Shown here one piece after another: positions 1-64,000 of a stretch of 64,000 bases of DNA; the first letter of the stretch is position 1, and the number at the start of each line of letters is the position of its first letter. The position numbers were made by a program, and so were the translations under genes. The DNA lies in NCBI GenBank assembly GCA_043228905.1, contig JBHGNT010000008.1:21266001-21330000 (forward strand), given 5' to 3'. Source of the stretch: Azolla caroliniana. Its lineage: Eukaryota; Plantae; Polypodiophyta. Under the pieces are notes generated by a model. The model was not told where the DNA came from and did no database searches. It saw nothing but the letters and a program-made list of their open reading frames with translations.

Positions 1-3000
1 TCAGAGCGTTCCGAATGGCTGTATGTACAAGGGAGAATACGCCTTCATTTTTTGACTTACAGTCGATGCTCCTTGTAGTGGAGAACCATGCTGGTGCGTC
101 AACAAGTGCACCCACTGACAACCGGATGCTGTACACGGAGACGGATCGGCCCCGTGGGCATGGTGGATTAGGCGGGTTGGCTCGCAATGGAATCGACTGA
201 CAAGAGTTGGACCGAAGGCACAAAGAACGTGCCGAAAACAATTCCGGACCCTTCACAAGCAGGGGGAGTCAAGGCGGCGTCGGAGGCCGGCAAGCAAAGG
301 TCGACATGGAATGCTGGTACTGTGGCAAAAAGGGCCACAAGGAAAGCGAGTGCTGGAAGAAGCACGCCGATTTGGACAGATCCGGATCTGGCAAGGCCGA
401 CAGAGAGAACTGGCAATACTCGCACTACGCAGAAGGATCGGGAGGATCCAAAACCGGAAAAACCGATAAAGGGCCAATCTTGGTGATGAAACACGAGGCT
501 AACTTGCTGAAAAAGACCACTTCCTAACTGGAGGAAGTGTGGTACATTGAGTCCGGTGCATCGAATCACATGATGAGCCACAAAGAGCGGTTCTCCTTCT
601 TGGAGAAACCGGAACAACCCGGAGTCGTCGAAACCGGAGACGACACTCCTCACCCAATCGTGCATGTCGGAGAAGTCCCTTTGAGCCACGTCGGACAGAG
701 TGGGAAGCTGATGAACATATTACACGTTTCGACTATCACGAAGAACCTGGTGTTAGTTGGTCAGATCGTTGACAAGGGGATGCAGGTGTTTGCAGTTTAC
801 GCACCTTGGGTGCTTCATCGAGGAAGAGGGCCAAATCATTGTGCAAGGGCGCAGAGATGGGAGGATGTTCATCCTCGACACAAATGACATCGGTAACACT
901 TTGTTCGCCAAAGGACAGAAGGTTGAATCGGACATCGACCTGTGGCACAAGAGGATCGGGCACGTCAATTACCGGAGGCTTCAAGACCTGCAAACGAAAC
1001 AAGTCGTTTTTGGTGTGCCAAAATTTAGCGGCCGGAAGGCCGAAATTTGTGAAGCTTGCCAAATCGGGAAGCAACACCGGCTTCCATTCCCCACCGAACG
1101 AAATCGTAGCCGTAACATGCTCGACCTTATTCATTTGGATGTATGGGGACCGGCATAGAACATGAGTCTTGGCGGGATTCGATATTTCGTCTCCTTCATC
1201 GACGACTACAGCCGGCACGTGGATCTACCTCATTGAGCGGAAGAGCGAAGTCTTCGAGTGTTTCCGGAACCTCTGAAGTTTGGTTGAATGGGAAATGGAG
1301 AGGAAGATCAAGTGCCTGCGGTGGGATGGTGGAGAAGAATATTTGTCCAGCCAATTCAACAGTTATCTATAACAAAAGGGAATTCAGCGAGAGTTCAGCT
1401 GCAGATACACACCAGAACAGAATGGTGTGGCCGAGAGGAAGAACCGGTTGCTTATCGACACCGCAAGGGAAATGCTGGAGGAGAAGAGGATGCCCCATTT
1501 CTACTGGGCGGAGGCGGTCTGGACGACCGTCTACATCCAAAACCGGATTTGTGACAAGGTGTCCACGCATGAGCTATATTTTGGGCGCAAGCCGAATTTG
1601 CGACACCTTCAGATATTCGGAAGCATTGCATATGTGCATGTGCCGGATGCGAAGTGGAGGAAGTTGGAATCAAAGTCAGAGAAATGCATCTTAGTCGGTT
1701 ACTCGCATGAGCAAATGGGGTATAAGTGTTATAACCCCCGAACGAAGCAGGTCCGAGTTAGTCGGGATGTTGCGTTTGATGAGACGGCATCATGGTATGC
1801 CTTACTGGCTCCGACTTCCGACCCCAACCCGAAACCGGAGGATGAGGCTAGTGAGCTTGAATCGGTCCAGTTAGTAGATGAAGACCTCGGCACTCTAGAA
1901 GAGAGTCCGATCTCACTTCGGTTAAGTGGAACAAATGAGTGGCTGAGTCGGGATGACCAGTCGGATGAGGAATTAACGAGTATTGGAGACTCTGCCCTGC
2001 TCTCCCCATGCAAGGAACCGAGGAGACGGTTCACATGCAAACAAAAGGGGAAGAAGAAGATGTCGGAATATGAAACCGGCGACGATGAGTCAGATCGGAG
2101 CAAATACGACTCCGGAAAGGATGAAGGTGGATCTTCGGGAACGAAGTCCAAACCGGCCAAGAAGGGCCCCAAACCGAGTAACGATAAGTTACACCGATCT
2201 TCCCGCTAGAAGAACCCAGTGAAGCGGTACAGATACAATGAGTACATGGCGCATCACTATGCGTACATGACGAAGGTGGTAGAAGTGCGTGAGCCGGAGA
2301 GCTATGCAGAAGCGGCAAAGGACGCAAATTGGCGTGCCGCTATGAAGGAAGAAATACCGGCACTCGATGCCAACGACACATGGGACCTAGTTGACCCTCC
2401 ACGACACTGTAAACCGATCGGATGTAAGTGGGTGTACAAGGTAAAGTACAATGCCGATGGTTCGGTTAACCGGTACAAGGCCCGATTAGTGGCGAAGGGA
2501 TAGGCACAGACCCACGGAATCGACTACGACGAGACCGTCGCTCTGGTAGTGAAGATGACAACGGTTCGTGTGGTGTTGGCGGTTGTTGTGGCAAGGGGGT
2601 GGCATCTTCACCAGATGGACGTGAAGAATGCATTTCTTCAAGGTGATCTGGAAGAAGAGGTCTTTATGACCCAACTCCCCGGTTTCTAGTCGGAGATGAA
2701 CAAGTTGGTGGTATGCCGGCTGAAGAAGTCACTTTATGGCCTGAAGCAAGCCCCAGAGCTTGGAATGCGAAAATCACGCATCAGTTGCGTAAGATGGGGT
2801 TTGCAGCCTCCAAGTCTGACTCTTCGTTGTTCATTTGGCAAGGTCTGGATGGTCCGGTTTGCATCCTATTGTATGCTACACCGATGCCGACTGGGCCGGC
2901 AATGCATCGGATTGCCGATCTACCTCCGGATATATGTTTTCCCTTGGTAGCGCTGCTGTTGCGTGGAGCAGCAAAAAGCAGCCAACAGTGGCCCTTTCGA

Positions 3001-3878
3001 GCACTGAGGCTGAATACCGGGGCGTTACCATTGCCAGCTGTGAAGCCATTTGGCTTTGGCGACTGCAGCAAGACCTGTGGATCAAGGTGCTGACCCTGAT
3101 CCTGATCTACTGCGACAACATAAGCAGCATGCAGTTCGCCAAGAACCCCGTATTCCATGCTCGCACAAAGCACATAGAACTGCACTACCACATCGTGTGT
3201 GAGTGTGTTTTGAGCGGTGAAGTTGAACTTCGCTATGTTCATACGGATCGGCAAGTTGCCGACATGTTCACCAAATCGCTCGGATCGGACAAGTTGCAAC
3301 ACTTCACCGAAATGCTTGGTGTTCAACATCTTGACGTGCCACACTTGAGGGGGAGAATGGGCAAAGACAACGGAACGGGCAAAGGCAAAGAAGTTGCCGA
3401 TTGTGTCAGTGAGGGAAGAACTGACAAAGGGGGAGACAAGAAGAAGGCCAAGACCTGGACATGGTCTGATGTGGTGAAGGGCCTGGAACCGGAAGACGAA
3501 TCGGGAGCGACCGATTCGGACAAGAGCTAGAATGAATCGGAGACAGCCGATTCAGTTCAACAGACGGATTCGGAAGAACTAGGTCAATTCAAGGCCAAGA
3601 GGACGAGAAGGCAGCGAAAGTCGATGCCAACATGAAGCAATTGGCGAATCGGCAAGAGCTGAAGTCACAGCAACAAGGGAGCTGAATTGGGCCTGTTGAG
3701 GAGACAATCTGACCAAGGAAGTTGAGGTGCGTAGAATCAGACGGGTCGCGGCAAATGGGACCGAACTAGACGAGGAGCGCGAGCGAGGCAGAGTGAGGCT
3801 AGAAGGAGTTGGGTGGAAGGACCGATTGCCATAGAGACTGACACTACGATCTGACCTCAAGTTGAGCTTGAGCAGGAG
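1..3878 (+). mobile_element. Ty1/copia retrotransposon internal region (decayed gag-protease-integrase-RT-RNase H), truncated by window start
   Basis: Copia domain order in broken ORFs: zinc knuckle CWYCGKKGHKESEC (207-527), protease WYIESGASNHM (537), LWHKRIGH..CEACQIGKQHR, MAERKNR integrase, [58 protein letters not shown] RNase H; multiple stops and frameshifts. Confidence 0.95.
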
Positions 3879-4260
3879 TGTTGAGCAGCAAGCTCAACCG
3901 GATCCGGATCGGCTGAATAAGCCTGGGCCGGATCGACATCCGGAAGGATGAGCCGGATCGGTGAGTTGGGGAGCCGGTTAGCCGGATCCAACAATAACCG
4001 GAAGCCTAGTAGTAGCCTAGATTGCTAGGTAGTTAATAGTCTCGTAGTTAGTGTCAGACGCCCGAGTGAGCATTGAAGTACGCGGTACTTCTGTCAGCCC
4101 TCTTAGGACTTGTATAAATAGTGCTGTTGAGCACGTTTCATCTACAGAGAACTATTATTGTTTTGTAATAGATTTAACTTGTTTTGCTCTCTCTTTGTCT
4201 CTCTCGCATATTGTCAAGCTCTCCATTAAACCTGTGTTTCTGTGTTCGGTTTTCTATTAC
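3879..4260 (+). repeat. 3' LTR (truncated) of the copia element
   Basis: Starts TGTTGAGCAGC after a purine-rich tract (GAGCAGGAG); TATA-like TGTATAAATA at ~4111; ends abruptly where the Sola1-like relic begins. Confidence 0.7.
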
Positions 4261-4918
4261 TTCCGCACGCCATTCGTTTTTACATGTAACAACTTCTTAT
4301 TCATGTTATTTTCCTTTGTTGTTTTGGCACCTTTAGCCATGCACTTGAGGTTTGCAGAGATTGAGCAATACCCCATGCATACTTTCCGTGGTATAATAAC
4401 GTTTGTAAATTGAGTCAATGTCCACAATCTGTTGAATTGGCTATATGTGACATATCTATCACTCAATGTACACATATCTGATATGTAGGACTCATATACC
4501 TCTTGTCGTGTGTAATTATCTAAGAGATCCATTTTGCCTATAGTTGGAATTACTTCACAATTTAGCTTGAAGTAATTCTTCATCCAACCAAGAACATGTC
4601 TTCTAGTTGCACCCGTCATACTTGGAACATTGCTACATTGGATACTAGGATCACTGTTAAGAACTTGTTGTTGCACTCGATGTAATCTCATGTTACTAAT
4701 GCATAACGAAGTTTTGAATGCAACTCTACACTATTGTTGTGAGTAGAAGATATATACTCAAATGAGATAATGATGTCTGATGATCTGTTAGACACCATTT
4801 GCATGTGTGTTGAAAGGTAAGTGTCTTGTTCATCACCAGTGAGTGAAAAATAGTAAGGCCTTAACTCCCAGAACTTATCCTTACAAATCTTGGACATGCA
4901 ACCACGGCCACAACACAA
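4257..4918 (-). pseudogene. Sola1-like DNA transposase N-terminal relic
   Basis: ORF pieces CCGRGCMSKIC..LRPYYFSLTGDEQDTYL and IPTIGKMDL..TRQEVYESY..SQFNRLW..FTNVIIPRKVCMGYC match the pattern I associate with Sola1-type transposase N-termini; catalytic core missing where the copia LTR abuts. Confidence 0.55.
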
Positions 4919-5453
4919 TTTGTTTAGGTCTAATCCGAGTTGTTCTTTGATGTTACTAGGTCCAACCTTGCTCGATGTATTCTACGTGGAATCCTCCGCA
5001 TGTGCACAGGGCTTGCTGACTGGTTGCCTTGTGCATAAACATATGGATCCACATGGAGATAAGAATGTCGGTTTGTGTCCTTCACTCAATAATCTTGGAT
5101 ATTTGAGTGCCATTTTCTTCAGAGTCTGTATCGACATTGTAGTTGTACTGTTCAATAGAGAACTCTTGATCTATGTAAATATTTCTTGGAGTTTGGGGAA
5201 AGAAAGACCCACACAATATTCCTCAATAGAAAAAGGCGACCCTCCTAAGAAAGAATACTCGTCAACAGAATATTGCGAGTTTTGACCCATGGCTCAAATT
5301 CATTTTATCTCTGACTATAATTCTCTCTTGTTCAAATGAGAGGTTCTAACAAATGGATCAATATAGATGTGTATAAGTTCCTTAATATTATTTTTATAAA
5401 ATAATGACATATATTTATAAATTTGCAATTGTATTTATAAAATTAAAACATTT

Positions 5454-5458
<5 letters not shown>

Positions 5459-5496
<38 letters not shown>
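5459..5496. repeat. (TA)n microsatellite within an AT-rich tract (~5360-6000)
   Basis: Direct reading. Confidence 0.95.
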
Positions 5497-5499
<3 letters not shown>

Positions 5500-6304
5500 C
5501 AAATACACTAGAATATATAAATAATAACATTTTTATTTAAATACATATGATTTTATGAAAATTTATATACATAAATATAAATATAAAAACATATATGTAT
5601 TCTATGTATTTATATAAAGGAGGTCTAAGTATACATGAATACATCTATATCTAAATATTATATAGCTAAGACTAAATTGTTAATATCTATACATGTATAA
5701 ATAATTGTTATATAGTGTATATAACAATATATTATACAAGTATATATAGTTATAAAGAATAGCTATATAGTTATATTGATATATATATCTATAGATCCTC
5801 AATACATATACACGTATATATATATGTGTATATAAATCTATATTATACAAGTTTATATATACATATATATTTTCTATATACTATTCTTTTTTATATCTCA
5901 ATAACATAAATAACTATATATAACCACCCATATATTATATAATTTACCTATATATTACTATATAACCTACCTACCTACCTATATATATAGTTACACTAAC
6001 TAACCCCGATTAAACTAACCGTAGGCACCAAACTCACATGCAACCTATAAATAGTCAAGTCTCCTCATTTTGAGGAGCACAGAGCATAGAGAGTGCGAAA
6101 GGAGCACAAACCCTTTGACATGACCATTAAGCATGGACATTCTGATCGAGCATGCACAAATATCCTAACAAAGACATCTAACCAATCATGCACGTATTTC
6201 CTAGATCCCCAACTCACCAAACATGTCAACTGAGAAGATCGAACACACGGACTCTAGGTATGTACCCTAAACTCGTTACTCCATGATAAAAGACATTACA
6301 TTCC

Positions 6305-6630
6305 CCAACTCGATGCATTGTATCAAGATAACAAACCTTTACACTCTGCAAACACCAACTCGATACATTATATCGAGTTGGATACTATATTAGAGTCCCT
6401 ACACCAACTCGATACATTGTATTGTGTTGGATACTCTATTGTAGTCCCTACCCACCAACTCGATACATTGTATCGAGGTGGTGCTATGTTTCAACATCAA
6501 CTCGATGCATTCTATCGAGTTGGTGTTAAAAATTTATGATTTTTACACCAACTCTTTATTGGTGTTTAAAAGACAGGAATTCGGGAAACTATCTTTTCAA
6601 CATCAACTTGATACATTGTATCGAGTTGGT
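6305..6630. repeat. Array of ~6 copies of the 27-bp palindrome CCAACTCGATACA-T-TGTATCGAGTTGG, mostly ~45-50-bp period
   Basis: Copies at ~6305, 6355, 6403, 6455, 6498, 6603 with 1-5 mismatches. Confidence 0.9.
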
Positions 6631-6750
6631 GTAAAATTCCTCGGTTTTTTGGAGAAAATGTACTCAAAACTACATTTTTTATGCTGAACCCCACTAGTTA
6701 TTTTAAATGAATTAAGGCCAGTTTTAATAAAATTATAATGGTTTTTGACT

Positions 6751-6985
6751 AAAACAATCTCGTATTGACCTGTTGGAGGCCCCAATTCCTCTTTTGATCC
6801 TTACACCTGACTAGAAAATCTCATATTGACTTGTTGGAGATCCCAATTTCTCTGTTGATTCTTCCACCTATACTCCCCATTGGCTGTTTTCCTGAATTAA
6901 GGCTTTTCTTCTTAAAAATTAAAGATTTCTAACTAGATTTTTCATATTGAGTCTTTGAGGACTCTAGATTCTCTTCCAATCCTTA
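6751..6985 (+). repeat. ~60-bp tandem repeat, 2 clear copies plus 1 degenerate
   Basis: AATCTCGTATTGACCTGTTGGAGGCCCCAATT.. repeated as AATCTCATATTGACTTGTTGGAGATCCCAATT.. Confidence 0.75.
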
Positions 6986-7209
6986 GAACAAAAAAATGTA
7001 CGCTTTACAACAAATTCTCTCTTTCCTTTTGTCTTGAGGTCACATTGCCTCTAAGTAGAATTGGATCTTTCATGTTTTCACTGATAATTTTAGGGTGATT
7101 CTGATATGTTGGATAAACATGTTCATAGGTTGTAGTTATAAGCCTAGAATGTTATCCTTGTAATACGTTTGCTGAGAACAGGTATAAACGACAAGTCAAG
7201 AAAATCCGG

Positions 7210-9684
7210 TTGAGGTATCAAAACCCTTGGGTAGACTCAAAGAAACAACATGTCTTTGGCAACACCAAAAAAGGAAAGAAATTGTTGTTTAACAAAGACA
7301 TAACTGAGCAACCCTCAGACGAATTTAGTCAGAAAAAGGTGGTGGCTATAGTGGGGGGTGAAGACTTACTTGACAAAGATATGACTGACCACGAGTGGGC
7401 ATTACAATATGTCCACTCGAATAAAAAGCTCGTCTTATTGACAACAAGAAACAAGGGTCATGGACAACTTGCCAAAGAATGCCCATTTTGTTATGGCCAG
7501 GTCTTGTGACTTGACTATGAAGACCCGGAGTAAGAAAAATGTACATGTCTAAAGATCGATTGGTAAAAGAGTCTTCTGGCCCAGAATCTTTACAAGTCGC
7601 TATCGAGACATCTAATAACTTGATCACAACATTCAGACCATACATTAAAGGCCATGTGGCATTAAGAGAACCATCACCAGTCAAGGTGGCACCAAAAAAG
7701 GTTGCCAATCAATCGAGGCCACCCAAAAAGAAAATATCAAAAAGGTTTGAATCTGAGTCTTCTTGTTCGACAAATGACGAAGAAACACAGGCTACACTAG
7801 GGGCAGAGCTTGCCTTTGGTGTGTTGTCATCTGAACAAAATAAAATCCGAAGAGAAATAATGCAGAAGAAGCTTGTGCGAAATGGCTCAGTATTTAACCT
7901 TCCCATTACCCACATCCACTGGCCCCTTATTGATGCTAGAATGGGACGAATAACACTTGAGATAATAGAGCCACACAAGTTTCATCTCCGAAACTTAAAG
8001 AAAAAGATGAAGATTAATCCCCATGCCACAGTTGTGCCCTTTATTGTTATGGTTGATCTTGTTGAATGTGCAACTATAGAAGAATTCGATGTGAGAAAGC
8101 ATGACCAATACAACTACTTTGTTATTGGTGGATCACATTTGGCTAAAGCACGAAGGCAACTAGTAAGAGAACATCCTACGACCTTCTTCTTCAAGTATGC
8201 CGAATTCAAAATTTACGTGGGTGTAACGACTGAAGAGGCGAAATGGCTGGTGTGGGATCATAATAATGAAAATGATTATAGACAAAAGATGTCTTCCATC
8301 GAGTGAATAAGATTCCTCCACCATGATTATTTATTTAGATGCCAAACAAAAGTTTGGTCTAAAGCTCTACCCAGGGCTAAGGCGTTAATGTCTTCATGAT
8401 GTTGGCATTGTCATGGATGACAACGTCAACTTGTCTAATGGTCTACGAAAATATGAGTCTTGGTTTCAACTAACATTTTGAGATGGGGACGTGTGGGATC
8501 TACAAGATCACATATTTACAATGTGGAGAATAGGGAGGTCAAGGGACAAAGGCAAAAGAAATCTCGAGTCAATCCCCAGCTAGACTAAAGTCAACAATGG
8601 GCAAAAAGGTCGACGTCACAATTGAAGAAGCTATCTTAGTGGAGAGATATGCAAGGGATTAAATATGAGCAACTACTTGTTTCGATTTTGTCGAGAGCCA
8701 TGGCCAAGGAGTTAAGCTTGGAAGAAATGGTCACAAAGTTCAACAAGTAAATTCTTTATCAGTTTATTAATTTGTAAGTGTTGGGCCTTTGTGAGATATC
8801 CGGAGCTCTAATGTGTCTTATTGATTTTACAACCATAAGGTATATATGGAGATACAAGAAGTTATGATGAAGCACCTTGGATGCATAACTAGATTATCCG
8901 ATGACATCTTCTTATAAGGCGTTGTTGGAATACTTTATTGCATTCAAGGATTGGGTTAGTATTTTTCTTTTATTTGGCATTCTATTATGGTTTATATTTT
9001 TACTATTAACTAAGACACTTTTTCTATTGTAACTATTAAAAACCTTGCCGTGGCAAGAAACCAGGAGAGGTCAAGGATATACATGGCTTTCCAACGTCCT
9101 TTCTTACACATCTTGAAAGAGATAGGAAAGAAAAGGATCAACGCTTAGTGAAACCATACGATGTTGAAGACAATGGAACTTCCAAGAAATTCAACCACAA
9201 AAAGGACATCACTAGAGACTTATACTATAATGACTTTTGTGGAGATGTGGTAGAGGTAAACCTGAATCTACCAAAGAAGGACTACAGTCTGCTTATTGCA
9301 GATATACCTTAGGATTTTCGCATGGCAAGTTTCTCTTATGATGATGAACCGTTTAGGTTCAAACAACTAGAAAACATGGTAAAAGATTTTGTGAAACTAA
9401 CCACAACGTCCTTGTGGAGAATTGTTGTGTTTCATAGAATGGACCAAGGGTACTCTATGGCTCAGGCATTGAGATCTCGCTGCCATGGCATTGCGAAACT
9501 TGCTTCGTAAGGATTATATATTGTGATAAGTTGAATAAATTTATTTGTCTATGATTCTTTCTATTTAATTCTGAATTGTGTCTTCTGGTTCCTTGTGATT
9601 GACAGGATAAAAACCAATGTGAATAGAGGACCAACATTTCGGTTCGTGAATGAAATTGAGTACATAACTATTGGTTATTTCGAT
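7210..9684 (+). pseudogene. Intron-containing ParB/Srx-like domain + amino-(N6A/N4C) DNA methyltransferase-like gene, decayed and truncated by a copia LTR
   Basis: ORF 7539-8306: VVPFIVMVD..YFVIGGSHLAKAR..KIYVGVTTEEAKWLVWDHN..MSSIE (ParB N-domain pattern). From 9241: GDVVEVNLNLPKKDYSLLIADIP*(TAG; DIPY if restored). After a GT..AG intron (~9507-9605): (S/W)IKTNVNRGPTFRFVNEIEYITIGYF, like the beta-class MTase WxK..E motif. Confidence 0.6.
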
Positions 9685-10120
9685 TGTTGAGAATCAAGCT
9701 CAACCTAGTCTAGTGTGTGAACACACCTTTTGAGAATTTATGCACACTCAAAGGTCAAAGGTCACCACGATTTTCTACATATTAATTATGTGTCATAGAA
9801 TCAGAATATATAACACACAACTATTGAGTTCCATATTCCCTATAACTAATGAGTTTCCACATTCCCCACGGTTCTAGTGAGAGAGTGGGCATTTTAGTGA
9901 GAGAATCTAGAGAGAGGGTGCAGCACCCTCCTCCTACTTTGTAATGCGTCGGTTAATCTCCTTTGTAATATTCATAAAGTTGTAGTTGTTCTCCTCTTCC
10001 TAATACATACATCTTCTCAAGAGTATTTCATTTTTCCTATCTATCTATCTTGTGTTTCTCTCCGATCCTCTCCTCTTTCCACACACACACACACACACAC
10101 ATAACACAAATCCTTAATCT
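9685..10120 (+). repeat. 5' LTR of copia element B (3' end and PBS deleted)
   Basis: TGTTGAGAATCAAGCTCAACC start; near-identical to 19045-19470. Confidence 0.9.
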
Positions 10121-11911
10121 ATGTCCATCACAAGCTACACCTTAAAGATCAAGGAGCTCTATGACTCACTCGGCTCAATAAGCGTCCACATGGAGGATGA
10201 TGAAATGGTGCAAATATGCCTAGGCGGCCTCGCACCACGGTTCAGCATGATGAGAACCGCCGTTCTGGCAAGGGAGAATCCTCCCTCTTTTTTCGATCTT
10301 CAATCAATGTTATTGGTTGAAGAAAACCATGCTCGAACCAAGAGAAACACCTTCAAAGGTCAAATTCTCTACACACAATCGAATGGAGGAAGAGGACATG
10401 GTCGAGTAGGAAGAGGCCGATTCGGCCAAGGACGAGGCGGACGAGGTCCGCCCTATGAAAACAACTCCCAAATTCGGCAAGAAAACAAAAACAACCAAGG
10501 AACATTCAAAAGCAGGGGGAGCTTCCACAACAACTCAATTGAATGCAGATATTGCGGTAAAATCGGCCACCACGAAGAAGAGGGCTGAAAGTAGAAGCGT
10601 GAGTGAGCTTCCACAAGCCGACAACTCACCAATTATGCCACCAACTCCGACTATGACGACCATGAAGAAATGTTCGGGATGAGACATAGAGAAAATTCTA
10701 TGTCAGCCTCTACTCCGACATAGAGAAAATTCAGAAGAAGTATGGTTTGTCGACTTCGGTGTCTCAAACCATATGACGTCCCATCAGGAATGGTTTTGGG
10801 ACCTACGAGAGCGGGATTGACTTGGTTATGTTGAGACTATAGATGACACTACTCATCCGATTTGACACATTGGCAATGTCCCATTTGTCAAAAAAGGCAA
10901 CCAAACATACATTAAGAATGTCTTGCATGTACCGATCATCACAAATATTTTGTTCTTAGTCAGCCAAATTGTGGGGCAAGGGATGCAAGTCCATTTTAAC
11001 CATGCAAGTTGCTTAATTGAGAAAAAGGGCCGACTCAGCACTCGCAGATGAAAAGAGAGGTCTGGATGTTCATTCTCGATTTGCATGAGATTAAATCGGC
11101 CATGTTTGCAAAAGGACATATAGCTATGGCACAAAAGAATTGGTCATATCAATCTCAATAAACTCAAGGGCATGCAGTCAAAAGGAGTCATCGTCGGGCT
11201 CTCGACCTTCAAAGAGAAAGAGATTGAAGGTGTATGTGAAGCTTGCCAATTCAACAAACAACATCGGCAACGGTTTCCAAAAGAAAGAAACCTAAGCAAA
11301 GAACTCCTGACGTAATCCACTCAGATATGTGGGGTCCAGCTCAAACGGCAACATTCAGAGAATGTTGATACTATGTTACGTTTATCAAGGACTTCTCTAG
11401 GCACTCTTGGATCTTTCCCATGAGGCAAAAGAGTGAAGTGTTCGCACACTTCCGAAAATTCAAAACTGGATTCGAAAAGGAATCAGGTCGGCATGTTTCA
11501 TGCCTTCGGTTGAATGGAGGAAAAGAGTACTTCTCTGACCAATTTTTGACTTATCTTCGGAAAGAAGGAATTCGGAGAGAGTTTACATGCTGACACACAC
11601 TGTAATAGAACGGAGTGGCCGAACGCAAAAATCAGTAAATGCTCGAAGTAGCAAGTGCCATGCTGAACGTGAAGCACATGCCAAAGTCATATTGGGTTGA
11701 AGCAACATGCACAGTCGTGTGCCTAATCAACCGATGTACAACATCTAGCATGCACGATGTAACCCCTCATGAGAAATATTACAAAAGAAAGCTAGATCTA
11801 TCCTACGTCAGGATATTCGGCTCTATTGCATATGTGCACATCTCCGACGAAAAGTGGCAAAAGCTAGAATCTGATCCCAAGTCAGAGAAATGTACCCTCA
11901 TAGCATACTCA
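10121..11911 (+). mobile_element. Copia B gag/protease/integrase remnant
   Basis: SFFDLQSMLLVEE gag, CRYCGKIGHHEEE knuckle, WFVDFGVSNHMT protease, integrase to SEKCTLIAYS; interrupted after ACTCA (11907-11911). Confidence 0.9.
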
Positions 11912-11968
11912 TGTTGGGAAAACAGATCCCTCTGGATGGGAAGAAGAGAGCAAACCGAATCAAGGACA
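11912..11968 (+). repeat. First ~57 bp of the 5' LTR of inserted copia element C
   Basis: TGTTGGGAAAACAGATCCCTCTGGATGGGAAGAAGAGAGCAAACCGAATCAAGGAC matches the reverse complement of 17182-17238. Confidence 0.85.
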
Positions 11969-13829
11969 TGAGAACCGAGAACCGGAAGAAGGCTTACAAG
12001 TTCTTCTTGCGGGGCGAAAAGATATGGCGGCACCAGAAGAGGCGGAATGGCTCTCAGCTTTGGGTGGTGACAAAGGAGGAGAAACAACCGGTGCTCGTGT
12101 CGGAGCTCCATGAGAGCCCTTGGTTCAGACATCGAGGGACATGGGCCACGTTCGAAAAGCTTAAGGAGAAGTCCTGGTGGTAGGGAATGTATCGTGACGT
12201 GCACCACTCCATGATGACATGTGAAAGTTGTCAAATGCATTCCGGAATCCGGCACGGTGATGAGCTGCACCCAACCTACCTGCCAACTGTTCAATCCAAG
12301 TGGATGGTCGATTTAGTGACAATGCGGATGGGGGTAGAACAAATGCGGTATTTGATGCTTGCACGGGAGGACCTAACAAATCATGTGGAGGGTCAAGCCC
12401 TAGCGAACAAAACGACCGTAGTGGTTTGTCAATTCCTAATCGAGGACGTGATTTGCCGATACGGGTGTGTCGGGAAGATAGTAGCTGATTGAGGGAGTTG
12501 GAGGCGCAGGAAGCTGAGGAGTTGTTCAATCGGGTAAGGGTCTAGCTCTCTCTAACGATTGCGTACAACGTAGAGATGAACGGAAAGGTTGAGAGAGTGC
12601 ACATGTTGATTGTGAAAGCACTAGTACGAGCATGTGGCAGGAACTGGCCAGGCCTCTTACCTTATGCTTTGTGGGCCGACCAAACTACGCACAGTTTGAT
12701 AACCGGATACATGCCGCCCGAACTCATGTTCGGGCAGAAGCTGGTCATGCCGATGGAGAGGACAATCTCCTCATGGGTGTTGGTTGACGAGTCGAATGAG
12801 ATGAGCTGAGAGAAGCTACTGGTGGCGTGGATCCGACAGCTCGAGTGACGACCGGAGGACGTGGAGCGAGGTAAGGCAAAGCTACATGCGATGAGAGAGA
12901 AGAACAAATAGCGGTTTGACTGGACACATCAACTCCGTCTAAAGAAGATCGAAGAAGGCGACTGGGTGCTGGTCTACGATAGTAGCCTTGACAACCAACA
13001 CCGGTCGACTCAGAAGTTTGCATAGTCATGGTTTGGGCCCTACGTGGTGACAAGCACCAACAACAACGTGACATACCACTTACCCGAGCTCGACGGGATG
13101 AGGATAGCAGTACCGATGGTAGGAAAACGGATAAAGGCCTTCAAGAAGCGTCATGAAGACGAACTGGATCTTAAGGCAGAGGTCAAGAGCATGACGAGAG
13201 CGAGGAGTCGGAGCCGGACGAGGACCGGATTGATGACGGTTTGAGAGAGGACAAGTAAAGACCGGGCCAGAATCCCCATCGCTTCACTAGTTAGCACAAG
13301 CTGGAGAATGTGCGGTTTGGTGGGGCTAGATGTCGTGGGGAATTCCGGCTACGGGGAGATGGGGAGCCGAGAGAGCATGGGAATGGGAGTGTGCATGGAT
13401 GCACACAAAACTTGTCTCAATGTACAATATGTGTAAATAACATAAGACCGGTGATTACTAGTGGATAGGGTTTTTTATGGGTACTTTAATGACCCACACG
13501 TATAGAGAAGAATAAAAGTGATAGACAAGAGGAAATCGAGGGGAGGATCAAGGACGGAAAGCGGTTGTAGTAAAAGCTTGATGTAACGATCTTCATCTCT
13601 ATGAGGAGAAGACTGAGAAATGATCCTCATATTAGGAGAACGAAGTGTTGGACCAAGCTCTATAGAGTTTCATTTCTCTCTTTCTCTTTTTCAATTTTTG
13701 GTTGTGTTGCGAAGCCTCCATTTTGCGTTGGTAGCCCGTGTGCTCCCAATCAGAGGCTTGTTGTCGCCTATGTGGGTGTGTGTGTGTGGATCTCAAAGCT
13801 CTTTTACCTGGCCGCGACCGGTTGTAACA
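11969..13829 (+). mobile_element. Ty3/gypsy integrase remnant, PPT and 3' LTR (13331-13829)
   Basis: ELHESPW..HRGTWATFEKLKEKSWW*GMYRDV..TCESCQ HHCC finger, KWMVDLV, ICRYGCVGKIVAD, NGKVER, WFGPY; GGTGGGGCTAGA then TGTCG...GTAACA. Confidence 0.85.
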
Positions 13830-14862
13830 TACTAGGTTTCTCTATTAATCTATAGTTTGTTGTGTTTATTCTTGTGTCCGTCATGTGAGAAACATATGAA
13901 ATCGGGTGTGGTTCTTCTCATGAAATATAAAAAAATAATAGTGAAGATACTATTTTAAATAAGTTTAATATCTTGATACAAAAAGATAGAGGTCTTGAAG
14001 AGATTTTGAATGCAATTTGCTACATAACAAACACACATCTAAGTGTTAAGTTATGTGGGTATGAAGTTTGCAAAGAAAAAGAGAAAAATAAAAAATTATC
14101 AGATATCCCACATAGACAGGACAAATAAGGATCTCACCATATATAGGGCAGAACAAAAGCTATTATGTTTGTGTTTATGTGTGGAGAATAGAAAGGATGA
14201 GTTGAATGACTTGACGAATGGATGTAGCCAAGTTCATTGGTTTTGGACGGCGACGGAACCGGACGATGACGGCATCTGGCGACCTCGAGATGCAGACCAA
14301 ACCGGTCCATACCGAATGGATACAATTCAGACGGATTGGTTGGGTCAGTTGATCGTGGTGCATGGTGTTTTAAAGATATTTGGTCCAAAAGCCTAATAGT
14401 ATTTTGTGCTTTAAAAGGGATGTAAGCAAAGACTTAAACCTTGCACCTCCAAGATAAGAGGCAATAGACATGTGATGCATGAGCGCCAAATGGCAAACAT
14501 GCATCACATGCATTCCATGCATTGTATGCATGTCTTGTACCCTCACATGCATCATATGCATAGGAGCATCTATAAAAGGGTGGATGAAAAATATCAAAGG
14601 GACCTATGCATTAATCAAAAAATTAAGAGGAAGAAAATTTGTTATTCCATTTTTGTGATGTATTAGTCTTGTCTCTCAATCTAAAGTCAAACATTCTATC
14701 TTATCTCAAGCTCTCTCTCTCTTTCAATCTATCTTAAATACTTTCTCGCTAAAGCTTGTGCAAACTTTGAATCCTTCCGGTCAAGAACCCCGGCGGGTTC
14801 GCCTCACGATCTGCACGTAGTGATAGATCTTCACGATAGCGTGGAACACTAGGTTTTGAGCT

Positions 14863-16675
14863 AGATGGATATTGCTCATGTTGTCGCACTAAAGGGGAAT
14901 CAGATCCTTGATGGGAATGTCCAGATCCTTCAATATTTTCTTCACCCAAATGACTTCACATGCAACCACAATCGTGCCCCTGTATTCGGTCTCTATGCTC
15001 GAAAGTGACGGTTGACTGCCTCTTGCTACTCCATGAGATGGCTCCACTTCCAAGCGAGAAGATGAATCTTGAGGTTGATCGTTGGCTGCCTCTATAGCCT
15101 GCCCAATCGGCATCCGTATATGCTTCGAGTCGAATTATCGTGGCTGACTTATAGAGGATTCAGTAAACCATTGTTCAACTCAAGTATCGTAACACTGGCT
15201 TATCACAATCTAAATGAATATCCTGTGCAGTTTGCATGAATTGGCTAAGGAGGTTGATCGGATAACTGAGGTCGGATTGAATGATCGGGAGATAAACAAG
15301 GCTTCCAATCAATGGAGTTGTCTCACACTCTTCCATGCCGGAGTTGGCAACTAGCTTTAGGTTTCGATTTAGAGGGGTTACCACAAACTCACACTCCATC
15401 ATCATCCCAAACATATATAATAAGTTGAGGATGTACTACCGTTGGGAGATCATAATGCCGGCTGGAGTCCAAATTACCTCGATACCAAGGAAGTAATGGA
15501 GCTCTTTCATGTTTCTCATCTCGAATTTTCCGAAGAGGATGGTCTTCATCCGGTTGATGTCGACTAGATGCTCACCTTCAATGACTAGATAATCCACGTA
15601 TAGGCTGATGACAATCAATCTTATGTAAAGGGATTTGACATTTTGAAGGCGATTTGATGATGATACTAAGTGACCTTGGAATGCCAAGTCCATGGCACTT
15701 GCTTAAGGCCATAGAGTGGCTTCTTTAGTCGGCACACTGTTGTTGGATGTATGCTAGATTTGAAGTCGGGTGGTTGTACCATGTACACCTCTTCTAATTC
15801 TCCTTGAAGAAAAGGCGTTCTTGACGTCCATCTCATGGAGGTCCCACCACCCTTTCCTTGCTGCAAGCGCTATCATGGTCCACATAGCTATCATCTTTGC
15901 CACCGGAACAAAGGTCTCTTCATAGTGGACTCTGTGTGTTTGTGCTTAACCTTTTGCTACAAGTTGAGCTTTGTAGCGGTTGACGAAGCCGGCGGCATTA
16001 TACTTCACTTTGTATATCCATTTGTAGCCAATTGTCTTCTTGTGATGAGAGTGGGGGAAGAGATCCCATGTTTCATCCTTAAAGAGATCTTGAATCTCCT
16101 CGTTCATTCACTTCAGCCCATTGTGGTTCTTTACCGGCTTCAGAAAAAAATTTGGGCTCTCAAATTGTCGCCACCTTTATCATAAATGCACAGTGATATG
16201 CCATATAGTTGTTGAAGCTGAATCGCCTAACTGGATTCTTCTCTCGGGTGGAGCATCGAAGTTTGGCATTTGTCGTGGCAATGGCTTTCTGCACGCCAAG
16301 TCTCCTTCCTCATAATAGGCACATCAAAGCCATCAAGCTCACTGTTAAGTGAGTGAGCCGATTCATTACCGTCAAATTGGTCGTCTTCATATTCCGGCAT
16401 TTTTTCGTTTCCTTTATTCATTTTTAGACTTGGCCATGACATGCTTTGCTCGCTTGGAGGCTCTTGAGGTCCACTCAATCTGTTTGAGATTGAACTCTCC
16501 TCGGATATCGATCTTAGGTAATCATTGTCCTTTGTGTCGTCAAGTTAGATCAGAAATGGTTCGAGTGGAGTCGACTTGGGTTTGTACCATGATTCGTCAA
16601 AGACTACACCCCAACTTACACAAACATTCCGAATAGAGGGGTTGAAGCATTTGTACCCCTTTTGCTCCAATGAGT
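14863..16675 (-). mobile_element. Inverted continuation of copia B (integrase C-terminus, RT, RNase H)
   Basis: Minus strand resumes where 11911 stopped (TACTCA-TTGGAGCAAAAG = YSLEQKGYKCFNP); RT motifs LYVDYL, ELHYFLGIEV; RNase H TEYRG. Confidence 0.85.
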
Positions 16676-18050
16676 TGTTCAGAAACATGAATGGAGACAA
16701 CTGGTTCCACTTTCTAATCTTCGGGTGCAAAGATCAAGAAAGATAGTGCACAAACAGAAAAACAAGTACAGAGACACAAGATATTTAACGTGGAAAGCCC
16801 CAAAAGGGAAAAACCACGTAGGTCCACAAACCACCTTGACAAACAGAATCACTATGATAGAGGAGAAGTACAATAAGAAACTCGGAGGCAATGACCTCGA
16901 GTTCTTCATTGTCTAACTGATGGATGTAGGGTCACCAACTCTTATGCTCTCACTGTCTCTCACTTACATAGGTACAGAGGCAACTCCTTCTATGTAACTA
17001 TACCACCAAAACCCATAATGATCAACTAATTTACTTAAAGTTTGCCCTCGTTGTTTATATACTAAAACAACTTTCTGGCTATGTTCAAGTATAGCCCACA
17101 AGGGGCACATTTGGACTATTTACAAATATAGTCTCCTGAATCGGTTATACAATCGATTCTCGATTCACGAATTACCCATTGTGTCCTCGATTCGGTTTGT
17201 TCTCGTCTTCCCATTCGGAGGGACCTATTTTCCCAACAAACTCCCCTTTCACTCCGTCATGGGGTACTTCACCAATCCGGCCCCTTGTCTGCACTCATTC
17301 AACTTCTCTGCTGACAACACTTTCGTCAACATGTCCGATCCATTTTCAGTTGTGTGGATCTTCATTAGAGAAAACACATTCTCTTTTAGTTGCTCTCAGA
17401 TCCAATGATATCTCCTATGGATGTGCTTGGTCCTCGAATGGTAGGCGGCATTTTTTGCAAGGTGGATGACACTCTGGTTATCGCAATTGTGTCGGAACTC
17501 CTCTTGTCGAATTCCCAATTCTTTGATAAATTCCTTCATCCAAATTATTTCCTTGCCGACTTCTATTGCGGCCATGTAATCGGCTTCCATGGTTGACAAC
17601 GACACGGCCTTTTGCAGACTCGATTGCCACGAAACAACTCTCCCTGCATAAGTCATCACATATCCAGAAATGGATCGATTGGTATCCACATCAGCCGACA
17701 TGTTCAAATTAGTATAACCTTTTAGTGTGGGGTTACTCAAGCCAAATTGGAGGCACAAGCTCGAGGTGCCTTTTAGGTACCGAAGTATCCACTTCACAAC
17801 AACCCAATGCTCTCTTCCGAGATTCCTCATATATCGGCTAACCACTCTGACTACATACGCGATGTCGGGCCTGGTGCAAACCATTGCATACATCAGGCTT
17901 CCAATAGCTGACGCATAAGGGACTTTTGACATCTTGGCCTTCTCAGTTTTCGATTTCGGACTTTGGCTTCCGAACAATTTACAATTTGTCGCCAGTGTTG
18001 AGCCGACCGGTTTCGCGCTTTCCATGCTGAATCACCGGAGCACTTTTATC
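16676..18050 (-). mobile_element. Copia C RT/RNase H, PPT and complete 3' LTR (16676-17238), inverted
   Basis: ORF 17396-18025 VPYASAIGSLMYAMVCTRPDIAY..RTKHIHRRYHWI; PPT AAAGGGGAGTT; LTR TG..CA followed by TSD ACTCA (plus-strand TGAGT 16671-16675). Confidence 0.9.
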
Positions 18051-18199
18051 ACGTTGTCGCAGACTTCCGCGGGTATGTGTTGAATCGAGGTGGGACCACC
18101 GGGGTACGGAGCCGATGATAGAGGGAAACTTATCTGGATTGGTTCCCGGACACGTCACATATCCGGTCCAGATCGATTCTTGAATGCTGAATGGTGAGC

Positions 18200-19044
18200 G
18201 CTCAACTCAAAGACAAATGTTGCTCCGGACTGGTAGATGCAAACAACAACGAGCTTACGGGCCAGCACACACGAATATATCGAAGTGCACTATCACTTCA
18301 TCTGAGAGTGTGTCCAAGCTGGAGATGTTGACCTTCAACACATCAACACGAATCTTTAGACAACCAAAATCTTCACTAAAGCAATAGGAGCCGACAAGCT
18401 TTGGTAATTCATATCACACCTTGGACTAACTATCCCCGACTTGCCAATCTTGAGGGGGAGTACAAGAGAGAACCGGATACCAGCCGAAGCATACATCAAC
18501 TGAGATGGACACCATAGGAAGGTCGAAAGTCGAAAGCCGACCAAAGTTGAGCTTGAAGGGGTGTGTTAAGAATCAAGCTCAACCTTGACCGTCACAGTTT
18601 CGAGCATAGAGGTCAAATCCAGGGGCGTGATTGTGGCTGCATGTTAAGTTGTTTGGCTGAAGAGAATATTGAAGGATCTGGACATTCTCATCAAGGATCC
18701 GATTCCCCTTCACTGTGACAACATGAGTTGTATTCCATGTGCATATCGAAGTGCACAATCACTTCATCTGGCTCAGAACTCAGGTTGAAGATGTTGACCT
18801 TCAACACATTAGCCTGAATATTTAGACAACCGACATCTTCCCCAAAGCCCTAGGAGACAACATGCATTGATAATTCATGTCAGACCTTGGACTAATGATC
18901 CATGACTTGCCAAGCTTGAGGAGGAGTACGAGGGAGAACCGGATACCATCCGAAACGGATACAAACTGAAGCGTACATCAGCTGAGATGGATACCATAGG
19001 AAGACCAAAAGCTGAAAGCCAACCAAAGTTGAGCTTGAGGAGCG
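18200..19044 (+). mobile_element. Two tandem copia B-family RNase H tail/3' UTR fragments
   Basis: ATATCGAAGTGCAC..CACTTCATC (IEVHYHFI) and AAGTTGAGCTTGA PPT region each present twice (~18280/18745; ~18545/19027). Confidence 0.75.
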
Positions 19045-19508
19045 TGTTGAGAATCAAGCTCAACCTATTCTAGTGTGTGAACACAACTTTTGAGAATCTA
19101 TGAGCACTCAAAGGTCAAAGGTCACCACTACTTTCTACACATTAACTATGTGTCATAGAATCACATTCTATGACACATAACTAATGAGTTCCATATTCCC
19201 AATAACTAATGAGTTTCCACATTCCCCACGGTTCTAGAGAGAGAGTGGGTGTTTTAGTGAGAGAATGTAGAGAGAGAGTGACCTTATATAAAGCACCCCC
19301 CTCCTACTTTGTAATGTGTTGGTTAATCTCCTTTGTAATATTCATATTGTTATAGTTGTTCTCCACTTCCTAATACATACATCTTTTTGAGTATTTCATT
19401 TTTCCTATCTATGTATTTCCTCTCCTCTCCTCTTTCCACACACACACAGACACATAACACAAATCCTTAATCTATTCCACTGCATAGAATCACACTCGAT
19501 TCTTTACA
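19045..19508 (+). repeat. 3' LTR of copia B family
   Basis: TGTTGAGAATC...TCTTTACA; homologous to 9685-10120. Confidence 0.9.
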
Positions 19509-21014
19509 TCCCACTCCAGATATTGATTTGTGTCCCTCAGTGTCATATATCACACACTCATCAAGACTTTATCAAGCTCCAAGATCAAGGCTCTTTTTTC
19601 GACTTCTAATGGTTTAGGTTTCCATTCCTATAACTGAGCCTCTGTTACACCAATTACTGGTAGCACACGATCAATTTCAATCAATTGAGGTTCTATCGGC
19701 ACAATTGGTGTCCTTTTCCTCTTCAAACCCCTAGTTAACTGTGTTGGGCCTGGCTTCACATTTTGGTGCTCTTGTATTGTCGACTTAGTCATTAGCTCAG
19801 TGCATGTTGATACTGATCTGGTCGATATCAGCCCACTGGTATCACATGTTGCATCTACCTGCAAAATCAAATCATCTGTGCAACATGCTTGATCAACTTG
19901 CGAGACCAGATCATTTGTGTCAATTGCTACATCTACTTTCAAGATGTGGCCCTCAAAACATGCAACAACATCAACAGTTTCCACACTGCCATCGGCCTTA
20001 GGAGCAATAGATTCAAACCCTTTAGACTCTGCAACATCAGAAAACACCAACATATTCATACTCACAAAGTAATTAATAGTCTCACAAAACAACATAATGA
20101 ACATGAAATATTTTCCATCATAGAGCAACATGAACATAATTATCGTGGAGAAACATCATAGAGTTCCATTACATAATGTGGATCAAGCAACAACCAATCT
20201 GAGGTTTTACTTGTCCAAATAGATCGTAGTAAAACTTCATAAAACCCTAGGAAAATCGCTAACAATCATATCCCACTAATAAGTATTTCGCTCCAATTCA
20301 AGAGCCCCTTGACCGAGTAACTGTTCTTGTCCCCGATCGTGGCCCCTTCTTCAACCTTTTTCTAACTGGTTGCCCATTTAGCCTTGCTTCTTTGACCCAT
20401 TGTGCAAGTGTGTCCTCCTTCGACAACCTTTCCATCACCTCAGCAGCGGCTTGCACGTCAGCCGCATCTTTCGCTAGCTTTTCCAATACAATGCGATTTG
20501 TTTAGACATTATCAGTAGTTAGGCTCAGTGGGTGGAATCAAGGTTTTGGGATTTGAAGAAATGTTGCATCAAGTGTTCAAAAACACTATTGTTGTGAACC
20601 TCAGATTTACATGTTATTTCTAATATTTCATGGCTTTTCACATCGTTGCCTAATTCAGTACCATCTTCCAAAAGAATAGGGTGGAGCTTATCTGAAGGAT
20701 ATGTGATAGCAGGACTCTTACTTTCAGCCACATTAGCAACTATCTCCTCATTGGTTGCAGCCAGCACCAGACACCTCATGTGCCCTCCTTAATCCACAAG
20801 ATTCCACAACAACATGGTCACTAATTAGCTACATCTTAGCTAACTAGCTATTCTTCTAGACTATGACAGTAGCTAATTAGCTACCACTGAGCTAATTAGC
20901 TACTTCTCTTAGGTATGGTACTAGATGATTAGCTACCACTTAAGTCGTTGGCATTTGTTGTTATTGTTTGTTAATTAGCTACCACTTAGTTAAATGATTA
21001 AGTCGAGCTTAAAT
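19509..21014 (-). mobile_element. Older, decayed copy of the Sola2-like element, left piece (HAD-like cargo gene fragment, 168-aa ORF homolog, start of palindrome array)
   Basis: ORFs 19628-20137, 20298-20486 and 20525-20779 are diverged homologs of 26729-27862 and 28033-28539; AGCTAATTAGCT units from ~20819. Confidence 0.85.
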
Positions 21015-21018
21015 AGAA

Positions 21019-21043
21019 GGGTGAAAGCATGCGAGTGGAAACA
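21019..21043 (+). repeat. Left TIR (25 bp)
   Basis: GGGTGAAAGCATGCGAGTGGAAACA. Confidence 0.92.
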
Positions 21044-21371
21044 ATTAGCTATGTCCTTGACATAGCTAATTAGCTATGCAAAAAGCTACCATTGATAAAT
21101 AGTCATTTTAGTAAAAAGCCATCATTAATAAATTAAGTATGCAAAAAACTACCATTGAAAATACTAGAGTGTTTTAATTACATATGTAAATGAGTGCCAT
21201 AAATGTGCAACATAAATTGATGTGTGCACCATAAATGTGTACCATAAATTATATATCGAATTCCTAGGTCCATTATGCATGATCCTTTGCCACATCACGT
21301 AGGCCATCTCTAGTTGAGTACTGTGGGTTAGTTGCTACCACTGTTGCTAAACCCTATCGAGTCCACCTGCC

Positions 21372-22190
21372 GCCACTCTACACTGAGGGGCCGCTACTGT
21401 GCGTTCCAAGCATCATCAAAGAGCTGCTCAATCTGACAGGGTTCTCTTCTCTGTGACACTCTACACTCAGGGGCCACTACTGTGCATTCCAAGCATCATC
21501 AAAGAGCTGTTCAATCTGACGGGGTTCTCTTCTCTGTGCCACTCTACACTCAGGGGCCATTACTGTGCGTTCCAAGCATCATCAAAGAGCTGTTCAATCT
21601 GAGGGGGTTCTCTTCTCTGTGCCACTCTACACTCAGGGGCCATTACTGTGCGTTCCAAGCATCATCAAAGAGCTGTTCAATCTGAGGGGGTTCTCTTCTC
21701 TGTGCCACTCTACACTCAGGGGCCGCTGCTGTGCGTTCCAAGCATCATCAAAGAGCTGTTCAATCTGACGGGGTTCTCTTCTCTTTGCCACTCTACACTC
21801 AGGGGTTGCTACTGTGCGTTCCAAGCATAATCAAAGAGCTATTCAATCTGACGGGGTTCTCTTCTCTTTTCCACTCTCACTCAGGGGCCGCTACTGTGCG
21901 TTTCAAGCATCATTGGTAACTGTTCAATCTGACGGGGTTCTCTTCTCTATGCCACTCTATTCTCAAGTGCCTTCTATGTGCGTTTCAAGCATCATCGGTA
22001 ACTGTTCAATCTAACGGGGTTCTCTCCTCCATTGCCATCATTCTATACTCAGTTGCCACTACTGTCCAGTCCCTGATTGCTTCCACATTTCGATTTGACG
22101 GAGTTCACTCATCCAACGGCAACATTCTACACTCAGTTGTTGCCATTGGTCGGTCTTGGATCGCCTCCTCAACTGTTGGATCCAACAGAG
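21372..22190 (+). repeat. 83-bp tandem minisatellite (~9-10 units, degenerating rightwards) upstream of the transposase
   Basis: Unit GCCACTCTACACTCAGGGGCCATTACTGTGCGTTCCAAGCATCATCAAAGAGCTGTTCAATCTGA(C/G)GGGGTTCTCTTCTCTGT; ORF-track starts recur every 83 nt (21399, 21482, 21565, 21648, 21731, 21814). Confidence 0.95.
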
Positions 22191-22360
22191 TGAAATCCTC
22201 TACTGTTCGGTCTTGGATTGCAATAACTTTTCTGTCTATTGATTATCTTGTGTATTGTTGTGTCTAATCTTGTGTATTGTGTGGAATATTTTTGTGTATT
22301 GTTGTTGCCCATAGCCATCTTTAATACTTGTTTTTTTTTCTGGAAATTTAGGGTTTTAAC

Positions 22361-25300
22361 ATGTCTAGCCAAATGGAAGGGGAAGAAGGGTGTTTAGAAT
22401 TACCCCTCAATGATCATAAGGATAGGGATGATGTTATCAGGACACAACAAGCCATACGAAACTATTGGGCAGAAAAAAAAAGGAAACATCGTCAATTGTT
22501 GAAGGATACGAAAGCCACACTAAGTAAAGGTAAGGATAGTTTAGCTGAGAATGTAAGTAATGCGACTACCATCATAGAGAGAAAGGTTGTAGACTATTTC
22601 AATGTTCAAACCAAGCACATCAGCAATGAAGAAAAGAAGGTAGTACTTTATGGAATATGTAATGATCCATCGATAAAGGACTTAGTTGATTGTGATGGTC
22701 TTAATGCAAACATATCATCTATTTTAGTAAATAATCTTCGTAATAGTTTCGTATCCATGAGCAGGTTAGAAGATGATCTTGTCTTAAAAAGGTCTAGTCT
22801 AATGATGTTACTTAATAGTGATGTTGACGATATAAACATCAGTGAGCTATCTAAGGTAATTGGTGTTAGTAGAAAAACAGTGTACAATACAATGAACCGT
22901 ATAATTTCCTCGGGTGAAGGAACTAGTCTACTAAAGCTAACTACAAGATGTAAGCCAATGACACCCATAACATTTGAAATCAAGGATGTAATCACAATGT
23001 TTTGGACTAATGAGAGTAGGGTTTCACCCAATAAAAAGGATTTATGCAGGAAACGTGTTGGAAGAAATCAATACGAGGAGCATCCCATTCATCTTCTTGA
23101 TGTACCTCAGGTATTTACATTTATCTCAACATTTGTTTTGACTCTACTCGGAAAGTTAATTAGCTCAGTTAGCAGAAAAGCTAATTAGCTTATCAGTTAC
23201 ATTTACCTCAGTTAGCTACTAGGATCGCTACTACATAGGTAACTAGCTACTCTCAATAGTTACTACCATGATAGCTAATTAGCTATTCTCAATAGCTAAT
23301 TTAGGTACTACCAGATAATTAGCTGTACTGCTAGCTAGTTAGCTATCATGGTAGCTAGTTAGCTATTTCGTTATTACCAGCTAATTAGCTACTAGGAAAG
23401 CTAATTAGCTACCATGATAGCTAATTAGCTACTATGATAGCTACTACATAGGTAACTGGCTACTCTCAATAGCTACTACCATGATAGCTAATTAGTTAGG
23501 ATAGCTAATTAGCCACCATTATAGCTAATTAGCTACTAGACCAGCTAATTAGCTACCATGATAGCTAATTAGTTACTAGGACAGCTAATTAGCCACCGTG
23601 ATAGCTAATTAGCTACTATACCAGCTAATTAGCTACCATGATAGCTAATTAGTTACTAGGAAAGCTAATCAGCCACCATTATAGCTAATTAGCTACTAGA
23701 CCAGCTAATTAGCTACCACGATAGCTAATTAGCTACTAGACCAGCTAATTAGCTACCATGATAGCTAATTAGTTACTAGGAAAGCTAATTAGCCACCATG
23801 ATAGCTAATTAGCTACTAGACAAGCTAATTAGCTACCATGATAGCTAATTAGTTACTAGGAAAGCTAATTAGCCACCATGATAGCTAATTAGCTACTAGA
23901 GCAGCTAATTAGCTACCATGATAGCTAATTAGCTACTAGGACAACTAATTAGCTACTAGGACAGCTAATTAGCTACCATGATAGCTAATTAGCTACTACG
24001 ACAGCTAATTAGCTACCATGATAGCTAATTAGCTACTAGAATAGCTAATTAGCTACTAGAATAGCTAATTAGCTACCATGATAGCTAATTAGCTACTACG
24101 ACAGCTAATTAGCTACCATGATAGCTAATTAGCTACTAGGACAACCAATTAGCTACTAGGACAGCTAATTAGCTACCATGATAGCTAATTAGCTACTAGA
24201 ATAGCTAACTAGCTACTAGAATAGCTAACTAGCTACTAGAATAGCTAATTAGCTACTAGGATAGTTAGCTAGTTACGAGAATAACTAATTCCCCTTTATT
24301 ACGTAGGTCGATTTATTTATTAGGTTCAAACGAATGCATCCAACTATCAAAGTTCAACTACGAACATTCGAGTCTCTTAAGCCACACTTTGTGAGACGCT
24401 TAAAGGATCGATACACATGTTGTTGCATTTACCATGTACAGATGGGTTTTCTGAAGGACTCTGTTAATCTACTACGTCACCATAGCGCATCCCTAACTAA
24501 TACAGTTTGCACATGTGGGTGCCCAATCTGTCGATCAAGCCCGCAAGAGGAGTGTAAATCATCTGAGCACGTTATCTCTTCCATGAGTTATTTATTAGAT
24601 TCAATATTGTGTCCGAGAGAATCTGACGCTATCTTCCATATTCATAAATGTGTCATGGGTTTATGTCAAGATTGTGGCCCTACTAGATTTAGGTGGTGTC
24701 CAAATGAATTGAGTAGTGAAATATTGATCTCTGTGAAGTTATTTGAGTCAGTGAACACCAATTTCGAAGGAAAGGTGTGTAAAAGAAAGGATCTAGTTCG
24801 GAAGATGCTTAAACCAAGGGATTTGGTGTCTCTGTTTGTAGTATCTCTAGGAAAGTTCATTAAACACAACTTCATTTATTCATGGCAGGCCCATCAGTTT
24901 AAGACTTGCATATCTGATTTCCCAAATGATGTAGTAGTCTCAGTAGTAGATTTCGCAGAGAATTATACTTTCAAGCAGCAGAATGAAATTCAATCTATGC
25001 ATTGGTGTTCAGTTCAGGTAACCATTTTTGTGCACATAACATATTTTCGAGTTTCAGGTGATGTTAAAAAAGTAATTCATTTCTTTATTTCCGATGATAA
25101 GAAGCATGATACCTTGTTCGTCCAACACTGTTTTAAGTTACATTGGCAGTGGTTATTAGCTCAACGTTTGGAGCTTACTCAACATTGGGTCTGGTCTGAC
25201 GGAGCTGCGTCACAATTCAAGGCTCGACGTCCATTTTATTTTGTGGGGAGGTATCCTGCTATAACAGGTTTGGAGATGAGATGGAATTTTTTTGGGTCTG

Positions 25301-26148
25301 GCCATGGTAAAGGTGAACATGATGGTGCAGGGGCTGTTATAAAGCGGGCACTTACCCATGAACAACTAAAGACAGATGGTGTGCACATGAATTGTGCATC
25401 ACATGTAGTTGAATTTTTAAGAACAAATATGTCGACGAGTGCCACAGGTGTTTATTCCTCGCAAGTTCGAGATATCAAACGTGAATTTTGGGAAGTGAAG
25501 ATAGATGAAGTAAATAGGGAGAAGACCTGGGAGTGCCAAGGAATTCCCGAATTGCGATCTCTGCATGCTGTTCGCGGTTATTCCAGGTTGGATGGTCATT
25601 GTATTGCGGTTAGAGAATTGACTTGTTTTTGCTTCCATTGTGTGCAGGGAAATTGGAGATATTGTCTAAACAAAGCATACATTCAGAATTGGGAGTATCA
25701 CACTCTGAATGATAAGGAAGCAGTTGATGGAGAAACAGGGCAGAATGCTGACTTCACATATGAGGGACTTGGAGATACTTTGAGTGATGTCCTGAACGTT
25801 GGGGATAACTTCGCTGTAAATGCTGAAGAAGGCAATTCAGAGGGTGCTGATTTCTATATATTAAAGTGCACGGTTAGTAAACAGTGTGCAAGGCAGAATA
25901 TTGTAGATGCATGGGGAAATTTTGTATCTGCCGGGACATTCTACATCGAAGGCATTTTTTATGCAAAACTAGATGACTACGAATATGTGTACAGGCTGTT
26001 AGAAGACAAACCAGCGGCGTATATGTACTCTCATTTGGTCAGATGCATCAACGTCCCAATGTCAGAATACAATAGCTGCTCCGGTTTATACACTGTTGGT
26101 GCTAATGTGTATGAATGTATTTACAATAGTATGCCATGGAATTTGTAG
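22361..26148 (+). CDS. Sola2-like DDD transposase, two exons (22361-23110 + 24307-26148, ~863 aa)
   Basis: Donor CCTCAG|GTATTT and acceptor ACGTAG|GTCGAT join in frame (..LLDVPQ-VDLFIRFKRMHP..); HTH-like ISELSKVIGVSRKTVY; TCCCIYH and Cys clusters; catalytic-type VVDFAENY, WSDGAASQFK, GHGKGEHDGAG; same splice sites in the second copy. Confidence 0.88.
23160..24290. repeat. Intronic array of the palindrome TAGCTAATTAGCTA
   Basis: Dozens of copies at ~20-bp spacing separated by short linkers (CCATGA, CTAGGA, CTAGAC). Confidence 0.97.
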
Positions 26149-26583
26149 CTACAAGTAGCACTTACCATGTTCTCTTGTAAAACAAACATGTATTTCGCGA
26201 AAACAGATCAATAAATTCGTTTGGAATCAATTTCTTGTATACAGTCTGCTTTCTGTGCTTCTTTCTCAATAAAATCATGTCTTTTTTGTTAAGTTTTAAG
26301 TTATAAGTTATAGAGAAATAGTCATCAGTAGCTAATTAGCTGTACAAATGTATTTACAATAGTATGCCATGGAATTTGTAGCTACAAGTAGCACTTACCA
26401 TGTTCTCTTGTAAAACAAACATGTATTTCGCGAAAACAGATCAATAAATTCGTTTGGAATCAATTTCTTATATACAGTCTGCTTTCTGTGCTTCTTTCTC
26501 AATAAAATCATGTCTTTTTTGTTAAGTTTTAAGTTATAAGTTATAGCGAAATAGTCATCAGTAGCTAATTAGCTGTACAAATG
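26114..26583 (+). repeat. Near-perfect 233-bp tandem duplication of transposase stop and 3' UTR
   Basis: AATGTATTTACAATAGTATGCCATGGAATTTGTAG.. at 26114 and 26347. Confidence 0.95.
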
Positions 26584-26728
26584 CAGCTAATTAGCTGTCA
26601 ATAGCTAAATAGTCATCAATAGAATGAAATCAACAATCTGCAACATATTCCTCAAATTACACAGTAGATAAGTACAGTGGGAACAAGTAATTAAATTCTT
26701 CATTGAATAATGTCATCTCTTTACATAT

Positions 26729-27862
26729 TTATAAATTACCATTGGAAATGTCTACAAATCTCCTATAAACAGCTAAGCTCTTGCTAGTCAGTGGAACGAG
26801 TCTACATATATTATCCGCATATTGAGCTCGGTATGGAGTCCACAACCATGCACCTAGTTGGCAGCTCACTGTTTGCACCAGGTACTGTTCAGGCATTTCC
26901 TCGGGTAGAATGAGACAGCATCTCCGAATATTGAAGTAGTGTCGGAAATGTTCTGTATCCAAAATCAATGTATTGTCAGCATTATATTCAGGCCAAGTAG
27001 CCCAAAAATCAGAAAGTCTCTTGAATCTTGCAGCTTCCATCTGCTCACAATTTTCTCGTGCCCATTGACCTTTAAAACGACTTCGCCATTTTGGGAAGAA
27101 TCTTGCCAAACACTTCCACACATCTGATTTTGGTTTTTCACTCCAAATAAACAAATCAAAGTACTCCACAGCCCACTCTAGAAACTGATTTGCGTCCCTC
27201 CTTGGCTGCATATATCTCACACTCATCAAGACTTTATCCAGCTCCAAGATCAAGGCTCTTCTTTCGACTTCTAGTGGTTTAGGTTTCCATTCCTGAAACT
27301 GAGCCGCTGTTACACCATTTTCTGGTAGGATACGATCAATCTCAATCAGCTCAGGTTCGGCTGACACAACTGGTGTCCTTTTCCTCTTTAAACCCCTAGT
27401 CGACTGTGTTGGGCCTAGCTTCACATTCTGGTGCTCTTGTTTTGTCGACTTAGTTATCAATCCTTGGATTACCTCAGTGCATGTAGCTACTGTTCTGCTC
27501 GATATCAGTCCACTGGTATCACATGATGCATCTACCTGCAACACCAAGTCATCCGTGCTACATGCTGCATCTACCTGCAACACCAAGTCATCTGTGCTAC
27601 ATGCTGCATCTACCTGCAACACCAAGTCATCCGTGCTACATGCTTGATCAACTTGTGTGACCAGATCACTTGTGTCAGTTGCTACATCTACTTTCAAGAT
27701 GGGGCCCTTTAAACATGCCGCAACATCAACAGTATCCACACTGCCATTGGCCTTACGAGCAATAGAATCAAACCCTTTAGACTCTGCAACATCAGAAAAC
27801 ACCAACATATTCACACTCACAAAGTAACTAATAGTCTCACAAAACAATATCCTGAACATCAA
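26729..27862 (-). CDS. Cargo gene: FCP1/SCP (NIF)-type HAD-fold protein with degenerate catalytic motif; probably spliced upstream (acceptor near 27783)
   Basis: RRALILELDKVLM (cf. LDLDETLV), QFLEWAVEYFDLFIWS, FKRLSDFW..EYNADNTLILD; N-terminal 13-aa repeat CSTDDLVLQVDAA x3; basic LKRKR. Confidence 0.65.
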   Translation of the reverse strand: MMFRILFCETISYFVSVNMLVFSDVAESKGFDSIARKANGSVDTVDVAACLKGPILKVDVATDTSDLVTQVDQACSTDDLVLQVDAACSTDDLVLQVDAACSTDDLVLQVDASCDTSGLISSRTVATCTEVIQGLITKSTKQEHQNVKLGPTQSTRGLKRKRTPVVSAEPELIEIDRILPENGVTAAQFQEWKPKPLEVERRALILELDKVLMSVRYMQPRRDANQFLEWAVEYFDLFIWSEKPKSDVWKCLARFFPKWRSRFKGQWARENCEQMEAARFKRLSDFWATWPEYNADNTLILDTEHFRHYFNIRRCCLILPEEMPEQYLVQTVSCQLGAWLWTPYRAQYADNICRLVPLTSKSLAVYRRFVDISNGNL

Positions 27863-28032
27863 AGAGTTTCAGTCATAGAACAACACTCTTCAAATTATCT
27901 TGGAAAAACATCATAGAGTTCCATTACATAATGTGGATCAAGCAACAACCAATCTGAGGTTTTACTTGTCCAACAGGATAGTAAAACTTCATAAAACCCT
28001 AGCAAAATCCCTAAGCTAACAATCATATCCAA

Positions 28033-28539
28033 CTAAACAGTATTTCGCTCCACTACGTCTGGGCCCCTTGACCGAGTAACTGGTCTTGTTCCCGATCGTG
28101 GCCCCTTCTTCAGCCTTTTTCTGGTTGGTTCCCCATTTAGCCTTGCTTCTAGGACCCAATGCGCAAGTGTGTCCTCCTCCGACAACCTTCCCATCGCCTC
28201 AGCAGCTAATTGCACATCAGTCGTTTCTTGAACTAGCTTTTCAAGTACAGAGGGATCTGTTTGGACATTTTCAGTAGTTGGGCTCGGTGGGGTGGAATCA
28301 AGGTCTTGAGACTCGAAGAAATGTTGCATCAAGTGTTCATAAACACTGTTGTTGTGAACCTCAGTTTTACATGTTGTTTCCACTATTTCATGGCATTTCA
28401 CATCGTTGCCTAATTCAGTACACTGTTCCAAAAGAATAGGGTGCAGCTGATCTGAAGGAGATGTGATAGCAGGACTCTTACTTTCAGCCACATTGGCAGT
28501 AGTATCCTCATCTGTTGCAGCATCATCAGCACCAGACAC
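28033..28539 (-). CDS. Element-borne 168-aa acidic/basic ORF, possibly an upstream exon of the HAD-like gene
   Basis: Conserved in the older copy (20298-20779); NLS-like RKRLKKGPR; no recognised domain. Confidence 0.5.
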   Translation of the reverse strand: MSGADDAATDEDTTANVAESKSPAITSPSDQLHPILLEQCTELGNDVKCHEIVETTCKTEVHNNSVYEHLMQHFFESQDLDSTPPSPTTENVQTDPSVLEKLVQETTDVQLAAEAMGRLSEEDTLAHWVLEARLNGEPTRKRLKKGPRSGTRPVTRSRGPDVVERNTV

Positions 28540-28591
28540 ATCATGTGCCGTCCTTAATCCACAGGATTCTACAATAACATGACAGTTATTT

Positions 28592-30358
28592 AGGATAGCT
28601 AATTAGCTACTTTACTAAACTATGGTAGAAGCTAGGATAGCTAATTAGCTAGTACGATAGCTAATTAGCTAGTATGATAGCTAATTAGGTACTTTACTCA
28701 ACTATGGTAGTAGTTAGGATAGCTTATTAGCTACTAGGACAGCTAATTAGCTGCCAGTAGCTAATTAGCTACTAGGATAGCTAATTAGCTGCCAGTAGCT
28801 AATTAGCTACTAGGATAGCTAATTAGCTGCCAGTAGCTAATTAGCTACTAGGATAGCTTATTAGCTACTTTACACAACTATGGCAGTAGCTACTAGGATA
28901 GCTAATTCGCTAGGATAGCTAATTCGCTAGTAGGATAGCTAATTAGTTGCCAACAGCTAATTAGCTAGTAGGATAGCTAATTAGCTACTAGGATAGCTAA
29001 TTAGTTGCCAGTAGCTAATTAGCTAGTAGGATAGCTAATTAGGTACTTTACTCAACTATGGTAGTAGCTAATTAGCTAGTAGGATAGCTAATTAGGTACT
29101 TTACTCAACTATGGTAGTAGCTAATTAGCTAGTAGGATAGCTAATTAGCTACTAGGATAGCTAATTAGCTGCTAGTAGCTAATTAGCTACTAGGATAGCT
29201 TATTAGCTACTTTACACAACTATGGCAGTAGCTAATTAGTTACTAGGATAGCTAATTAGTTGCCAGTGGCTAATTAGCTAGTAGGATACCTAATTAGCTT
29301 TTTTACACAACTATAGTACTAGCTAATTAGCTAGTACCATAGCTAATTAGCTACTAGGATAGCTAATTAGCTAGTAGGATAGCTTATTAGCTACTTTACA
29401 CAACTATAGTAGTAGCTAGGATAGCTAATTAGCTACTATGGTAGCTAATTAGCTACTTTACTCAACTATGGTAGTAGCTAGGATAGCTAATTAGCTACTT
29501 TACTAACTATGGTAGTAGCTAGGATAGCTAATTAGCTACTTTACTAACTATGGTGGTAGCTAGGATAGCTAATTAGCTACAATGAAAGCTAATTAGCTAC
29601 TTTCTCAACTATGTAGTAGCTAGGATAGCTTATTAGCTACTAGGACAGCTAATTAGCTGCCAGTAGCTAATTAGCTACTAGGATAGCTAATTAGCTGCCA
29701 GTAGCTAATTAGCTACTAGGATAGCTTATTAGCTACTTTACACAACTATGTCAGTAGCTAATTAGCTACTATGATAGCTAATTAGCTAGTAGGATAGCTA
29801 ATTAGCTAGTAGGATAGCTAATTAGTTGCCAGTAGCTAATTAGCTAGTAGGATAGCTAATTAGCTATTTTACACAACTATGCTACTAGCTAATTAGCTAG
29901 TACCATAGCTAACTAGCTACTAGGATAGCTTATTAGCTACTTTACACAACTATGTCAGTAGCTAATTAGCTACTATGATAGCTAATTAGCTAGTAGGATA
30001 GCTAATTAGTTGCCAGTAGCTAATTAGCTAGTAGGATAGCTAATTAGCTATTTTACACAACTATGGTACTAGCTAATTAGCTAGTACCATAGCTAACTAG
30101 CTACTAGGATAGCTTATTAGCTACTTTACACAACTATGGCAGTAGCTAATTAGTTACTAGGATAGCTAATTAGTTGCCAGTGGCTAATTAGCTAGTAGGA
30201 TAGCTATTTAGCTTTTTTACACAACTATGGTACTAGCTAATTAGCTAGTACCATAGCTAATTAGCTACTAGGATAGCTAATTAGCTAGTAGCTCATTAGC
30301 TGCCAGTAGCTAATTAGCTAGTAGGATAGCTAATTAGAAAAGACTAAGCTTATTAGCT
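28592..30358. repeat. ~1.8-kb array of TAGCTAATTAGCTA palindromes with higher-order repeats
   Basis: Direct reading; linkers CTAGGA, GCCAG, CTTTACACAACTATGG. Confidence 0.97.
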
Positions 30359-32039
30359 ACAGTATGGTATACCTGTTTGTTTTCTCCACTCATTTGGTAG
30401 AGTTGTACTGCAATCTCCCAAACAGAATGCAGCAATTCGACAGGCATGTTGAAAACAAAGCAGATGGTATGTGTGGTTGCATGGTTGTAGGTGAACCAAC
30501 AAAGACGCAGTTTTGTCCTCCACACCTAACCCGCAAGCGATGCAACGTGCTTGAACTGTCAATAAATCATTTTCTGGTTCTACTTCATTTGGTAAGGGAG
30601 CAAGAATGTTCAGGTCCAAATCCTGTTTGGTCCTTACCATTCCCTCCACAAAATGTAGCTTCTTCTTAAGGCAGCTAACTACCTGTTCTTGATGAATGTA
30701 TTGTTCCTTCAACGCAACAGAGAAATTTACCGATTAATTATTCTTGTTGTTGAAAGATACACCAACTTTGCTCAGGAATCGTTAACTTACTTGAAGCTTA
30801 TCCAAATTGTAATCTGCAACAGTATTTACACCTAGAAGGTCCAGGTTCATTGAAAGAACCTGGATCTCTATTTGCAGTTCTATTTTACGCTGGGGATCCA
30901 GTGGCCCCTCTAATTCAAGCTCCTGTTGCGCAACCTATTCAAGATAATGCTTGATTAGCACATTTTACCCGTTATTTATAACACAATCACATACCAGCAA
31001 AACAATAGTTACCTGAATCTTATTTCTAATTGTTGTAACAGCAGAAGTAACTTTGCTCTCCATTGCAGAAGCCATTGTGGCTTTCTCTAAATCAGTCTTA
31101 AAAAATGCCAATGTCTCACAGGCTTCATGGACATTTTTTAGCATATAGCTAACCAATGTCTCACCTGTATCATCGACATTGGCTTTCCTTGGGTGTCGGT
31201 GTGGTGTATGCCCCCGGTCTTGCTGGGAGTCGGCAGTTGCATCAACAGCTGCCATGCTCCAAAATCTGTCTATTTTTTGTGCCAAGGTCCCCATCTTTCG
31301 ACATCTTTTTACCGATGCCTCACCATAGACTGCCCAAGCTACCCTATACATTTCAGGGTCTCTAGATTCCTTCGCTGTTTTGCAGTACTCATATGCAAAT
31401 GCTCTAGCAAATGAAACTGACAACTCATTGTTGACTGGGATCTCCTGATGAACTTTCTGGTGCAGTCTCATGCAGTCATCGTACAAGTCGGCTCGTACAT
31501 GCTTCAGCTTGACCTTGCCTTTGACTCTAGGCACTGTATATACTGTCATCCAGTCTATATCACTGATCAATTTATCACTTAGGACAGCAGGGTCAACACC
31601 CTCGAGTGACAGACCATAGGTGTTGTGGAAGTCCTCCTTTGTCTCGCAAAATTTTGCGAAGTTTAGCACTCTCGTATACGGAGGAACGAGCCATCTGAAA
31701 TATCATTACAAAAATAAGAAATAGTGCAAAATCAGAATATGTGAGAATCAAAAACCCCAATCAACAACAACAAAAATGGTGCAAAATCTTTAACTTAGCA
31801 AATCAGAAACCCTAATCATAATTTGTAATCAAATTTCTAATTTGTAATCAAAATTTGTAACCAGAAACCCTATTCAGAAATTCTAATCAGAAATTTATAA
31901 TCAAAAACCCTAATCAGAAATTTCAATCACAAACCCTAATCAGAAATTTCAATCACAAACCCTAATCACTAAAGACAGGATTAAACACAAAAAAAGTAAT
32001 ATAAACACACCTGTTGCTACTCCCCGATTTGTGAGACAT
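30353..32039 (-). CDS. Cargo gene: spliced protein with C-terminal RING-H2-like finger
   Basis: Predicted exons 32039-32011 (ATG..AACAG|GTGTG) and 31694-31013 (TTTCAG|ATGG ... ATTCAG|GTAACT) give MSHKSGSSNRWLVPPYTRVLNF..; distal ORF 30353-30712 has CIAC..LQPCNHTYHLLC..CLGDC; middle exons unresolved. Confidence 0.6.
31800..31970. repeat. Cluster of telo-box-like AAACCCTAA motifs in ~27-bp repeats, inside the predicted intron
   Basis: AAACCCTAATC at ~31807, 31905, 31931, 31957; AAACCCTATTC at ~31865. Confidence 0.7.
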
Positions 32040-32493
32040 CCTTGTATGGGACTCCAAGGACTTCGCCCTATTCGATTTTGGGGAAATATGAATCGGCACC
32101 AAAGTTCAAACAGTAGTCAAGAAGAAAAAACAAATGTTTGGGGTTTCTGTAACTGAAACATACTTGGACGATGATCGAGCGGGTTCTGTGTTGTAGCTCT
32201 CAATCTGCAATGTCGATTTTTTGCTGTTGCGGGAGCTACGTCTGCGTTCGTGCTCTGAGTACTCCATCTGCGTTCAAAATCAGACTTAGGCTAAACAGGA
32301 AATTGATGACATTGAAGTCGACCTTAGATGATGGTGATATTCCCCAAGTTCCACTACGTCTGAAACAGAAGTTCAAATATTTGAGTTTTTTCATAAATTA
32401 GTTTTTCAAATATTTGATTTTCCCACAAGAAAGACTAGCTAAACAAATAGCTAATTAGCTATGGCCATTTTAGTAGCTAATTAGCTATAATAG

Positions 32494-32518
32494 TGTTTCC
32501 ACTCGCATGCTTTTACCC
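32494..32518 (-). repeat. Right TIR (25 bp)
   Basis: Reverse complement GGGTAAAAGCATGCGAGTGGAAACA. Confidence 0.92.
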
Positions 32519-32559
32519 AGAAGCCATTTGGTTGGAGAATCTTGGAACTTTATAGCCCA

Positions 32560-33130
32560 TTAGTGGTTCCATTCCTTCTAAGAAAATTAGCAATGTGTTG
32601 TTAGCTGAAGTTGAAGTTCGAACTACAAGTAACCATGTAGTTTATGTTCCAACACTCCTAAATACCGGGGCTAATTCTTGCTTCATGGATAAAGATTTTG
32701 CTCAAATTCATCACGTATCTCGAAGAAAACTTGCATGCCCAATGTTTGTTGTACTAATTGATGATCACCCCATTGCTTTTAGAGAATATCATAGAAGTGT
32801 CAGAGCCACTTCATGTTGTATTAGATAATTTGGCAAGTGTTATATCTTTTAATATAATTAGCCACCTTGAATATTCAATTGTCCTGGTGTTGTAGTAGTT
32901 CAAATTACATAACCCCAAAATCGACTTGAGAAAGAGAGAAATCAAGTATCGCCAGCAATACAATATGAAACCTCAAGCAATTACTCATAAGATTTCAAAT
33001 ATTTCACTACATCAATTATGTAAGGAAGGACAAAAGCAAGAAATGTTTGTATTTGTCGTATCAATGAAGCCTTCCAATATTGATGAGGAAAAATCAACAA
33101 TTCAACTTTTGACGAAGTATCAAGATTATG
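32560..33130 (+). pseudogene. Gypsy-type aspartic protease fragment
   Basis: PTLLNTGANSCFMDKDFAQ (decayed LLDTGA), later HNPKID. Confidence 0.6.
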
Positions 33131-33565
33131 CTGCTTAGCTGTTTATAGGCGATTTGAAGACATTGGCAATGGGATGTTATAAATATGTAATTTGATGACA
33201 AATTAATAAATGAAGAATTAAATTGCTTGTTTTGAGTAACTTATCTACTGTGTAATTTTAAGAGTATGTTCAGGATTGTTGATTTCATGATAATGCTTTT
33301 TCTTATAATTATGCAAACTAATTTAACTTGTACATGGTTCACTTGAGTAAATCTGTATCTCAGAAAGAAGAACCCTAAACGATATTATTAAACTGTATAT
33401 CAGAAAGAAGACTATTAATAAAAAAGACACATGATTTTATTGAGAAAGAAGCACAAAAAGTAAACTGTATATAAAAAAAACTCCCAAAAAGGTCCATTAA
33501 ACTGTTTATTTGCAATACATGTGCTTTGTTTGTTTTACAAGAAAACTGGTAATTGCTACTTGTAG

Positions 33566-36500
33566 CTACAAATTCCATGGCATACTGTTGTAAATACATT
33601 CATACACATTAGCACTAACTGTGTATAAACCTAAGTAGCTATTGTATTGCGGCATTGGGACATTGATGCACCTGACCAAATGTGAGTACATGTATGCCAC
33701 TAGTTTGTCTTCTAATAGCCTATACACATAATCATAATCCTCTAGTCTTGCATAAAAAATACCTTCGATGTAGAATGTCCCGGTAGATACAACATGTCCC
33801 CGAGCATCTAATATATTCTGTGTTGCACACTGTTTACTAACCGTGCACTTCAATATATAGAAATCAACACCCTCTAAATTGCCTTCTTCTGCATTCACAG
33901 CGAAATTATAGACATCACTCAGAGTATCTCCACGTCCTTGATATGTGAAGTCATAATTCTTTTCTGTTTCTCCATCAACTGCTTCCTTATCGTTCAATGT
34001 ATGATACTCCCAATTCTAAATATGTGCTTTGTTTAAGCAATACCTCCAATTTCCCTACACACAATGGATGCAAAAACAAATTAATTCTCTAACCGCAATA
34101 CAATGAGCATCCAACCTAGAATAACCACGAACAACATGGAGAGATCGCAATTCGGGAATTCCTTAGCACTCCTAGGTCTTCTCCCTATTTACTTAATCTA
34201 TCTTCACTTCCCAAAATTCACGTTTGATATCTTGGACACGAGGAATAAACACCAGTTGTACTCGTTGACATATTAGCTCTTAAAAATTCAACTACATGTG
34301 TTGCACAATTCCTCTACACACCATATGCCTTTAGTTCTTCATGGGTAAGTGCCCGCTTTATAACAACACCTGCACCATCATGTTCATGTTCACCTTTACC
34401 ATGGCCAAACCCAAAAAAATTCCATCTCATCTCCAAACCTGTTATAGCAGGATACCTCCCCACAAAATAAAATGGACGTCTAGCCTTGAATTGTGACGTA
34501 ACTCCATCAGACCAGACCCAATGTTGAGTAAGCTCCAAACGTTTAGCTAATAGCCATTGCCAATGTAAGTTAAAACAATGTTGGACAAACAAGGTATCAT
34601 GCTTCTTATCATCAGAAATAAAAAAATGAATTACTTATTTAACATCACCTGAAACTCGAAAATATGTTATGTGCACAATGGTTACCTGCGCTGAATACCA
34701 ATGCATAGATTGAATTTCATTCTGTTTCTTGAAAGTATAATTTTCTGCGAAATCTATTAGTGAGACTACTACATCATTTGGAAAATCAGATTTGCAAGTC
34801 TTAAACTGATGCGCTTGCCATGAATAAATGAAGTTGTGTTTAATGAACTTTCCTAGAGATACTACAATTAGAGACGCCAAATCCCTTGGTTTAAGCAACT
34901 TCCTAACTAAATCCTTTCTCTTACACACCTTTCCTTCGAAATTGGTGTCAACTGACTCAAATAACTTGAAAGAGATTAATATTTCACTACTCAATTCATT
35001 TGGACACCACCTAATTCTACTAGGGCCACAATCTTCACATAAACCTATGACACATTTATGACTGTGGAATATGGCCTCAGTTTCTCTCGGACACAATACT
35101 GAATCTAAAAGAAAACTCATCGAAGAAATAACATGTTCAGATTATTTACAGTGCTCATGCGGGCTCGATCGACAAATTGGGCACTCACAAGTGTAAACTG
35201 CATTAGTTAGGGAGGTGCTATGGTGATGTAGTAGATTAACAGAGTCCTTGAGAAAACCCATTTGTACATGGTAAATGCAACAACATGTGCATCGATCCTT
35301 CAAGCATCTCACAAAGTGTGGCTTAAGAAACTCGAATGTTCGTAGTTGAACTTTGATATTTGGATGCATTCGCCTAAACCTAATAAATAAATCGACCTGT
35401 GTAATAAAATGGACATACTGATTAGCTCTATGGCTAAGTGGGTAGCTAATTAGCTACTACCATAGTTTAGTACAGTAGCTAATTAGCTAAGTGGTAGCTA
35501 ATTGGCTACTTAGCTAATTAGCTACTACCATACTTCAGTTGAGTAGCTAATTAGCTAATATAATAGCTAATTAGCTAAATGGTAGCTAATTATCTACTAC
35601 CATAGTTTAGTACAATAGCTAATTAGCTAAGTGGTAGCTAATTAGCTACTACCATAGTTTAGTACAGTAGCTAATTAGTTAAGTGGTAGCTAATTAGCTA
35701 CTACCATACGTTAGTTATAGTGGCTAATTAGCTCGCACCATACTTTAGCTGAGTCTCTAATTAGCTAATTGGTAGCTAATTAGCTACTACCATACTTTAG
35801 CTGAGTCTCTAATTAGCTAATTGGTAGCTAATTAGCTACTACCATACTTTAGCTGAGTAGCTAATTAGCTACTACCATAGTTTAGTACAGTAGTTAATTA
35901 GCTAAGTGGTAGCTAATTAGCTACTACCATACTTTAGCTGAGTAGCTAATTAGCTAAGTGGTAGCTAATTAGCTACTACCATAGTTTAATACAATAGCTA
36001 ATTAGCTAAATGGTAGCTAATTAGCTACTACCATAGTTTAGTACAATAGCTATTCTAGTAGGGGATTAGCAATTCTAGTAGCTAATTAGCTATTCTGGTA
36101 GCTAAATAGCTATGTCCGATATTCTTAGGGAGCTAATCAGCTATTCTAGTAGCTAATTAGCTATTACCAGTAGCTAGTTAGCTATGGTCATATTTTGAGG
36201 TAGGTAATTAGTTATTCGGGTATGGTCATATTCAAAGGTAGCTAATAAGCTAACTAACTAAGCTCAAAATTCAAAACAAATGTTGAGATAAATGTAATTA
36301 CCTGAGGTACATCAAGAAGATGAATGGGATGCTCCTCGTATTGACTCCTTCCAACACGTGTCCTACATAAATCCTTCTTATTGGGTGAAACCCTACTCTC
36401 ATTAGTCCAAAATATTGTGATTATATCCTTGATTTCTGATGTTATGGGTGTCATTGGCTTACATCTTGTTGTTAGCTTTAGCAAACTAGTTCCTTCACCC

Positions 36501-37064
36501 GAGGAAACTATCTGGTTCAATGTATTGTACACACTTTTTCAACTAACACCATTTACCTTAGATAGCACATTGATGTTAATATTGTCAACATCACTATTAA
36601 GTAACATCATTAGACTAGACCATTTTAAGACAAGATCATCTTCTAACCTGCTCATGGATACAAAACTATTACAGAGATTATTTACTACTACAGATGTTAT
36701 GTTTGCATTAAGACCATCACAATCAACTAATTCCTTTATCGATGGATCATTTAATATTCCATAAAGTACTACCTTCTTGTCTTCATTGCTGATGTGCTTG
36801 GTTTGAACATTGAAATGGTCTACAACCTTTCTCCCTATGATAGTAGTCTCATTACTTCCATTCTCGGTGATATTTAGACCTATATCACAACCAATACTAT
36901 CTTTACCTTTAGTGAGTGTGGCTTTTGTATCCTTCAACAATTGACGATGTTTTCTTCTTTTTTTCTGCCCAATACTCTCGTATCACTTGTTGTGTCCTAA
37001 TAGCGTCATCCCTATCCTGATGATCATTGAGGGGTAATTCTATATACTCTCCTTCGCCTTCCAT
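33566..37064 (-). pseudogene. Sola2-like transposase pseudogene (copy 2)
   Basis: ORF fragments 36539-36940, 36254-36532, 35142-35369, 34635-35120, 34314-34592, 33566-33997 colinear with the intact copy; stops and frameshifts. Confidence 0.92.
35420..36262. repeat. Intronic TAGCTAATTAGCTA palindrome array of copy 2
   Basis: Same core, different linkers (CTACCATAGTTTAGTACAG, AAGTGG). Confidence 0.95.
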
Positions 37065-39194
37065 TTGGCTTGATGGGTTTAAACCCTACTTTTCCTGAAA
37101 AAAAGACACGTATTAAAGATGGCTATGGGCAACAACAATACACAAAAATAATCCGCAATACACAAGATTATACACAACAATACACAAGATAATCAATAGA
37201 AAGAATAGTTATTCAAATCCAAGACCGAACAGTGGTGGTAATTGTTAGGAAACAGGTCCCTCTGGATGGGAAGTGAGAAGAACAGTGTTGATGAGCAAAC
37301 TCGGTCGAGGCTGAATCCGGATGTGGAGTACCCGACAACGGAAGACCCAGTGAGAACCGGATAACGAGTACCTGACAAGGAATACCCGGTGAGAACCGGA
37401 TGTTGCAGGCCCGATGAGAACCTCTCATCGGATGGAAGGGACATATATGTAAATATGTTCCAGAGAGCTCACTAGGGCTATATTTGTAAATAGCCCGAAA
37501 GTCATATTAGTATAAATATGACCTAGGGCAAACTTAATAGTGATGATGATAGAGTTATTGGTGTAACTTCTGTACAATGTGTAAGAGAGAGAGAGAGAGA
37601 GAGAGCGACATACCGAGATTGTGCCTCTATTGTAACCGCCTGGTGGCGAAGCGAGGGAGCAAGAGGTTGTTGCCCCTGTGCCCCATTGTTGTAACCTTGA
37701 TATAGTGATATTTTGCAGTCTGAGAGCTACCGTGGTTTTTCCCATATATGGGTTTTCCACGTTAACATCCAGTGCACTCTCCTCTTTACTGTTTCGTGTT
37801 TAGATACATCTCTCCACATCCCTGTTTTATGTGATTGTTTCAACGTCTCAGTTGTGGCCGAGCATAGCTTAGGGAGGCGTATTCCTATCAAAGTGGTATC
37901 AGAGCAAAACGACACAGAAAAATGGACGATTCGTTGGGAGCCATGTTCAAGCTCACCAGCTCCAACTATTTAGTGTGGAAGTTGAAGATGAGGGACATGC
38001 TCGTGGTTAAAGATCTTTGGTTGCCGGTTCAGTTCGGGGATAAGAGATCGGACAAAATCAATGCCACGATATGGGAGGTGATGCACATGAAGACAACGAC
38101 GTATATAGGGTGCTTCATCCACATGAGTCTATACAACAACTTCAATGAAGAGAGCAAGGCTCATGAGCTCTGGGAGAAGATGGGCATTATGTTTCAGAAC
38201 AAAAATGTTGTTAATCAGGTTTCGGTATTTTGCAAGCTAGTAAGACTCCGGTACCAAGATGGCTCCAGCATGGCGGAGGACATGAATGCCTTCCAGGGGC
38301 TGATCCACCAGGCAACATCATTGGAAGTACCTCTCGCCGATGAGGTACTAGCACTACTCCTGCTCGGTTCCCTCCCAGATAGCTAGGAGATGTTGGTTGT
38401 CACTTTGGGCAACGCCAGGCCGGAAGGGAAACAGTTATCCCTGGCAAGAGTGAGGTCGAGCTTGCTAGATGAGGAGGCGCGTCGGAAAGACAAGGATACG
38501 AACTCCGACTCCAAAGTGCTCATTACCGAATCGGAACGCGGAAGACAAAGGAACCGTAGTCCCCAGAAGCCGGAGAAGTCGGGGACACGGTCAAAGTCAA
38601 GGGGCAGGCCTACCTGCTTCTATTGCGGTAAGTCGGGACACTTCCAGAAGAATTGTCGGCATTCCGAAAAGACAAGGAAACCGATGGTACCGATTCAAAG
38701 CAGACACCGGATTGGAACGGTAAAGACCGGAGGGGAATAGACTGGAAGGGAACGACGGAAATCGCGGCAAGTGAAGAAGAGTTGATGCTCATCACCGAGG
38801 AGAGTGAGCTAAACCTTGCCGGCGACGAGATGACCTGGGTGGTTGCCTCCGGAGCATCGTTCGACCTTACCCCAGACCGAAAATGCTTCTCATCCTACTC
38901 AGCTGGTGATCACGGCTGTGTCCAGATGGGGAATGAAGGTACATGCCGAATTGTCGGCATAGGAGACGTGTGGTTGAAAACACCAACCGGATGCAAGCTG
39001 CTGCTGAAGGATGTTCGACACGTTCCGGAGGTTTGTCTGAACCTGATATCAGTCGATCGGCTAGATGATGAAGGCTACACGGGTAGCATCCGGAACGGTG
39101 TTATGAAGTTCAGCAAAGGGAGCCTGATTGTGGCTCAGGCCCAGAAGGTAAAATCATTGTACCTGATGAATGCCCGGTTATGCCCAGAAGAAGT

Positions 39195-39978
39195 TGACGA
39201 GAACTCAACGCTCCTTATGTCCAACGCTCGGCCAGAACCGAGCTTCTTTTCATACGCAGAAAACGGGAAACAAATGCACGACACAAAGGAGAGAAAATAC
39301 ACAGGAGGTTTACGTGGAAAAACCCCAAACTAGGGGAAAAAACCATGGCAACCCACAGGCAGCAAACTGTCACTATGTAAGAATGTACAAACAGTGAGTT
39401 CACGGAGGCAACGACCTCATGCTCACGATCTTCGCCACAGGCGGCGGTTACAACAGAGGCAACGACCTCGTTCTCTCTCTCTCTCTCTCTGTACAGTTAC
39501 GCGCTCTCTCTTCTTCTTGCACCAACAAGAAAATGACAACTACGATAACAGTAACTAAAAGGTTTCCCTAAGTCATATTTATACTAATATGACTTTTCGG
39601 CTATTTACAAATATAGCCTCGATGGCCTCTCAGAAACATATTTACGAATATGTCTCTTCATCCGGTTCATACCGGGTCTGCACCATCTGGCTCTCCGTAG
39701 CCGGGTACTCTTCATCCGGTTCATACCGGGTCTGCACCATCCGGCTCTCCGTAGCCGGGTACTCCTCATCCGGTCTTCACCGGGTCTGTATCATCCGGCT
39801 CTCCGTAGCCGGGTACGCCTCATCCGGTTCATACCGGGTTTGGACCATCCGGCTCTCCGTAGCCGGGTACGCCTCATCCAGTTCATACCGGGTCTGCACC
39901 ATCCGGCTCTCCGTAGCCGAGTTTGTTCATCGGCACTATTCTTCTCCCTTCCCATCCGGAGGGACCTGTCTCCCAACA
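39195..39978 (-). repeat. Solo LTR of a related copia family inserted in element D
   Basis: TG..CA ends; perfect TSD GAAGT (39190-39194 and 39979-39983); internal ~57-bp tandem repeats. Confidence 0.92.
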
Positions 39979-40749
39979 GAAGTGAACGTGGCTTCCGACA
40001 CTGCCAGTGAGCTGTGGCACAAGAGGCTGTGTCACATGAGCGAGAAGGGGATGAAGAGGCTTGTAGACGACAACCTCATTCCAGTGAAGAACGTGCACTT
40101 GGAGAAGTGCACTGATTGTTTGGCAGGTAAACAAAATTGGACATCCTTCCGATCGAGGCCACCGATGAGACGTAATGCACAACTAGAGTTGGTGCATACT
40201 GATGTATGTCAAGGGGACACGAAGTCGCATGCAGGATCGCAGTACTTGGTGACGTTCATAGATGACCACAGCCAGAAGCTGTGACCCACACCGTTAAAGA
40301 CGAAGGATCAGGTGTTATCCGTCTTCAAAGAGCTCCACACGAGAGTGGAAAGAGAAACTGGCCGGAAGCTGAAGGCGGTTCGAGCAGATAACGGAGGTGA
40401 ATACCGGGGGCAGTTTGAGAAGTACTGTCGCTCGAAGGGAATCCGGCTTGAATTTACCGTGCCGAAGACGCCGTACCTAAACGGGTTGGCCGAGAGGATG
40501 AACCGGACCATAATGGAGAGGGTCCGGAGTATGCTGGCGCATGCAAAATTACCCAAGACGTTTTGGGCTAAGGTGTTGTCGACAACGATGTATGTGATAA
40601 ACAGATCACCCTCAATGCGCTTGGATGGAGACACACCGTAGAAGGTGTGGACCGGTAATGAAGTGTCCTACCCGCATCTGAAGGTGTTCGGGTGTCTTGC
40701 GTACGTAAATGTTGCTAAGGACCGGAGAGGAGAGTTGGATTCAAAGACT

Positions 40750-43700
40750 TGACAGGAACTACACGCTCCGATGAACACTGCTCGGCCACAACCGAGTTTA
40801 GAATCAAACACAGAAAACGGGAATGAAAGACACGACACAAAGGAGAGAAGAGTACACAGGATGTTTAACGTGGAAAACCTTGAGAGGGAAAAACCACGGG
40901 AGTCCACAGACTCCAAAATATCACTATATCAAAATGATTACAACAGTGAGCTCACGGAGGCAACGGCCTCGCACTCTCGATCTTCGCCACAGGCGGCGGT
41001 TACAACAGAGGCAACGACCTCTTCCTCTCTCTCTCTCTCTATTTACACTGTTACGCGCTCTCTAGTCTTGCACCAACAAGAATGACGACAACCACTTTAC
41101 TAAGTTTGCCCTAAGTCATATTTATACTAATATGGCTTTTCGGCTATTTACAAATATAGCCCTGATGGACTCTTAGAAAACATATTTATGAATATGTCCC
41201 TTCATCCGGTGAGCACTTCTCACCGGGCCTTCACCATCCGACTCTTGTCGGGTACTCCACATCCGCTTTTGGCCTCGGCCGAGTTTGCGCATCAGAATTG
41301 TTCTTCTCACTTCCCATCCGAAGGGACCTGTTTCTTGACAAACTCCCCCTTCACTCCGGCATGGGATGTCTTACTAGTCCAATCCGCTTCCAGCATGCAT
41401 CCAGCTAGTCGGGTATCAGTACTTTGGTCAGCATATCTGAACCGTTCTCGCCGTGTGGATCTTCGTCAGCACGAACTCCTGGTCATCTACTCTTTCCCGG
41501 ATCTAGTGATACTTTCGCTGGATATGCTTCGTCCAGGAATGGTAGGCCGCATTCTTAACAAGGTGAATGGCCCTTTGACTGTCGCAATAGAGCCGGTATT
41601 CATCTTGCCGGATACCGAGCTCTCCGATGAAGTCCTTCATCCATAATATTTCCTTGCCGGCTTCCACAGCCGCCATGTACTCCGCCTCCATGGTTGACAA
41701 TGCAACCGTCTTCTGCAGCCTCGACTACCATGAAACAGCTCCCCCTGCATATGTCATTACATACCCGGATGTAGATCGGCCGGTATCCACATCAGCCGAC
41801 ATGTCCGAATCGGTAAAACCGTCAAGTTGAGGTTTTTCGGAGCTGAATCAGAGACACATATTTGAAGTGCCCTTCAAGTATCAGAGTATCCACTTGACCG
41901 CGTTCGAGTGCTCCTTGTCAGGATTGCTCATAAACCGGCTCACCACTCCAACTGCATATCCTATATCCGGTCGGGTATACACCATTGCGTACATTAAGCT
42001 CCCGATGGTAGAGGCATATGGAACGTTCATCATATCAGCCTTCTCTGCTTTCGTCTTCGGGCTTTGCTTACCAGATAATCTACAGTTTGTCGGGAGTGTC
42101 GATCCAACCAATTTCGCTTCTAACATGTTGAACCGCTGAAGCACCTTTGTCACGTACTTCTCCTGTGACAGCCACAATTGCTTCGTTGGCCGGTTCCGGA
42201 TGATATGCATCCCTAGCATCTGTCTTGCCGGATCCAAGTCTTTCATTGCGAAAGTTCGGTTGAGAGCCTTCTTCAACATCTGTATTCTGGCTTGGTTCCG
42301 TCCGACGATCAACATGTCATCCACATACAGAAGGAGTATCGGGAAGTCGCCTCCTTCGAACTTCTTCACAAACACACAGTGATCGGCCTGCGTCTTGTGG
42401 TACCCTTGATCTGTCATGAAGGAGTCGAATTTCCGGTACCATTGTCAAGGAGCCTGCTTCAGTCCGTACAGGCTCTTCTTCAACCGACAAACCAGGTGCT
42501 CCTTCCCTTTCTCCACAAATCCTTCCGGTTGCTGCATGTCGATCTCCTCTTCGAGGTCACCGTGAAGGAATGTTGTATTCACGTCCAGCTGCTCTACCTC
42601 GAGGTCCATGTTGGCCCTCTATACTCAGCACCGTCCGAATGGAGGTCATCTTTACTACCGGGGCAAATATCTCATCGAAGTCCACGCCCTTCTTCTGTTG
42701 AAACCCCTTGACCATGATCTTGGCTTTGTATCTCGGGGGGTTGCCGGCATCTCCCGGTTTCAACTTCTACACCCACTTATTTCGGAGTGTCCGCTTTCCT
42801 TTCGGCAACTCCACCAATTTGTACATATGGTTCTTATGCAGGGAATCCATCTCATCCTGCATGGCACTTAACCATTTTCTGATGTGGGTGTCATCCTTTG
42901 CTTCTTCGAAGCTTTCCGGCTCTCCCTCATCGGTCAGCCGCACATGCTCTGAATCCGGAAATCTTCGGGGGGCCCTTCTCTCTCTGAGAGGATATCTCCG
43001 TCTTTGGCCTTTGGCAACCGGCTCCACTATTTGATCTTCATCCAAATCCGATTCGGGGTCTTGGCCAATTCCGGTTTCAGCTTCCTCTACTTCTTCTTCT
43101 GCCGGTTCGGTATCCTCACCGTAAATGGCTGGTTCCTCGAGTGCTAACCGGTCTCTTGCCGGTTGTGTCTGCTCATCGTAGAATCGATCCTTACTAGTCG
43201 ACTCGGAGTTCATTATCTTCTTCTCCGACTCCCATTTGGTGAGCGTCTTGTCCTCCATGAATCTTTCTAGCGTGTCTTCGTCCAAGAGTACTGAGGGTGA
43301 TTTGTTTGTCACATATGTCGTCGTCGACAGTGCCTCAACCCAAAACTTCTTGGGTAGTTTTGCGTGCGCCAGCATACTCCGGACCCTCTCCATTATGGTT
43401 CGGTTCATCCTCTCAGCCAACCCATTTAGTTCCGGCGTCTTCGGCACGGTAAATTCGAGCTGGATTCCCTTCGAGCGACAGTACTCCTCGAACTGCCCCC
43501 GGTATTCACCTCCGTTATCTGCTCGAACCGCCTTCAGCTTCTGACCGGTTTCTCTTTCCACTCTCACGTGGAGCTCTTTGGAGACGGATAACACATGATC
43601 CTTCGTCTTCAACGGTCTGGCCCACAGCTTCCGGCTATGGTCATCTATAAACATCACGAAGTATTGCGATCCTGCATGTGACTTCGTGTCCACTTGACAC

Positions 43701-46037
43701 ACATCAGTATGCACCAACTCCAGTGGTGCATTACGTCTCATCGGTGGCCCTAGTCGGAAGGAGGACCGGTTTTGCTTACCGGCCAGACAATCAGTGCACT
43801 TCTCCAAGTGCACGTTCTTCACTGGAATGAGGTTGTGGTCTGCAAGCCTCTTCATCCCCTTCTCACTCATGTGACACAACCTTTTGTGCCACAGCTCACC
43901 GATAGTGTCGGATGCCACGTTCACTTCCTCTGGACATAATCGGGCATTCATCAGCTACAGCGTGTTTACCTTCCGGGCCCGAGCCACAATCAGGCTCCCT
44001 TTGCTGAACTTCATAACACCGTTCCAGATGCTACCCATGTAGCCTTCATCATCTAGCCGATCGGCTGATATCAGATTCAGACGAACCTTCGGAACATGTC
44101 GTACATCCTTCAACAACAGCTTGCATCCGGTTGCTGTTGTCAGCCACACGTCTCCTATGCCGACAATTCGGCATGTACCTTCATTCCCCATCCGGACACA
44201 GCCGTGATCACCGTCTGCGTAGGATGAGAAGCATTTCTGGTCTGGGGTAAGGTGGAACGACGCTCCGGAGTCGACCACCCAGGTCATCTCGTCGCCGGCA
44301 AGTTTTATCTCACTCTCCTCGGTGATGAGCATCAACTCTTCTTCACTTGCCGTGATTGCCGTTGTTCCCTTCCGGTCCGTTCCCCTCTGGTCTTTACCGT
44401 TCCGGTCCAGTGTCTGCTTCGAATCGGTACCGTCAGTTTCCTTGTCTTTTCGGAAGTGCCGACAGTGCTTCTAGAAGTGTCCCGGCTTGCCGCAATAGAA
44501 GCAAGTAGGCCTCCCCCTTGACTTTGACCGTGTCCCCGACTTTTCCCGGTTCTGGGGACTCCGGTTCCTTTGTCTTCCGCGTTCCAATTCTGTAAGGAGC
44601 GCTTTGTAGTCGGAGCTCGTATCCTTATCTTTCCGACGCGCCTCCTCATCTAGCAAGCTCGACTTCACTCTTGCTAGGGATAACCGTTTTCCTTCCGGCC
44701 CGGCGTTGCCCAAGGTGACAACCAACGTCTCCCAGCTATTTGGGAGGGAACCAAGTAGGAGTAGTGCTAGTACCTCATCGGCGAGAGGTACTTCCAATGA
44801 TGTTGCCTAGTGGATCAGCCCCTGGAAGGAATTCATGTGCTTCGCCATGCTGGAGCCATCTTGGTACCAGAGTCTTACTAGCTTCCGAAATACCGAAACC
44901 TGATTGACAACATTTTTGTTTTGAAACATAATGCCAATCTTCTCCCAGAGCTCATGAGCCTTGCTCTCTTCATTGAAGTTGTTGTTTAGACTCATGTCGA
45001 TGAAGCACCGTATGTAAGACTTTGTCTTCATGTGCATCACCTCCCATATCGTGGCGTCGATTTTGGCCGGTCTCTTGTCCCCGAAGTGAACCGGCAACCA
45101 AAGATCTTTAACCACGAGCATGTACCTCATCTTCAACTTCCACACTGAATTGTTGGAGCCGGTGAGCTTGAACATGCCGCCCAACGATTCGTCCATTTTC
45201 TGTGTCGTTTCGCTCTGATACCACTTTGACAGGAACTACACGCTCCGATGAACACCGCTCGGCCACAACCGAGCTGAGAATCAAACACAGAAAAGGGGAA
45301 TGAAAGACACGACACAAAGGAGAGAAGAGTACACACGATGTTTAACGTGGAAAACCTTGAGAGGGAAAAACCACGGGAGTCCACAAACTCCAAACTATCA
45401 TTATATCACAATGATTACAACAATGATCTCACAAAGGCAACGACCTCGCGCTCTCGATCTTCGCCACAGGCGGCGGTTACAACAAAGGCAACAACCTCTT
45501 CCTCTCTCTCTCTCTCTCTGTACACTATTACGCGCTCTCTAGTCTTGCGCCAACAAGAATGATGACAACCACTTTACTAAGTTTGCCCTAAGTCATATTT
45601 ATACTAATATGACTTTTCGGCTATTTACAAATATAGCCCCGATAGACTCTTAGAAAACATGTTTACGAATATGTCCCTTCATCCGGTGAGCACTTCTCAC
45701 CAGGCCTTCACCATCCGGCTCTTGCAGGGTACTCCTCATCCGGTTCTCACCGGACCTTCACAATCCGGCTCTTGCCAGGGACTCCTCATCCGGTTCTCAC
45801 CGGGCCTTCACCATCTGGCTCTTGCCGGGTACTCCAAATCCGGTTCTCACCGGGTCTTCCGTTGTCGGGTACTCCACATCCGGTTCTCACCGGGTCTTCC
45901 GTTGCCGGATACTCGTCATCCGGTTCTCACTGAGTCTTCCGTTGCCGTGTACTCCACATCCAATTTCAATCGAGGCCGAGTTTGCTCATCAGTACTATTC
46001 TTCTCACTTCCCATCCGGAGGGACCTGTTTCCTAACA
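40750..46037 (-). mobile_element. Full-length decayed copia element E, same family as D, inserted inverted into D
   Basis: 5' LTR 45227-46037, PBS 45212-45223, gag 44807-45196, protease WVVDSGASFH, integrase 42767-43951, RT 41881-42417, PPT 41341-41351, 3' LTR 40750-41340; TSD AGACT/AGACC. Confidence 0.95.
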
Positions 46038-48247
46038 AGACCCGGCCATGCATATTCCTCGAATACAGTGATAATGAGTTCGGCTACCGAGTGTGGGATC
46101 CGGTTGACAAGAAGGTATTCCAGAGTCGAGATATTATCCTCATGGAGGACAAGACGCTCGCCGACTGGGAGTCGGAGAAGAAGATAATGAACTCCAAGTC
46201 CACTGGTAAGAATCGATTCTATGATGAGCAGACCCAACCGGCAAGAGACCGGTTAGCACTCGATGAACCGGCCGGTGACGGTAAAGAGACAAGACAGGCC
46301 GAAGAAGAAAGAATAGGTGAAACCGGAACCGACGAAGATCCCGAATCAGATTCGGATGACAAACAAATAGAGGAGCCGGTTGCCGAAAGCCAAAGATGGA
46401 GATATCCTCTCAGAGAGAGAAGGCCCCCCCCAAAGATTTCCAGATGCAGAGCATGTGTTGCTAACCGATGAGGGGGAGCCAGAAAGCTTCGAGGAAGCTA
46501 AAAGTGATGCCCATAGCCGCAAATGGTTAAGTGCCATGCAGGATGAGATGGATTGCCTACATGAGAACCATACGTACGAATTGGTGGAGTTGTCAAAAGG
46601 AAAGCGGGCACTCCCAAACAAGTGGGTGTACAAGTTGAAACCGGCAGATGCCGGCAATCCCCGAGATACAAAGCCAAGATCGTGGTGAAGGGGTTCCAGC
46701 AGAAGAAGGGCGTGGACTTCGACGAGATATTTGCTCCGGTAGTAAAGATGACCTCCATCCGGACGGTGCTGAGTATAGCGGCAAGCATGAACCTCGAGGT
46801 AAAGCAGCTGGACGTGAAGATGACATTCCTTCACGGTGACCTCAAAGAGGAAATCTACATGCAACAACCGGAAGGATTCATGGAGAAAAGGAAGGAGCAC
46901 CTGGTTTGCCGGTTGAAGAAGAGCCTGTACGGACTGAAGCAGGCTCCCTGACAATGGTACCGGAAGTTCGACTCCTTCATGACCGATCAAGGGTGCCACA
47001 AGACTCATGCCGATCACTGCGTGTTTGTGAAGAAGTTCGAAGGAGGCGACTTCCCGATACTCCTTCTGTACGTGGACGACATGTTGATCGTCGGAAGGGA
47101 CCAAGCCAAAATACGGATGCTGAAGAAGGCTCTCAACCGAACTTTCGCAATGAAAGACTTGGGTCCGGCAAGACAGATGCTGGGGATGCACATCATCCGG
47201 GATCGGTCAAAGAAGCAATTGTGGTTGTCACAGGAGAAATACGTGACAAAGGTGCTTCAGCAGTTCAACATGTTAAAAGCAAAACTAGTCGGATCGACAC
47301 TCCCGGCAAACTGCAACCTATCCGGTAAGCAAAGCCTGAAGACGAAAGCTGAGAAGGCTGATATGATGAAGGTTCCATATGCCTCTGCCGTCGGGAGCTT
47401 GATGTACGCAATGGTGTGTACTCGGCCAGATATTGGATACGCAGTTGGAGTGGTGAGCCAGTTTATGAGCAATTCAGGCAAGGAGCACTAGAATGCGGTC
47501 AAATGGATACTCCGGTACCTGAAGGGCACTTCGAATATGTGTCTCTGATTCGGCTCTAGTAAACCTCAACTTGACAGTTTTACCGATTCGGACATGTCAG
47601 CTGATGTGGATACCAACCGGTCTACATCCAAGTATGTAATGACATATGCTGGGGGAATTGTTTCGTGGCAGTCGAGGTTGCAGAAGACGGTTGCTTTGTC
47701 AGCCATGGAGGCGGAGTACATGGTGGCTGTGGAAGCCGGAAAGGAAATATTATGGATGAAGGACTTCATCGGAGAGCTCGGTATCCGGCAAGATGAATAT
47801 CGGTTCTATTGCGACAGTCAAAGTGCCATCCACCTTGCTAAGAACGCAACGCACCATTCCAGGACGAAGCACATCCAGCGTAGGTATTGAAGGGGGAGTT
47901 TGTTAGGAAACAGGTCCCTCCGGATTGAAGGGGGAGTTTGTTAGGAAACAGGTCCCTCCGGATGGGAAGTGAGAAGAACAGTGTTGATGAGCAAACTCGA
48001 TCGAGGCTGAATCCGGATGTGGAGTACCCGGCAACGGAAGACCCAGTGAGAACCGGATGACGAGTACCCGACAAGGAATACCCAGTGAGAACCGGATGTT
48101 GCAGGCCCGGTGAGAACCTCTTATCAGATGGAAGGGACATATATGTAAATATGTTCCAGAGAGCCCATTGGGGCTATATTTGTAAATAGCCCGAAAGTCA
48201 TATTAGTATAAATATAACCTAGGGCAAACTTAATAGTGATGATGATG

Positions 48248-49790
48248 AGTGAACTCCGTCAAATCGAAAAGTGGTAGCAATCGAGGACCGAACAGTAGCA
48301 ACAACTAAGTGTAGAATGATGGGAATGGAGGAGTGAACTCCGTCAGATCGAACAGTGGCAGATGATGCTTGGAACGCACAATGACGGCAACTTAGAGTAC
48401 AATGGCGGTAGTGGAGAAGGAGTGAACTCCCTCAGATCGAAAAGTAGCAACAATACATGATCGAACAGTAGCCGCAACTAAGTGTAGAATGATGGCAATG
48501 GATGAGTGAACTCCGTCAAATCGAAAAGTGGCAGCAATCCAGGACCGAATAGTAGCAACAACTGAGTGTAGAATGATGGCAATGGAGGAGTGAACTCTGT
48601 CAGATCGAACAGTGGCAGATGATGCTTGGAACACATAGTGACGACAACTGAGAGTAGAATGGCGGCAGTGGAGAAGGAGTTAACTTTGTCAGATCGAAAA
48701 GTGGTAGCAATATACGACCTTCACAGTTGCAGCAACTAAGGGTAGAGCATGGTTGTTTACGTACCTGTATTTAACGTTTAAATACGTATAATACCTCATC
48801 ATTTGTATAGTACGTACTATACCTCAATGTTGTTCAATCAAATATCATGTACATTTGTCCAATACAGTATTTAACGTATTTATAAAAAAACAGGTATAAT
48901 ACGTATTTATAAAGAAAATGTAAGTAAAACCCTAAGAAAAAGGAAAAGGAAAAAAAGATTTTAGTGAAAAAGAAGCCAAAGGAAGGAAGAAAGAAGAATA
49001 GAAGAGACGACGATGAAGAAGATGAAGAAGAAGAAGAAGAGAGAGAGAAAAGAAGACATAAACATGTCCTGAGTGTGATAATCGCAAAAGATAGAAGAAA
49101 AAGAAGAAGAAGAAGAAAACGAAAAAAAGAGAAACCTATCATGAGTGCGATAATCGTAGATGATTCCTCAATCTATGCAGGCATAATTTTAAATAATTAC
49201 AATTTGAAATAGAATATCATGATACACACACTGATTTATAGAATACAGGAATGTCGACATCCATATTACTACAAGTATTTTAGGATGTGAAATGTTCAAA
49301 TGTCTTATATGCATTTTAGGATGTAGAGCTATATTGTACATCACAAAATTGTCTAAACATAGATGTTTTTTACAATATTATAGATATTTTTTAGAAAGGT
49401 AAATAATTTTCAAATTCTAGAAGTATTTAACGTACTATACGTAAAATACGTATTTTATAAGTATTTAACATATTAAGAAAATGTATTTAACTTATTTTTA
49501 AATTGGGAGGTACTATACGGGTATTAATACGTTAAATACGTATGGTATCCATACCGTACCTAACAACCTTGATGTAGAGTGGCGGCAACGGAGGAGTGAA
49601 CTTGGCAGATAATGCTTGGATTGAACAGTGGTGGCAACTGAGTGTAGAATGGTGGCAATGGAGGAATGAACTCCGTCGGATCGAATAGTGGCATATGATA
49701 CTTGGACCACACAGTGTCGTTAACAGAGTGTAGAATGGTAGCAATGGAGGAGTGGACTCAATAGGGTTTACCAACAGTGGTAGTAATCTA
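48248..49790 (-). repeat. ~84-bp tandem minisatellite of Sola2-like copy 2, interrupted by a MITE
   Basis: GAGTGAACTCCGTCAGATCGAACAGTGGCA..GAGTGTAGAATG units; homologous to the degenerate units at 22020-22190. Confidence 0.85.
48748..49571. mobile_element. Non-autonomous hAT-like TIR element (824 bp)
   Basis: Ends CATGGTTGTTTACGTAC / GTACCTAACAACCTTG (rc CAAGGTTGTTAGGTAC); 8-bp flanks GGGTAGAG / ATGTAGAG; subterminal TATTTAACGT repeats. Confidence 0.6.
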
Positions 49791-49847
49791 AGCCAGAATA
49801 CTCAACCATAGATGGCCCACATGATGTGGCAAAGGATCATGCATAAG

Positions 49848-52800
49848 TGTTACCGGTTAGGAACACGGTCTACGGTCAGTCCTTCGACCTAGACCTCAAA
49901 GTGACTGTGTGACAACGAATGGTAGCATCTGTGCGTAATACTTAGTGGGATACCTCCCATAACCTAGCAGGGTATAAGGGAGACAGCTACAACCGAGCTC
50001 CTTAGACAGTGGGCTAGCACACACACTGTTACTCACACCTACTCTCTTACAACTGTGCTACGCCACCAAGGATTACAGACACACAGTAGATTAACCACAG
50101 ATACGCACAGATATCAGAGAAGATAGGACTCTATTGAGATACGCCTTTTACATTCAAAATTACACGCTACCTCGATCAGAGGTTTTCTGCCCTTTATATA
50201 TGCAGGGTCTATTAGCCGTTTACGCTTCCCGCGTGAACCGTTTACATGCGTTACAATATTACTCTATTCCATATTACTGCGCTCTTGTCTATCGGTTACT
50301 ATTCCGATGGACAACACCTGGCACGCCTGTGGGACAGTGCTATGGCACATCGGACCCACCCCTTTAATCTTCCTCCAAAATGACCCTGATGTTTGTTTCT
50401 GCTACGGTGTCCATATCCGAGGACGGCGTAGGGCCCGTAGGCGCGTCGTTGTGTGCTTCCTCTGCTTGGTCGGGAGGTCTTCCCATGGTGTCGTTGTTGT
50501 CCTATGTGGGCGGTCCGGGTTCTATTGGCTCTTCTTGGGCTATTGGGGTTGGTTCAGCCGTCCGCGGGCTTGCGATAGGTTGCAGCTCTGTTTCATCCGT
50601 CACTTCCTCCATGATGTCGGTCGTCGTTGTATGCTCTGGAGAGTGGGGTTGCGGTTCCTCTTGGTCCGGAACGTCCTCCTGATGTCGGTCGTAAGCGTAT
50701 GCTCTGGTGGGTGGGGTTCCTCTTGGTCGGTGGTTTCGTTGTCTGGTATTGTGGGGGACTCCGCTCGTCGTTCTGTGCTGTTTACCGTAGTGGTAATTTC
50801 TGGTGACATGGCTTGAGGTTCCTCTTGTTCGGCAATATCCAGAAATGGTATTGCGATGGATTCCTCATTTGTTCGCGTGTTGCCGGCTTGCGTGATCTAG
50901 TGAAACAAGTCCTCCTGACTTTCGGCAAAATCCTCTAGTAGCCTCGCGAGTTCCTCGGAATGTTGGTCCGCTAGCGTGCGATAGTCCTGTGCTAGGTCCT
51001 CGCGTACTGCCGCAATGCTTTCCTCATTGAGTTTGTAGAACCCTCGGCCGTCTTTCCTTCGGTTCTCCCAGTCCGCTCGATACGTATGCAATTCCGCCGC
51101 TTGTGCAGCCCACGCCATCCATCCTTTGTCTAGCGCTGATTTTAACCTCTCCCGATTCGTTTGCAAAAGGATGTGCACGTTGTTTGTTATGGCTTGGCAA
51201 CGGTTGTGTGCTTCTTCTACAGATTTCTTGAGGTTTGCAATTTCTTGTTGACTAACCACAGCCACTTCCTCATAAGTGCTCCTCATTCCTGCCCAAAGCT
51301 GGGATTCCTTTGAATGTAGTCCTTCCAGTTTTCGCATTTCATTGTTCAGGAATATTTCTAGCTGATGCCTTCTCTCATGTTCTCCCACCAGCTACTCGTC
51401 GAACCATGCTTTCTTCTTCTCCAATAAGGCCCGGAGTCCCACAATTGCCGCTTCCGATTTTTTCACTTCCTCCCGTAATTGGGCATTTTCTTCTTTTGTC
51501 CGAGTGTGTTGTGTTCTCTCCGCTGCGAGTTTCTCTTCAAGGGTCTTCATTGCCTTTCGGCAGTTGGCCCGGATGTCCTTTTCTCTGTCCAAGGACTGGC
51601 GAAGTTCGGCGCGGAGACGGTCAATCTCTGATTCCGCTAGTTGCACGGCCCGTTTCGCTTTCGAGGCAATGGCGGTCTGAGCTTCAATTTCTTCCCTCTG
51701 GGCTTCTACGGCGTTGGTTATTCGTGTAGCTGCCTGTTGCGCCGTAATCGCGTTATTTTCCAACTCCGTGATGGGTTCATTGGCCTTTTGTAGATCAGTT
51801 TGGGTTAGTTTAACCTTTTTCCAGACATTTTTATTTTTAATCGCCATATCCTTGGCGCCCGTACTGACCTTTGCCAAGGGCCGCGTTTGAGAAGGGTAGT
51901 TCCATCCCTATTCAGCGTATACTGACGTTCCTCTGCCTGTCGACTCTGGCTAACTGATCCTTATCGTCGCTTTCCGCCGTTTGTGTTAACGCGCGCTCGA
52001 TCATTTGGCGCTCTGCGTGCTCCTCGGCCATTTGTTGTGAGACTTTTATCTATTGCGTTGCCAAGAATTCCATGAGTTCAAAAGTGGTTCCGAACTGTAA
52101 TAGTGCGCCAAACTCATGGGCCGTGTCCGGAATGTCCGAAATGTCCGGATACATCAGGACCTCGCTTTCTGCCGTCAATATGGCTTTCCCCCGTTGTGAC
52201 TAGGCTGTAATGATTGGTCGTGGTTCCCGGATTACTTCGAAGGTGGTGTTGGGTTCCGTAGCTACAGAGTTGTCATCCACGGTCATTGTCTCCGTGGCCA
52301 CGAGTGTGTCTTTAACTAACCCTCGCCCATCTTTCCTGTCCAGTCTCCGCCGCTTCTGGCTCCTGTGCCGCTTCCTCGGTGCGCTCCGCTTGCCCTTCCT
52401 GTGTTGTTCGCGTGTTCGGCTGGGCGGGTTGGGGTTCATCCTCCCACTTTGTGGTGGCTAACTCTACTAACCTTCGCTTCGCAGATCGAGGCGGCAGTGT
52501 GGGTTTGCTGGGCAGCGGTGCCGGCAGACCTCGGGATGGGAATACTATCGTCAGGTACTGTTGTATGATAGGCCTGAGCTTTTTGCCTCCTTGATACAGG
52601 TGCAAGCCTTCCCTTAACACCGGCCCCGTAATGACCCCCCAATCGACCGTACACCCTTCAAAGGTATCAATGATGATACCTGCCTTCTGCTTGGGCATCC
52701 CATATGCGTTTACATGTACGCATCTGATCTCCAACAGGAACTTGGTGATTTCGCTGAAAAAGGGATCTGGGATCTCCTTCGTTCTATATGCCTTGGCGGA

Positions 52801-55800
52801 TGACGAATATGGACCGAAATATCTCTGCAAGGATTCCATAGGAGGGATTTCGAAATGCCTTTCACCCAGTGATGACAGGTCCAACTTTTTCCCGATGGAT
52901 GAGTTGGTGACCGTGTCGATGTTGAGCTTTCTAGCGATGTCCAGTGCGTCAGGGTGTGGAGGTTCCTCAACGACCTTGATGTACCCATCCAAGCGTTTCT
53001 CCACGAGCCATCAACGCAAGGCGGTAGAGATGGATATCGGCATAGTGGGAATAGGCTCGTGGCTAGTGGGTGAAGACTATTGGTTGCGGCGGGCTTGAGC
53101 TCTGTGATAGGATGGAGAAGAGGGTGAGGGAGGGTAGCGATGAGAGCGTTGAGAGTTAGAAGGTGAGTCATCGTGGTGTTGCGTGTTCTTAGTCTAGAAG
53201 TTTGTCAATGCCTTAAGTCCTTTTAATATCATTGTTATCTTCTCTTTTTCTTTTTTCTTTTTTCTTTTTTTCTTTTTTCGTAATGGTTACATACAATACT
53301 ATTTTTACACTATTTTTACTCCGCGGATTCTCCGACTTTGTCCTATCCGGCGGGGAACAGGTTAGGTGGCGTAGGTCCCAGATAAGGTTTAAGGCGAAAC
53401 CCATTCACTTTCTGTCGTAACACTTCCTCGGCCAGTGTGCCCAGTTGAAATGTGCCTTGTTCTGCTCCTACTATCCAGTACGGGCATGTCCAGCGGAATC
53501 TCAATTTTCCTGGCATATGCCCCATGCATGTTTGGAAAACTAATACCGCTTTTCCAACAGTAAAATCTTTTTCACGCACATGCCGGTGTCGGTCAACGAA
53601 TGCTTTGCACCGCCGCTATTCCTGCTCTAATATGGCCATACTGCGTACCCTTGTTTCTCCTAGCTCTAACAGTCGTTGTAGCTGTATTTGTTCGGATTTT
53701 CCCTCTGGTAGTCGGGCTCGTATTTGAATCCGCAGGTTGGGTACCTGGAATTCAACTAGCATCACGGCCTCCAGACCAGATGCCAGCCTGAACAGTGTTG
53801 ATTGTATTTTGCTCTTATAGCTGGTACGGTATGGCCATAACGCACTATGCAACTTGGTGTCCCAATCTGTCCTGTTCTCATTGACTATCTTTTTGAGGAT
53901 AGTTTGGAGGGTTTTGTTCGTGGATTCCGCCAAGCCATTTGCCTGCGGGTAATATGGCGTACTTTTCTTGAACACCACCACGTAATGTTGGGTCAATTCG
54001 TTGATGACCGTATTCAGAAAGTGGTTCCCTTGGTCCCTAATGAGCTCGATAGGGCAGCCGAAACGACACCATATGTGTTCGTACAGGACTTTTGTCATGG
54101 TTGTCGTGGTATTCTCGCGTAGTGGTTTTGCTTCTACCCACTTGGTGTAGTAATCCGTAGCCACCAAGATGTACTTATTGCTTGTTCGAGCGGCCACCAG
54201 GGTAAAAGGTCCCACAAAATCTAACCCCCACTTTTGGAAAGGATCTAGTGGCAACAGTGGTTGGTGTGGCATTCTTGCGACTTATGTGGGCTGGCCCAGT
54301 CGTTGGCATAAATCGCATTGTCTGCAATATTCATACGCGTCCTTTTGCGTCGTCGGCCACCAACCAAATTTTCCAGGCCGTAACATCACCCCGTAATGTC
54401 CTCCCGCCATACCATAATGGGCTTCCAGTAGAACCGCGGTCTTCTCATATTGCCGTATTCCACGCCTCCAAATGTTGTCACTGCCCTTGTGGTATAGTAT
54501 GTCTTCCACTAAACAGAAATTTCGACTCCAGACGGCCAACCGTTTTTTCTCATCCGTCCGTAATTGGGGTGGCGGTAACCCCGTGGTCAGGAAGTAGGTC
54601 ATTTCCATGAGCCACCGATCTAGGAAGGTCTTTTCCGTTTGTTCTGTTAGCGTTGTTGTCTGCATAATGTCTACATCCGGAAAGTCGTCTTCATCCCTCT
54701 GCGCCATTTCTGCATTATCGAGTCTACTCAAAAAATCTGCCACTACGTGTTGCGTACCCAGGCAGTGCTGAATTACAAAGTCGAATTCTTGAAGCAGCAA
54801 CATCCATCTCGCCAATTTCCCCATCAGCGCTTGTTTCTCTACCAAATATAGCAGTGTCGAATGATCCACATGAAACGTGAATTTCCACCCTAGCAGATAA
54901 TGTCGGAACTTATTGATGTTGTAGATCATACCCAACGCCTCACGTTCCGTTGTGGAATAGTTATGCTCAACCGTTGATAATTTCTGACTAGCGTAGTACA
55001 CCGGTTGGTACCAATTCGGCTCCGTGAGGTGCATTAGCGCACTATCTATTGCTATGTCTGAGGCATCTACGAACACGTGGAATGGCTTCGCCCAAACTAG
55101 TGGTTGTACGACGGGTGCCTGCGTCAGCATTACCTTTAGCGCATCATATGCCTTCTCTTCCATAGTTGTCCACTAGAAGGGAGTCCGATGAACGGCGGCA
55201 TGTAACGGTGTGGCGAAGTTCGCCAAATAACGTATCATCCGATTGTGCCATCATATTTGCCCTAAAAACCAGCTGAGTGATTTCGCGTTTGTCGACGTTT
55301 TTGCGTGAGTAATCGCGGAGAATTTATTCGGATCGACCACTATCCCTTCCTTGCTGACTATATTGCCGAGGAGAGCCCCACTAGTAACGCCGAAGGCACA
55401 TTTGGCGGGATTCAGGCTTAAGCGTACGGTTAGGCAACGCTCCAGGCACAGTTGCAGATGTGTAAAATGGTCGGTTGTTGTCCCATATACCGCAAAATCG
55501 TCTAAAAAAACTTGCATGAAGGCCGGAATATGTTCCCCAAAAATCTTCGTGATTGTCCGTTGAAATGTCGCCGGCAGCGTCTTTAGCCCGAAAATCATGA
55601 CGACTACAACATAGACTCCCCAGTCCGTGACAAACGCCGTCTTCTCTTGGTCATCGGGGTGCATGCATACTTGGTTGTACGCACTGAAGCCATCTAAAAA
55701 ACTATACATGTCATGCCCCGCACGGCGTCCAGTACGCTATCAGTGAAAGGTAAAGGGAATGCGTCCGTAATGGTTATGACGTTTAATTTCCACTAGTCCA

Positions 55801-58800
55801 CGCATACCCGTATTTTGCCATTTTTCTTTGGTACGACTAATATCGGCCTTAACCCTATAGCTTGTTTAACTGGTCGTATGAATCCAGCCTTGAGGAGTTT
55901 GTCAATTTCTTCTTGTACGCAGGCCACGTAGTTTGGGTTCATGCGGTATCAACGCTGCTGGACTGGTTTCGCGGCGGTTGCTAAATTGATCTTATGTTGA
56001 TAGAACTTCGGATCTAACCCCTTCATGTCCTCGTGGGCCCTGGCTAACACATCTTTATACTTCCTGAATAGTGCTATCACTACGTCTCTCTGATCTGGCA
56101 TTAATTCTTTTGCGATGGAGAGGAAACGGGGTTCTGACGCCATACCCACGTTTACTTCTTCCAAGGCTTAGGCGGTGACTCGTCATGAAATTTCCATTTC
56201 CCTCTCGGACGCTGCCCGTGCTCTATACTTAGCTCTAATATTAACTCCGGGTTTGGTTCGTAAGCCTCGTCGTGGAGTGTAGCGGGCGTGGCATATTCCG
56301 CCGCGGTTTCGATGACGTTGATTTCGAACAACGGAATAATCCAAGGGTCCTCGTCTAGGTATACCTCTAATTCTGTATCATCCACCCCAGCCAACATATT
56401 TATATCCTTCGCGTACAATGGTGTTATGCCCTTGGGTTGTGTCGCCATTTCCTCTGTTGGTACGCGGACCTTGGTGCATCCGCGTCGAAAGTTGATACAC
56501 TTGTGTTGCCAGCTCTGCTTGATATTCGTTGAACAAAGACACGGCTTGCCCAACAACATAGGATACGCCCCTAGGGCGTCAAGGGCGAGGACTACCGCCG
56601 AGATGTCGAAGCGATGTCCTCCCACGATAATGCCTACCTTGTGTATCAACCCCAATGGTCGTACTGAGCGGGTATCTGCCATGCGAAGCCAAAACGGGCA
56701 AGCTTCCCATTCTGAAATTCTCAATTGTTCGCATGTCTTCACGCTAATTACATTCACGCCCGAGCCGCCATCGATTACGCATCCTGGGATTTCCTGACCA
56801 TGTAGTATCAACTTAATAGCCTGGTTGCGGTGATCTACCACTGTCGTTTCGTCGCTAATGTCCATCAAATTCGCGGCGACGCTTACCCCAGGTCTGCCCA
56901 TCATCCGCTCTTCCACGGCCTGGCGGAATCATGGGACTAGTTGCAGCAGCTTCTCCATGGTCAACATTATCTCGCAGCCTGTCAGTGCTTACCATATGGG
57001 GTCCGGAGATGGTCCCTCTTCCTCCAATAGTTCCACCGTGTTTGCGGACTCCTTCCGCATGCGCTCCGTATTTGCCGCGTTTGCTTTTTCAACCCATGCT
57101 TGGGTTGTCCACCCTATCTCATCTTGCGCAACCCAATCAGCATTTTTTGTTTGCTGACGTGTCGTGGCTTATCGTACTTCCGTCGTAATCGTATTGACGG
57201 CGGGCCCCTTGCCCTTGCGTACTAGGCATTGTGTGGCATAATGTTCGGGTTGTTGATAAACAAAACAATGGATGCTAGATTCGCCATTCTCGGCCCCTAG
57301 TGGTGTGTGCCGATCCCCAGGTATGACTTGCTCCTCCTGGTCCTGATTCGTTCATCGGAGCGTACGCGGTGGTTGTTGTTGGTCCCGGCGTGGTTCCTGG
57401 TGCCGGTCCCGATATTGACAATGCTTTCCGCGAGGCCCATTGAAGCCGCCACGTTTGTTCGTCGGACGGTAATTCTCATAGCGTCGGCCCCCTTTAGTAT
57501 TTCTGGGGTTGCCACGGTAGTCTTCATCCTCCGGCTCGTCTTCCTCGGAATTGTTGTGATTCCGGTGATTCCGGTAGTGCCGGTCATCGCGTGGGTTTCG
57601 ATCCATATACCGTGGTCATTCTTCTTGTCGCCTTTGTTCATTACGGCGTGGTGGACGCTGTGTTTCCATGTTGTGTATTGTGGGTGTGGTTATGTTCAAC
57701 ATATTGTACTCGCACTGCTCAACTGTATGACCTTTCGAGTGACAAATTTGATATTGGATTCGCATGTTGCATTCAACTGCGGAATGCCCCAAATTCAAGC
57801 AAATCGTGCACTGGATCGCTTGGCGAAAATGTCGTTCCTCATCCTGAGGTAATGCTTGTCGTAATTAGGACATGGAAAACCTTTCCTCTTCTTCGTCCAA
57901 CTCGAGCTGTAGTGCTCTTTCTATGACCATATCGGTCGTTTCCGTTTTCACACTATTGTTGTTGAGTGTTTTCTGTATGGGTCGGCGTAATGCTGCCAGA
58001 AATGTCTCCCTAGCCTCATCCTCCGTCGGGCCCCGTTCTAATTTCCACCGTAGATTTTGGAAGTGTCAATTGAAATCTACTACTGTCTCGGTCGGCAACT
58101 GTTTAATTGTGTAAAACTGCTTGAGGATTTCGCGTTGCAGCACCCTCCGATGAAAAATCCGCAGAAAGGCTGACTGTAGTTGGTTGAAGGTCGTAATTGC
58201 TGGCAGATCCATCTACGAATGCCAAAACGCCACTCTCCCATCCAAGGTTAATCCGAACCCCATCATTTTGGACTGGTGTGCTACTGCTTCGAAAAGGCTC
58301 TGCGCCATGTGGTTTGCATTCCAGACATTGAGGAACAGTCGGATGTGGGTTGCGGCATCAATTTTGCCGTTGAAGCAGGGATAAGCAAAGGCCATGCTGG
58401 GTGTTACGGCGGGTAGGGAAAGGCCACAGTGCTTTTGTGGTGAGCGCGCTTCCTGTGTATCGCCGAGGTATTTGTAGAGCGAGAAATCGTTTTTGTGGTC
58501 CCGACAGGTATCACTGAGGTCACTGAGGCGAGGCTTTTGCCGTGCGCGTTCCTCTACCTGGCGTGTGATGGACCTTATGATTGGTCGGTCTTGTGGTGTT
58601 GGTTCTCTGGGGCATCTACGGCTAAACATCCATTCATCATTGTTCGTCTATGCGAAGACACAAATCACCAAGCGTGCGAAAAGTGTTACCGATTAGGAAC
58701 ACGGTCTACGATCAGTCCTTCGACCTAGACCTCAAAGTGACTGTGTGACAATGAATGGTAGCGTTTGTGCGTAATACTTAGTGGGATACCTCCCCTAACC

Positions 58801-59150
58801 TAATAGGGTATAAGGGAGATGGCTACAACCGAGCTCCTTAGACAGTGGGCTAGCACACACTGTTACTCACACCTACACTCTTACGACTATGCTACGCCAC
58901 CAAGGATTACAGACACACAGTAGATTAACCACAGATACGCATAGATATCAGAGAAGATAGAACTCTATTAAGATACGCCCTTTACATTCAAAATTACACG
59001 CTACCTCTATCAGAGGTTTTCTGCCCTTTATATACGCAGGGTCTTTTAGCCGTTCACGCTTTCCGCGTGAACCGTTTACATGCGTTACAATATTACTCTA
59101 TTCCATATTACTGTGCTCTTGTCCATCGGCTACTATTCTGGTGGACAACA
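49848..59150 (-). mobile_element. Full-length decayed non-chromoviral Ty3/gypsy element with an extra ORF region after pol
   Basis: LTRs 49848-50316 and 58684-59150; TSD ATAAG/ATAAT (host ATAAT); gag knuckle CQICHSKGHTVEQC, protease VIDGGSGVN, RT SFLDGFS..FLDDF, RNase H VDASD..NYSTTEREAL, integrase WGLDFVGP..QANGLAE. Confidence 0.95.
50600..53100 (-). pseudogene. Additional sense ORF region downstream of pol (accessory domain + long coiled-coil)
   Basis: ORFs 52312-53004 (..IIIDTFEGCTVDWGVITGPVLREGL), 51392-51877 and 50897-51388 (helical, E/K/R/A-rich); broken by stops. Confidence 0.6.
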
Positions 59151-59329
59151 ATAATGGACCTAGGAATTTATGGTGCACATTTATGGTGCACATATCAATT
59201 TATGTTGCACTTTTATGGTGCTCATTTATATAATTAAAACTCTCTACTATTTTTAATGGTAGCTTTTTGCACACCTAATTAGCTATATTAAGGACATAGC
59301 TAATTGTTTCCACCCGCATGCTTTCACCC

Positions 59330-60468
59330 TCCTAGATTATAGGGCGGCAATAGCTAATTAGCTACATCTTAGCTAATTACCTATTCTTCTTAACTATGGC
59401 AGTAGCTAATTAGCTACCACTCTTGATATTGCTTAGCTAATTAGCTACATCTTAGCTAATTAGCTCCTAGACAATAGATTGGTAGTAGCTAATTAGCTAC
59501 ATCTTGGCTAATTAGCTATTCTACTTAAGTATGACAGTAGCTAATTAGCTACATCTTGGTTAATTAGATATTGTACTTAAGTATGGCAATAGTTGATTAC
59601 CTACCACTATTGATACTGCTTAGCTAGGCAGTATAACATTACATTGTAGCTAATTAGTTGCTATAATAGCTAATTACCTACTACACTTTATACCGCTTAG
59701 CTAATTAGCTACTACACTTTATAACCCTTAGCTAATTACCTACATTGTAGCTAATTAGTTACCACACATTATACGGCTTAGCTAATTAGCTACTACACTA
59801 TAGAATCAAGCAACAATTTTACCTATCAGTTTTCTCCACTCATTTGGGAGAGTTGTATTGCAATCCACCAAACAGACTACAACAATGCGATAGGCATATT
59901 GAAAACAAACGATATGGTATGTGTGATGGCATGGTCATAGTTGTACCAACAGAGTAGCATTTTTGTCCTCTACGCCTAAGCCACAAGCGATGCAACGTGC
60001 TTGAATAGTTAATATATCATTGCCTAGCTCTCCTTTGTTTGGTGAGGGAACAAGAATGTTGAGGTCCAATTCTTGTCTGCTCCTTACCATCGCCTCCACA
60101 AAATGTAACAACTTCTTTAGGCAACGAACTACCTGTTCTTGATGGAAGTATTGTTCCTAGAACGCAGTCGAGAAATTTACCGATTTATCATTCCTTAATG
60201 AGGAAGACAGAACAACAAGAAACAAGAACAACTTACCGATTTATCATTCCAAATTGTAATCAGCGACAATATTTATATGTAGAAGGTCGAGGTTCATTGA
60301 AAGAACCTGGATCTCTGTCTGCAGTTGTATTTTCCGTTGGGAATCCAATGGCCCCTCAATTTGGAGCTCATGTTGAGCAACATGTTCCAAATAATGCCTC
60401 ACTAAGCATATTTTCATGTACAAGTTATTTATAACATGTTACATACTAGCAAAACAATAGCTACCTGA
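59330..60468 (-). mobile_element. Right piece of the older Sola2-like copy: palindrome array (59345-59800) + RING-gene relic
   Basis: 59830-60468 colinear with 30380-31016; array linkers (AGCTACATCTTAGCT, CTATTCTTCT) match 20821-20940. Confidence 0.85.
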
Positions 60469-61255
60469 TGTCATGGATGAACAATTGGACATAAAGAGAT
60501 GGGGAAATTGATGAGATAGGAGATCGAGAAGTTGATGACAATGAGTAAAAATATCTATTCCATGACTGGTGTTGATCTCCTTGATGTTAACAAGGAAGAT
60601 CAACCCTTTTTATAGATGTAGCGATGCATGATAAGCATGGTCATGCCAAGTCTTACATACTATAATAACAAGCATACTAATTCTTGCATGCCAAGTCTTA
60701 CATATTGAGTCTTACATACTAGGTCTTACATATTGAGTCTTACATACTAGGTCTTACATATTGAGTCTTACATACCACTCTTTATACAAAGGTTTCAAGT
60801 CTAAAGTTAGTCTAGGAAAAATATATATATACAAGGGCCTAAGGTTCACATTCGAGTCGATGTTCATGACATTATCCACCCATTAAGTGTTGACTTCAAG
60901 AAGGTGCGGGTTTGTAAGGATATCGGAGATGAAAATCATGAACCACTTCCGGGCAATTTAGTAAATTTCTAGCGGGCTCCCATGTTGCATCAGAGATGGG
61001 ATATCCTTTCCATAATACAAAATACTAGAGCTTTTGTCGGCTCTTCCGTGAGTCCATAATGGTCTCGACTTCATATTCATCCCCAGTCACCAAAGCCAAA
61101 GGAGGAGGTAGCTCGATGCTTCTTCCTGGAATTGAGGATGGATGATAGAGTTGAAGAAGTGATGCATGGAAGACATTGTGAATTCGGTAGTGTGATGGAA
61201 GAGCAAGACGGAAAGCCACATGGTTAACTTTATCAATGATGCGGAATGGACCCCC
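60469..61255 (-). mobile_element. Chromovirus (gypsy) 3' end: integrase tail with chromodomain, PPT and LTR (60469-60871)
   Basis: [61 protein letters not shown] with internal 28-bp repeats. Confidence 0.85.
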
Positions 61256-63609
61256 GGGGACTCCACTATATATAAGAAGGTTGTATCACGTGCGTTCATG
61301 ACATCATTTATAAACCCCTTATACGTATGTTTTTTACTATTTTAGAGGCCCTTTTGTAAAAAAAAAGATTAATAAAAATACCCCCTATTACCAATATTTT
61401 TTTTGATAACCACCTATTTTAAATGCCCTTACATAGAAAATATACATGCACACATAGTTTCTAATCTAAGAAACCTAGAATGGATCTATGACCCTCTTTA
61501 CAATTGATGACTCACAAATTTGTGAAAGAACATTAAACAGCATATGCAATTTTGTAGAAATGCTTCATCAAGTACCACATAAATTGAAAACACAATGTGT
61601 AAAGTATATAGTAATGCACAAACAATTCAAAAACATTACCCAGAAACATTAGAGGTATATCATATATAAGTCACATATAAGTTCATGTCAATAGTTTATT
61701 TAAACATATGAAGAATATGAAGTGATAAAAAAGAATGTAATTTACAAAAAAATCAATCTTGAACTTGACATGCATATCTCAAAGAGCACACGTGGGACAA
61801 TCCAAATGCATATCAATAATGAAATTACTAACAAGTTAACATTATGTTTGGTTTAATAGATAAACTCATAAGAAGCCACTACATTATTTTTTCCCAAATA
61901 CATTGATCAAACAAATGACAACATATGTTATATTTCCATTTGAAATGTAAGACATCACACTATAAAAATGAGATAAAATTAATCATTTTGTTGTTCAATG
62001 TCTACTTAAAATACTTATTACAATAAAGGTTATCTTCATAAAGACCAACTATATAAATAGAAAACCCAAAGAAGCTTATTTTAGGTTATAAATTTCATGT
62101 AGTTTCTATCTTCAATGTTGGACCTGTATTATAGCCATGACATCACTCTACGCCCTCTCCACATCCTTGGTTTGTTTCATACTTTCTTTTTGAATCTCAA
62201 TAATATGACCTTTCAGGGAGGATGACGCTTGTTGCTCTCTTGGTTACTCGTTTCCTTCTAAGTAGTTAAGGAAAAGCAAAAGTTGCATTTCTATCAAAAT
62301 CAGTAACTCATAAACAGAATCATCATAAAAAATACCAAAATAGCTATTAAAGATCATTGATATAGGACTTCTATATAATTGGGTCCAAACAAAGCTCTTA
62401 TACTTTCTTTATGACAAAACAATCCAATCTTAGCTTATGTATTTCAAATATCAATGACTTACGTTCAAAATAAAATCTAAATTTTATCCAAAATATATTC
62501 TTTTCCAAATTTTTGGGGGTTTCAAATTTCCTACTGTAAAATTCAGAAACCTATTTGAGAATAAGTCAAGTTATTAATGTTCATAACGTGGGACACAAGT
62601 ATGTACCTACACCAATGGGCCTCATATAACTCTTATATGGTTTCTATAGATGATATATCATATCTAAGGCATCCTTGGAAAAATAATGCTTCAATTTCTC
62701 AACTTTAGTGTTACTACAAGACCATATGAGAACCATCGTATACTATCAATATATCAACCATATGTGTGCATATCCAAAACTATGAACATTTATGGTAAAT
62801 AATTATGAATAAATAGATCCACAACTATGAGGATTCATGATCAGTAATAAAAAAACAAATTTACATATTTTAGAACAACCTGGATAAAGATGTATGTTTT
62901 CTCTCTAGCGGAATTGTTTCTACCACCATCAAACAAGCAAGCAAGCAAATAAACATGGTTGACCACCAATGACAACTAACCGTTTTAAATAATTCAATAG
63001 AAATCTGGGATACAAAAGGTTGAGCCTATCCCCTCCACTCAAACAATCCTTGAGCATACATAGATGATACTCGAGCATCTAATAATGGCAATAAAAAAAG
63101 AATCTTCATAAAAATCAGAGAAGGCTCAATCAATACCATCATAATTATGAAATTATACAATAAACCAAAGTTTATATTACCTCTCGATATATGAGTTCCC
63201 TTACATCCTTTTTTGAAACTCTTCTCCTCTCGAATTCAAACTCCAACTTACTGATGGGTTACCTTAGCTAAGCCCTTGAAGTAATGATTTACTAAGGCCT
63301 TCACAAAAACTAGTAAAACTTTTAGGAATCTCTTCTTGGACTCAAACTAGAATAAATACAACCACAAACTGTACTTTCATATTCATCAAAGATGAAACAA
63401 GTTCAATGAGAGTGTACCTTCTTTGTAAAATAATAAGTTAATTATCTCTTGGCACCTAAAGATTGCAAATTGTGTGTTAAGAACATGAAATGTGTATATT
63501 TAAATAGATTACTATACTATCTAGAATATAGTCGTTGGGCTGTCATGAAATACAACTCTTGTCAATCCGAAATCACATATTTTAACCTTGCAATCAACAT
63601 TTGCAAGCA

Positions 63610-64000
63610 CACGTGTGTGTGTGTGTGTGTGTGCGTGTGCGCATATGTATGTATTGTATTGTATTCCATGTTATGTATGTATGTGTGTATATATTGTATT
63701 GTATTTATTGAATTGCATGTGTATGTATTTACATATTGTATTGTAATGCATGTGTTGTATGTATGTAATGTGTGTGTGTTTGTGTGTGTGAATGTTCTAT
63801 ACATGTGCATATGTATGTATTGTATTATATGTATGGAATGTGTGTGTGAATGGTCTATACATGTGCATATGTATGTATTATATTGTATGTATGGAATGTG
63901 TGTATGCATGTATGTATGTGTTAGATGTGTGTGTGAGTATATGCTCTATACATGTGCATATGCATGTATTGTATTGCATGTGTGTGTGTGTGTGTTGTTT
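63610..64000. repeat. Compound (TG)n/(TATG)n/(TATTG)n low-complexity tract
   Basis: Direct reading. Confidence 0.9.

Follow-up and report, generated by a model that had tools for sequence, protein, structure and literature searches.

The closest described counterpart of the element reported here is Sola1-1_Ec32 of the brown alga Ectocarpus, whose accessory gene encodes a 1104-aa protein joining a ParB-like part to an N4C/N6A methyltransferase (PMC12477816). By its description, Sola1-1_Ec32 resembles the fern element in carrying this ParB-like/amino-methyltransferase fusion on the strand opposite the transposase and in its 4-bp target site duplication (TSD), and the termini of both start with AAC (AACCG-CGGTT in Ectocarpus, AACACG-CGTGTT in Azolla). 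The hypothesis that such an element marks its own DNA has also been published for Sola1-1_Ec32 (PMC12477816) and for red algae (bioRxiv 10.1101/2025.02.11.637652). That element is 21.5 kb long, with a 282-bp terminal inverted repeat (TIR) and 2 intact copies, whereas the Azolla element has a length of about 9 kb, a TIR of about 36 bp and hundreds of young copies; a palindrome array and a test of selection, both given below for Azolla, go unmentioned in the covered portions of PMC12477816. In red algae, the Plavaka accessory genes PAG2 and PAG3 supply a transposon-borne PF01555 methylase and a ParB-like protein (bioRxiv 10.1101/2025.02.11.637652), and tandem inverted repeats beside the ParB gene have been proposed there as ParB binding sites. 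As far as that account was covered, the red algal proteins differ in being encoded by separate genes, one joining ParB to a 2OG oxygenase and the other joining the methylase to a SET domain, and in being carried on EnSpm/Plavaka elements that are mostly degenerate.

Other eukaryotic systems share single aspects of this design. MpDN4MT1 of Marchantia and N4CMT of bdelloid rotifers are likewise bacterial-type beta-class amino-methyltransferases in eukaryotes (PMC8885841, PMC10406627, bioRxiv 2021.02.12.428880), but they are host genes rather than transposon cargo, have SPPY, write N4-methylcytosine (4mC), and are described in the portions covered with no mention of a ParB domain. DAM-carrying DIRS/LTR retrotransposons and VANDAL elements resemble the Azolla element in encoding enzymes that likely tune the transposon's own epigenetic state (bioRxiv 10.64898/2026.05.21.726589). 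The former are retroelements whose enzymes are of the NPP type, and the same source reports that streptophytes lack DAM-LTRs; VANDALs remove 5-methylcytosine (5mC), whereas in the Azolla copies 5mC deamination has left its normal signature. Bacterial ParB/Noc/KorB-parS systems and beta-class methyltransferases (CcrM, M.BceJIV, M.MboIIA, M.RsrI and phage PHROG 67) have similar predicted folds and a palindromic site array; in contrast to them, the Azolla gene has spliceosomal introns and an extra N-terminal beta domain, its element carries neither ParA nor a restriction enzyme, and a GGSH motif replaces the arginine motif of ParB.

For land plants, no such clade is listed in the covered text of PMC4738411, and the listings of papers searched showed no such element. 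The design is already published for Ectocarpus and partly for red algae; new here are the host range, the youth of the element and the many intact copies. Here, we describe a computational analysis of this element, starting from a decayed copy in a 64,000-nucleotide stretch of the Azolla caroliniana genome (contig JBHGNT010000008.1, positions 21,266,001 to 21,330,000), hereafter the window.

A truncated copy in the window

The window holds a dead, LTR-truncated transposon remnant at 4285-9684, with the following features.

4287-5293, minus strand: DUF7869 (Sola-like, putatively DDD) transposase remnant, intronless, residues 1-359 of about 925 (tblastn E 4e-79, 38-63% identity to intact transposase)
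6223..6257, plus strand: exon 1 (predicted) of the ParB-methyltransferase gene, running from ATG to a GT donor and pointing away from the transposase; 63% identity, ungapped, to exon 1 of intact copies
6309..6625, no strand: six degenerate palindromes of the CTCGATAC-N3-GTATCGAG type in intron 1, a candidate parS-like array
7170..8746, plus strand: exon 2, start approximate, interrupted by 5 stops and by several frameshifts (domains from fold searches and from an AF2 model made on an intact copy)
about 7384-7675, plus strand: predicted N-terminal beta domain of exon 2, weakly PH/SANTA-like
about 7833-8310, plus strand: predicted ParB/Srx-fold domain of exon 2, with GGSH
about 8314-8746, plus strand: predicted helical ParB-DNA-binding-like domain of exon 2
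8833..8954, plus strand: exon 3, helical linker, with a 17-nt deletion and a mutated acceptor
9040..9506, plus strand: exon 4, first half of the predicted beta-class methyltransferase, motif IV reading DIP* at 9301-9312; mutated acceptor
9606..9684, plus strand: exon 5, first 79 nt (IKTN..EY)
9685..10150, plus strand: LTR truncating the gene, outside the transposon, end approximate; 86% like 19045-19479

A preliminary description drawn from the letters of the window had placed at 7210..9684 a dead, intron-containing gene with a ParB/Srx-like segment, a stop codon one base from DIPY, and IKTN..EY across an intron. Each of these pieces is present where it was placed. The ParB-like segment PFIVMVD...YFVIGGSHLAKAR...EEAKWLVWDHN sits in frame 7521-8306; GD..LPKKDYSLLIADIP* ends in a TAG at 9310-9312, where DIPY stands in intact copies; and the GT..AG intron, 9507-9605, is followed by IKTNVNRGPTFRFVNEIEY until the LTR at 9685. 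Some details required amendment: the W said to precede IKTN comes from a codon that the intron splits and that is altered in this copy; the gene starts earlier than 7210, with exon 1 at 6223-6257 and a palindrome-bearing intron 1; and the element extends left to 4285. The death of the copy is borne out: its reference frame is interrupted by 6 stops and shifted by several indels, AG has become AA at two acceptors, and the last ~190 codons are lost. Neither the SAM-binding motif nor exon 6 lies in the window. A Pfam scan of four window pieces returned zero matches.

Both flanks are cut by LTRs. On the left, an LTR ending at 4284 removes the remaining transposase sequence. On the right, no target duplication surrounds the LTR pair at 9685 and 19045, and the 3' part of the gene is nowhere in the window, which rules out a simple LTR insertion at 9685; as the pair lacks a target duplication, the rest of the gene was likely removed by deletion or recombination.

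The gene is part of a Sola-like transposon with young copies

The ParB-like segment matches the Azolla genome (523 Mb) well beyond chance: among 1163 candidate copies, 150 were scored and all 150 match, nearly all at 80-83% protein identity (about 82%), many with open frames of 570-630 codons. Given so many matches of about 82% with long open frames, the window copy is an old and degraded representative of a large family, one branch of which is young. Around young copies, ten 20-kb regions have ~9.0 kb in common at 97-99% identity. The ends of this unit are TIRs of about 36 bp, with 35 of the first 36 bases pairing and termini AACACG-CGTGTT, and a 4-bp target duplication flanks 8 of the 9 copies with both ends in view. 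The same duplication is found in 17 of 18 further copies chosen solely by paired terminal repeats, a set from which two stretches not spanning both ends were left out. The exact 27-nt terminal end occurs 643 times in the genome (control, 0).

The intact transposase is an intronless protein of ~925 aa encoded on the minus strand, head-to-head with the methyltransferase gene, and that of an intact copy matches Pfam DUF7869 at E 1.8e-51. Three motifs, IDGMD, QLDNT and DHIDQMF, are kept in the 12-13 related transposase matches that cover them and probably form a DDD triad. A mobile unit with TIRs, 4-bp TSDs and head-to-head transposase and methyltransferase genes is thereby delimited, in which both parts of the protein belong to one spliced frame; this upholds the earlier proposal that the gene travels on a plant DNA transposon. 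With its 4-bp TSD, TIRs and DDD-type enzyme the element is Sola-like by described features, the Sola superfamily having a 4-bp TSD in the covered portion of PMC10741241. Membership in EnSpm/CACTA or Plavaka, with described TSDs of 2-3 bp (PMC12730594), is ruled out by the 4-bp TSD and AACACG termini.

Intact copies encode a predicted ParB-methyltransferase of 974 residues

Exon joining was tried on 10 copies, 5 of which were excluded by anchor mismatches. In 3 of the 5 anchor-parsable copies, six exons and five GT-AG introns yield one frame of 974 aa, in agreement with the earlier view that the gene had acquired introns. By alignment, 10 of 24 copies retain the full methyltransferase frame, and among the 18 copies picked by their TIRs, 6 have a full methyltransferase frame, 8 a full transposase and 2 both. 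The motifs of intact copies run DIPY, W-IKTN, NPYQKP, DLFSGTGTT, ALEKD, which is the beta-class order that had been postulated, with DIPY at aa 692 preceding DLFSGT at aa 852; the SAM motif expected downstream is thus present as DLFSGTG. Motif IV, D-x-P-Y, departs from the canonical (D/N/S)PP(Y/F/W) in its first proline, a position taken by I in this family and by F or L in homologs (variants DFPY, DLPY or DIPH). Exon 5 of an intact copy passes the PF01555 cut-off (31 bits versus 26.7).

Two contigs of run X1 (RNA status guessed, depth 4-6), compared with a related decayed locus, end precisely at the exon-4 donor and restart within exon 5. Their overhangs of 13-14 nt fall below the 31-nt threshold and the join yields a stop codon, so these contigs are uncounted as splicing support. 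A search for expression listed no RNA data set that carries the gene.

Predicted ParB and beta-class methyltransferase folds

The element protein is predicted to combine a ParB fold with a beta-class amino-methyltransferase fold. An AF2 model of exon 2 from an intact copy (mean pLDDT 75.5) retrieved ParB/Noc proteins in all 12 Foldseek rows shown at E<=0.001 (14 counted), with E from 6e-6 to 1e-3. In VIA comparisons the same model aligned with PadC (Z 10.1, rmsd 3.1, 100 aligned), KorB (Z 9.0), SerK (8.3) and sulfiredoxin (7.8), and with pNOB8 ParB (Z 8.1, rmsd 4.8) over 207 positions that reach into the helical part. Alignments of the helical part with pNOB8 ParB, KorB, Spo0J and SopB gave Z 3.8-9, at rmsd up to 13.9, and the N-terminal domain gave a weak SANTA/PH-like match (Z 5.9). 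By HMM, the ParBc Pfam profile was never matched in intact copies, window pieces or homologs, so the ParB assignment rests on predicted structure; DUF6551 appeared below threshold in 12 of 34 family members, and the best solved structure by sequence was only TTHA0409, at E 0.5. Of the profile and fold comparisons that the preliminary description had proposed, Foldseek (ParB/Noc, E 6e-6) and PF01555 on intact exon 5 bore it out; ParBc gave no match.

The CTP-binding arginine patch of ParB proteins has the motif GxxRxxA. In its place GGSHS is found in 74 of the best 80 of 141 related loci from a metagenome scan, and GGxH occurs in distant homologs as well; with the arginine motif replaced by GGSH, the protein is not classed as a CTPase clamp. 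In the ESM Atlas, fungal DUF3723 came up for the ParB part, at a score of 0.96 but with sub-threshold recognition, and is kept as a lead; a literature search on it surfaced only bacterial ParB papers.

For the methyltransferase fold, the model is that of a natural homolog, P0059 (full length, pLDDT 79), which stands in for this family and is 29% identical to the element protein over residues 270-888. It matches CcrM (E 1e-12, Z 23.3, rmsd 3.0, 216 aligned), M.BceJIV and M.MboIIA, all at Z 23-22, as well as the 4mC enzymes PvuII (Z 19.8) and N4CMT (Z 19.4) and METTL3 (Z 13). Both folds, motif-bearing paralogs and a single frame for the two regions were thus found, where missing folds, paralogs lacking the motifs or unrelated fragments had been named as counting against the gene.

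The gene is under purifying selection

Within the best 80 of the 141 related loci, DIPY is retained in 45/50, NPYQKP in 38/42 and DLFSGT in 39/42. In the same best 80, the GT donors of successive introns are retained in 63/69, 54/59, 44/44 and 42/42, and the AG acceptors in 47/65, 47/55, 37/44 and 38/39, some of them shifted by indels near anchors. Synonymous sites among related loci are saturated (median pS about 0.8), and dN/dS was taken from unsaturated loci, 7-14 per segment and 3 for the transposase, which are not independent of one another. On these, the median dN/dS of ParB is 0.03 and that of the helical domain 0.05; methyltransferase exons 4, 5 and 6 have 0.04, 0.03 and 0.18, the linker has 0.47 and the transposase core 0.07. 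The ParB and methyltransferase domains are under purifying selection. The transposase lies head-to-head with the gene in all 11 related loci that have at least 3 kb of upstream sequence; in one other related locus a transposase lies downstream.

A phased palindrome array lies in intron 1

Intron 1 carries 3-16 palindromes in each young copy examined, and exact palindrome sites number 3008 genome-wide (control, 0). The core CGAT[AG]C-N3-G[TC]ATCG is present in 38 of the best 80 of 141 related loci, many of whose contigs end before intron 1. About 140 cores have the 3-nt spacer, as against 1 with a spacer of 0, 1, 2, 4 or 5 nt. The spacer sequence is free and changes in the arms are symmetric: position 5 pairs as A-T in 75 cases and G-C in 54, and is unpaired in 12. 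Spacings between palindromes cluster at 31-32, 40-41, 50-52, 63 and 72 bp. Their best period, 10.3 bp, was equalled by 1 of 500 random sets, or by 3 of 500 once the commonest spacings were removed, kinship of loci being ignored in both comparisons. The array is not subterminal but lies about 4 kb from either element end, within intron 1 of the methyltransferase gene. In sequence, it resembles a series of sites at which a dimer would bind along a single side of the helix, and we infer that the ParB-type protein is the binder, although the transposase could also bind the palindromes.

Young copies carry an ordinary 5mC signature

Among 24 young copies, private transitions per kb amount to 10.3 at CG, 10.2 at CHG, 2.0 at CHH and 1.0 at A/T. 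CG transitions are as frequent within palindromes (10.2 per kb, 10 events) and at TCGA (9.4) as at other CG (10.4). Young copies have a CG/CHH ratio of 2.5, older ones a ratio of 4.5; in a small control, other nearby repeats gave 3.2 (21 pairs) and 2.3 (44 pairs). Normal CG and CHG deamination indicates that, for most of their life, the copies bear 5mC as other repeats do, and any self-written mark must therefore be transient, confined to few copies, or independent of 5mC. Lasting protection from 5mC, either VANDAL-like or by a 4mC block, is unsupported by the spectrum.

A proposed role for the protein

The earlier suggestion that the element marks its own DNA is favoured by the palindrome array, whereas the mutation spectrum opposes its extension to lasting 5mC protection. 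In the reading that we prefer, and hold with about even confidence, the ParB-methyltransferase likely binds its own phased palindromes, may clamp and spread, and would write N6-methyladenine (6mA) that transiently favours expression or transposition. A dimer would read each palindrome via the helical domain, and the phased sites would load several dimers on one DNA face, close to the divergent promoter that the two genes share. With a nucleotide, the ParB domain might clamp and spread, and SAM-dependent 6mA near this promoter would for a time help intact as well as non-autonomous copies to be transcribed or to transpose; such self-written 6mA would not exclude 5mC for long. The D rather than S of motif IV favours 6mA over 4mC (PMC8885841, in the part covered), while DIPY is non-canonical relative to DPPY and the predicted fold fails to separate 6mA from 4mC enzymes, both of which count against this reading. 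More tentatively, we can envisage a nucleotide-gated clamp that loads on the phased array, slides along the element and writes 6mA as a private, 5mC-independent 'on' mark, a land-plant system of the parS/ParB type borne by an ancient transposon lineage with recent activity.

Several other readings can be set against this proposal. That the methyltransferase acts in trans, on target sites, host chromatin or RNA, the palindromes being transposase sites or promoter elements, seems unlikely to us: young copies do lack a mutational trace of special marking, and RNA methyltransferases are among the beta-class folds (METTL3, Z 13), but the array sits ~4 kb from the ends inside the gene's own intron, red algal elements with a different transposase also have arrays next to their ParB genes (bioRxiv 10.1101/2025.02.11.637652, in the part covered), and the protein has a predicted helical domain resembling the ParB DNA-binding domain. 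Still less weight is given to a self-targeting protein that writes 4mC, for instance at the CGA/TCGA palindrome core, in competition with host 5mC. Such a writer would suit the CG within the core, the closeness of the fold to PvuII and N4CMT, and the existence of eukaryotic 4mC enzymes in Marchantia and rotifers (PMC8885841, bioRxiv 2021.02.12.428880, as far as covered); those enzymes are SPPY, however, where 45 of 50 informative loci among the best 80 of 141 have D here, and CG transitions are undiminished at TCGA (9.4 per kb) or palindromes (10.2) relative to 10.4 elsewhere.

To the same low degree we credit a weak or dead methyltransferase domain serving as a DNA- or SAM-binding module, with regulation exerted by ParB binding and spreading through auto-repression, looping or promoter shielding. 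The near-invariant catalytic and SAM motifs, at dN/dS 0.03-0.04 with saturated synonymous sites, and the retention of both D-x-P-Y and the SAM loop from Chara to ferns speak against loss of activity, for which one may cite the non-canonical motif IV (DIPY, and DFPY, DLPY or DIPH in homologs), the several annotated homologs that lack a PF01555 match, and the DIRS-borne methyltransferase domains judged inactive in the covered part of PMC4738411. The notion that the gene is a passively captured host or endosymbiont fragment (Pack-type cargo), or two unrelated fragments, is largely refuted already and has very little left to commend it. The methyltransferase frame is indeed broken in the window copy and in 12 of the 18 TIR-picked copies, but transposases are broken about equally often (10 of 18), the head-to-head pairing with the transposase holds in 11 of 11 informative loci, and selection on the gene is as strong as on the transposase.

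Enzymatically written 6mA in land plants is disputed, and streptophytes are said to lack abundant 6mA (bioRxiv 10.64898/2026.05.21.726589, in the part covered). No assay of any transposon-borne ParB-methyltransferase was found in the literature covered. To the algal reports the Azolla family adds hundreds of young copies that are 97-99% identical, genes that are intact, catalytic motifs under selection and a defined candidate for the binding site, and together these make transposon self-marking directly testable; surveys of 6mA are better aimed at such elements than at genome-wide averages. If the clamp and its 6mA 'on' mark were real, localized 6mA in ferns, liverworts and gymnosperms would have a defined enzyme behind it, and a compact tool for self-targeted methylation would be at hand.

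Distribution of the protein

The family extends the algal design to streptophytes, in Azolla as an element and in other ferns, Chara, liverworts and Ginkgo as protein homologs. No prokaryotic donor came to light for the gene, which the preliminary description had called bacterial-type, a term that holds for fold and family. Among prokaryotic genomes, 8 pattern matches were obtained, of which 1 passed tblastn and 0 gave loci, and no close prokaryotic relative turned up; since the patterns were tuned to plants, this null result carries little weight, and we claim no donor. Viral contigs gave 15 and 33 pattern matches, with zero confirmed, and when longer proteins were searched with exon 4, none of the 358 candidates reached E<=0.001. 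Homologs do match the phage family PHROG 67, at E 1e-17 to 1e-27. The PF01555 cut-off was passed by 8 of 36 longer homologs, with a maximum of 65.7 bits in a Ginkgo homolog.

Protein searches with the ParB part returned 33 proteins in one case and 272 at E<=0.001 in another. For 20 of 150 listed matches, which were looked up, 13 had an organism, and the relatives so named include Ceratopteris (72%), Ginkgo, Calypogeia, Adiantum, Riccia and Chara. As homologs span Chara to ferns and Ginkgo, any transfer is old. A match in Saccoglossus covers the ParB part alone.

Relatives and domain partners of the predicted ParB-methyltransferase protein

The N-terminal domain of the 974-residue predicted protein (model residues 1-118, window positions ~7384-7675) is predicted to adopt a PH-like beta fold, and its model most closely matches the SANTA domain of M18BP1 (Z 5.9, rmsd 4.2). 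This modelled resemblance is a weak lead that the N-terminal domain could be a chromatin-targeting module gained in plants. In the distant homologs P0131 and P0150 and members of their cluster, all metagenomic proteins, a canonical DPPY motif is located after the ParB-like and helical domains, and these proteins possibly connect to non-plant lineages.

The ParB-like domain is also found in two proteins of the hemichordate Saccoglossus, P0160 and P0191 (E 3e-8), neither of which has a methyltransferase Pfam match; the domain may be joined to other partners in animals. ESM Atlas features tie fungal DUF3723 to the ParB-like region (locus L005, 1420-2430), and DUF6551 was a sub-threshold Pfam match in 12 of 34 homologs. 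Both DUF3723 and DUF6551 may be ParB-fold families that have so far gone unrecognized.

Neighbouring repeats

At the related locus L081, a second array of palindromes (candidate parS-like sites) of a different subfamily type lies downstream (5116-5570), which suggests that copies of different subfamilies coexist as neighbours or nested.

Much of the window consists of densely nested Copia- and Gypsy-type LTR retroelements (1-4284, 9685-19509 and 37000-59000). Positions 22352-36865 are occupied by a second family of repeats that is probably a DNA transposon, and pieces related to it lie at 19628-20155 and at 59300-59600. The family contains long palindromic TAGCTAATTAGCTA arrays; the transposase-like frame listed below is without a Pfam match.

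Frames of the second repeat family and its interval (window positions)
22352-23188: HTH frame
24307-26148: transposase-like frame, 613 aa; inverted copy at 33547-35423
26729-27868, minus strand: frame with NIF/FCP1-like phosphatase domain (PF03031, 30.8 bits, above cut-off)

This family may be another element carrying an accessory gene directed at chromatin or RNA polymerase.

Follow-up and report, generated by a model that had tools for sequence, protein, structure and literature searches.

The window analysed here, a 64-kb stretch of the Azolla caroliniana genome, contains an intact 11.5-kb copy of a Sola2 transposon at 21019-32518 (Table 1). The two exons of the transposase (22361-23110 and 24307-26148) join into 863 aa with no internal stops, in which a triad of aspartates, D465, D548 and D589, lies within DFAENY, SDGAASQFK and HGKGEHDG (codons at 24949, 25198 and 25321). 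Coding on the opposite strand comprises five exons of a RING gene and two more exons (M and NIF) of common splice phase, and every cargo frame is uninterrupted in the window copy. The TIRs agree at 24 of 25 bases, and the TIR 24-mer has three matches in the window against none in 100 shuffles. The original prediction of an unbroken two-exon transposase of about 863 aa with a D-D-D triad, of 25-bp TIRs starting GGG and of a perfect 4-bp TSD, AGAA, at both element ends was borne out. The termini read GGG, and the Sola2 rule, reportedly from Bao et al. in 2009, is 5'-GRG.

Table 1. Features of the Sola2 element and its ends, in window coordinates.
Feature	Position	Strand	Evidence
Left TSD AGAA	21015..21018	.	
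Left 25-bp TIR, GGG start	21019..21043	+	
83-bp tandem array, 8 copies, 5' of transposase	21372..22029	.	
Transposase exon 1, 250 aa, HTH-like stretch	22361..23110	+	HTH_11 E 5e-5, below Pfam cut-off
Transposase intron, 20-bp-period array of palindrome TAGCTAATTAGCTA	23111..24306	+	one putative RNA contig lacks this intron
Transposase exon 2, 613 aa, Sola2 D-D-D triad	24307..26148	+	dN/dS 0.14
233-bp tandem duplication, transposase 3' end; palindromes in intergenic gap	26114..26583	.	
NIF/FCP1-fold exon	26729..27783	-	open frame extends to 27868; phase-1 acceptor conserved; dN/dS 0.25
Exon M, acidic low-complexity stretch, basic tail at end	28033..28568	-	open frame, conserved acceptor and stop
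Predicted cargo intron, array of palindrome TAGCTAATTAGCTA	28569..30372	-	donor and acceptor conserved
RING-H2-like finger exon (finger from 30544)	30353..30682	-	weak Pfam matches; dN/dS 0.29
Cargo exon A3, helical, coiled-coil-like	30791..30934	-	5' intron skipped in putative RNA contigs; dN/dS 0.19
Cargo exon A2, INWA over the first 140 aa, and helical region	31013..31694	-	dN/dS 0.14
Cargo exon A1	32011..32067	-	putative RNA contigs skip the introns on either side
Cargo exon A0, predicted start codon	32164..32267	-	3' intron skipped in putative RNA contigs
Right 25-bp TIR, 2 palindromes just interior to TIR	32494..32518	-	
Right TSD AGAA	32519..32522	.	

Membership of Sola2, also predicted, is upheld by motif matches to a published Sola2 alignment, judged by eye, motif by motif, against Additional file 10 of that source (PMC3627910). 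Shared with the Repbase Sola2 group, as represented there, are DFxENY, Q-x-EIQS-x-HW, SDGAASQ(F/Y)K and W-x-FF...HGK-x-x-x-DG together with a 4-bp TSD and short TIRs (PMC3627910); the window element differs from that group in its length of 11.5 kb, its spliced INWA-RING-(M or NIF) gene and its intronic palindrome arrays. The three aspartates are invariant in 46 homologues, animal homologues were recovered at E 3e-18 and 5e-18, and a PDB search with the transposase profile was empty. The DDD transposase, 4-bp TSD and TIRs of the Sola superfamily are all present; the 4-bp TSD is a stated Sola feature (PMC10741241), and there are earlier listings of Sola in moss and in a fern (PMC10741241, PMC6890710).

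A genome-wide count of TIRs with 4-bp TSDs, proposed with the original prediction, found 553 sites that match the TIR exactly. Each of the 31 TIR pairs examined had a 4-bp TSD different from the others; the window copy also had a 4-bp TSD, and all 31 pairs kept cargo exons A0-A2. The TSDs were 74% AT and AWWT occurred in only 1 of 32, a difference from the amoebozoan Sola2 families described in PMC3627910. The 22 young copies had a median divergence of 0.30% from their majority sequence. The element belongs to a cut-and-paste Sola2 family that is young and present in high copy number, and the recent activity that had been proposed is upheld. The claim that the same cargo recurs in two other copies in the window failed: only transposase-less fragments were found, at 19506-20940 and 59348-60468, possibly the two halves of one older copy, and no cargo was seen in an older transposase-bearing copy within the window. 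The stable-cargo claim now rests on the genome-wide copies.

The prediction of protein coding opposite the transposase stood, whereas that of two separate genes did not; since exons M and NIF share a splice phase, they are likely to be alternative last exons of one cargo gene, which would yield forms of 610 aa and 783 aa. A check of splice junctions in RNA, suggested originally, found three cargo introns skipped in putative RNA contigs, none of which crossed the RING-M or RING-NIF joint. The RING exon ends either at a donor at 30372 or at a stop at 30353-30355, and the short stop-ended tail past the donor had no alignment in old copies. The finger has a C3H2C3 ligand pattern with the last pair spaced by three, its Pfam matches falling below cut-off (E 0.095 and 0.27). 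In the NIF exon a 39-bp repeat linker is followed by a HAD domain (~27310-26732); a start at ATG 27859 was disfavoured, as all 5 changes ahead of the conserved acceptor are non-synonymous. This domain was modelled at pLDDT 92.5, with a Foldseek E of 1e-7 to 3SHQ and a profile match at E 4e-17, UBLCP1 being the best structure and profile match, then CTDNEP1, SCP and Tim50. It shares the HAD fold and profile with these proteins (Pfam NIF) but has Glu for the first Asp of DxDxT, has no ubiquitin-like domain and is transposon-borne. The catalytic DxDx(T/V) is replaced by ELDKV in young and old subfamilies alike and the DD motif reads DT; the domain is likely a dead phosphatase whose nucleophile Asp has been lost. 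The INWA exon was modelled poorly (pLDDT 49.5) and Foldseek returned nothing for it at E 0.001; the Atlas yielded no usable match for the window copy's exon, and a PDB search with the cargo-A profile was empty. A complex test of INWA with NIF scored 0.00, which is evidence in neither direction.

Comparison of cargo between copies, also proposed originally, was made as dN/dS between the young and old subfamilies. Values were 0.14 for INWA (p 1e-9), 0.19 for A3, 0.29 for the RING exon and 0.25 for NIF (p 7e-7), alongside 0.14 for transposase exon 2, and the low values held in a spectrum-preserving permutation; selection was not significant for exon M (0.58, p 0.07) or the NIF linker. The substitution pattern indicates that the INWA, RING and NIF parts are under purifying selection between subfamilies, at 0.14-0.29 over the cargo domains.

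Homologous cargo was sought in 17 non-redundant distant loci, each with at least 9 kb downstream, whose transposases are 35-42% identical. INWA lay downstream on the opposite strand in 8 of the 17 and upstream of the transposase in 0 of 10 (p 0.012). These counts are partly circular; with the non-circular profile, L122 and L130 reached no better than E 0.09 and E 0.23. A profile built from distant loci alone recovered relatives of cargo A (best E 2.5e-5; by hhalign, probability 59% and E 9e-5), and early profile comparisons of cargo A with L071 were weak (probability 1-2%), rising only with a broader profile. Close transposases pair with close INWA domains by Pearson Mantel (r 0.84, p 0.0005), a version run after the rank-based Mantel, which was not significant (p 0.11). 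RING-like remnants occur in two distant loci; the family's RING profile had no significant match to distant RINGs (L070, E 1.5), and hhalign gave a probability of 25% and E 8e-4. The FCP1/UBLCP1-fold domain is present again in two related elements, and no NIF was seen in the 2.4 kb downstream of the closest relative, L060 (61%). In 48 of the 80 distant loci a search for TIRs with TSDs turned up no convincing termini, so the assignment of cargo there relies on position rather than on element boundaries. When the host genome was searched with distant transposase, cargo and NIF queries, only the window element's family appeared among the scored candidates. Judged from sequence, INWA is a family-less domain homologous across Sola2 loci, and the accessory gene appears to have been carried for long tail-to-tail with the transposase.

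The palindrome TAGCTAATTAGCTA has 57 exact copies in the element, mostly at 20-bp spacing and none in coding exons, and also adjoins both TIRs. About 8 of 13 distant loci carry tandem repeats in the corresponding intron with different unit sequences, the L060 unit having a TAATTAG core in common with the palindrome; the arrays are confined to non-coding DNA and their units differ between lineages. Private C-to-T changes occurred at 0.0075 at CG/CHG against 0.0008 at CHH, a roughly tenfold difference. At 400 bp or less from the arrays they were not lower at CG/CHG (p 0.66) and were lower at CHH at p 0.09. As CG/CHG changes are no less common beside the arrays, lasting local demethylation is not indicated; the copies bear what reads as a mutation signature of CG/CHG methylation, the surroundings of the arrays included.

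Cargo in Sola elements already has precedent. Fanzor is reported in Sola2 of Dictyostelium and Polysphondylium (PMC3627910), and Sola1-1_Ec32 of Ectocarpus is described with a ParB-methyltransferase on the opposite strand, the orientation seen here (PMC12477816). Both combine a Sola transposase with an accessory gene, but their cargo as described, a TnpB-like nuclease and a ParB-methyltransferase, is unrelated (PMC3627910, PMC12477816), and the window element's cargo showed no enzyme with predicted activity on DNA. Another parallel is VANC of Arabidopsis VANDAL elements, which is reported to bind motifs lying in tandem repeats outside coding sequence, the motifs varying from one related element to another (PMC5735166). 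An element-encoded accessory protein and lineage-differing non-coding tandem motifs are shared; VANDAL, however, is a MULE and not a Sola, and VANC targets are described as losing methylation, whereas this family shows the CG/CHG signature (PMC5735166). The PMD proteins MAIN/MAIL1 with PP7L, as presented in a preprint, likewise share a transposon-associated helical domain, DNA motifs and a phosphatase-like partner, but no sequence homology was found and the phosphatase fold here is HAD/FCP1; PMD is said there to resemble DUF1985 in models (bioRxiv 2024.09.27.615353). DUF1985 had no Pfam match in 23 and 15 proteins, and no Pfam or PDB match linked INWA to DUF1985 or PMD. For one distant INWA domain the Atlas gave DUF1985 and PMD clusters at 0.80, which is a lead only.

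Pack-type capture, by which the cargo would be passively captured host sequence, uniform only through a recent burst, is very improbable and already largely refuted. The young copies are 99.7% alike, and cargo presence in all of them is therefore expected anyway; exon M and the NIF linker also show no significant selection. Nevertheless, purifying selection acts between the subfamilies, domain order and orientation are identical next to transposases merely 35-49% identical, and no closer host gene was found among 150 scored of 464 candidates. The cargo does not consist of neutral, copy-variable host fragments, and the stable, non-random cargo originally proposed is upheld by the 31 of 31 pairs, purifying selection and homologous cargo in distant lineages. 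Alternatively, the cargo might benefit the element indirectly, by acting in a sequence-independent way on the host's signalling or protein turnover at large; it could, for instance, serve as a decoy for the proteasome or for the RNA polymerase II tail in its phosphorylated state. This would suit the UBLCP1-led matches of NIF and the conserved RING. It is nonetheless quite unlikely, as it leaves the lineage-specific arrays unexplained, and the most conserved and widespread part is INWA, not NIF.

The arrays may instead be transposase-binding sites and the accessory protein a transposition cofactor with no direct anti-silencing role, which scaffolds the complex, chooses targets or sets the transposase level via RING and pseudo-phosphatase. 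Two-gene elements with a helper protein, such as Harbinger and CACTA, are a textbook case, the transposase carries an HTH-like stretch, the position of the palindrome beside both TIRs fits transposase binding, and by their mutation signature the copies are methylated throughout. According to a 2026 preprint, cognate copies are activated by the transposases themselves (10.64898/2026.08.24.746577). Such a cofactor is doubtful, though a serious contender: most palindromes lie deep in introns, distant from the ends, and for the animal Sola2 proteins in the published alignment no such partner is reported there (PMC3627910).

The explanation favoured here, still tentative and falling somewhat short of an even chance, is that the accessory protein binds the element's own palindrome arrays, letting copies be expressed and move in a methylating host; a VANC-like role is the best guess. 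INWA would be the sequence reader of the arrays, the RING a ubiquitin ligase or interaction module directed against a host repressor, and the dead phosphatase a phosphoprotein-binding decoy or scaffold. Any such effect would be short-lived or restricted to certain cell types, because the copies carry the CG/CHG methylation signature. In its fullest form, which is rather unlikely, Sola2 of seed-free plants would have kept its own counter-silencing module since at least the split between fern-type and moss-type lineages, with a DNA-reading INWA (perhaps a remote DUF1985/PMD relative) on lineage-specific intronic arrays, a RING ligase and, through alternative splicing, either an acidic-basic chromatin tail or a dead polymerase-tail phosphatase.

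As an unannotated domain, INWA serves as a marker of Sola2 elements in seed-free plants, and some genes labelled 'FCP1 homology' in fern annotations are likely transposon cargo. With many near-identical young copies, a long-selected gene and an obvious candidate motif, the question becomes testable outside flowering plants. If the self-directed regulator is real in this fullest form, it would represent a second VANC-like system, independent of the first and far older, working via ubiquitin and a phospho-decoy.

The element is bounded by 25-bp TIRs matching at 24 positions and flanked on both sides by AGAA, and its two joined transposase exons form an open frame of 863 aa, both as in the original prediction. 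The three aspartates of the proposed D-D-D triad are kept in 46 of 46 homologues, and the assignment to Sola2 holds in that motifs agree, compared by eye, with those published for the group (PMC3627910, alignment in file S10). Exon 2 has no Pfam match. Homologues with a named source are those of Ceratodon, Calypogeia, Cryptomeria, Taxus and Adiantum, followed by fish and sea cucumber.

Coordinates of the element, its cargo and other elements in the window
Feature	Position	Strand	Remark
Element	21019-32518
Transposase exons	22361-23110, 24307-26148
Transposase acceptor	24304-24306		TAG, family majority CAG; splice dinucleotide intact
Cargo exons	32267-32164, 32067-32011, 31694-31013, 30934-30791, 30682 onward	minus	Join in frame
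Departure from family majority	32164		Just before first cargo donor; splice dinucleotide intact
Donor of fifth exon	30372	minus	Retained in old copies
Acceptors, exon M and NIF exon	28568, 27783	minus	Both retained, in phase of donor
M tail	28033-28200
Coding repeat	27521-27644		39 bp (13 aa)
Older family copy	33133-59329	minus	Left TIR at 59329; transposase ~89% alike, broken
Repeat pairs of apparent LTR retroelements	37242/47938, 50020/58854		Split older copy
Inverted matches	37900-47900		89-92% over 0.5-1.1 kb
Cargo-only fragments	19506-20940, 59348-60468	same orientation	End and begin in palindrome array

Two further protein genes had been proposed on the opposite strand; splice phases point instead to one. 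The fifth exon carries a RING-H2-like pattern, and because both downstream acceptors are kept in the phase of its donor, with phase-1 acceptors at matching exons in the distant loci L060, L062 and L070, the cargo is read as a single gene with alternative last exons, M or NIF. Its predicted products of 610 and 783 aa are open, as is an 812-aa form using a short M exon. The first three introns are absent, with GT-AG ends, from contigs of runs X1 and X2 (one also X3), and the transposase intron is skipped in one X2 contig; these runs, from one study, are guessed to be RNA, and the contigs come from related copies ~95% alike. No putative RNA contig spans the RING-M or RING-NIF joints. The M tail loosely resembles M-like exons of L060 (7110-7601), L132 (1786-2670) and L135 (1875-2630), whose ends carry an acidic-Pro-Leu motif followed by a basic run and Thr-Arg-Ser; it may serve in chromatin binding or nuclear targeting. 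The number of 13-aa repeats differs from copy to copy, so that the open frame measures 353, 366, 379, 392 or 405 aa.

The NIF model (pLDDT 92.5) matches UBLCP1, Tim50, CTDNEP1 and SCP structures. HAD phosphatase chemistry relies on a nucleophile at a position that is Glu in the young and old subfamilies and in the relatives P0161 and P0178, and lies in DLNG in most others, so the phosphatase is likely inactive. Its closest relatives with a species name, which 4 of 10 checked proteins bore, are from Ceratopteris and Adiantum, which makes a fern the likely host.

With the majority sequence of 20 older copies (~88% alike) as reference, transposase exon 2 had a dN/dS of 0.14. Among the cargo ORFs, as originally suggested for comparison, the values were 0.14 (INWA, the family-less domain of exon A2), 0.19 (exon A3), 0.29 (RING exon) and 0.25 (NIF); selection was not significant for exon M (0.58) or the NIF linker (0.51). 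One of nine non-coding control frames reached p 0.02, and a permutation preserving the substitution spectrum left the ranking unchanged. Judged from sequence, the accessory gene is old and under selection.

A metagenome scan for distant relatives retained 80 of 346 loci; a search of 48 of the 80 recovered no convincing element ends. A convergent NIF frame is present in L062 and L065 (transposase identity 49% and 45%); none lies within 2.4 kb downstream in L060. INWA was first defined from a convergent frame in L071, and a profile restricted to that family detected pieces in L125, L079, L096/L099, L085, L109/L110, L122 and L130/L133, with E from 3e-5 to 0.23; each piece is downstream of the transposase, on the minus strand. 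A wider profile from which cargo-A sequences were left out recovers L075 and L109/L110, both outside its training, at E ~1e-17. Directly below its own family it places the cargo-A proteins, at a best E of 2.5e-5 (hhalign probability 59%). Of 17 non-redundant loci in which 9 kb or more of downstream sequence was available, 8 have INWA there; none of 10 upstream flanks has it. Remnants resembling a RING, all with weak scores, come after it in L096/L099 and are also present in L070. L115 has a minus-strand C3HC4 RING-like frame (15033-15794) downstream of its transposase, with no INWA piece detected. In the transposase tree the window copy groups with L060, L062, L064 and L065 (99/99), and the INWA loci with the Ceratodon protein (97/99); close transposases pair with close INWA (Pearson Mantel p 0.0005, run after Spearman Mantel p 0.11).

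Exact matches to the 24-mer TIR number 553 across the 523-Mb genome. All 31 facing pairs within 25 kb, drawn from the first 100 matches listed, are flanked by perfect 4-bp TSDs that differ in sequence, and all keep cargo exons A0-A2, which supports the proposed stable cargo; several carry internal deletions removing transposase or NIF parts. Ten of the 31 have an open transposase, and 5 are open in all frames. Twenty-two copies lie within 1.2% of the window copy, with a median divergence from their majority of 0.30%, and the window copy differs from the young majority at 19 of 6913 bases. These values indicate a recent burst; the suggested recent activity is supported in that past sense only. 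One X2 contig joins 21081 to 32481, skipping 11.4 kb, and a short non-autonomous derivative may exist.

Cargo does recur in the window as predicted, as two cargo-only fragments; these may derive from a single older copy that ~38 kb of insertions cut in half, so perhaps one further copy, not two. The older minus-strand copy has no cargo at its 3' end. The inverted matches within it show that a member of the same retroelement family is nested there in inverted orientation.

The element holds 57 exact copies of the palindrome TAGCTAATTAGCTA: 37 lie in the cargo intron, 17 in that of the transposase and 3 next to the TIRs, with none in exons. A further 26 matches in the window fall in older family copies. 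Tandem repeats occupy the matching intron in ~8 of 13 distant loci, with units differing from the window's. Such non-coding arrays with differing units parallel VANDAL elements, where VANC is described as binding motifs in non-coding tandem repeats (PMC5735166). The palindrome could also be the transposase's own site. An anti-silencing reading has against it that private transitions are about tenfold commoner at CG/CHG than at CHH and no rarer beside arrays, that neither Pfam nor PDB yields a match for INWA, whose predicted model is poor, and that a DUF1985/PMD lead (Atlas) was at chance level. A self-addressed regulatory role of the cargo seems the likeliest reading, at slightly under even confidence.

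Moss is reported to contain Sola, and a listing for Ceratopteris gives it 0.06% (PMC10741241, PMC9033089, PMC6890710); Sola elements bearing different cargo have also been described (PMC3627910, PMC12477816). Full-text literature searches listed no plant Sola2 with this cargo; an entry in Repbase or Dfam may exist. What the genome holds is a young Sola2 family carrying an old, selected accessory gene.

Follow-up and report, generated by a model that had tools for sequence, protein, structure and literature searches.

Intronic arrays of a subterminal palindrome in a fern Sola2 transposon as candidate binding sites for its own transposase

In a young Sola2 transposon of the fern Azolla caroliniana, a palindromic motif located 25–70 bp inside both ends recurs about 125 times within two predicted introns. 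Judging from sequence comparisons, we propose that these arrays are the amplified end motif and may be sites for dimers of the element's transposase, which would coat the introns of both genes and keep cognate copies transcribed; we favor this explanation tentatively, giving it slightly less than an even chance of being correct.

A complete Sola2 element with a spliced cargo gene

The window, the whole stretch of 64,000 nt that was analyzed, contains a complete young Sola2 DNA transposon of 11,500 bp (21019–32518, forward strand), bounded by 24-bp TIRs with one mismatch (21019–21042, forward strand; 32495–32518, reverse strand) and by the 4-bp target site duplication (TSD) AGAA (21015–21018 and 32519–32522). 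The element has many near-identical copies; both ends were found in 19 of the 20 copies examined, and the TSD was of 4 bp in all 20 two-ended elements, the window element included, and of 5 bp in none. Short TIRs and a 4-bp TSD are shared with described Sola2 elements (PMC3627910 and its Additional file 10; PMC10741241), as are the catalytic motifs DFAENY, SD..HD, SDG..QFK and HGK..DG when the window protein is compared by eye with the published alignment (PMC3627910), and the catalytic residues are invariant across 42 homologs. A VANDAL/VANC element would be expected to have a Mutator-type transposase; exon 2 matched no Pfam family and the Sola2 motifs and 4-bp TSD are found instead. The element differs from described Sola2 in its length of 11.5 kb, in its conserved spliced cargo gene and in the kilobase arrays of the subterminal motif within its predicted introns, neither cargo gene nor intronic arrays being described for Sola2 in the accessible parts of PMC3627910 and PMC10741241.

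The transposase gene consists of exon 1 (22361–23110, forward strand), an ORF with a predicted helix-turn-helix (HTH) at about 22799–22915, a GT-AG intron (23111–24306) that holds array 1 (23153–24255; 50 units, 20-bp period), and exon 2 (24307–26148), which contains the Sola2 catalytic region and completes a spliced protein of 863 aa. The exons join in frame, the splice sites are conserved, and one presumed-RNA contig spans the join, with just 20 letters on its short side; reading through into the intron leads to a stop at 23186–23188. Fourteen of 20 young copies keep the spliced ORF open, the intron varies from 756 to 1560 bp in 20 copies, and dN/dS is 0.37 for exon 1 and 0.15–0.16 for exon 2. 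The HTH matches Pfam HTH_11 (E 5e-5) with 23.5 bits, under the 25-bit cutoff; structure models of exon 1 were poor (pLDDT 41 and 55), the best Z in a fold search was 4.8 and the best E in a PDB sequence search was 0.047.

On the reverse strand, cargo exons 1–4 (32039–32011, 31694–31013, 30934–30791 and 30706–30373; span 30373–32039) encode an N-terminal domain without assigned function, a helical region and a RING-like finger, with dN/dS of 0.13–0.39; two introns among them are joined across in presumed-RNA contigs of related copies (one study). Array 2 (28596–30359; 75 units spaced 18/20/33 bp) lies between a GT donor at 30372 and an AG acceptor at 28569, both conserved in young and older copies. 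It is followed by a predicted exon (28482–28568) in frame with the RING exon, whose frame is also open on to a stop at 28033 and whose donor, AAA|GTAAGA, is present in 37 of 38 copies, and by a predicted last exon (26729–27783) with an acidic region and an FCP1/NIF-like domain (Pfam NIF E 4e-8; dN/dS of this part 0.21–0.31), which is likely inactive since the first Asp of DxD is Glu. The first-pass annotation took array 2 for a spacer between cargo genes; because it lies between conserved GT and AG sites that join two exons in frame, we interpret it as a predicted cargo intron (28569–30372; 1374–2211 bp in 20 copies), although no presumed-RNA contig spanned it. Two separate genes are also disfavored by fern homologs whose single gene model covers all the domains, and fern protein P0194 has the same domain order as the cargo.

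Other remnants of the family in the window are an older-copy fragment that retains cargo exons plus the last part of the array (19506–20940, reverse strand; 80% identity to 27168–28671), an older, broken transposase gene (33133–37233, reverse strand) whose intron array (35443–36252) has different linkers, and an older cargo fragment (59331–60468, reverse strand) with an array at 59351–59792, adjoining the left end (59160–59329) of another copy. Searches of the same genome with P0002 and P0022 for diverged Sola2 families retrieved the young family alone among 72 and 70 scored candidates, respectively.

The end motif is amplified in both predicted introns

Allowing one mismatch, the motif TAGCTAATTAGCTA has 147 matches in the window versus 0.03 expected from 100 shuffles. 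Besides arrays 1 and 2, they lie near both ends (21063, 32448 and 32474), at 26329 and 26562, and at 20818–20935, 35443–36252 and 59351–59792, so that the motif is present at every place named in the first-pass annotation. The palindrome is less perfect than first described: with units defined by up to three mismatches, the 14-bp sequence is exact in just 17 of the 50 units in array 1 and 37 of the 75 in array 2, and its 12-bp core AGCTAATTAGCT in 30 and 45, respectively. Motif density in the arrays is about 40 copies per kb. With one mismatch allowed the 12-mer has no match in the exons tested, in the other cargo introns or in the 5′ noncoding region, where an 83-bp tandem repeat (21372–22029, forward strand) lacks the motif. 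Within the element, the motif is found at both ends, in two GT-AG-bounded regions and 3′ of the transposase stop.

The left subterminal region (21043–21076) comprises a half-site and a full palindrome (21063–21076), and is retained in older copies and in a MITE; its ATGTC-nnn-GACAT core also occurs at the ends of families L042 and L047. Two palindromes lie at the right end (32448–32487). The small cluster 3′ of the transposase stop (26329–26622) resembles one found in a Copia LTR (see below); its copy at 26329 is part of a 233-bp duplication, and no such cluster was seen in older copies.

Genome-wide, the exact 12-mer occurs 27,017 times and its reversed control just 15 times. Of the first 76 sites listed for contig C1, 68 belong to this Sola2 family, one cluster of 28 sites being assigned by its position beside a transposase match. 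These figures rule out a generic satellite. A literature search for the 12-mer found nothing related.

Related families build arrays from their own end motifs

In a transposase clade of nine sequences (support 100/99), all five metagenome members whose intron 1 is covered by 600 bp or more carry a tandem array there, and the motifs track the transposase tree: L044 and L045 have one, L046 and L048 another, and L047 and L042 their own. Arrays occupy the same intron in at least four families, each built from that family's own motif, and many more distant relatives are without one. As L044–L048 share one assembly prefix, a single host likely harbors several motifs. An automatic search for a TIR pair with TSD found none in 80 metagenome loci, and left ends of the relatives were therefore inferred from TIR-like sequence. 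In the four families with a recognizable left end, the top intron 8-mers had 12, 2, 3 and 5 matches in the family's own first 150 bp (shuffle p 0.002, 0.026, 0.010 and 0.002) versus 0–1 at the ends of other families, so that a family-specific motif clusters at the termini of four Sola2 families, robustly in three and weakly in one; for L042, the match held both ways in just 4 of 12 parameter settings.

Since related families use other motifs in the same way, the arrays are likely bound by the element's own transposase, and the identity with the subterminal motif of each family favors the transposase HTH over a VANC-like cargo protein as the binder. The putative recognition helix is nearly constant among subfamilies sharing a motif and different between families; as helix and motif both track the tree, this alone does not show co-evolution. 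We envisage that slippage or unequal exchange would generate the arrays and that selection among active elements would retain units with an intact core. The exon-1 HTH would be the binder, end copies would serve transposition and internal copies activation or anti-silencing, and motif and protein would change together between families.

The binder could also be the cargo protein, as an accessory anti-silencing factor like VANC or TnpA, which we consider somewhat unlikely. Cargo exons are under purifying selection (dN/dS 0.13–0.65), and an FCP1-like exon adjoins the transposase in L044 and L047, so that the cargo protein shares the same history; in the accessible parts of the sources, VANC targets occupy terminal noncoding regions as well as the introns of the two genes (PMC5735166), and TnpA binds subterminal motifs (10.64898/2026.08.24.746577). 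However, Pfam revealed neither a VANC domain (DUF1985/DUF287) nor any DNA-binding domain in the cargo pieces or in 49 relatives, and the array-bearing L042 and L114 have no FCP1-like exon in the 2.4–2.7 kb past the transposase in their incomplete contigs. An ESM Atlas search with the cargo N-terminus gave no usable match.

Core retention amid changing linkers and array lengths

The claim that the core is retained as linkers and array lengths turn over holds when unit types or subfamilies are compared. Array 1 has 24 established 20-bp unit types; the consensus at the 13 core positions is kept in 20–24 of them, and at the six linker positions and the first T in 10–22; linker spectra of young array 1 and older arrays have a cosine of 0.10–0.17, with the core unchanged. 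The further claim that arrays re-expand independently does not always hold for the two introns: in one older group their linker spectra have a cosine of 0.93. In some older arrays the central AT ranks with the least constrained positions of the core (0.79–0.90), as would suit a spacer between half-sites.

Conversely, new mutations do not spare the core. In array 1 there are 26 private variants in 13,188 core bases and 5 in 5,652 linker bases, with four ambiguous ones set aside in what is a small test that under-detects linker changes; core and linker rates are 3.66 versus 1.11 per kb at G/C (p 0.054) and 1.21 versus 0.68 per kb at A/T (p 0.75). As private variants strike the core at least as often as the linkers, the core is not protected from mutation, and there was no sign of its hairpin-based repair.

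The arrays might be passive minisatellites that began from a copy of the end motif and persist because splicing removes them, with function in the end copies only. Array lengths up to twofold apart in near-identical copies, the passage of units between both introns, a potential preferential amplification of hairpin-prone units and the lack of arrays in many relatives are all in line with this. Nevertheless, it is an unlikely explanation, because the same intron is filled in at least four families, each from its own motif, and because the core rather than the linker is retained across established types; besides, hairpins are not needed for arrays, since that of L042, which is one-directional, does not fold.

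The motif in a MITE and in an unrelated Copia LTR

The motif-bearing element ends are also retained in a 297-bp MITE, of which there are at least 40 similar copies, and an unrelated Copia family has 2–5 motif copies near the LTR start in all 29 LTRs examined, a position at which a cut-and-paste site would have no obvious use; both observations are in line with the transposase explanation. The LTR copies also fit a host factor or simple sequence transfer. A homeodomain protein or another transcription factor of the host could bind the motif, whose core has TAAT/ATTA, and the arrays would then be intronic enhancers; ZF-HD proteins are reported to bind ATTA repeats (PMC1920248). We judge this quite unlikely, because the motifs differ among Sola2 families of one assembly prefix, track the transposase tree and match each family's subterminal DNA, and because the LTR cluster and the 3′ cluster of the young element have linker sequence in common (87% over 47 nt), so that the former may have been transferred.

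Lastly, the idea that excised introns fold into long imperfect hairpins yielding small RNAs that regulate the element, raised as an alternative in the first-pass annotation, is very improbable: although 400-nt pieces of both arrays fold far better than shuffles (z −17.9 and −11.0) and those of four other families fold as well (z −3.5 to −9.9), the equally long array of the closest other family, L042, does not (z 0.1), which makes a shared role unlikely, the longest helices in the window arrays are of just 13–17 bp, there is no Rfam match, and the end copies and the MITE are left unexplained.

Comparison with known self-activating elements

Within the accessible parts of the cited works, self-activation is documented in flowering plants for Mutator-like and Spm elements (PMC5735166; 10.64898/2026.08.24.746577), the AtMu1 transposase and Spm TnpA both switching on cognate copies via clustered motifs (10.64898/2026.08.24.746577). 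In AtMu1 and Spm an HTH domain occupies an exon of its own, its putative counterpart here being the sub-cutoff HTH of exon 1; as in those systems, the Sola2 families have clustered, family-specific motifs mirroring element phylogeny. Published AtMu1 and Spm motifs, transposase binding and hypomethylation are, however, at termini and not intronic, whereas motif copies in the window element are mostly internal. The accessible text of that work (10.64898/2026.08.24.746577) has no occurrence of Sola.

VANDAL/VANC systems (PMC5735166; PMC10398659) share with the window element a short family-specific motif, dynamic tandem repeats in introns and noncoding regions, units that evolve together, and presence of the motif in an unrelated element, there AT9TSD1 and here the Copia LTR. 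The window element differs in its superfamily, intact TIRs, palindromic motif and lack of a DUF1985/DUF287 match, and in that its motif is the subterminal one. The analogy with VANC arrays drawn at first extends to a family-specific motif among relatives, but the motif equals the subterminal one and Pfam gave no VANC domain. In Galileo, a Foldback-like element (PMC3688188), transposase DNA-binding sites also occur in tandem beyond the end-proximal site, but inside long TIRs, whereas here the sites are predicted, the TIRs have 24 bp and the repeats are in predicted introns. Literature searches found nothing on subterminal motifs of Sola in mosses and, judged by title, none on such arrays for bryophyte anti-silencing or fern Sola.

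More speculatively, and doubtful as a whole, fern Sola2 elements may be in an anti-silencing arms race waged through the transposase, in which its site gave rise to kilobase intronic arrays in each family, motifs switched with the HTH, retention of the array intron possibly produced an HTH-only regulator, and an unrelated Copia retrotransposon took the motif into its LTR so as to profit from that activator. With the Copia LTR, it could be tested whether one class of transposon exploits the activator of another, and the families with different motifs are ready protein–DNA pairs for swap tests of specificity change. If either the transposase or the cargo protein binds the arrays, sequence-specific transposon self-activation would reach a third superfamily and seed-free plants, the amplification of an end motif inside introns being an independent route to it.

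Motif Arrays Lie in Predicted Introns of a Sola2 Element

The element (21019–32518) belongs to Sola2. It is bounded by 24-bp TIRs and the TSD AGAA, 4-bp TSDs being a known feature of Sola elements (PMC3627910, PMC10741241), and its transposase motifs agree by eye with the Sola2 alignment that accompanies PMC3627910 (Additional file 10). Twenty copies were fetched, picked among 40 scored left-end matches that also had a transposase match; the right end was present in 19 of them, and a 4-bp TSD in all 20 elements with both ends, the window copy included. Identity to the window copy was mostly 97–99.5% outside the arrays, and a search with the transposase core gave 1,333 first-look candidates, the 150 scored being 97–100% identical. 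The spliced transposase has 863 aa, with the reading frame intact in 14/20 copies; named homologs occur in mosses, liverworts, ferns and conifers, and those of the cargo in the fern Adiantum, which would make the host a seed-free plant and probably a fern. An older copy lies on the minus strand, and a Gypsy-like LTR element (~49850–59155) appears to interrupt its left part (48244–49846 plus 59160–59329).

A scan allowing one mismatch retrieved 147 motif matches in the window, versus 0.03 expected, and bore out every motif location in the first-pass annotation. Its description of a perfect palindrome held for the exact 14-mers, 17 of the 50 units in array 1 (23153–24255) and 37 of the 75 in array 2 (28596–30359), but not for the other units. 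No 12-bp core, with up to one mismatch, was found in the exons tested or in the 5′ noncoding region. Other repeats, all without motif arrays, are 83-bp tandem units 5′ of the transposase (21372–22029), a 233-bp duplication at its 3′ end (26114–26583) and in-frame 39-bp tandem units in the cargo (27521–27644); elsewhere, 49-bp repeats with a different palindrome (6352–6481 and 7129–8306) lie upstream of an ORF without a Pfam match.

Both arrays occupy predicted introns. Array 1 was correctly placed in a transposase intron, which is GT-AG, separates an HTH-like exon from the catalytic exon, and is joined across by one RNA-guess contig with just 20 letters on one side. Array 2, in contrast, probably lies not in a spacer between cargo genes but in a predicted cargo intron: the flanking donor and acceptor, conserved among young as well as older copies, join the RING-like exon in frame to the next exon, with no bridging join among the RNA-guess contigs. 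Read-through from exon 1 into intron 1 (23111–23188) reaches a stop after 25 codons, and retention of this intron would yield an HTH-only protein. A further cargo donor, in 37/38 copies, would link on to an FCP1-like exon, giving a single 776-aa protein with the same domain order as the fern protein P0194; two upstream cargo introns were joined in contigs from one study. Between subfamilies dN/dS was 0.13–0.65, and below 1 in every coding part. The cargo N-terminal domain (31262–31669, minus strand) belongs to a family of ~150 clusters (P0146–P0292), without a Pfam match for this domain among the 49 clusters scanned, and some of the clusters bear RING, NIF or retrotransposon gag domains. That the cargo protein, rather than the transposase, binds the motif is unlikely.

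Core and Linker Variation in the Arrays

Among the 20 young copies, intron 1 measures 756–1,560 bp and intron 2 1,374–2,211 bp. The 942 in-register units of array 1 included 24 types each present in at least four copies; the consensus was kept in 20–24 of these types at 13 core positions, and in 10–22 at the linker positions and the first T. Copy-private variants numbered 26 in the core versus 5 in the linker (4 ambiguous excluded), so new mutations do not spare the core; the numbers are small and linker changes under-detected.

The 40 older copies, grouped by the search that found each and not by a tree, retain the core in both of these introns, with different linkers and spacings (19/33, 20/21), as read from the 15 intron-1 and 8 intron-2 sequences with both ends in the fetched stretch. 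Linker spectra of young array 1 and of the older arrays show little resemblance (cosine 0.10–0.17). One older group has units common to both introns (cosine 0.93), so arrays are not always independent. We regard as improbable that the arrays are passive minisatellites.

The Motif Elsewhere in the Genome

Exact copies of the 12-mer number 27,017 genome-wide, versus 15 for the control. Among the first 76 sites listed on one contig of the source genome (C1), 68 were in the window family or its MITE, which speaks against a generic satellite, seven in a Copia LTR and one was isolated. The MITE (L167, a source-genome locus, 761–1057; 297 bp, TSD ACTA) has an exact left motif and right motifs with mismatches in the fetched copy, and at least 40 copies share 92–100% identity (40 scored of 1,092 candidates).

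The unrelated Copia family was seen at source-genome loci L163–L166, L169 and L170–L199 (G000), and thirty Copia LTRs were picked with a motif-free query. All 29 in which the LTR start was located carry 2–5 motif copies near it, as 18-bp units in variable number within the first 200 bp. This cluster resembles the 3′ cluster of young Sola2 (window 26543–26622; 87% over 47 nt), which was not found in older copies, making it likely that the cluster passed between the Sola2 3′ region and the Copia LTR, in either direction. A host factor as binder of the motif appears less probable still than passive repeats.

Related Families Carry Their Own Intron Motifs

A metagenome scan yielded 80 loci. In a tree placing 74/81 proteins, the window transposase fell within a nine-row clade (support 100/99); in all five metagenome rows of this clade that cover 600 bp or more of intron 1, a tandem array occupies that intron. 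Each motif varies with the family, following the transposase tree: GTGGTAATTAGTAG with CTAATAGTG in L042 (60% identity), ATGCTA-NN-TAGCAT in L044, with a half-site in L045, AGTACCAA in L046 and L048, and AGGTGAAA..TTCACCT in L047. L088, which falls in a separate clade, carries TTAGTACTAA in a different intron, and many distant rows of the tree showed no array. Strong folding of the window arrays would suit a small-RNA source, but the L042 array does not fold, and such a role is very improbable.

For the four families with a recognizable left end (window, L042, L047, L088), the top intron 8-mers had 12, 2, 3 and 5 matches in the first 150 bp of their own family (p 0.002–0.026) versus 0–1 in the ends of the others; the match was robust in 12/12 settings for the window, L047 and L088, and held both ways in 4/12 for L042. 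The intron motif recurs within 600 bp 3′ of the stop in the window, L042, L044, L046 and L048, the L044 motif set also matching L048, and was not found within that distance in L047. An ATGTC-nnn-GACA(T) inverted repeat with family-specific flanking arms lies equally far from the left end in the window (21051–21063), L042 (1790–1850) and L047 (39–100).

A Putative Transposase Binding Site

The motif adjoins the inner side of both TIRs, usually as an inverted pair of half-sites. In TIR elements in general, a subterminal motif of this kind is taken as a transposase binding site. Most simply, the motif is a putative transposase binding site, because it lies inside both TIRs, is kept in the MITE, forms inverted half-sites and changes with the transposase; repeated transposase binding sites have a precedent in PMC3688188. 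Repeated intronic amplification, together with the copies near the LTR start, suggests a use beyond end cutting, in which the transposase would bind the amplified intronic copies.

Clustered motifs mediate the activation of cognate copies by the transposase of AtMu1 and by TnpA of Spm (10.64898/2026.08.24.746577), and VANC targets are dynamic repeats in introns, also present in an unrelated element (PMC5735166). The element is not a VANDAL, because neither the Mutator transposase nor the VANC domain of VANDALs was found in it. A search outside subscription journals and Repbase retrieved no paper that describes arrays of this kind for Sola elements. Tentatively, we read the arrays as amplified putative transposase binding sites for self-activation, the element plausibly working like VANDAL/VANC or TnpA.
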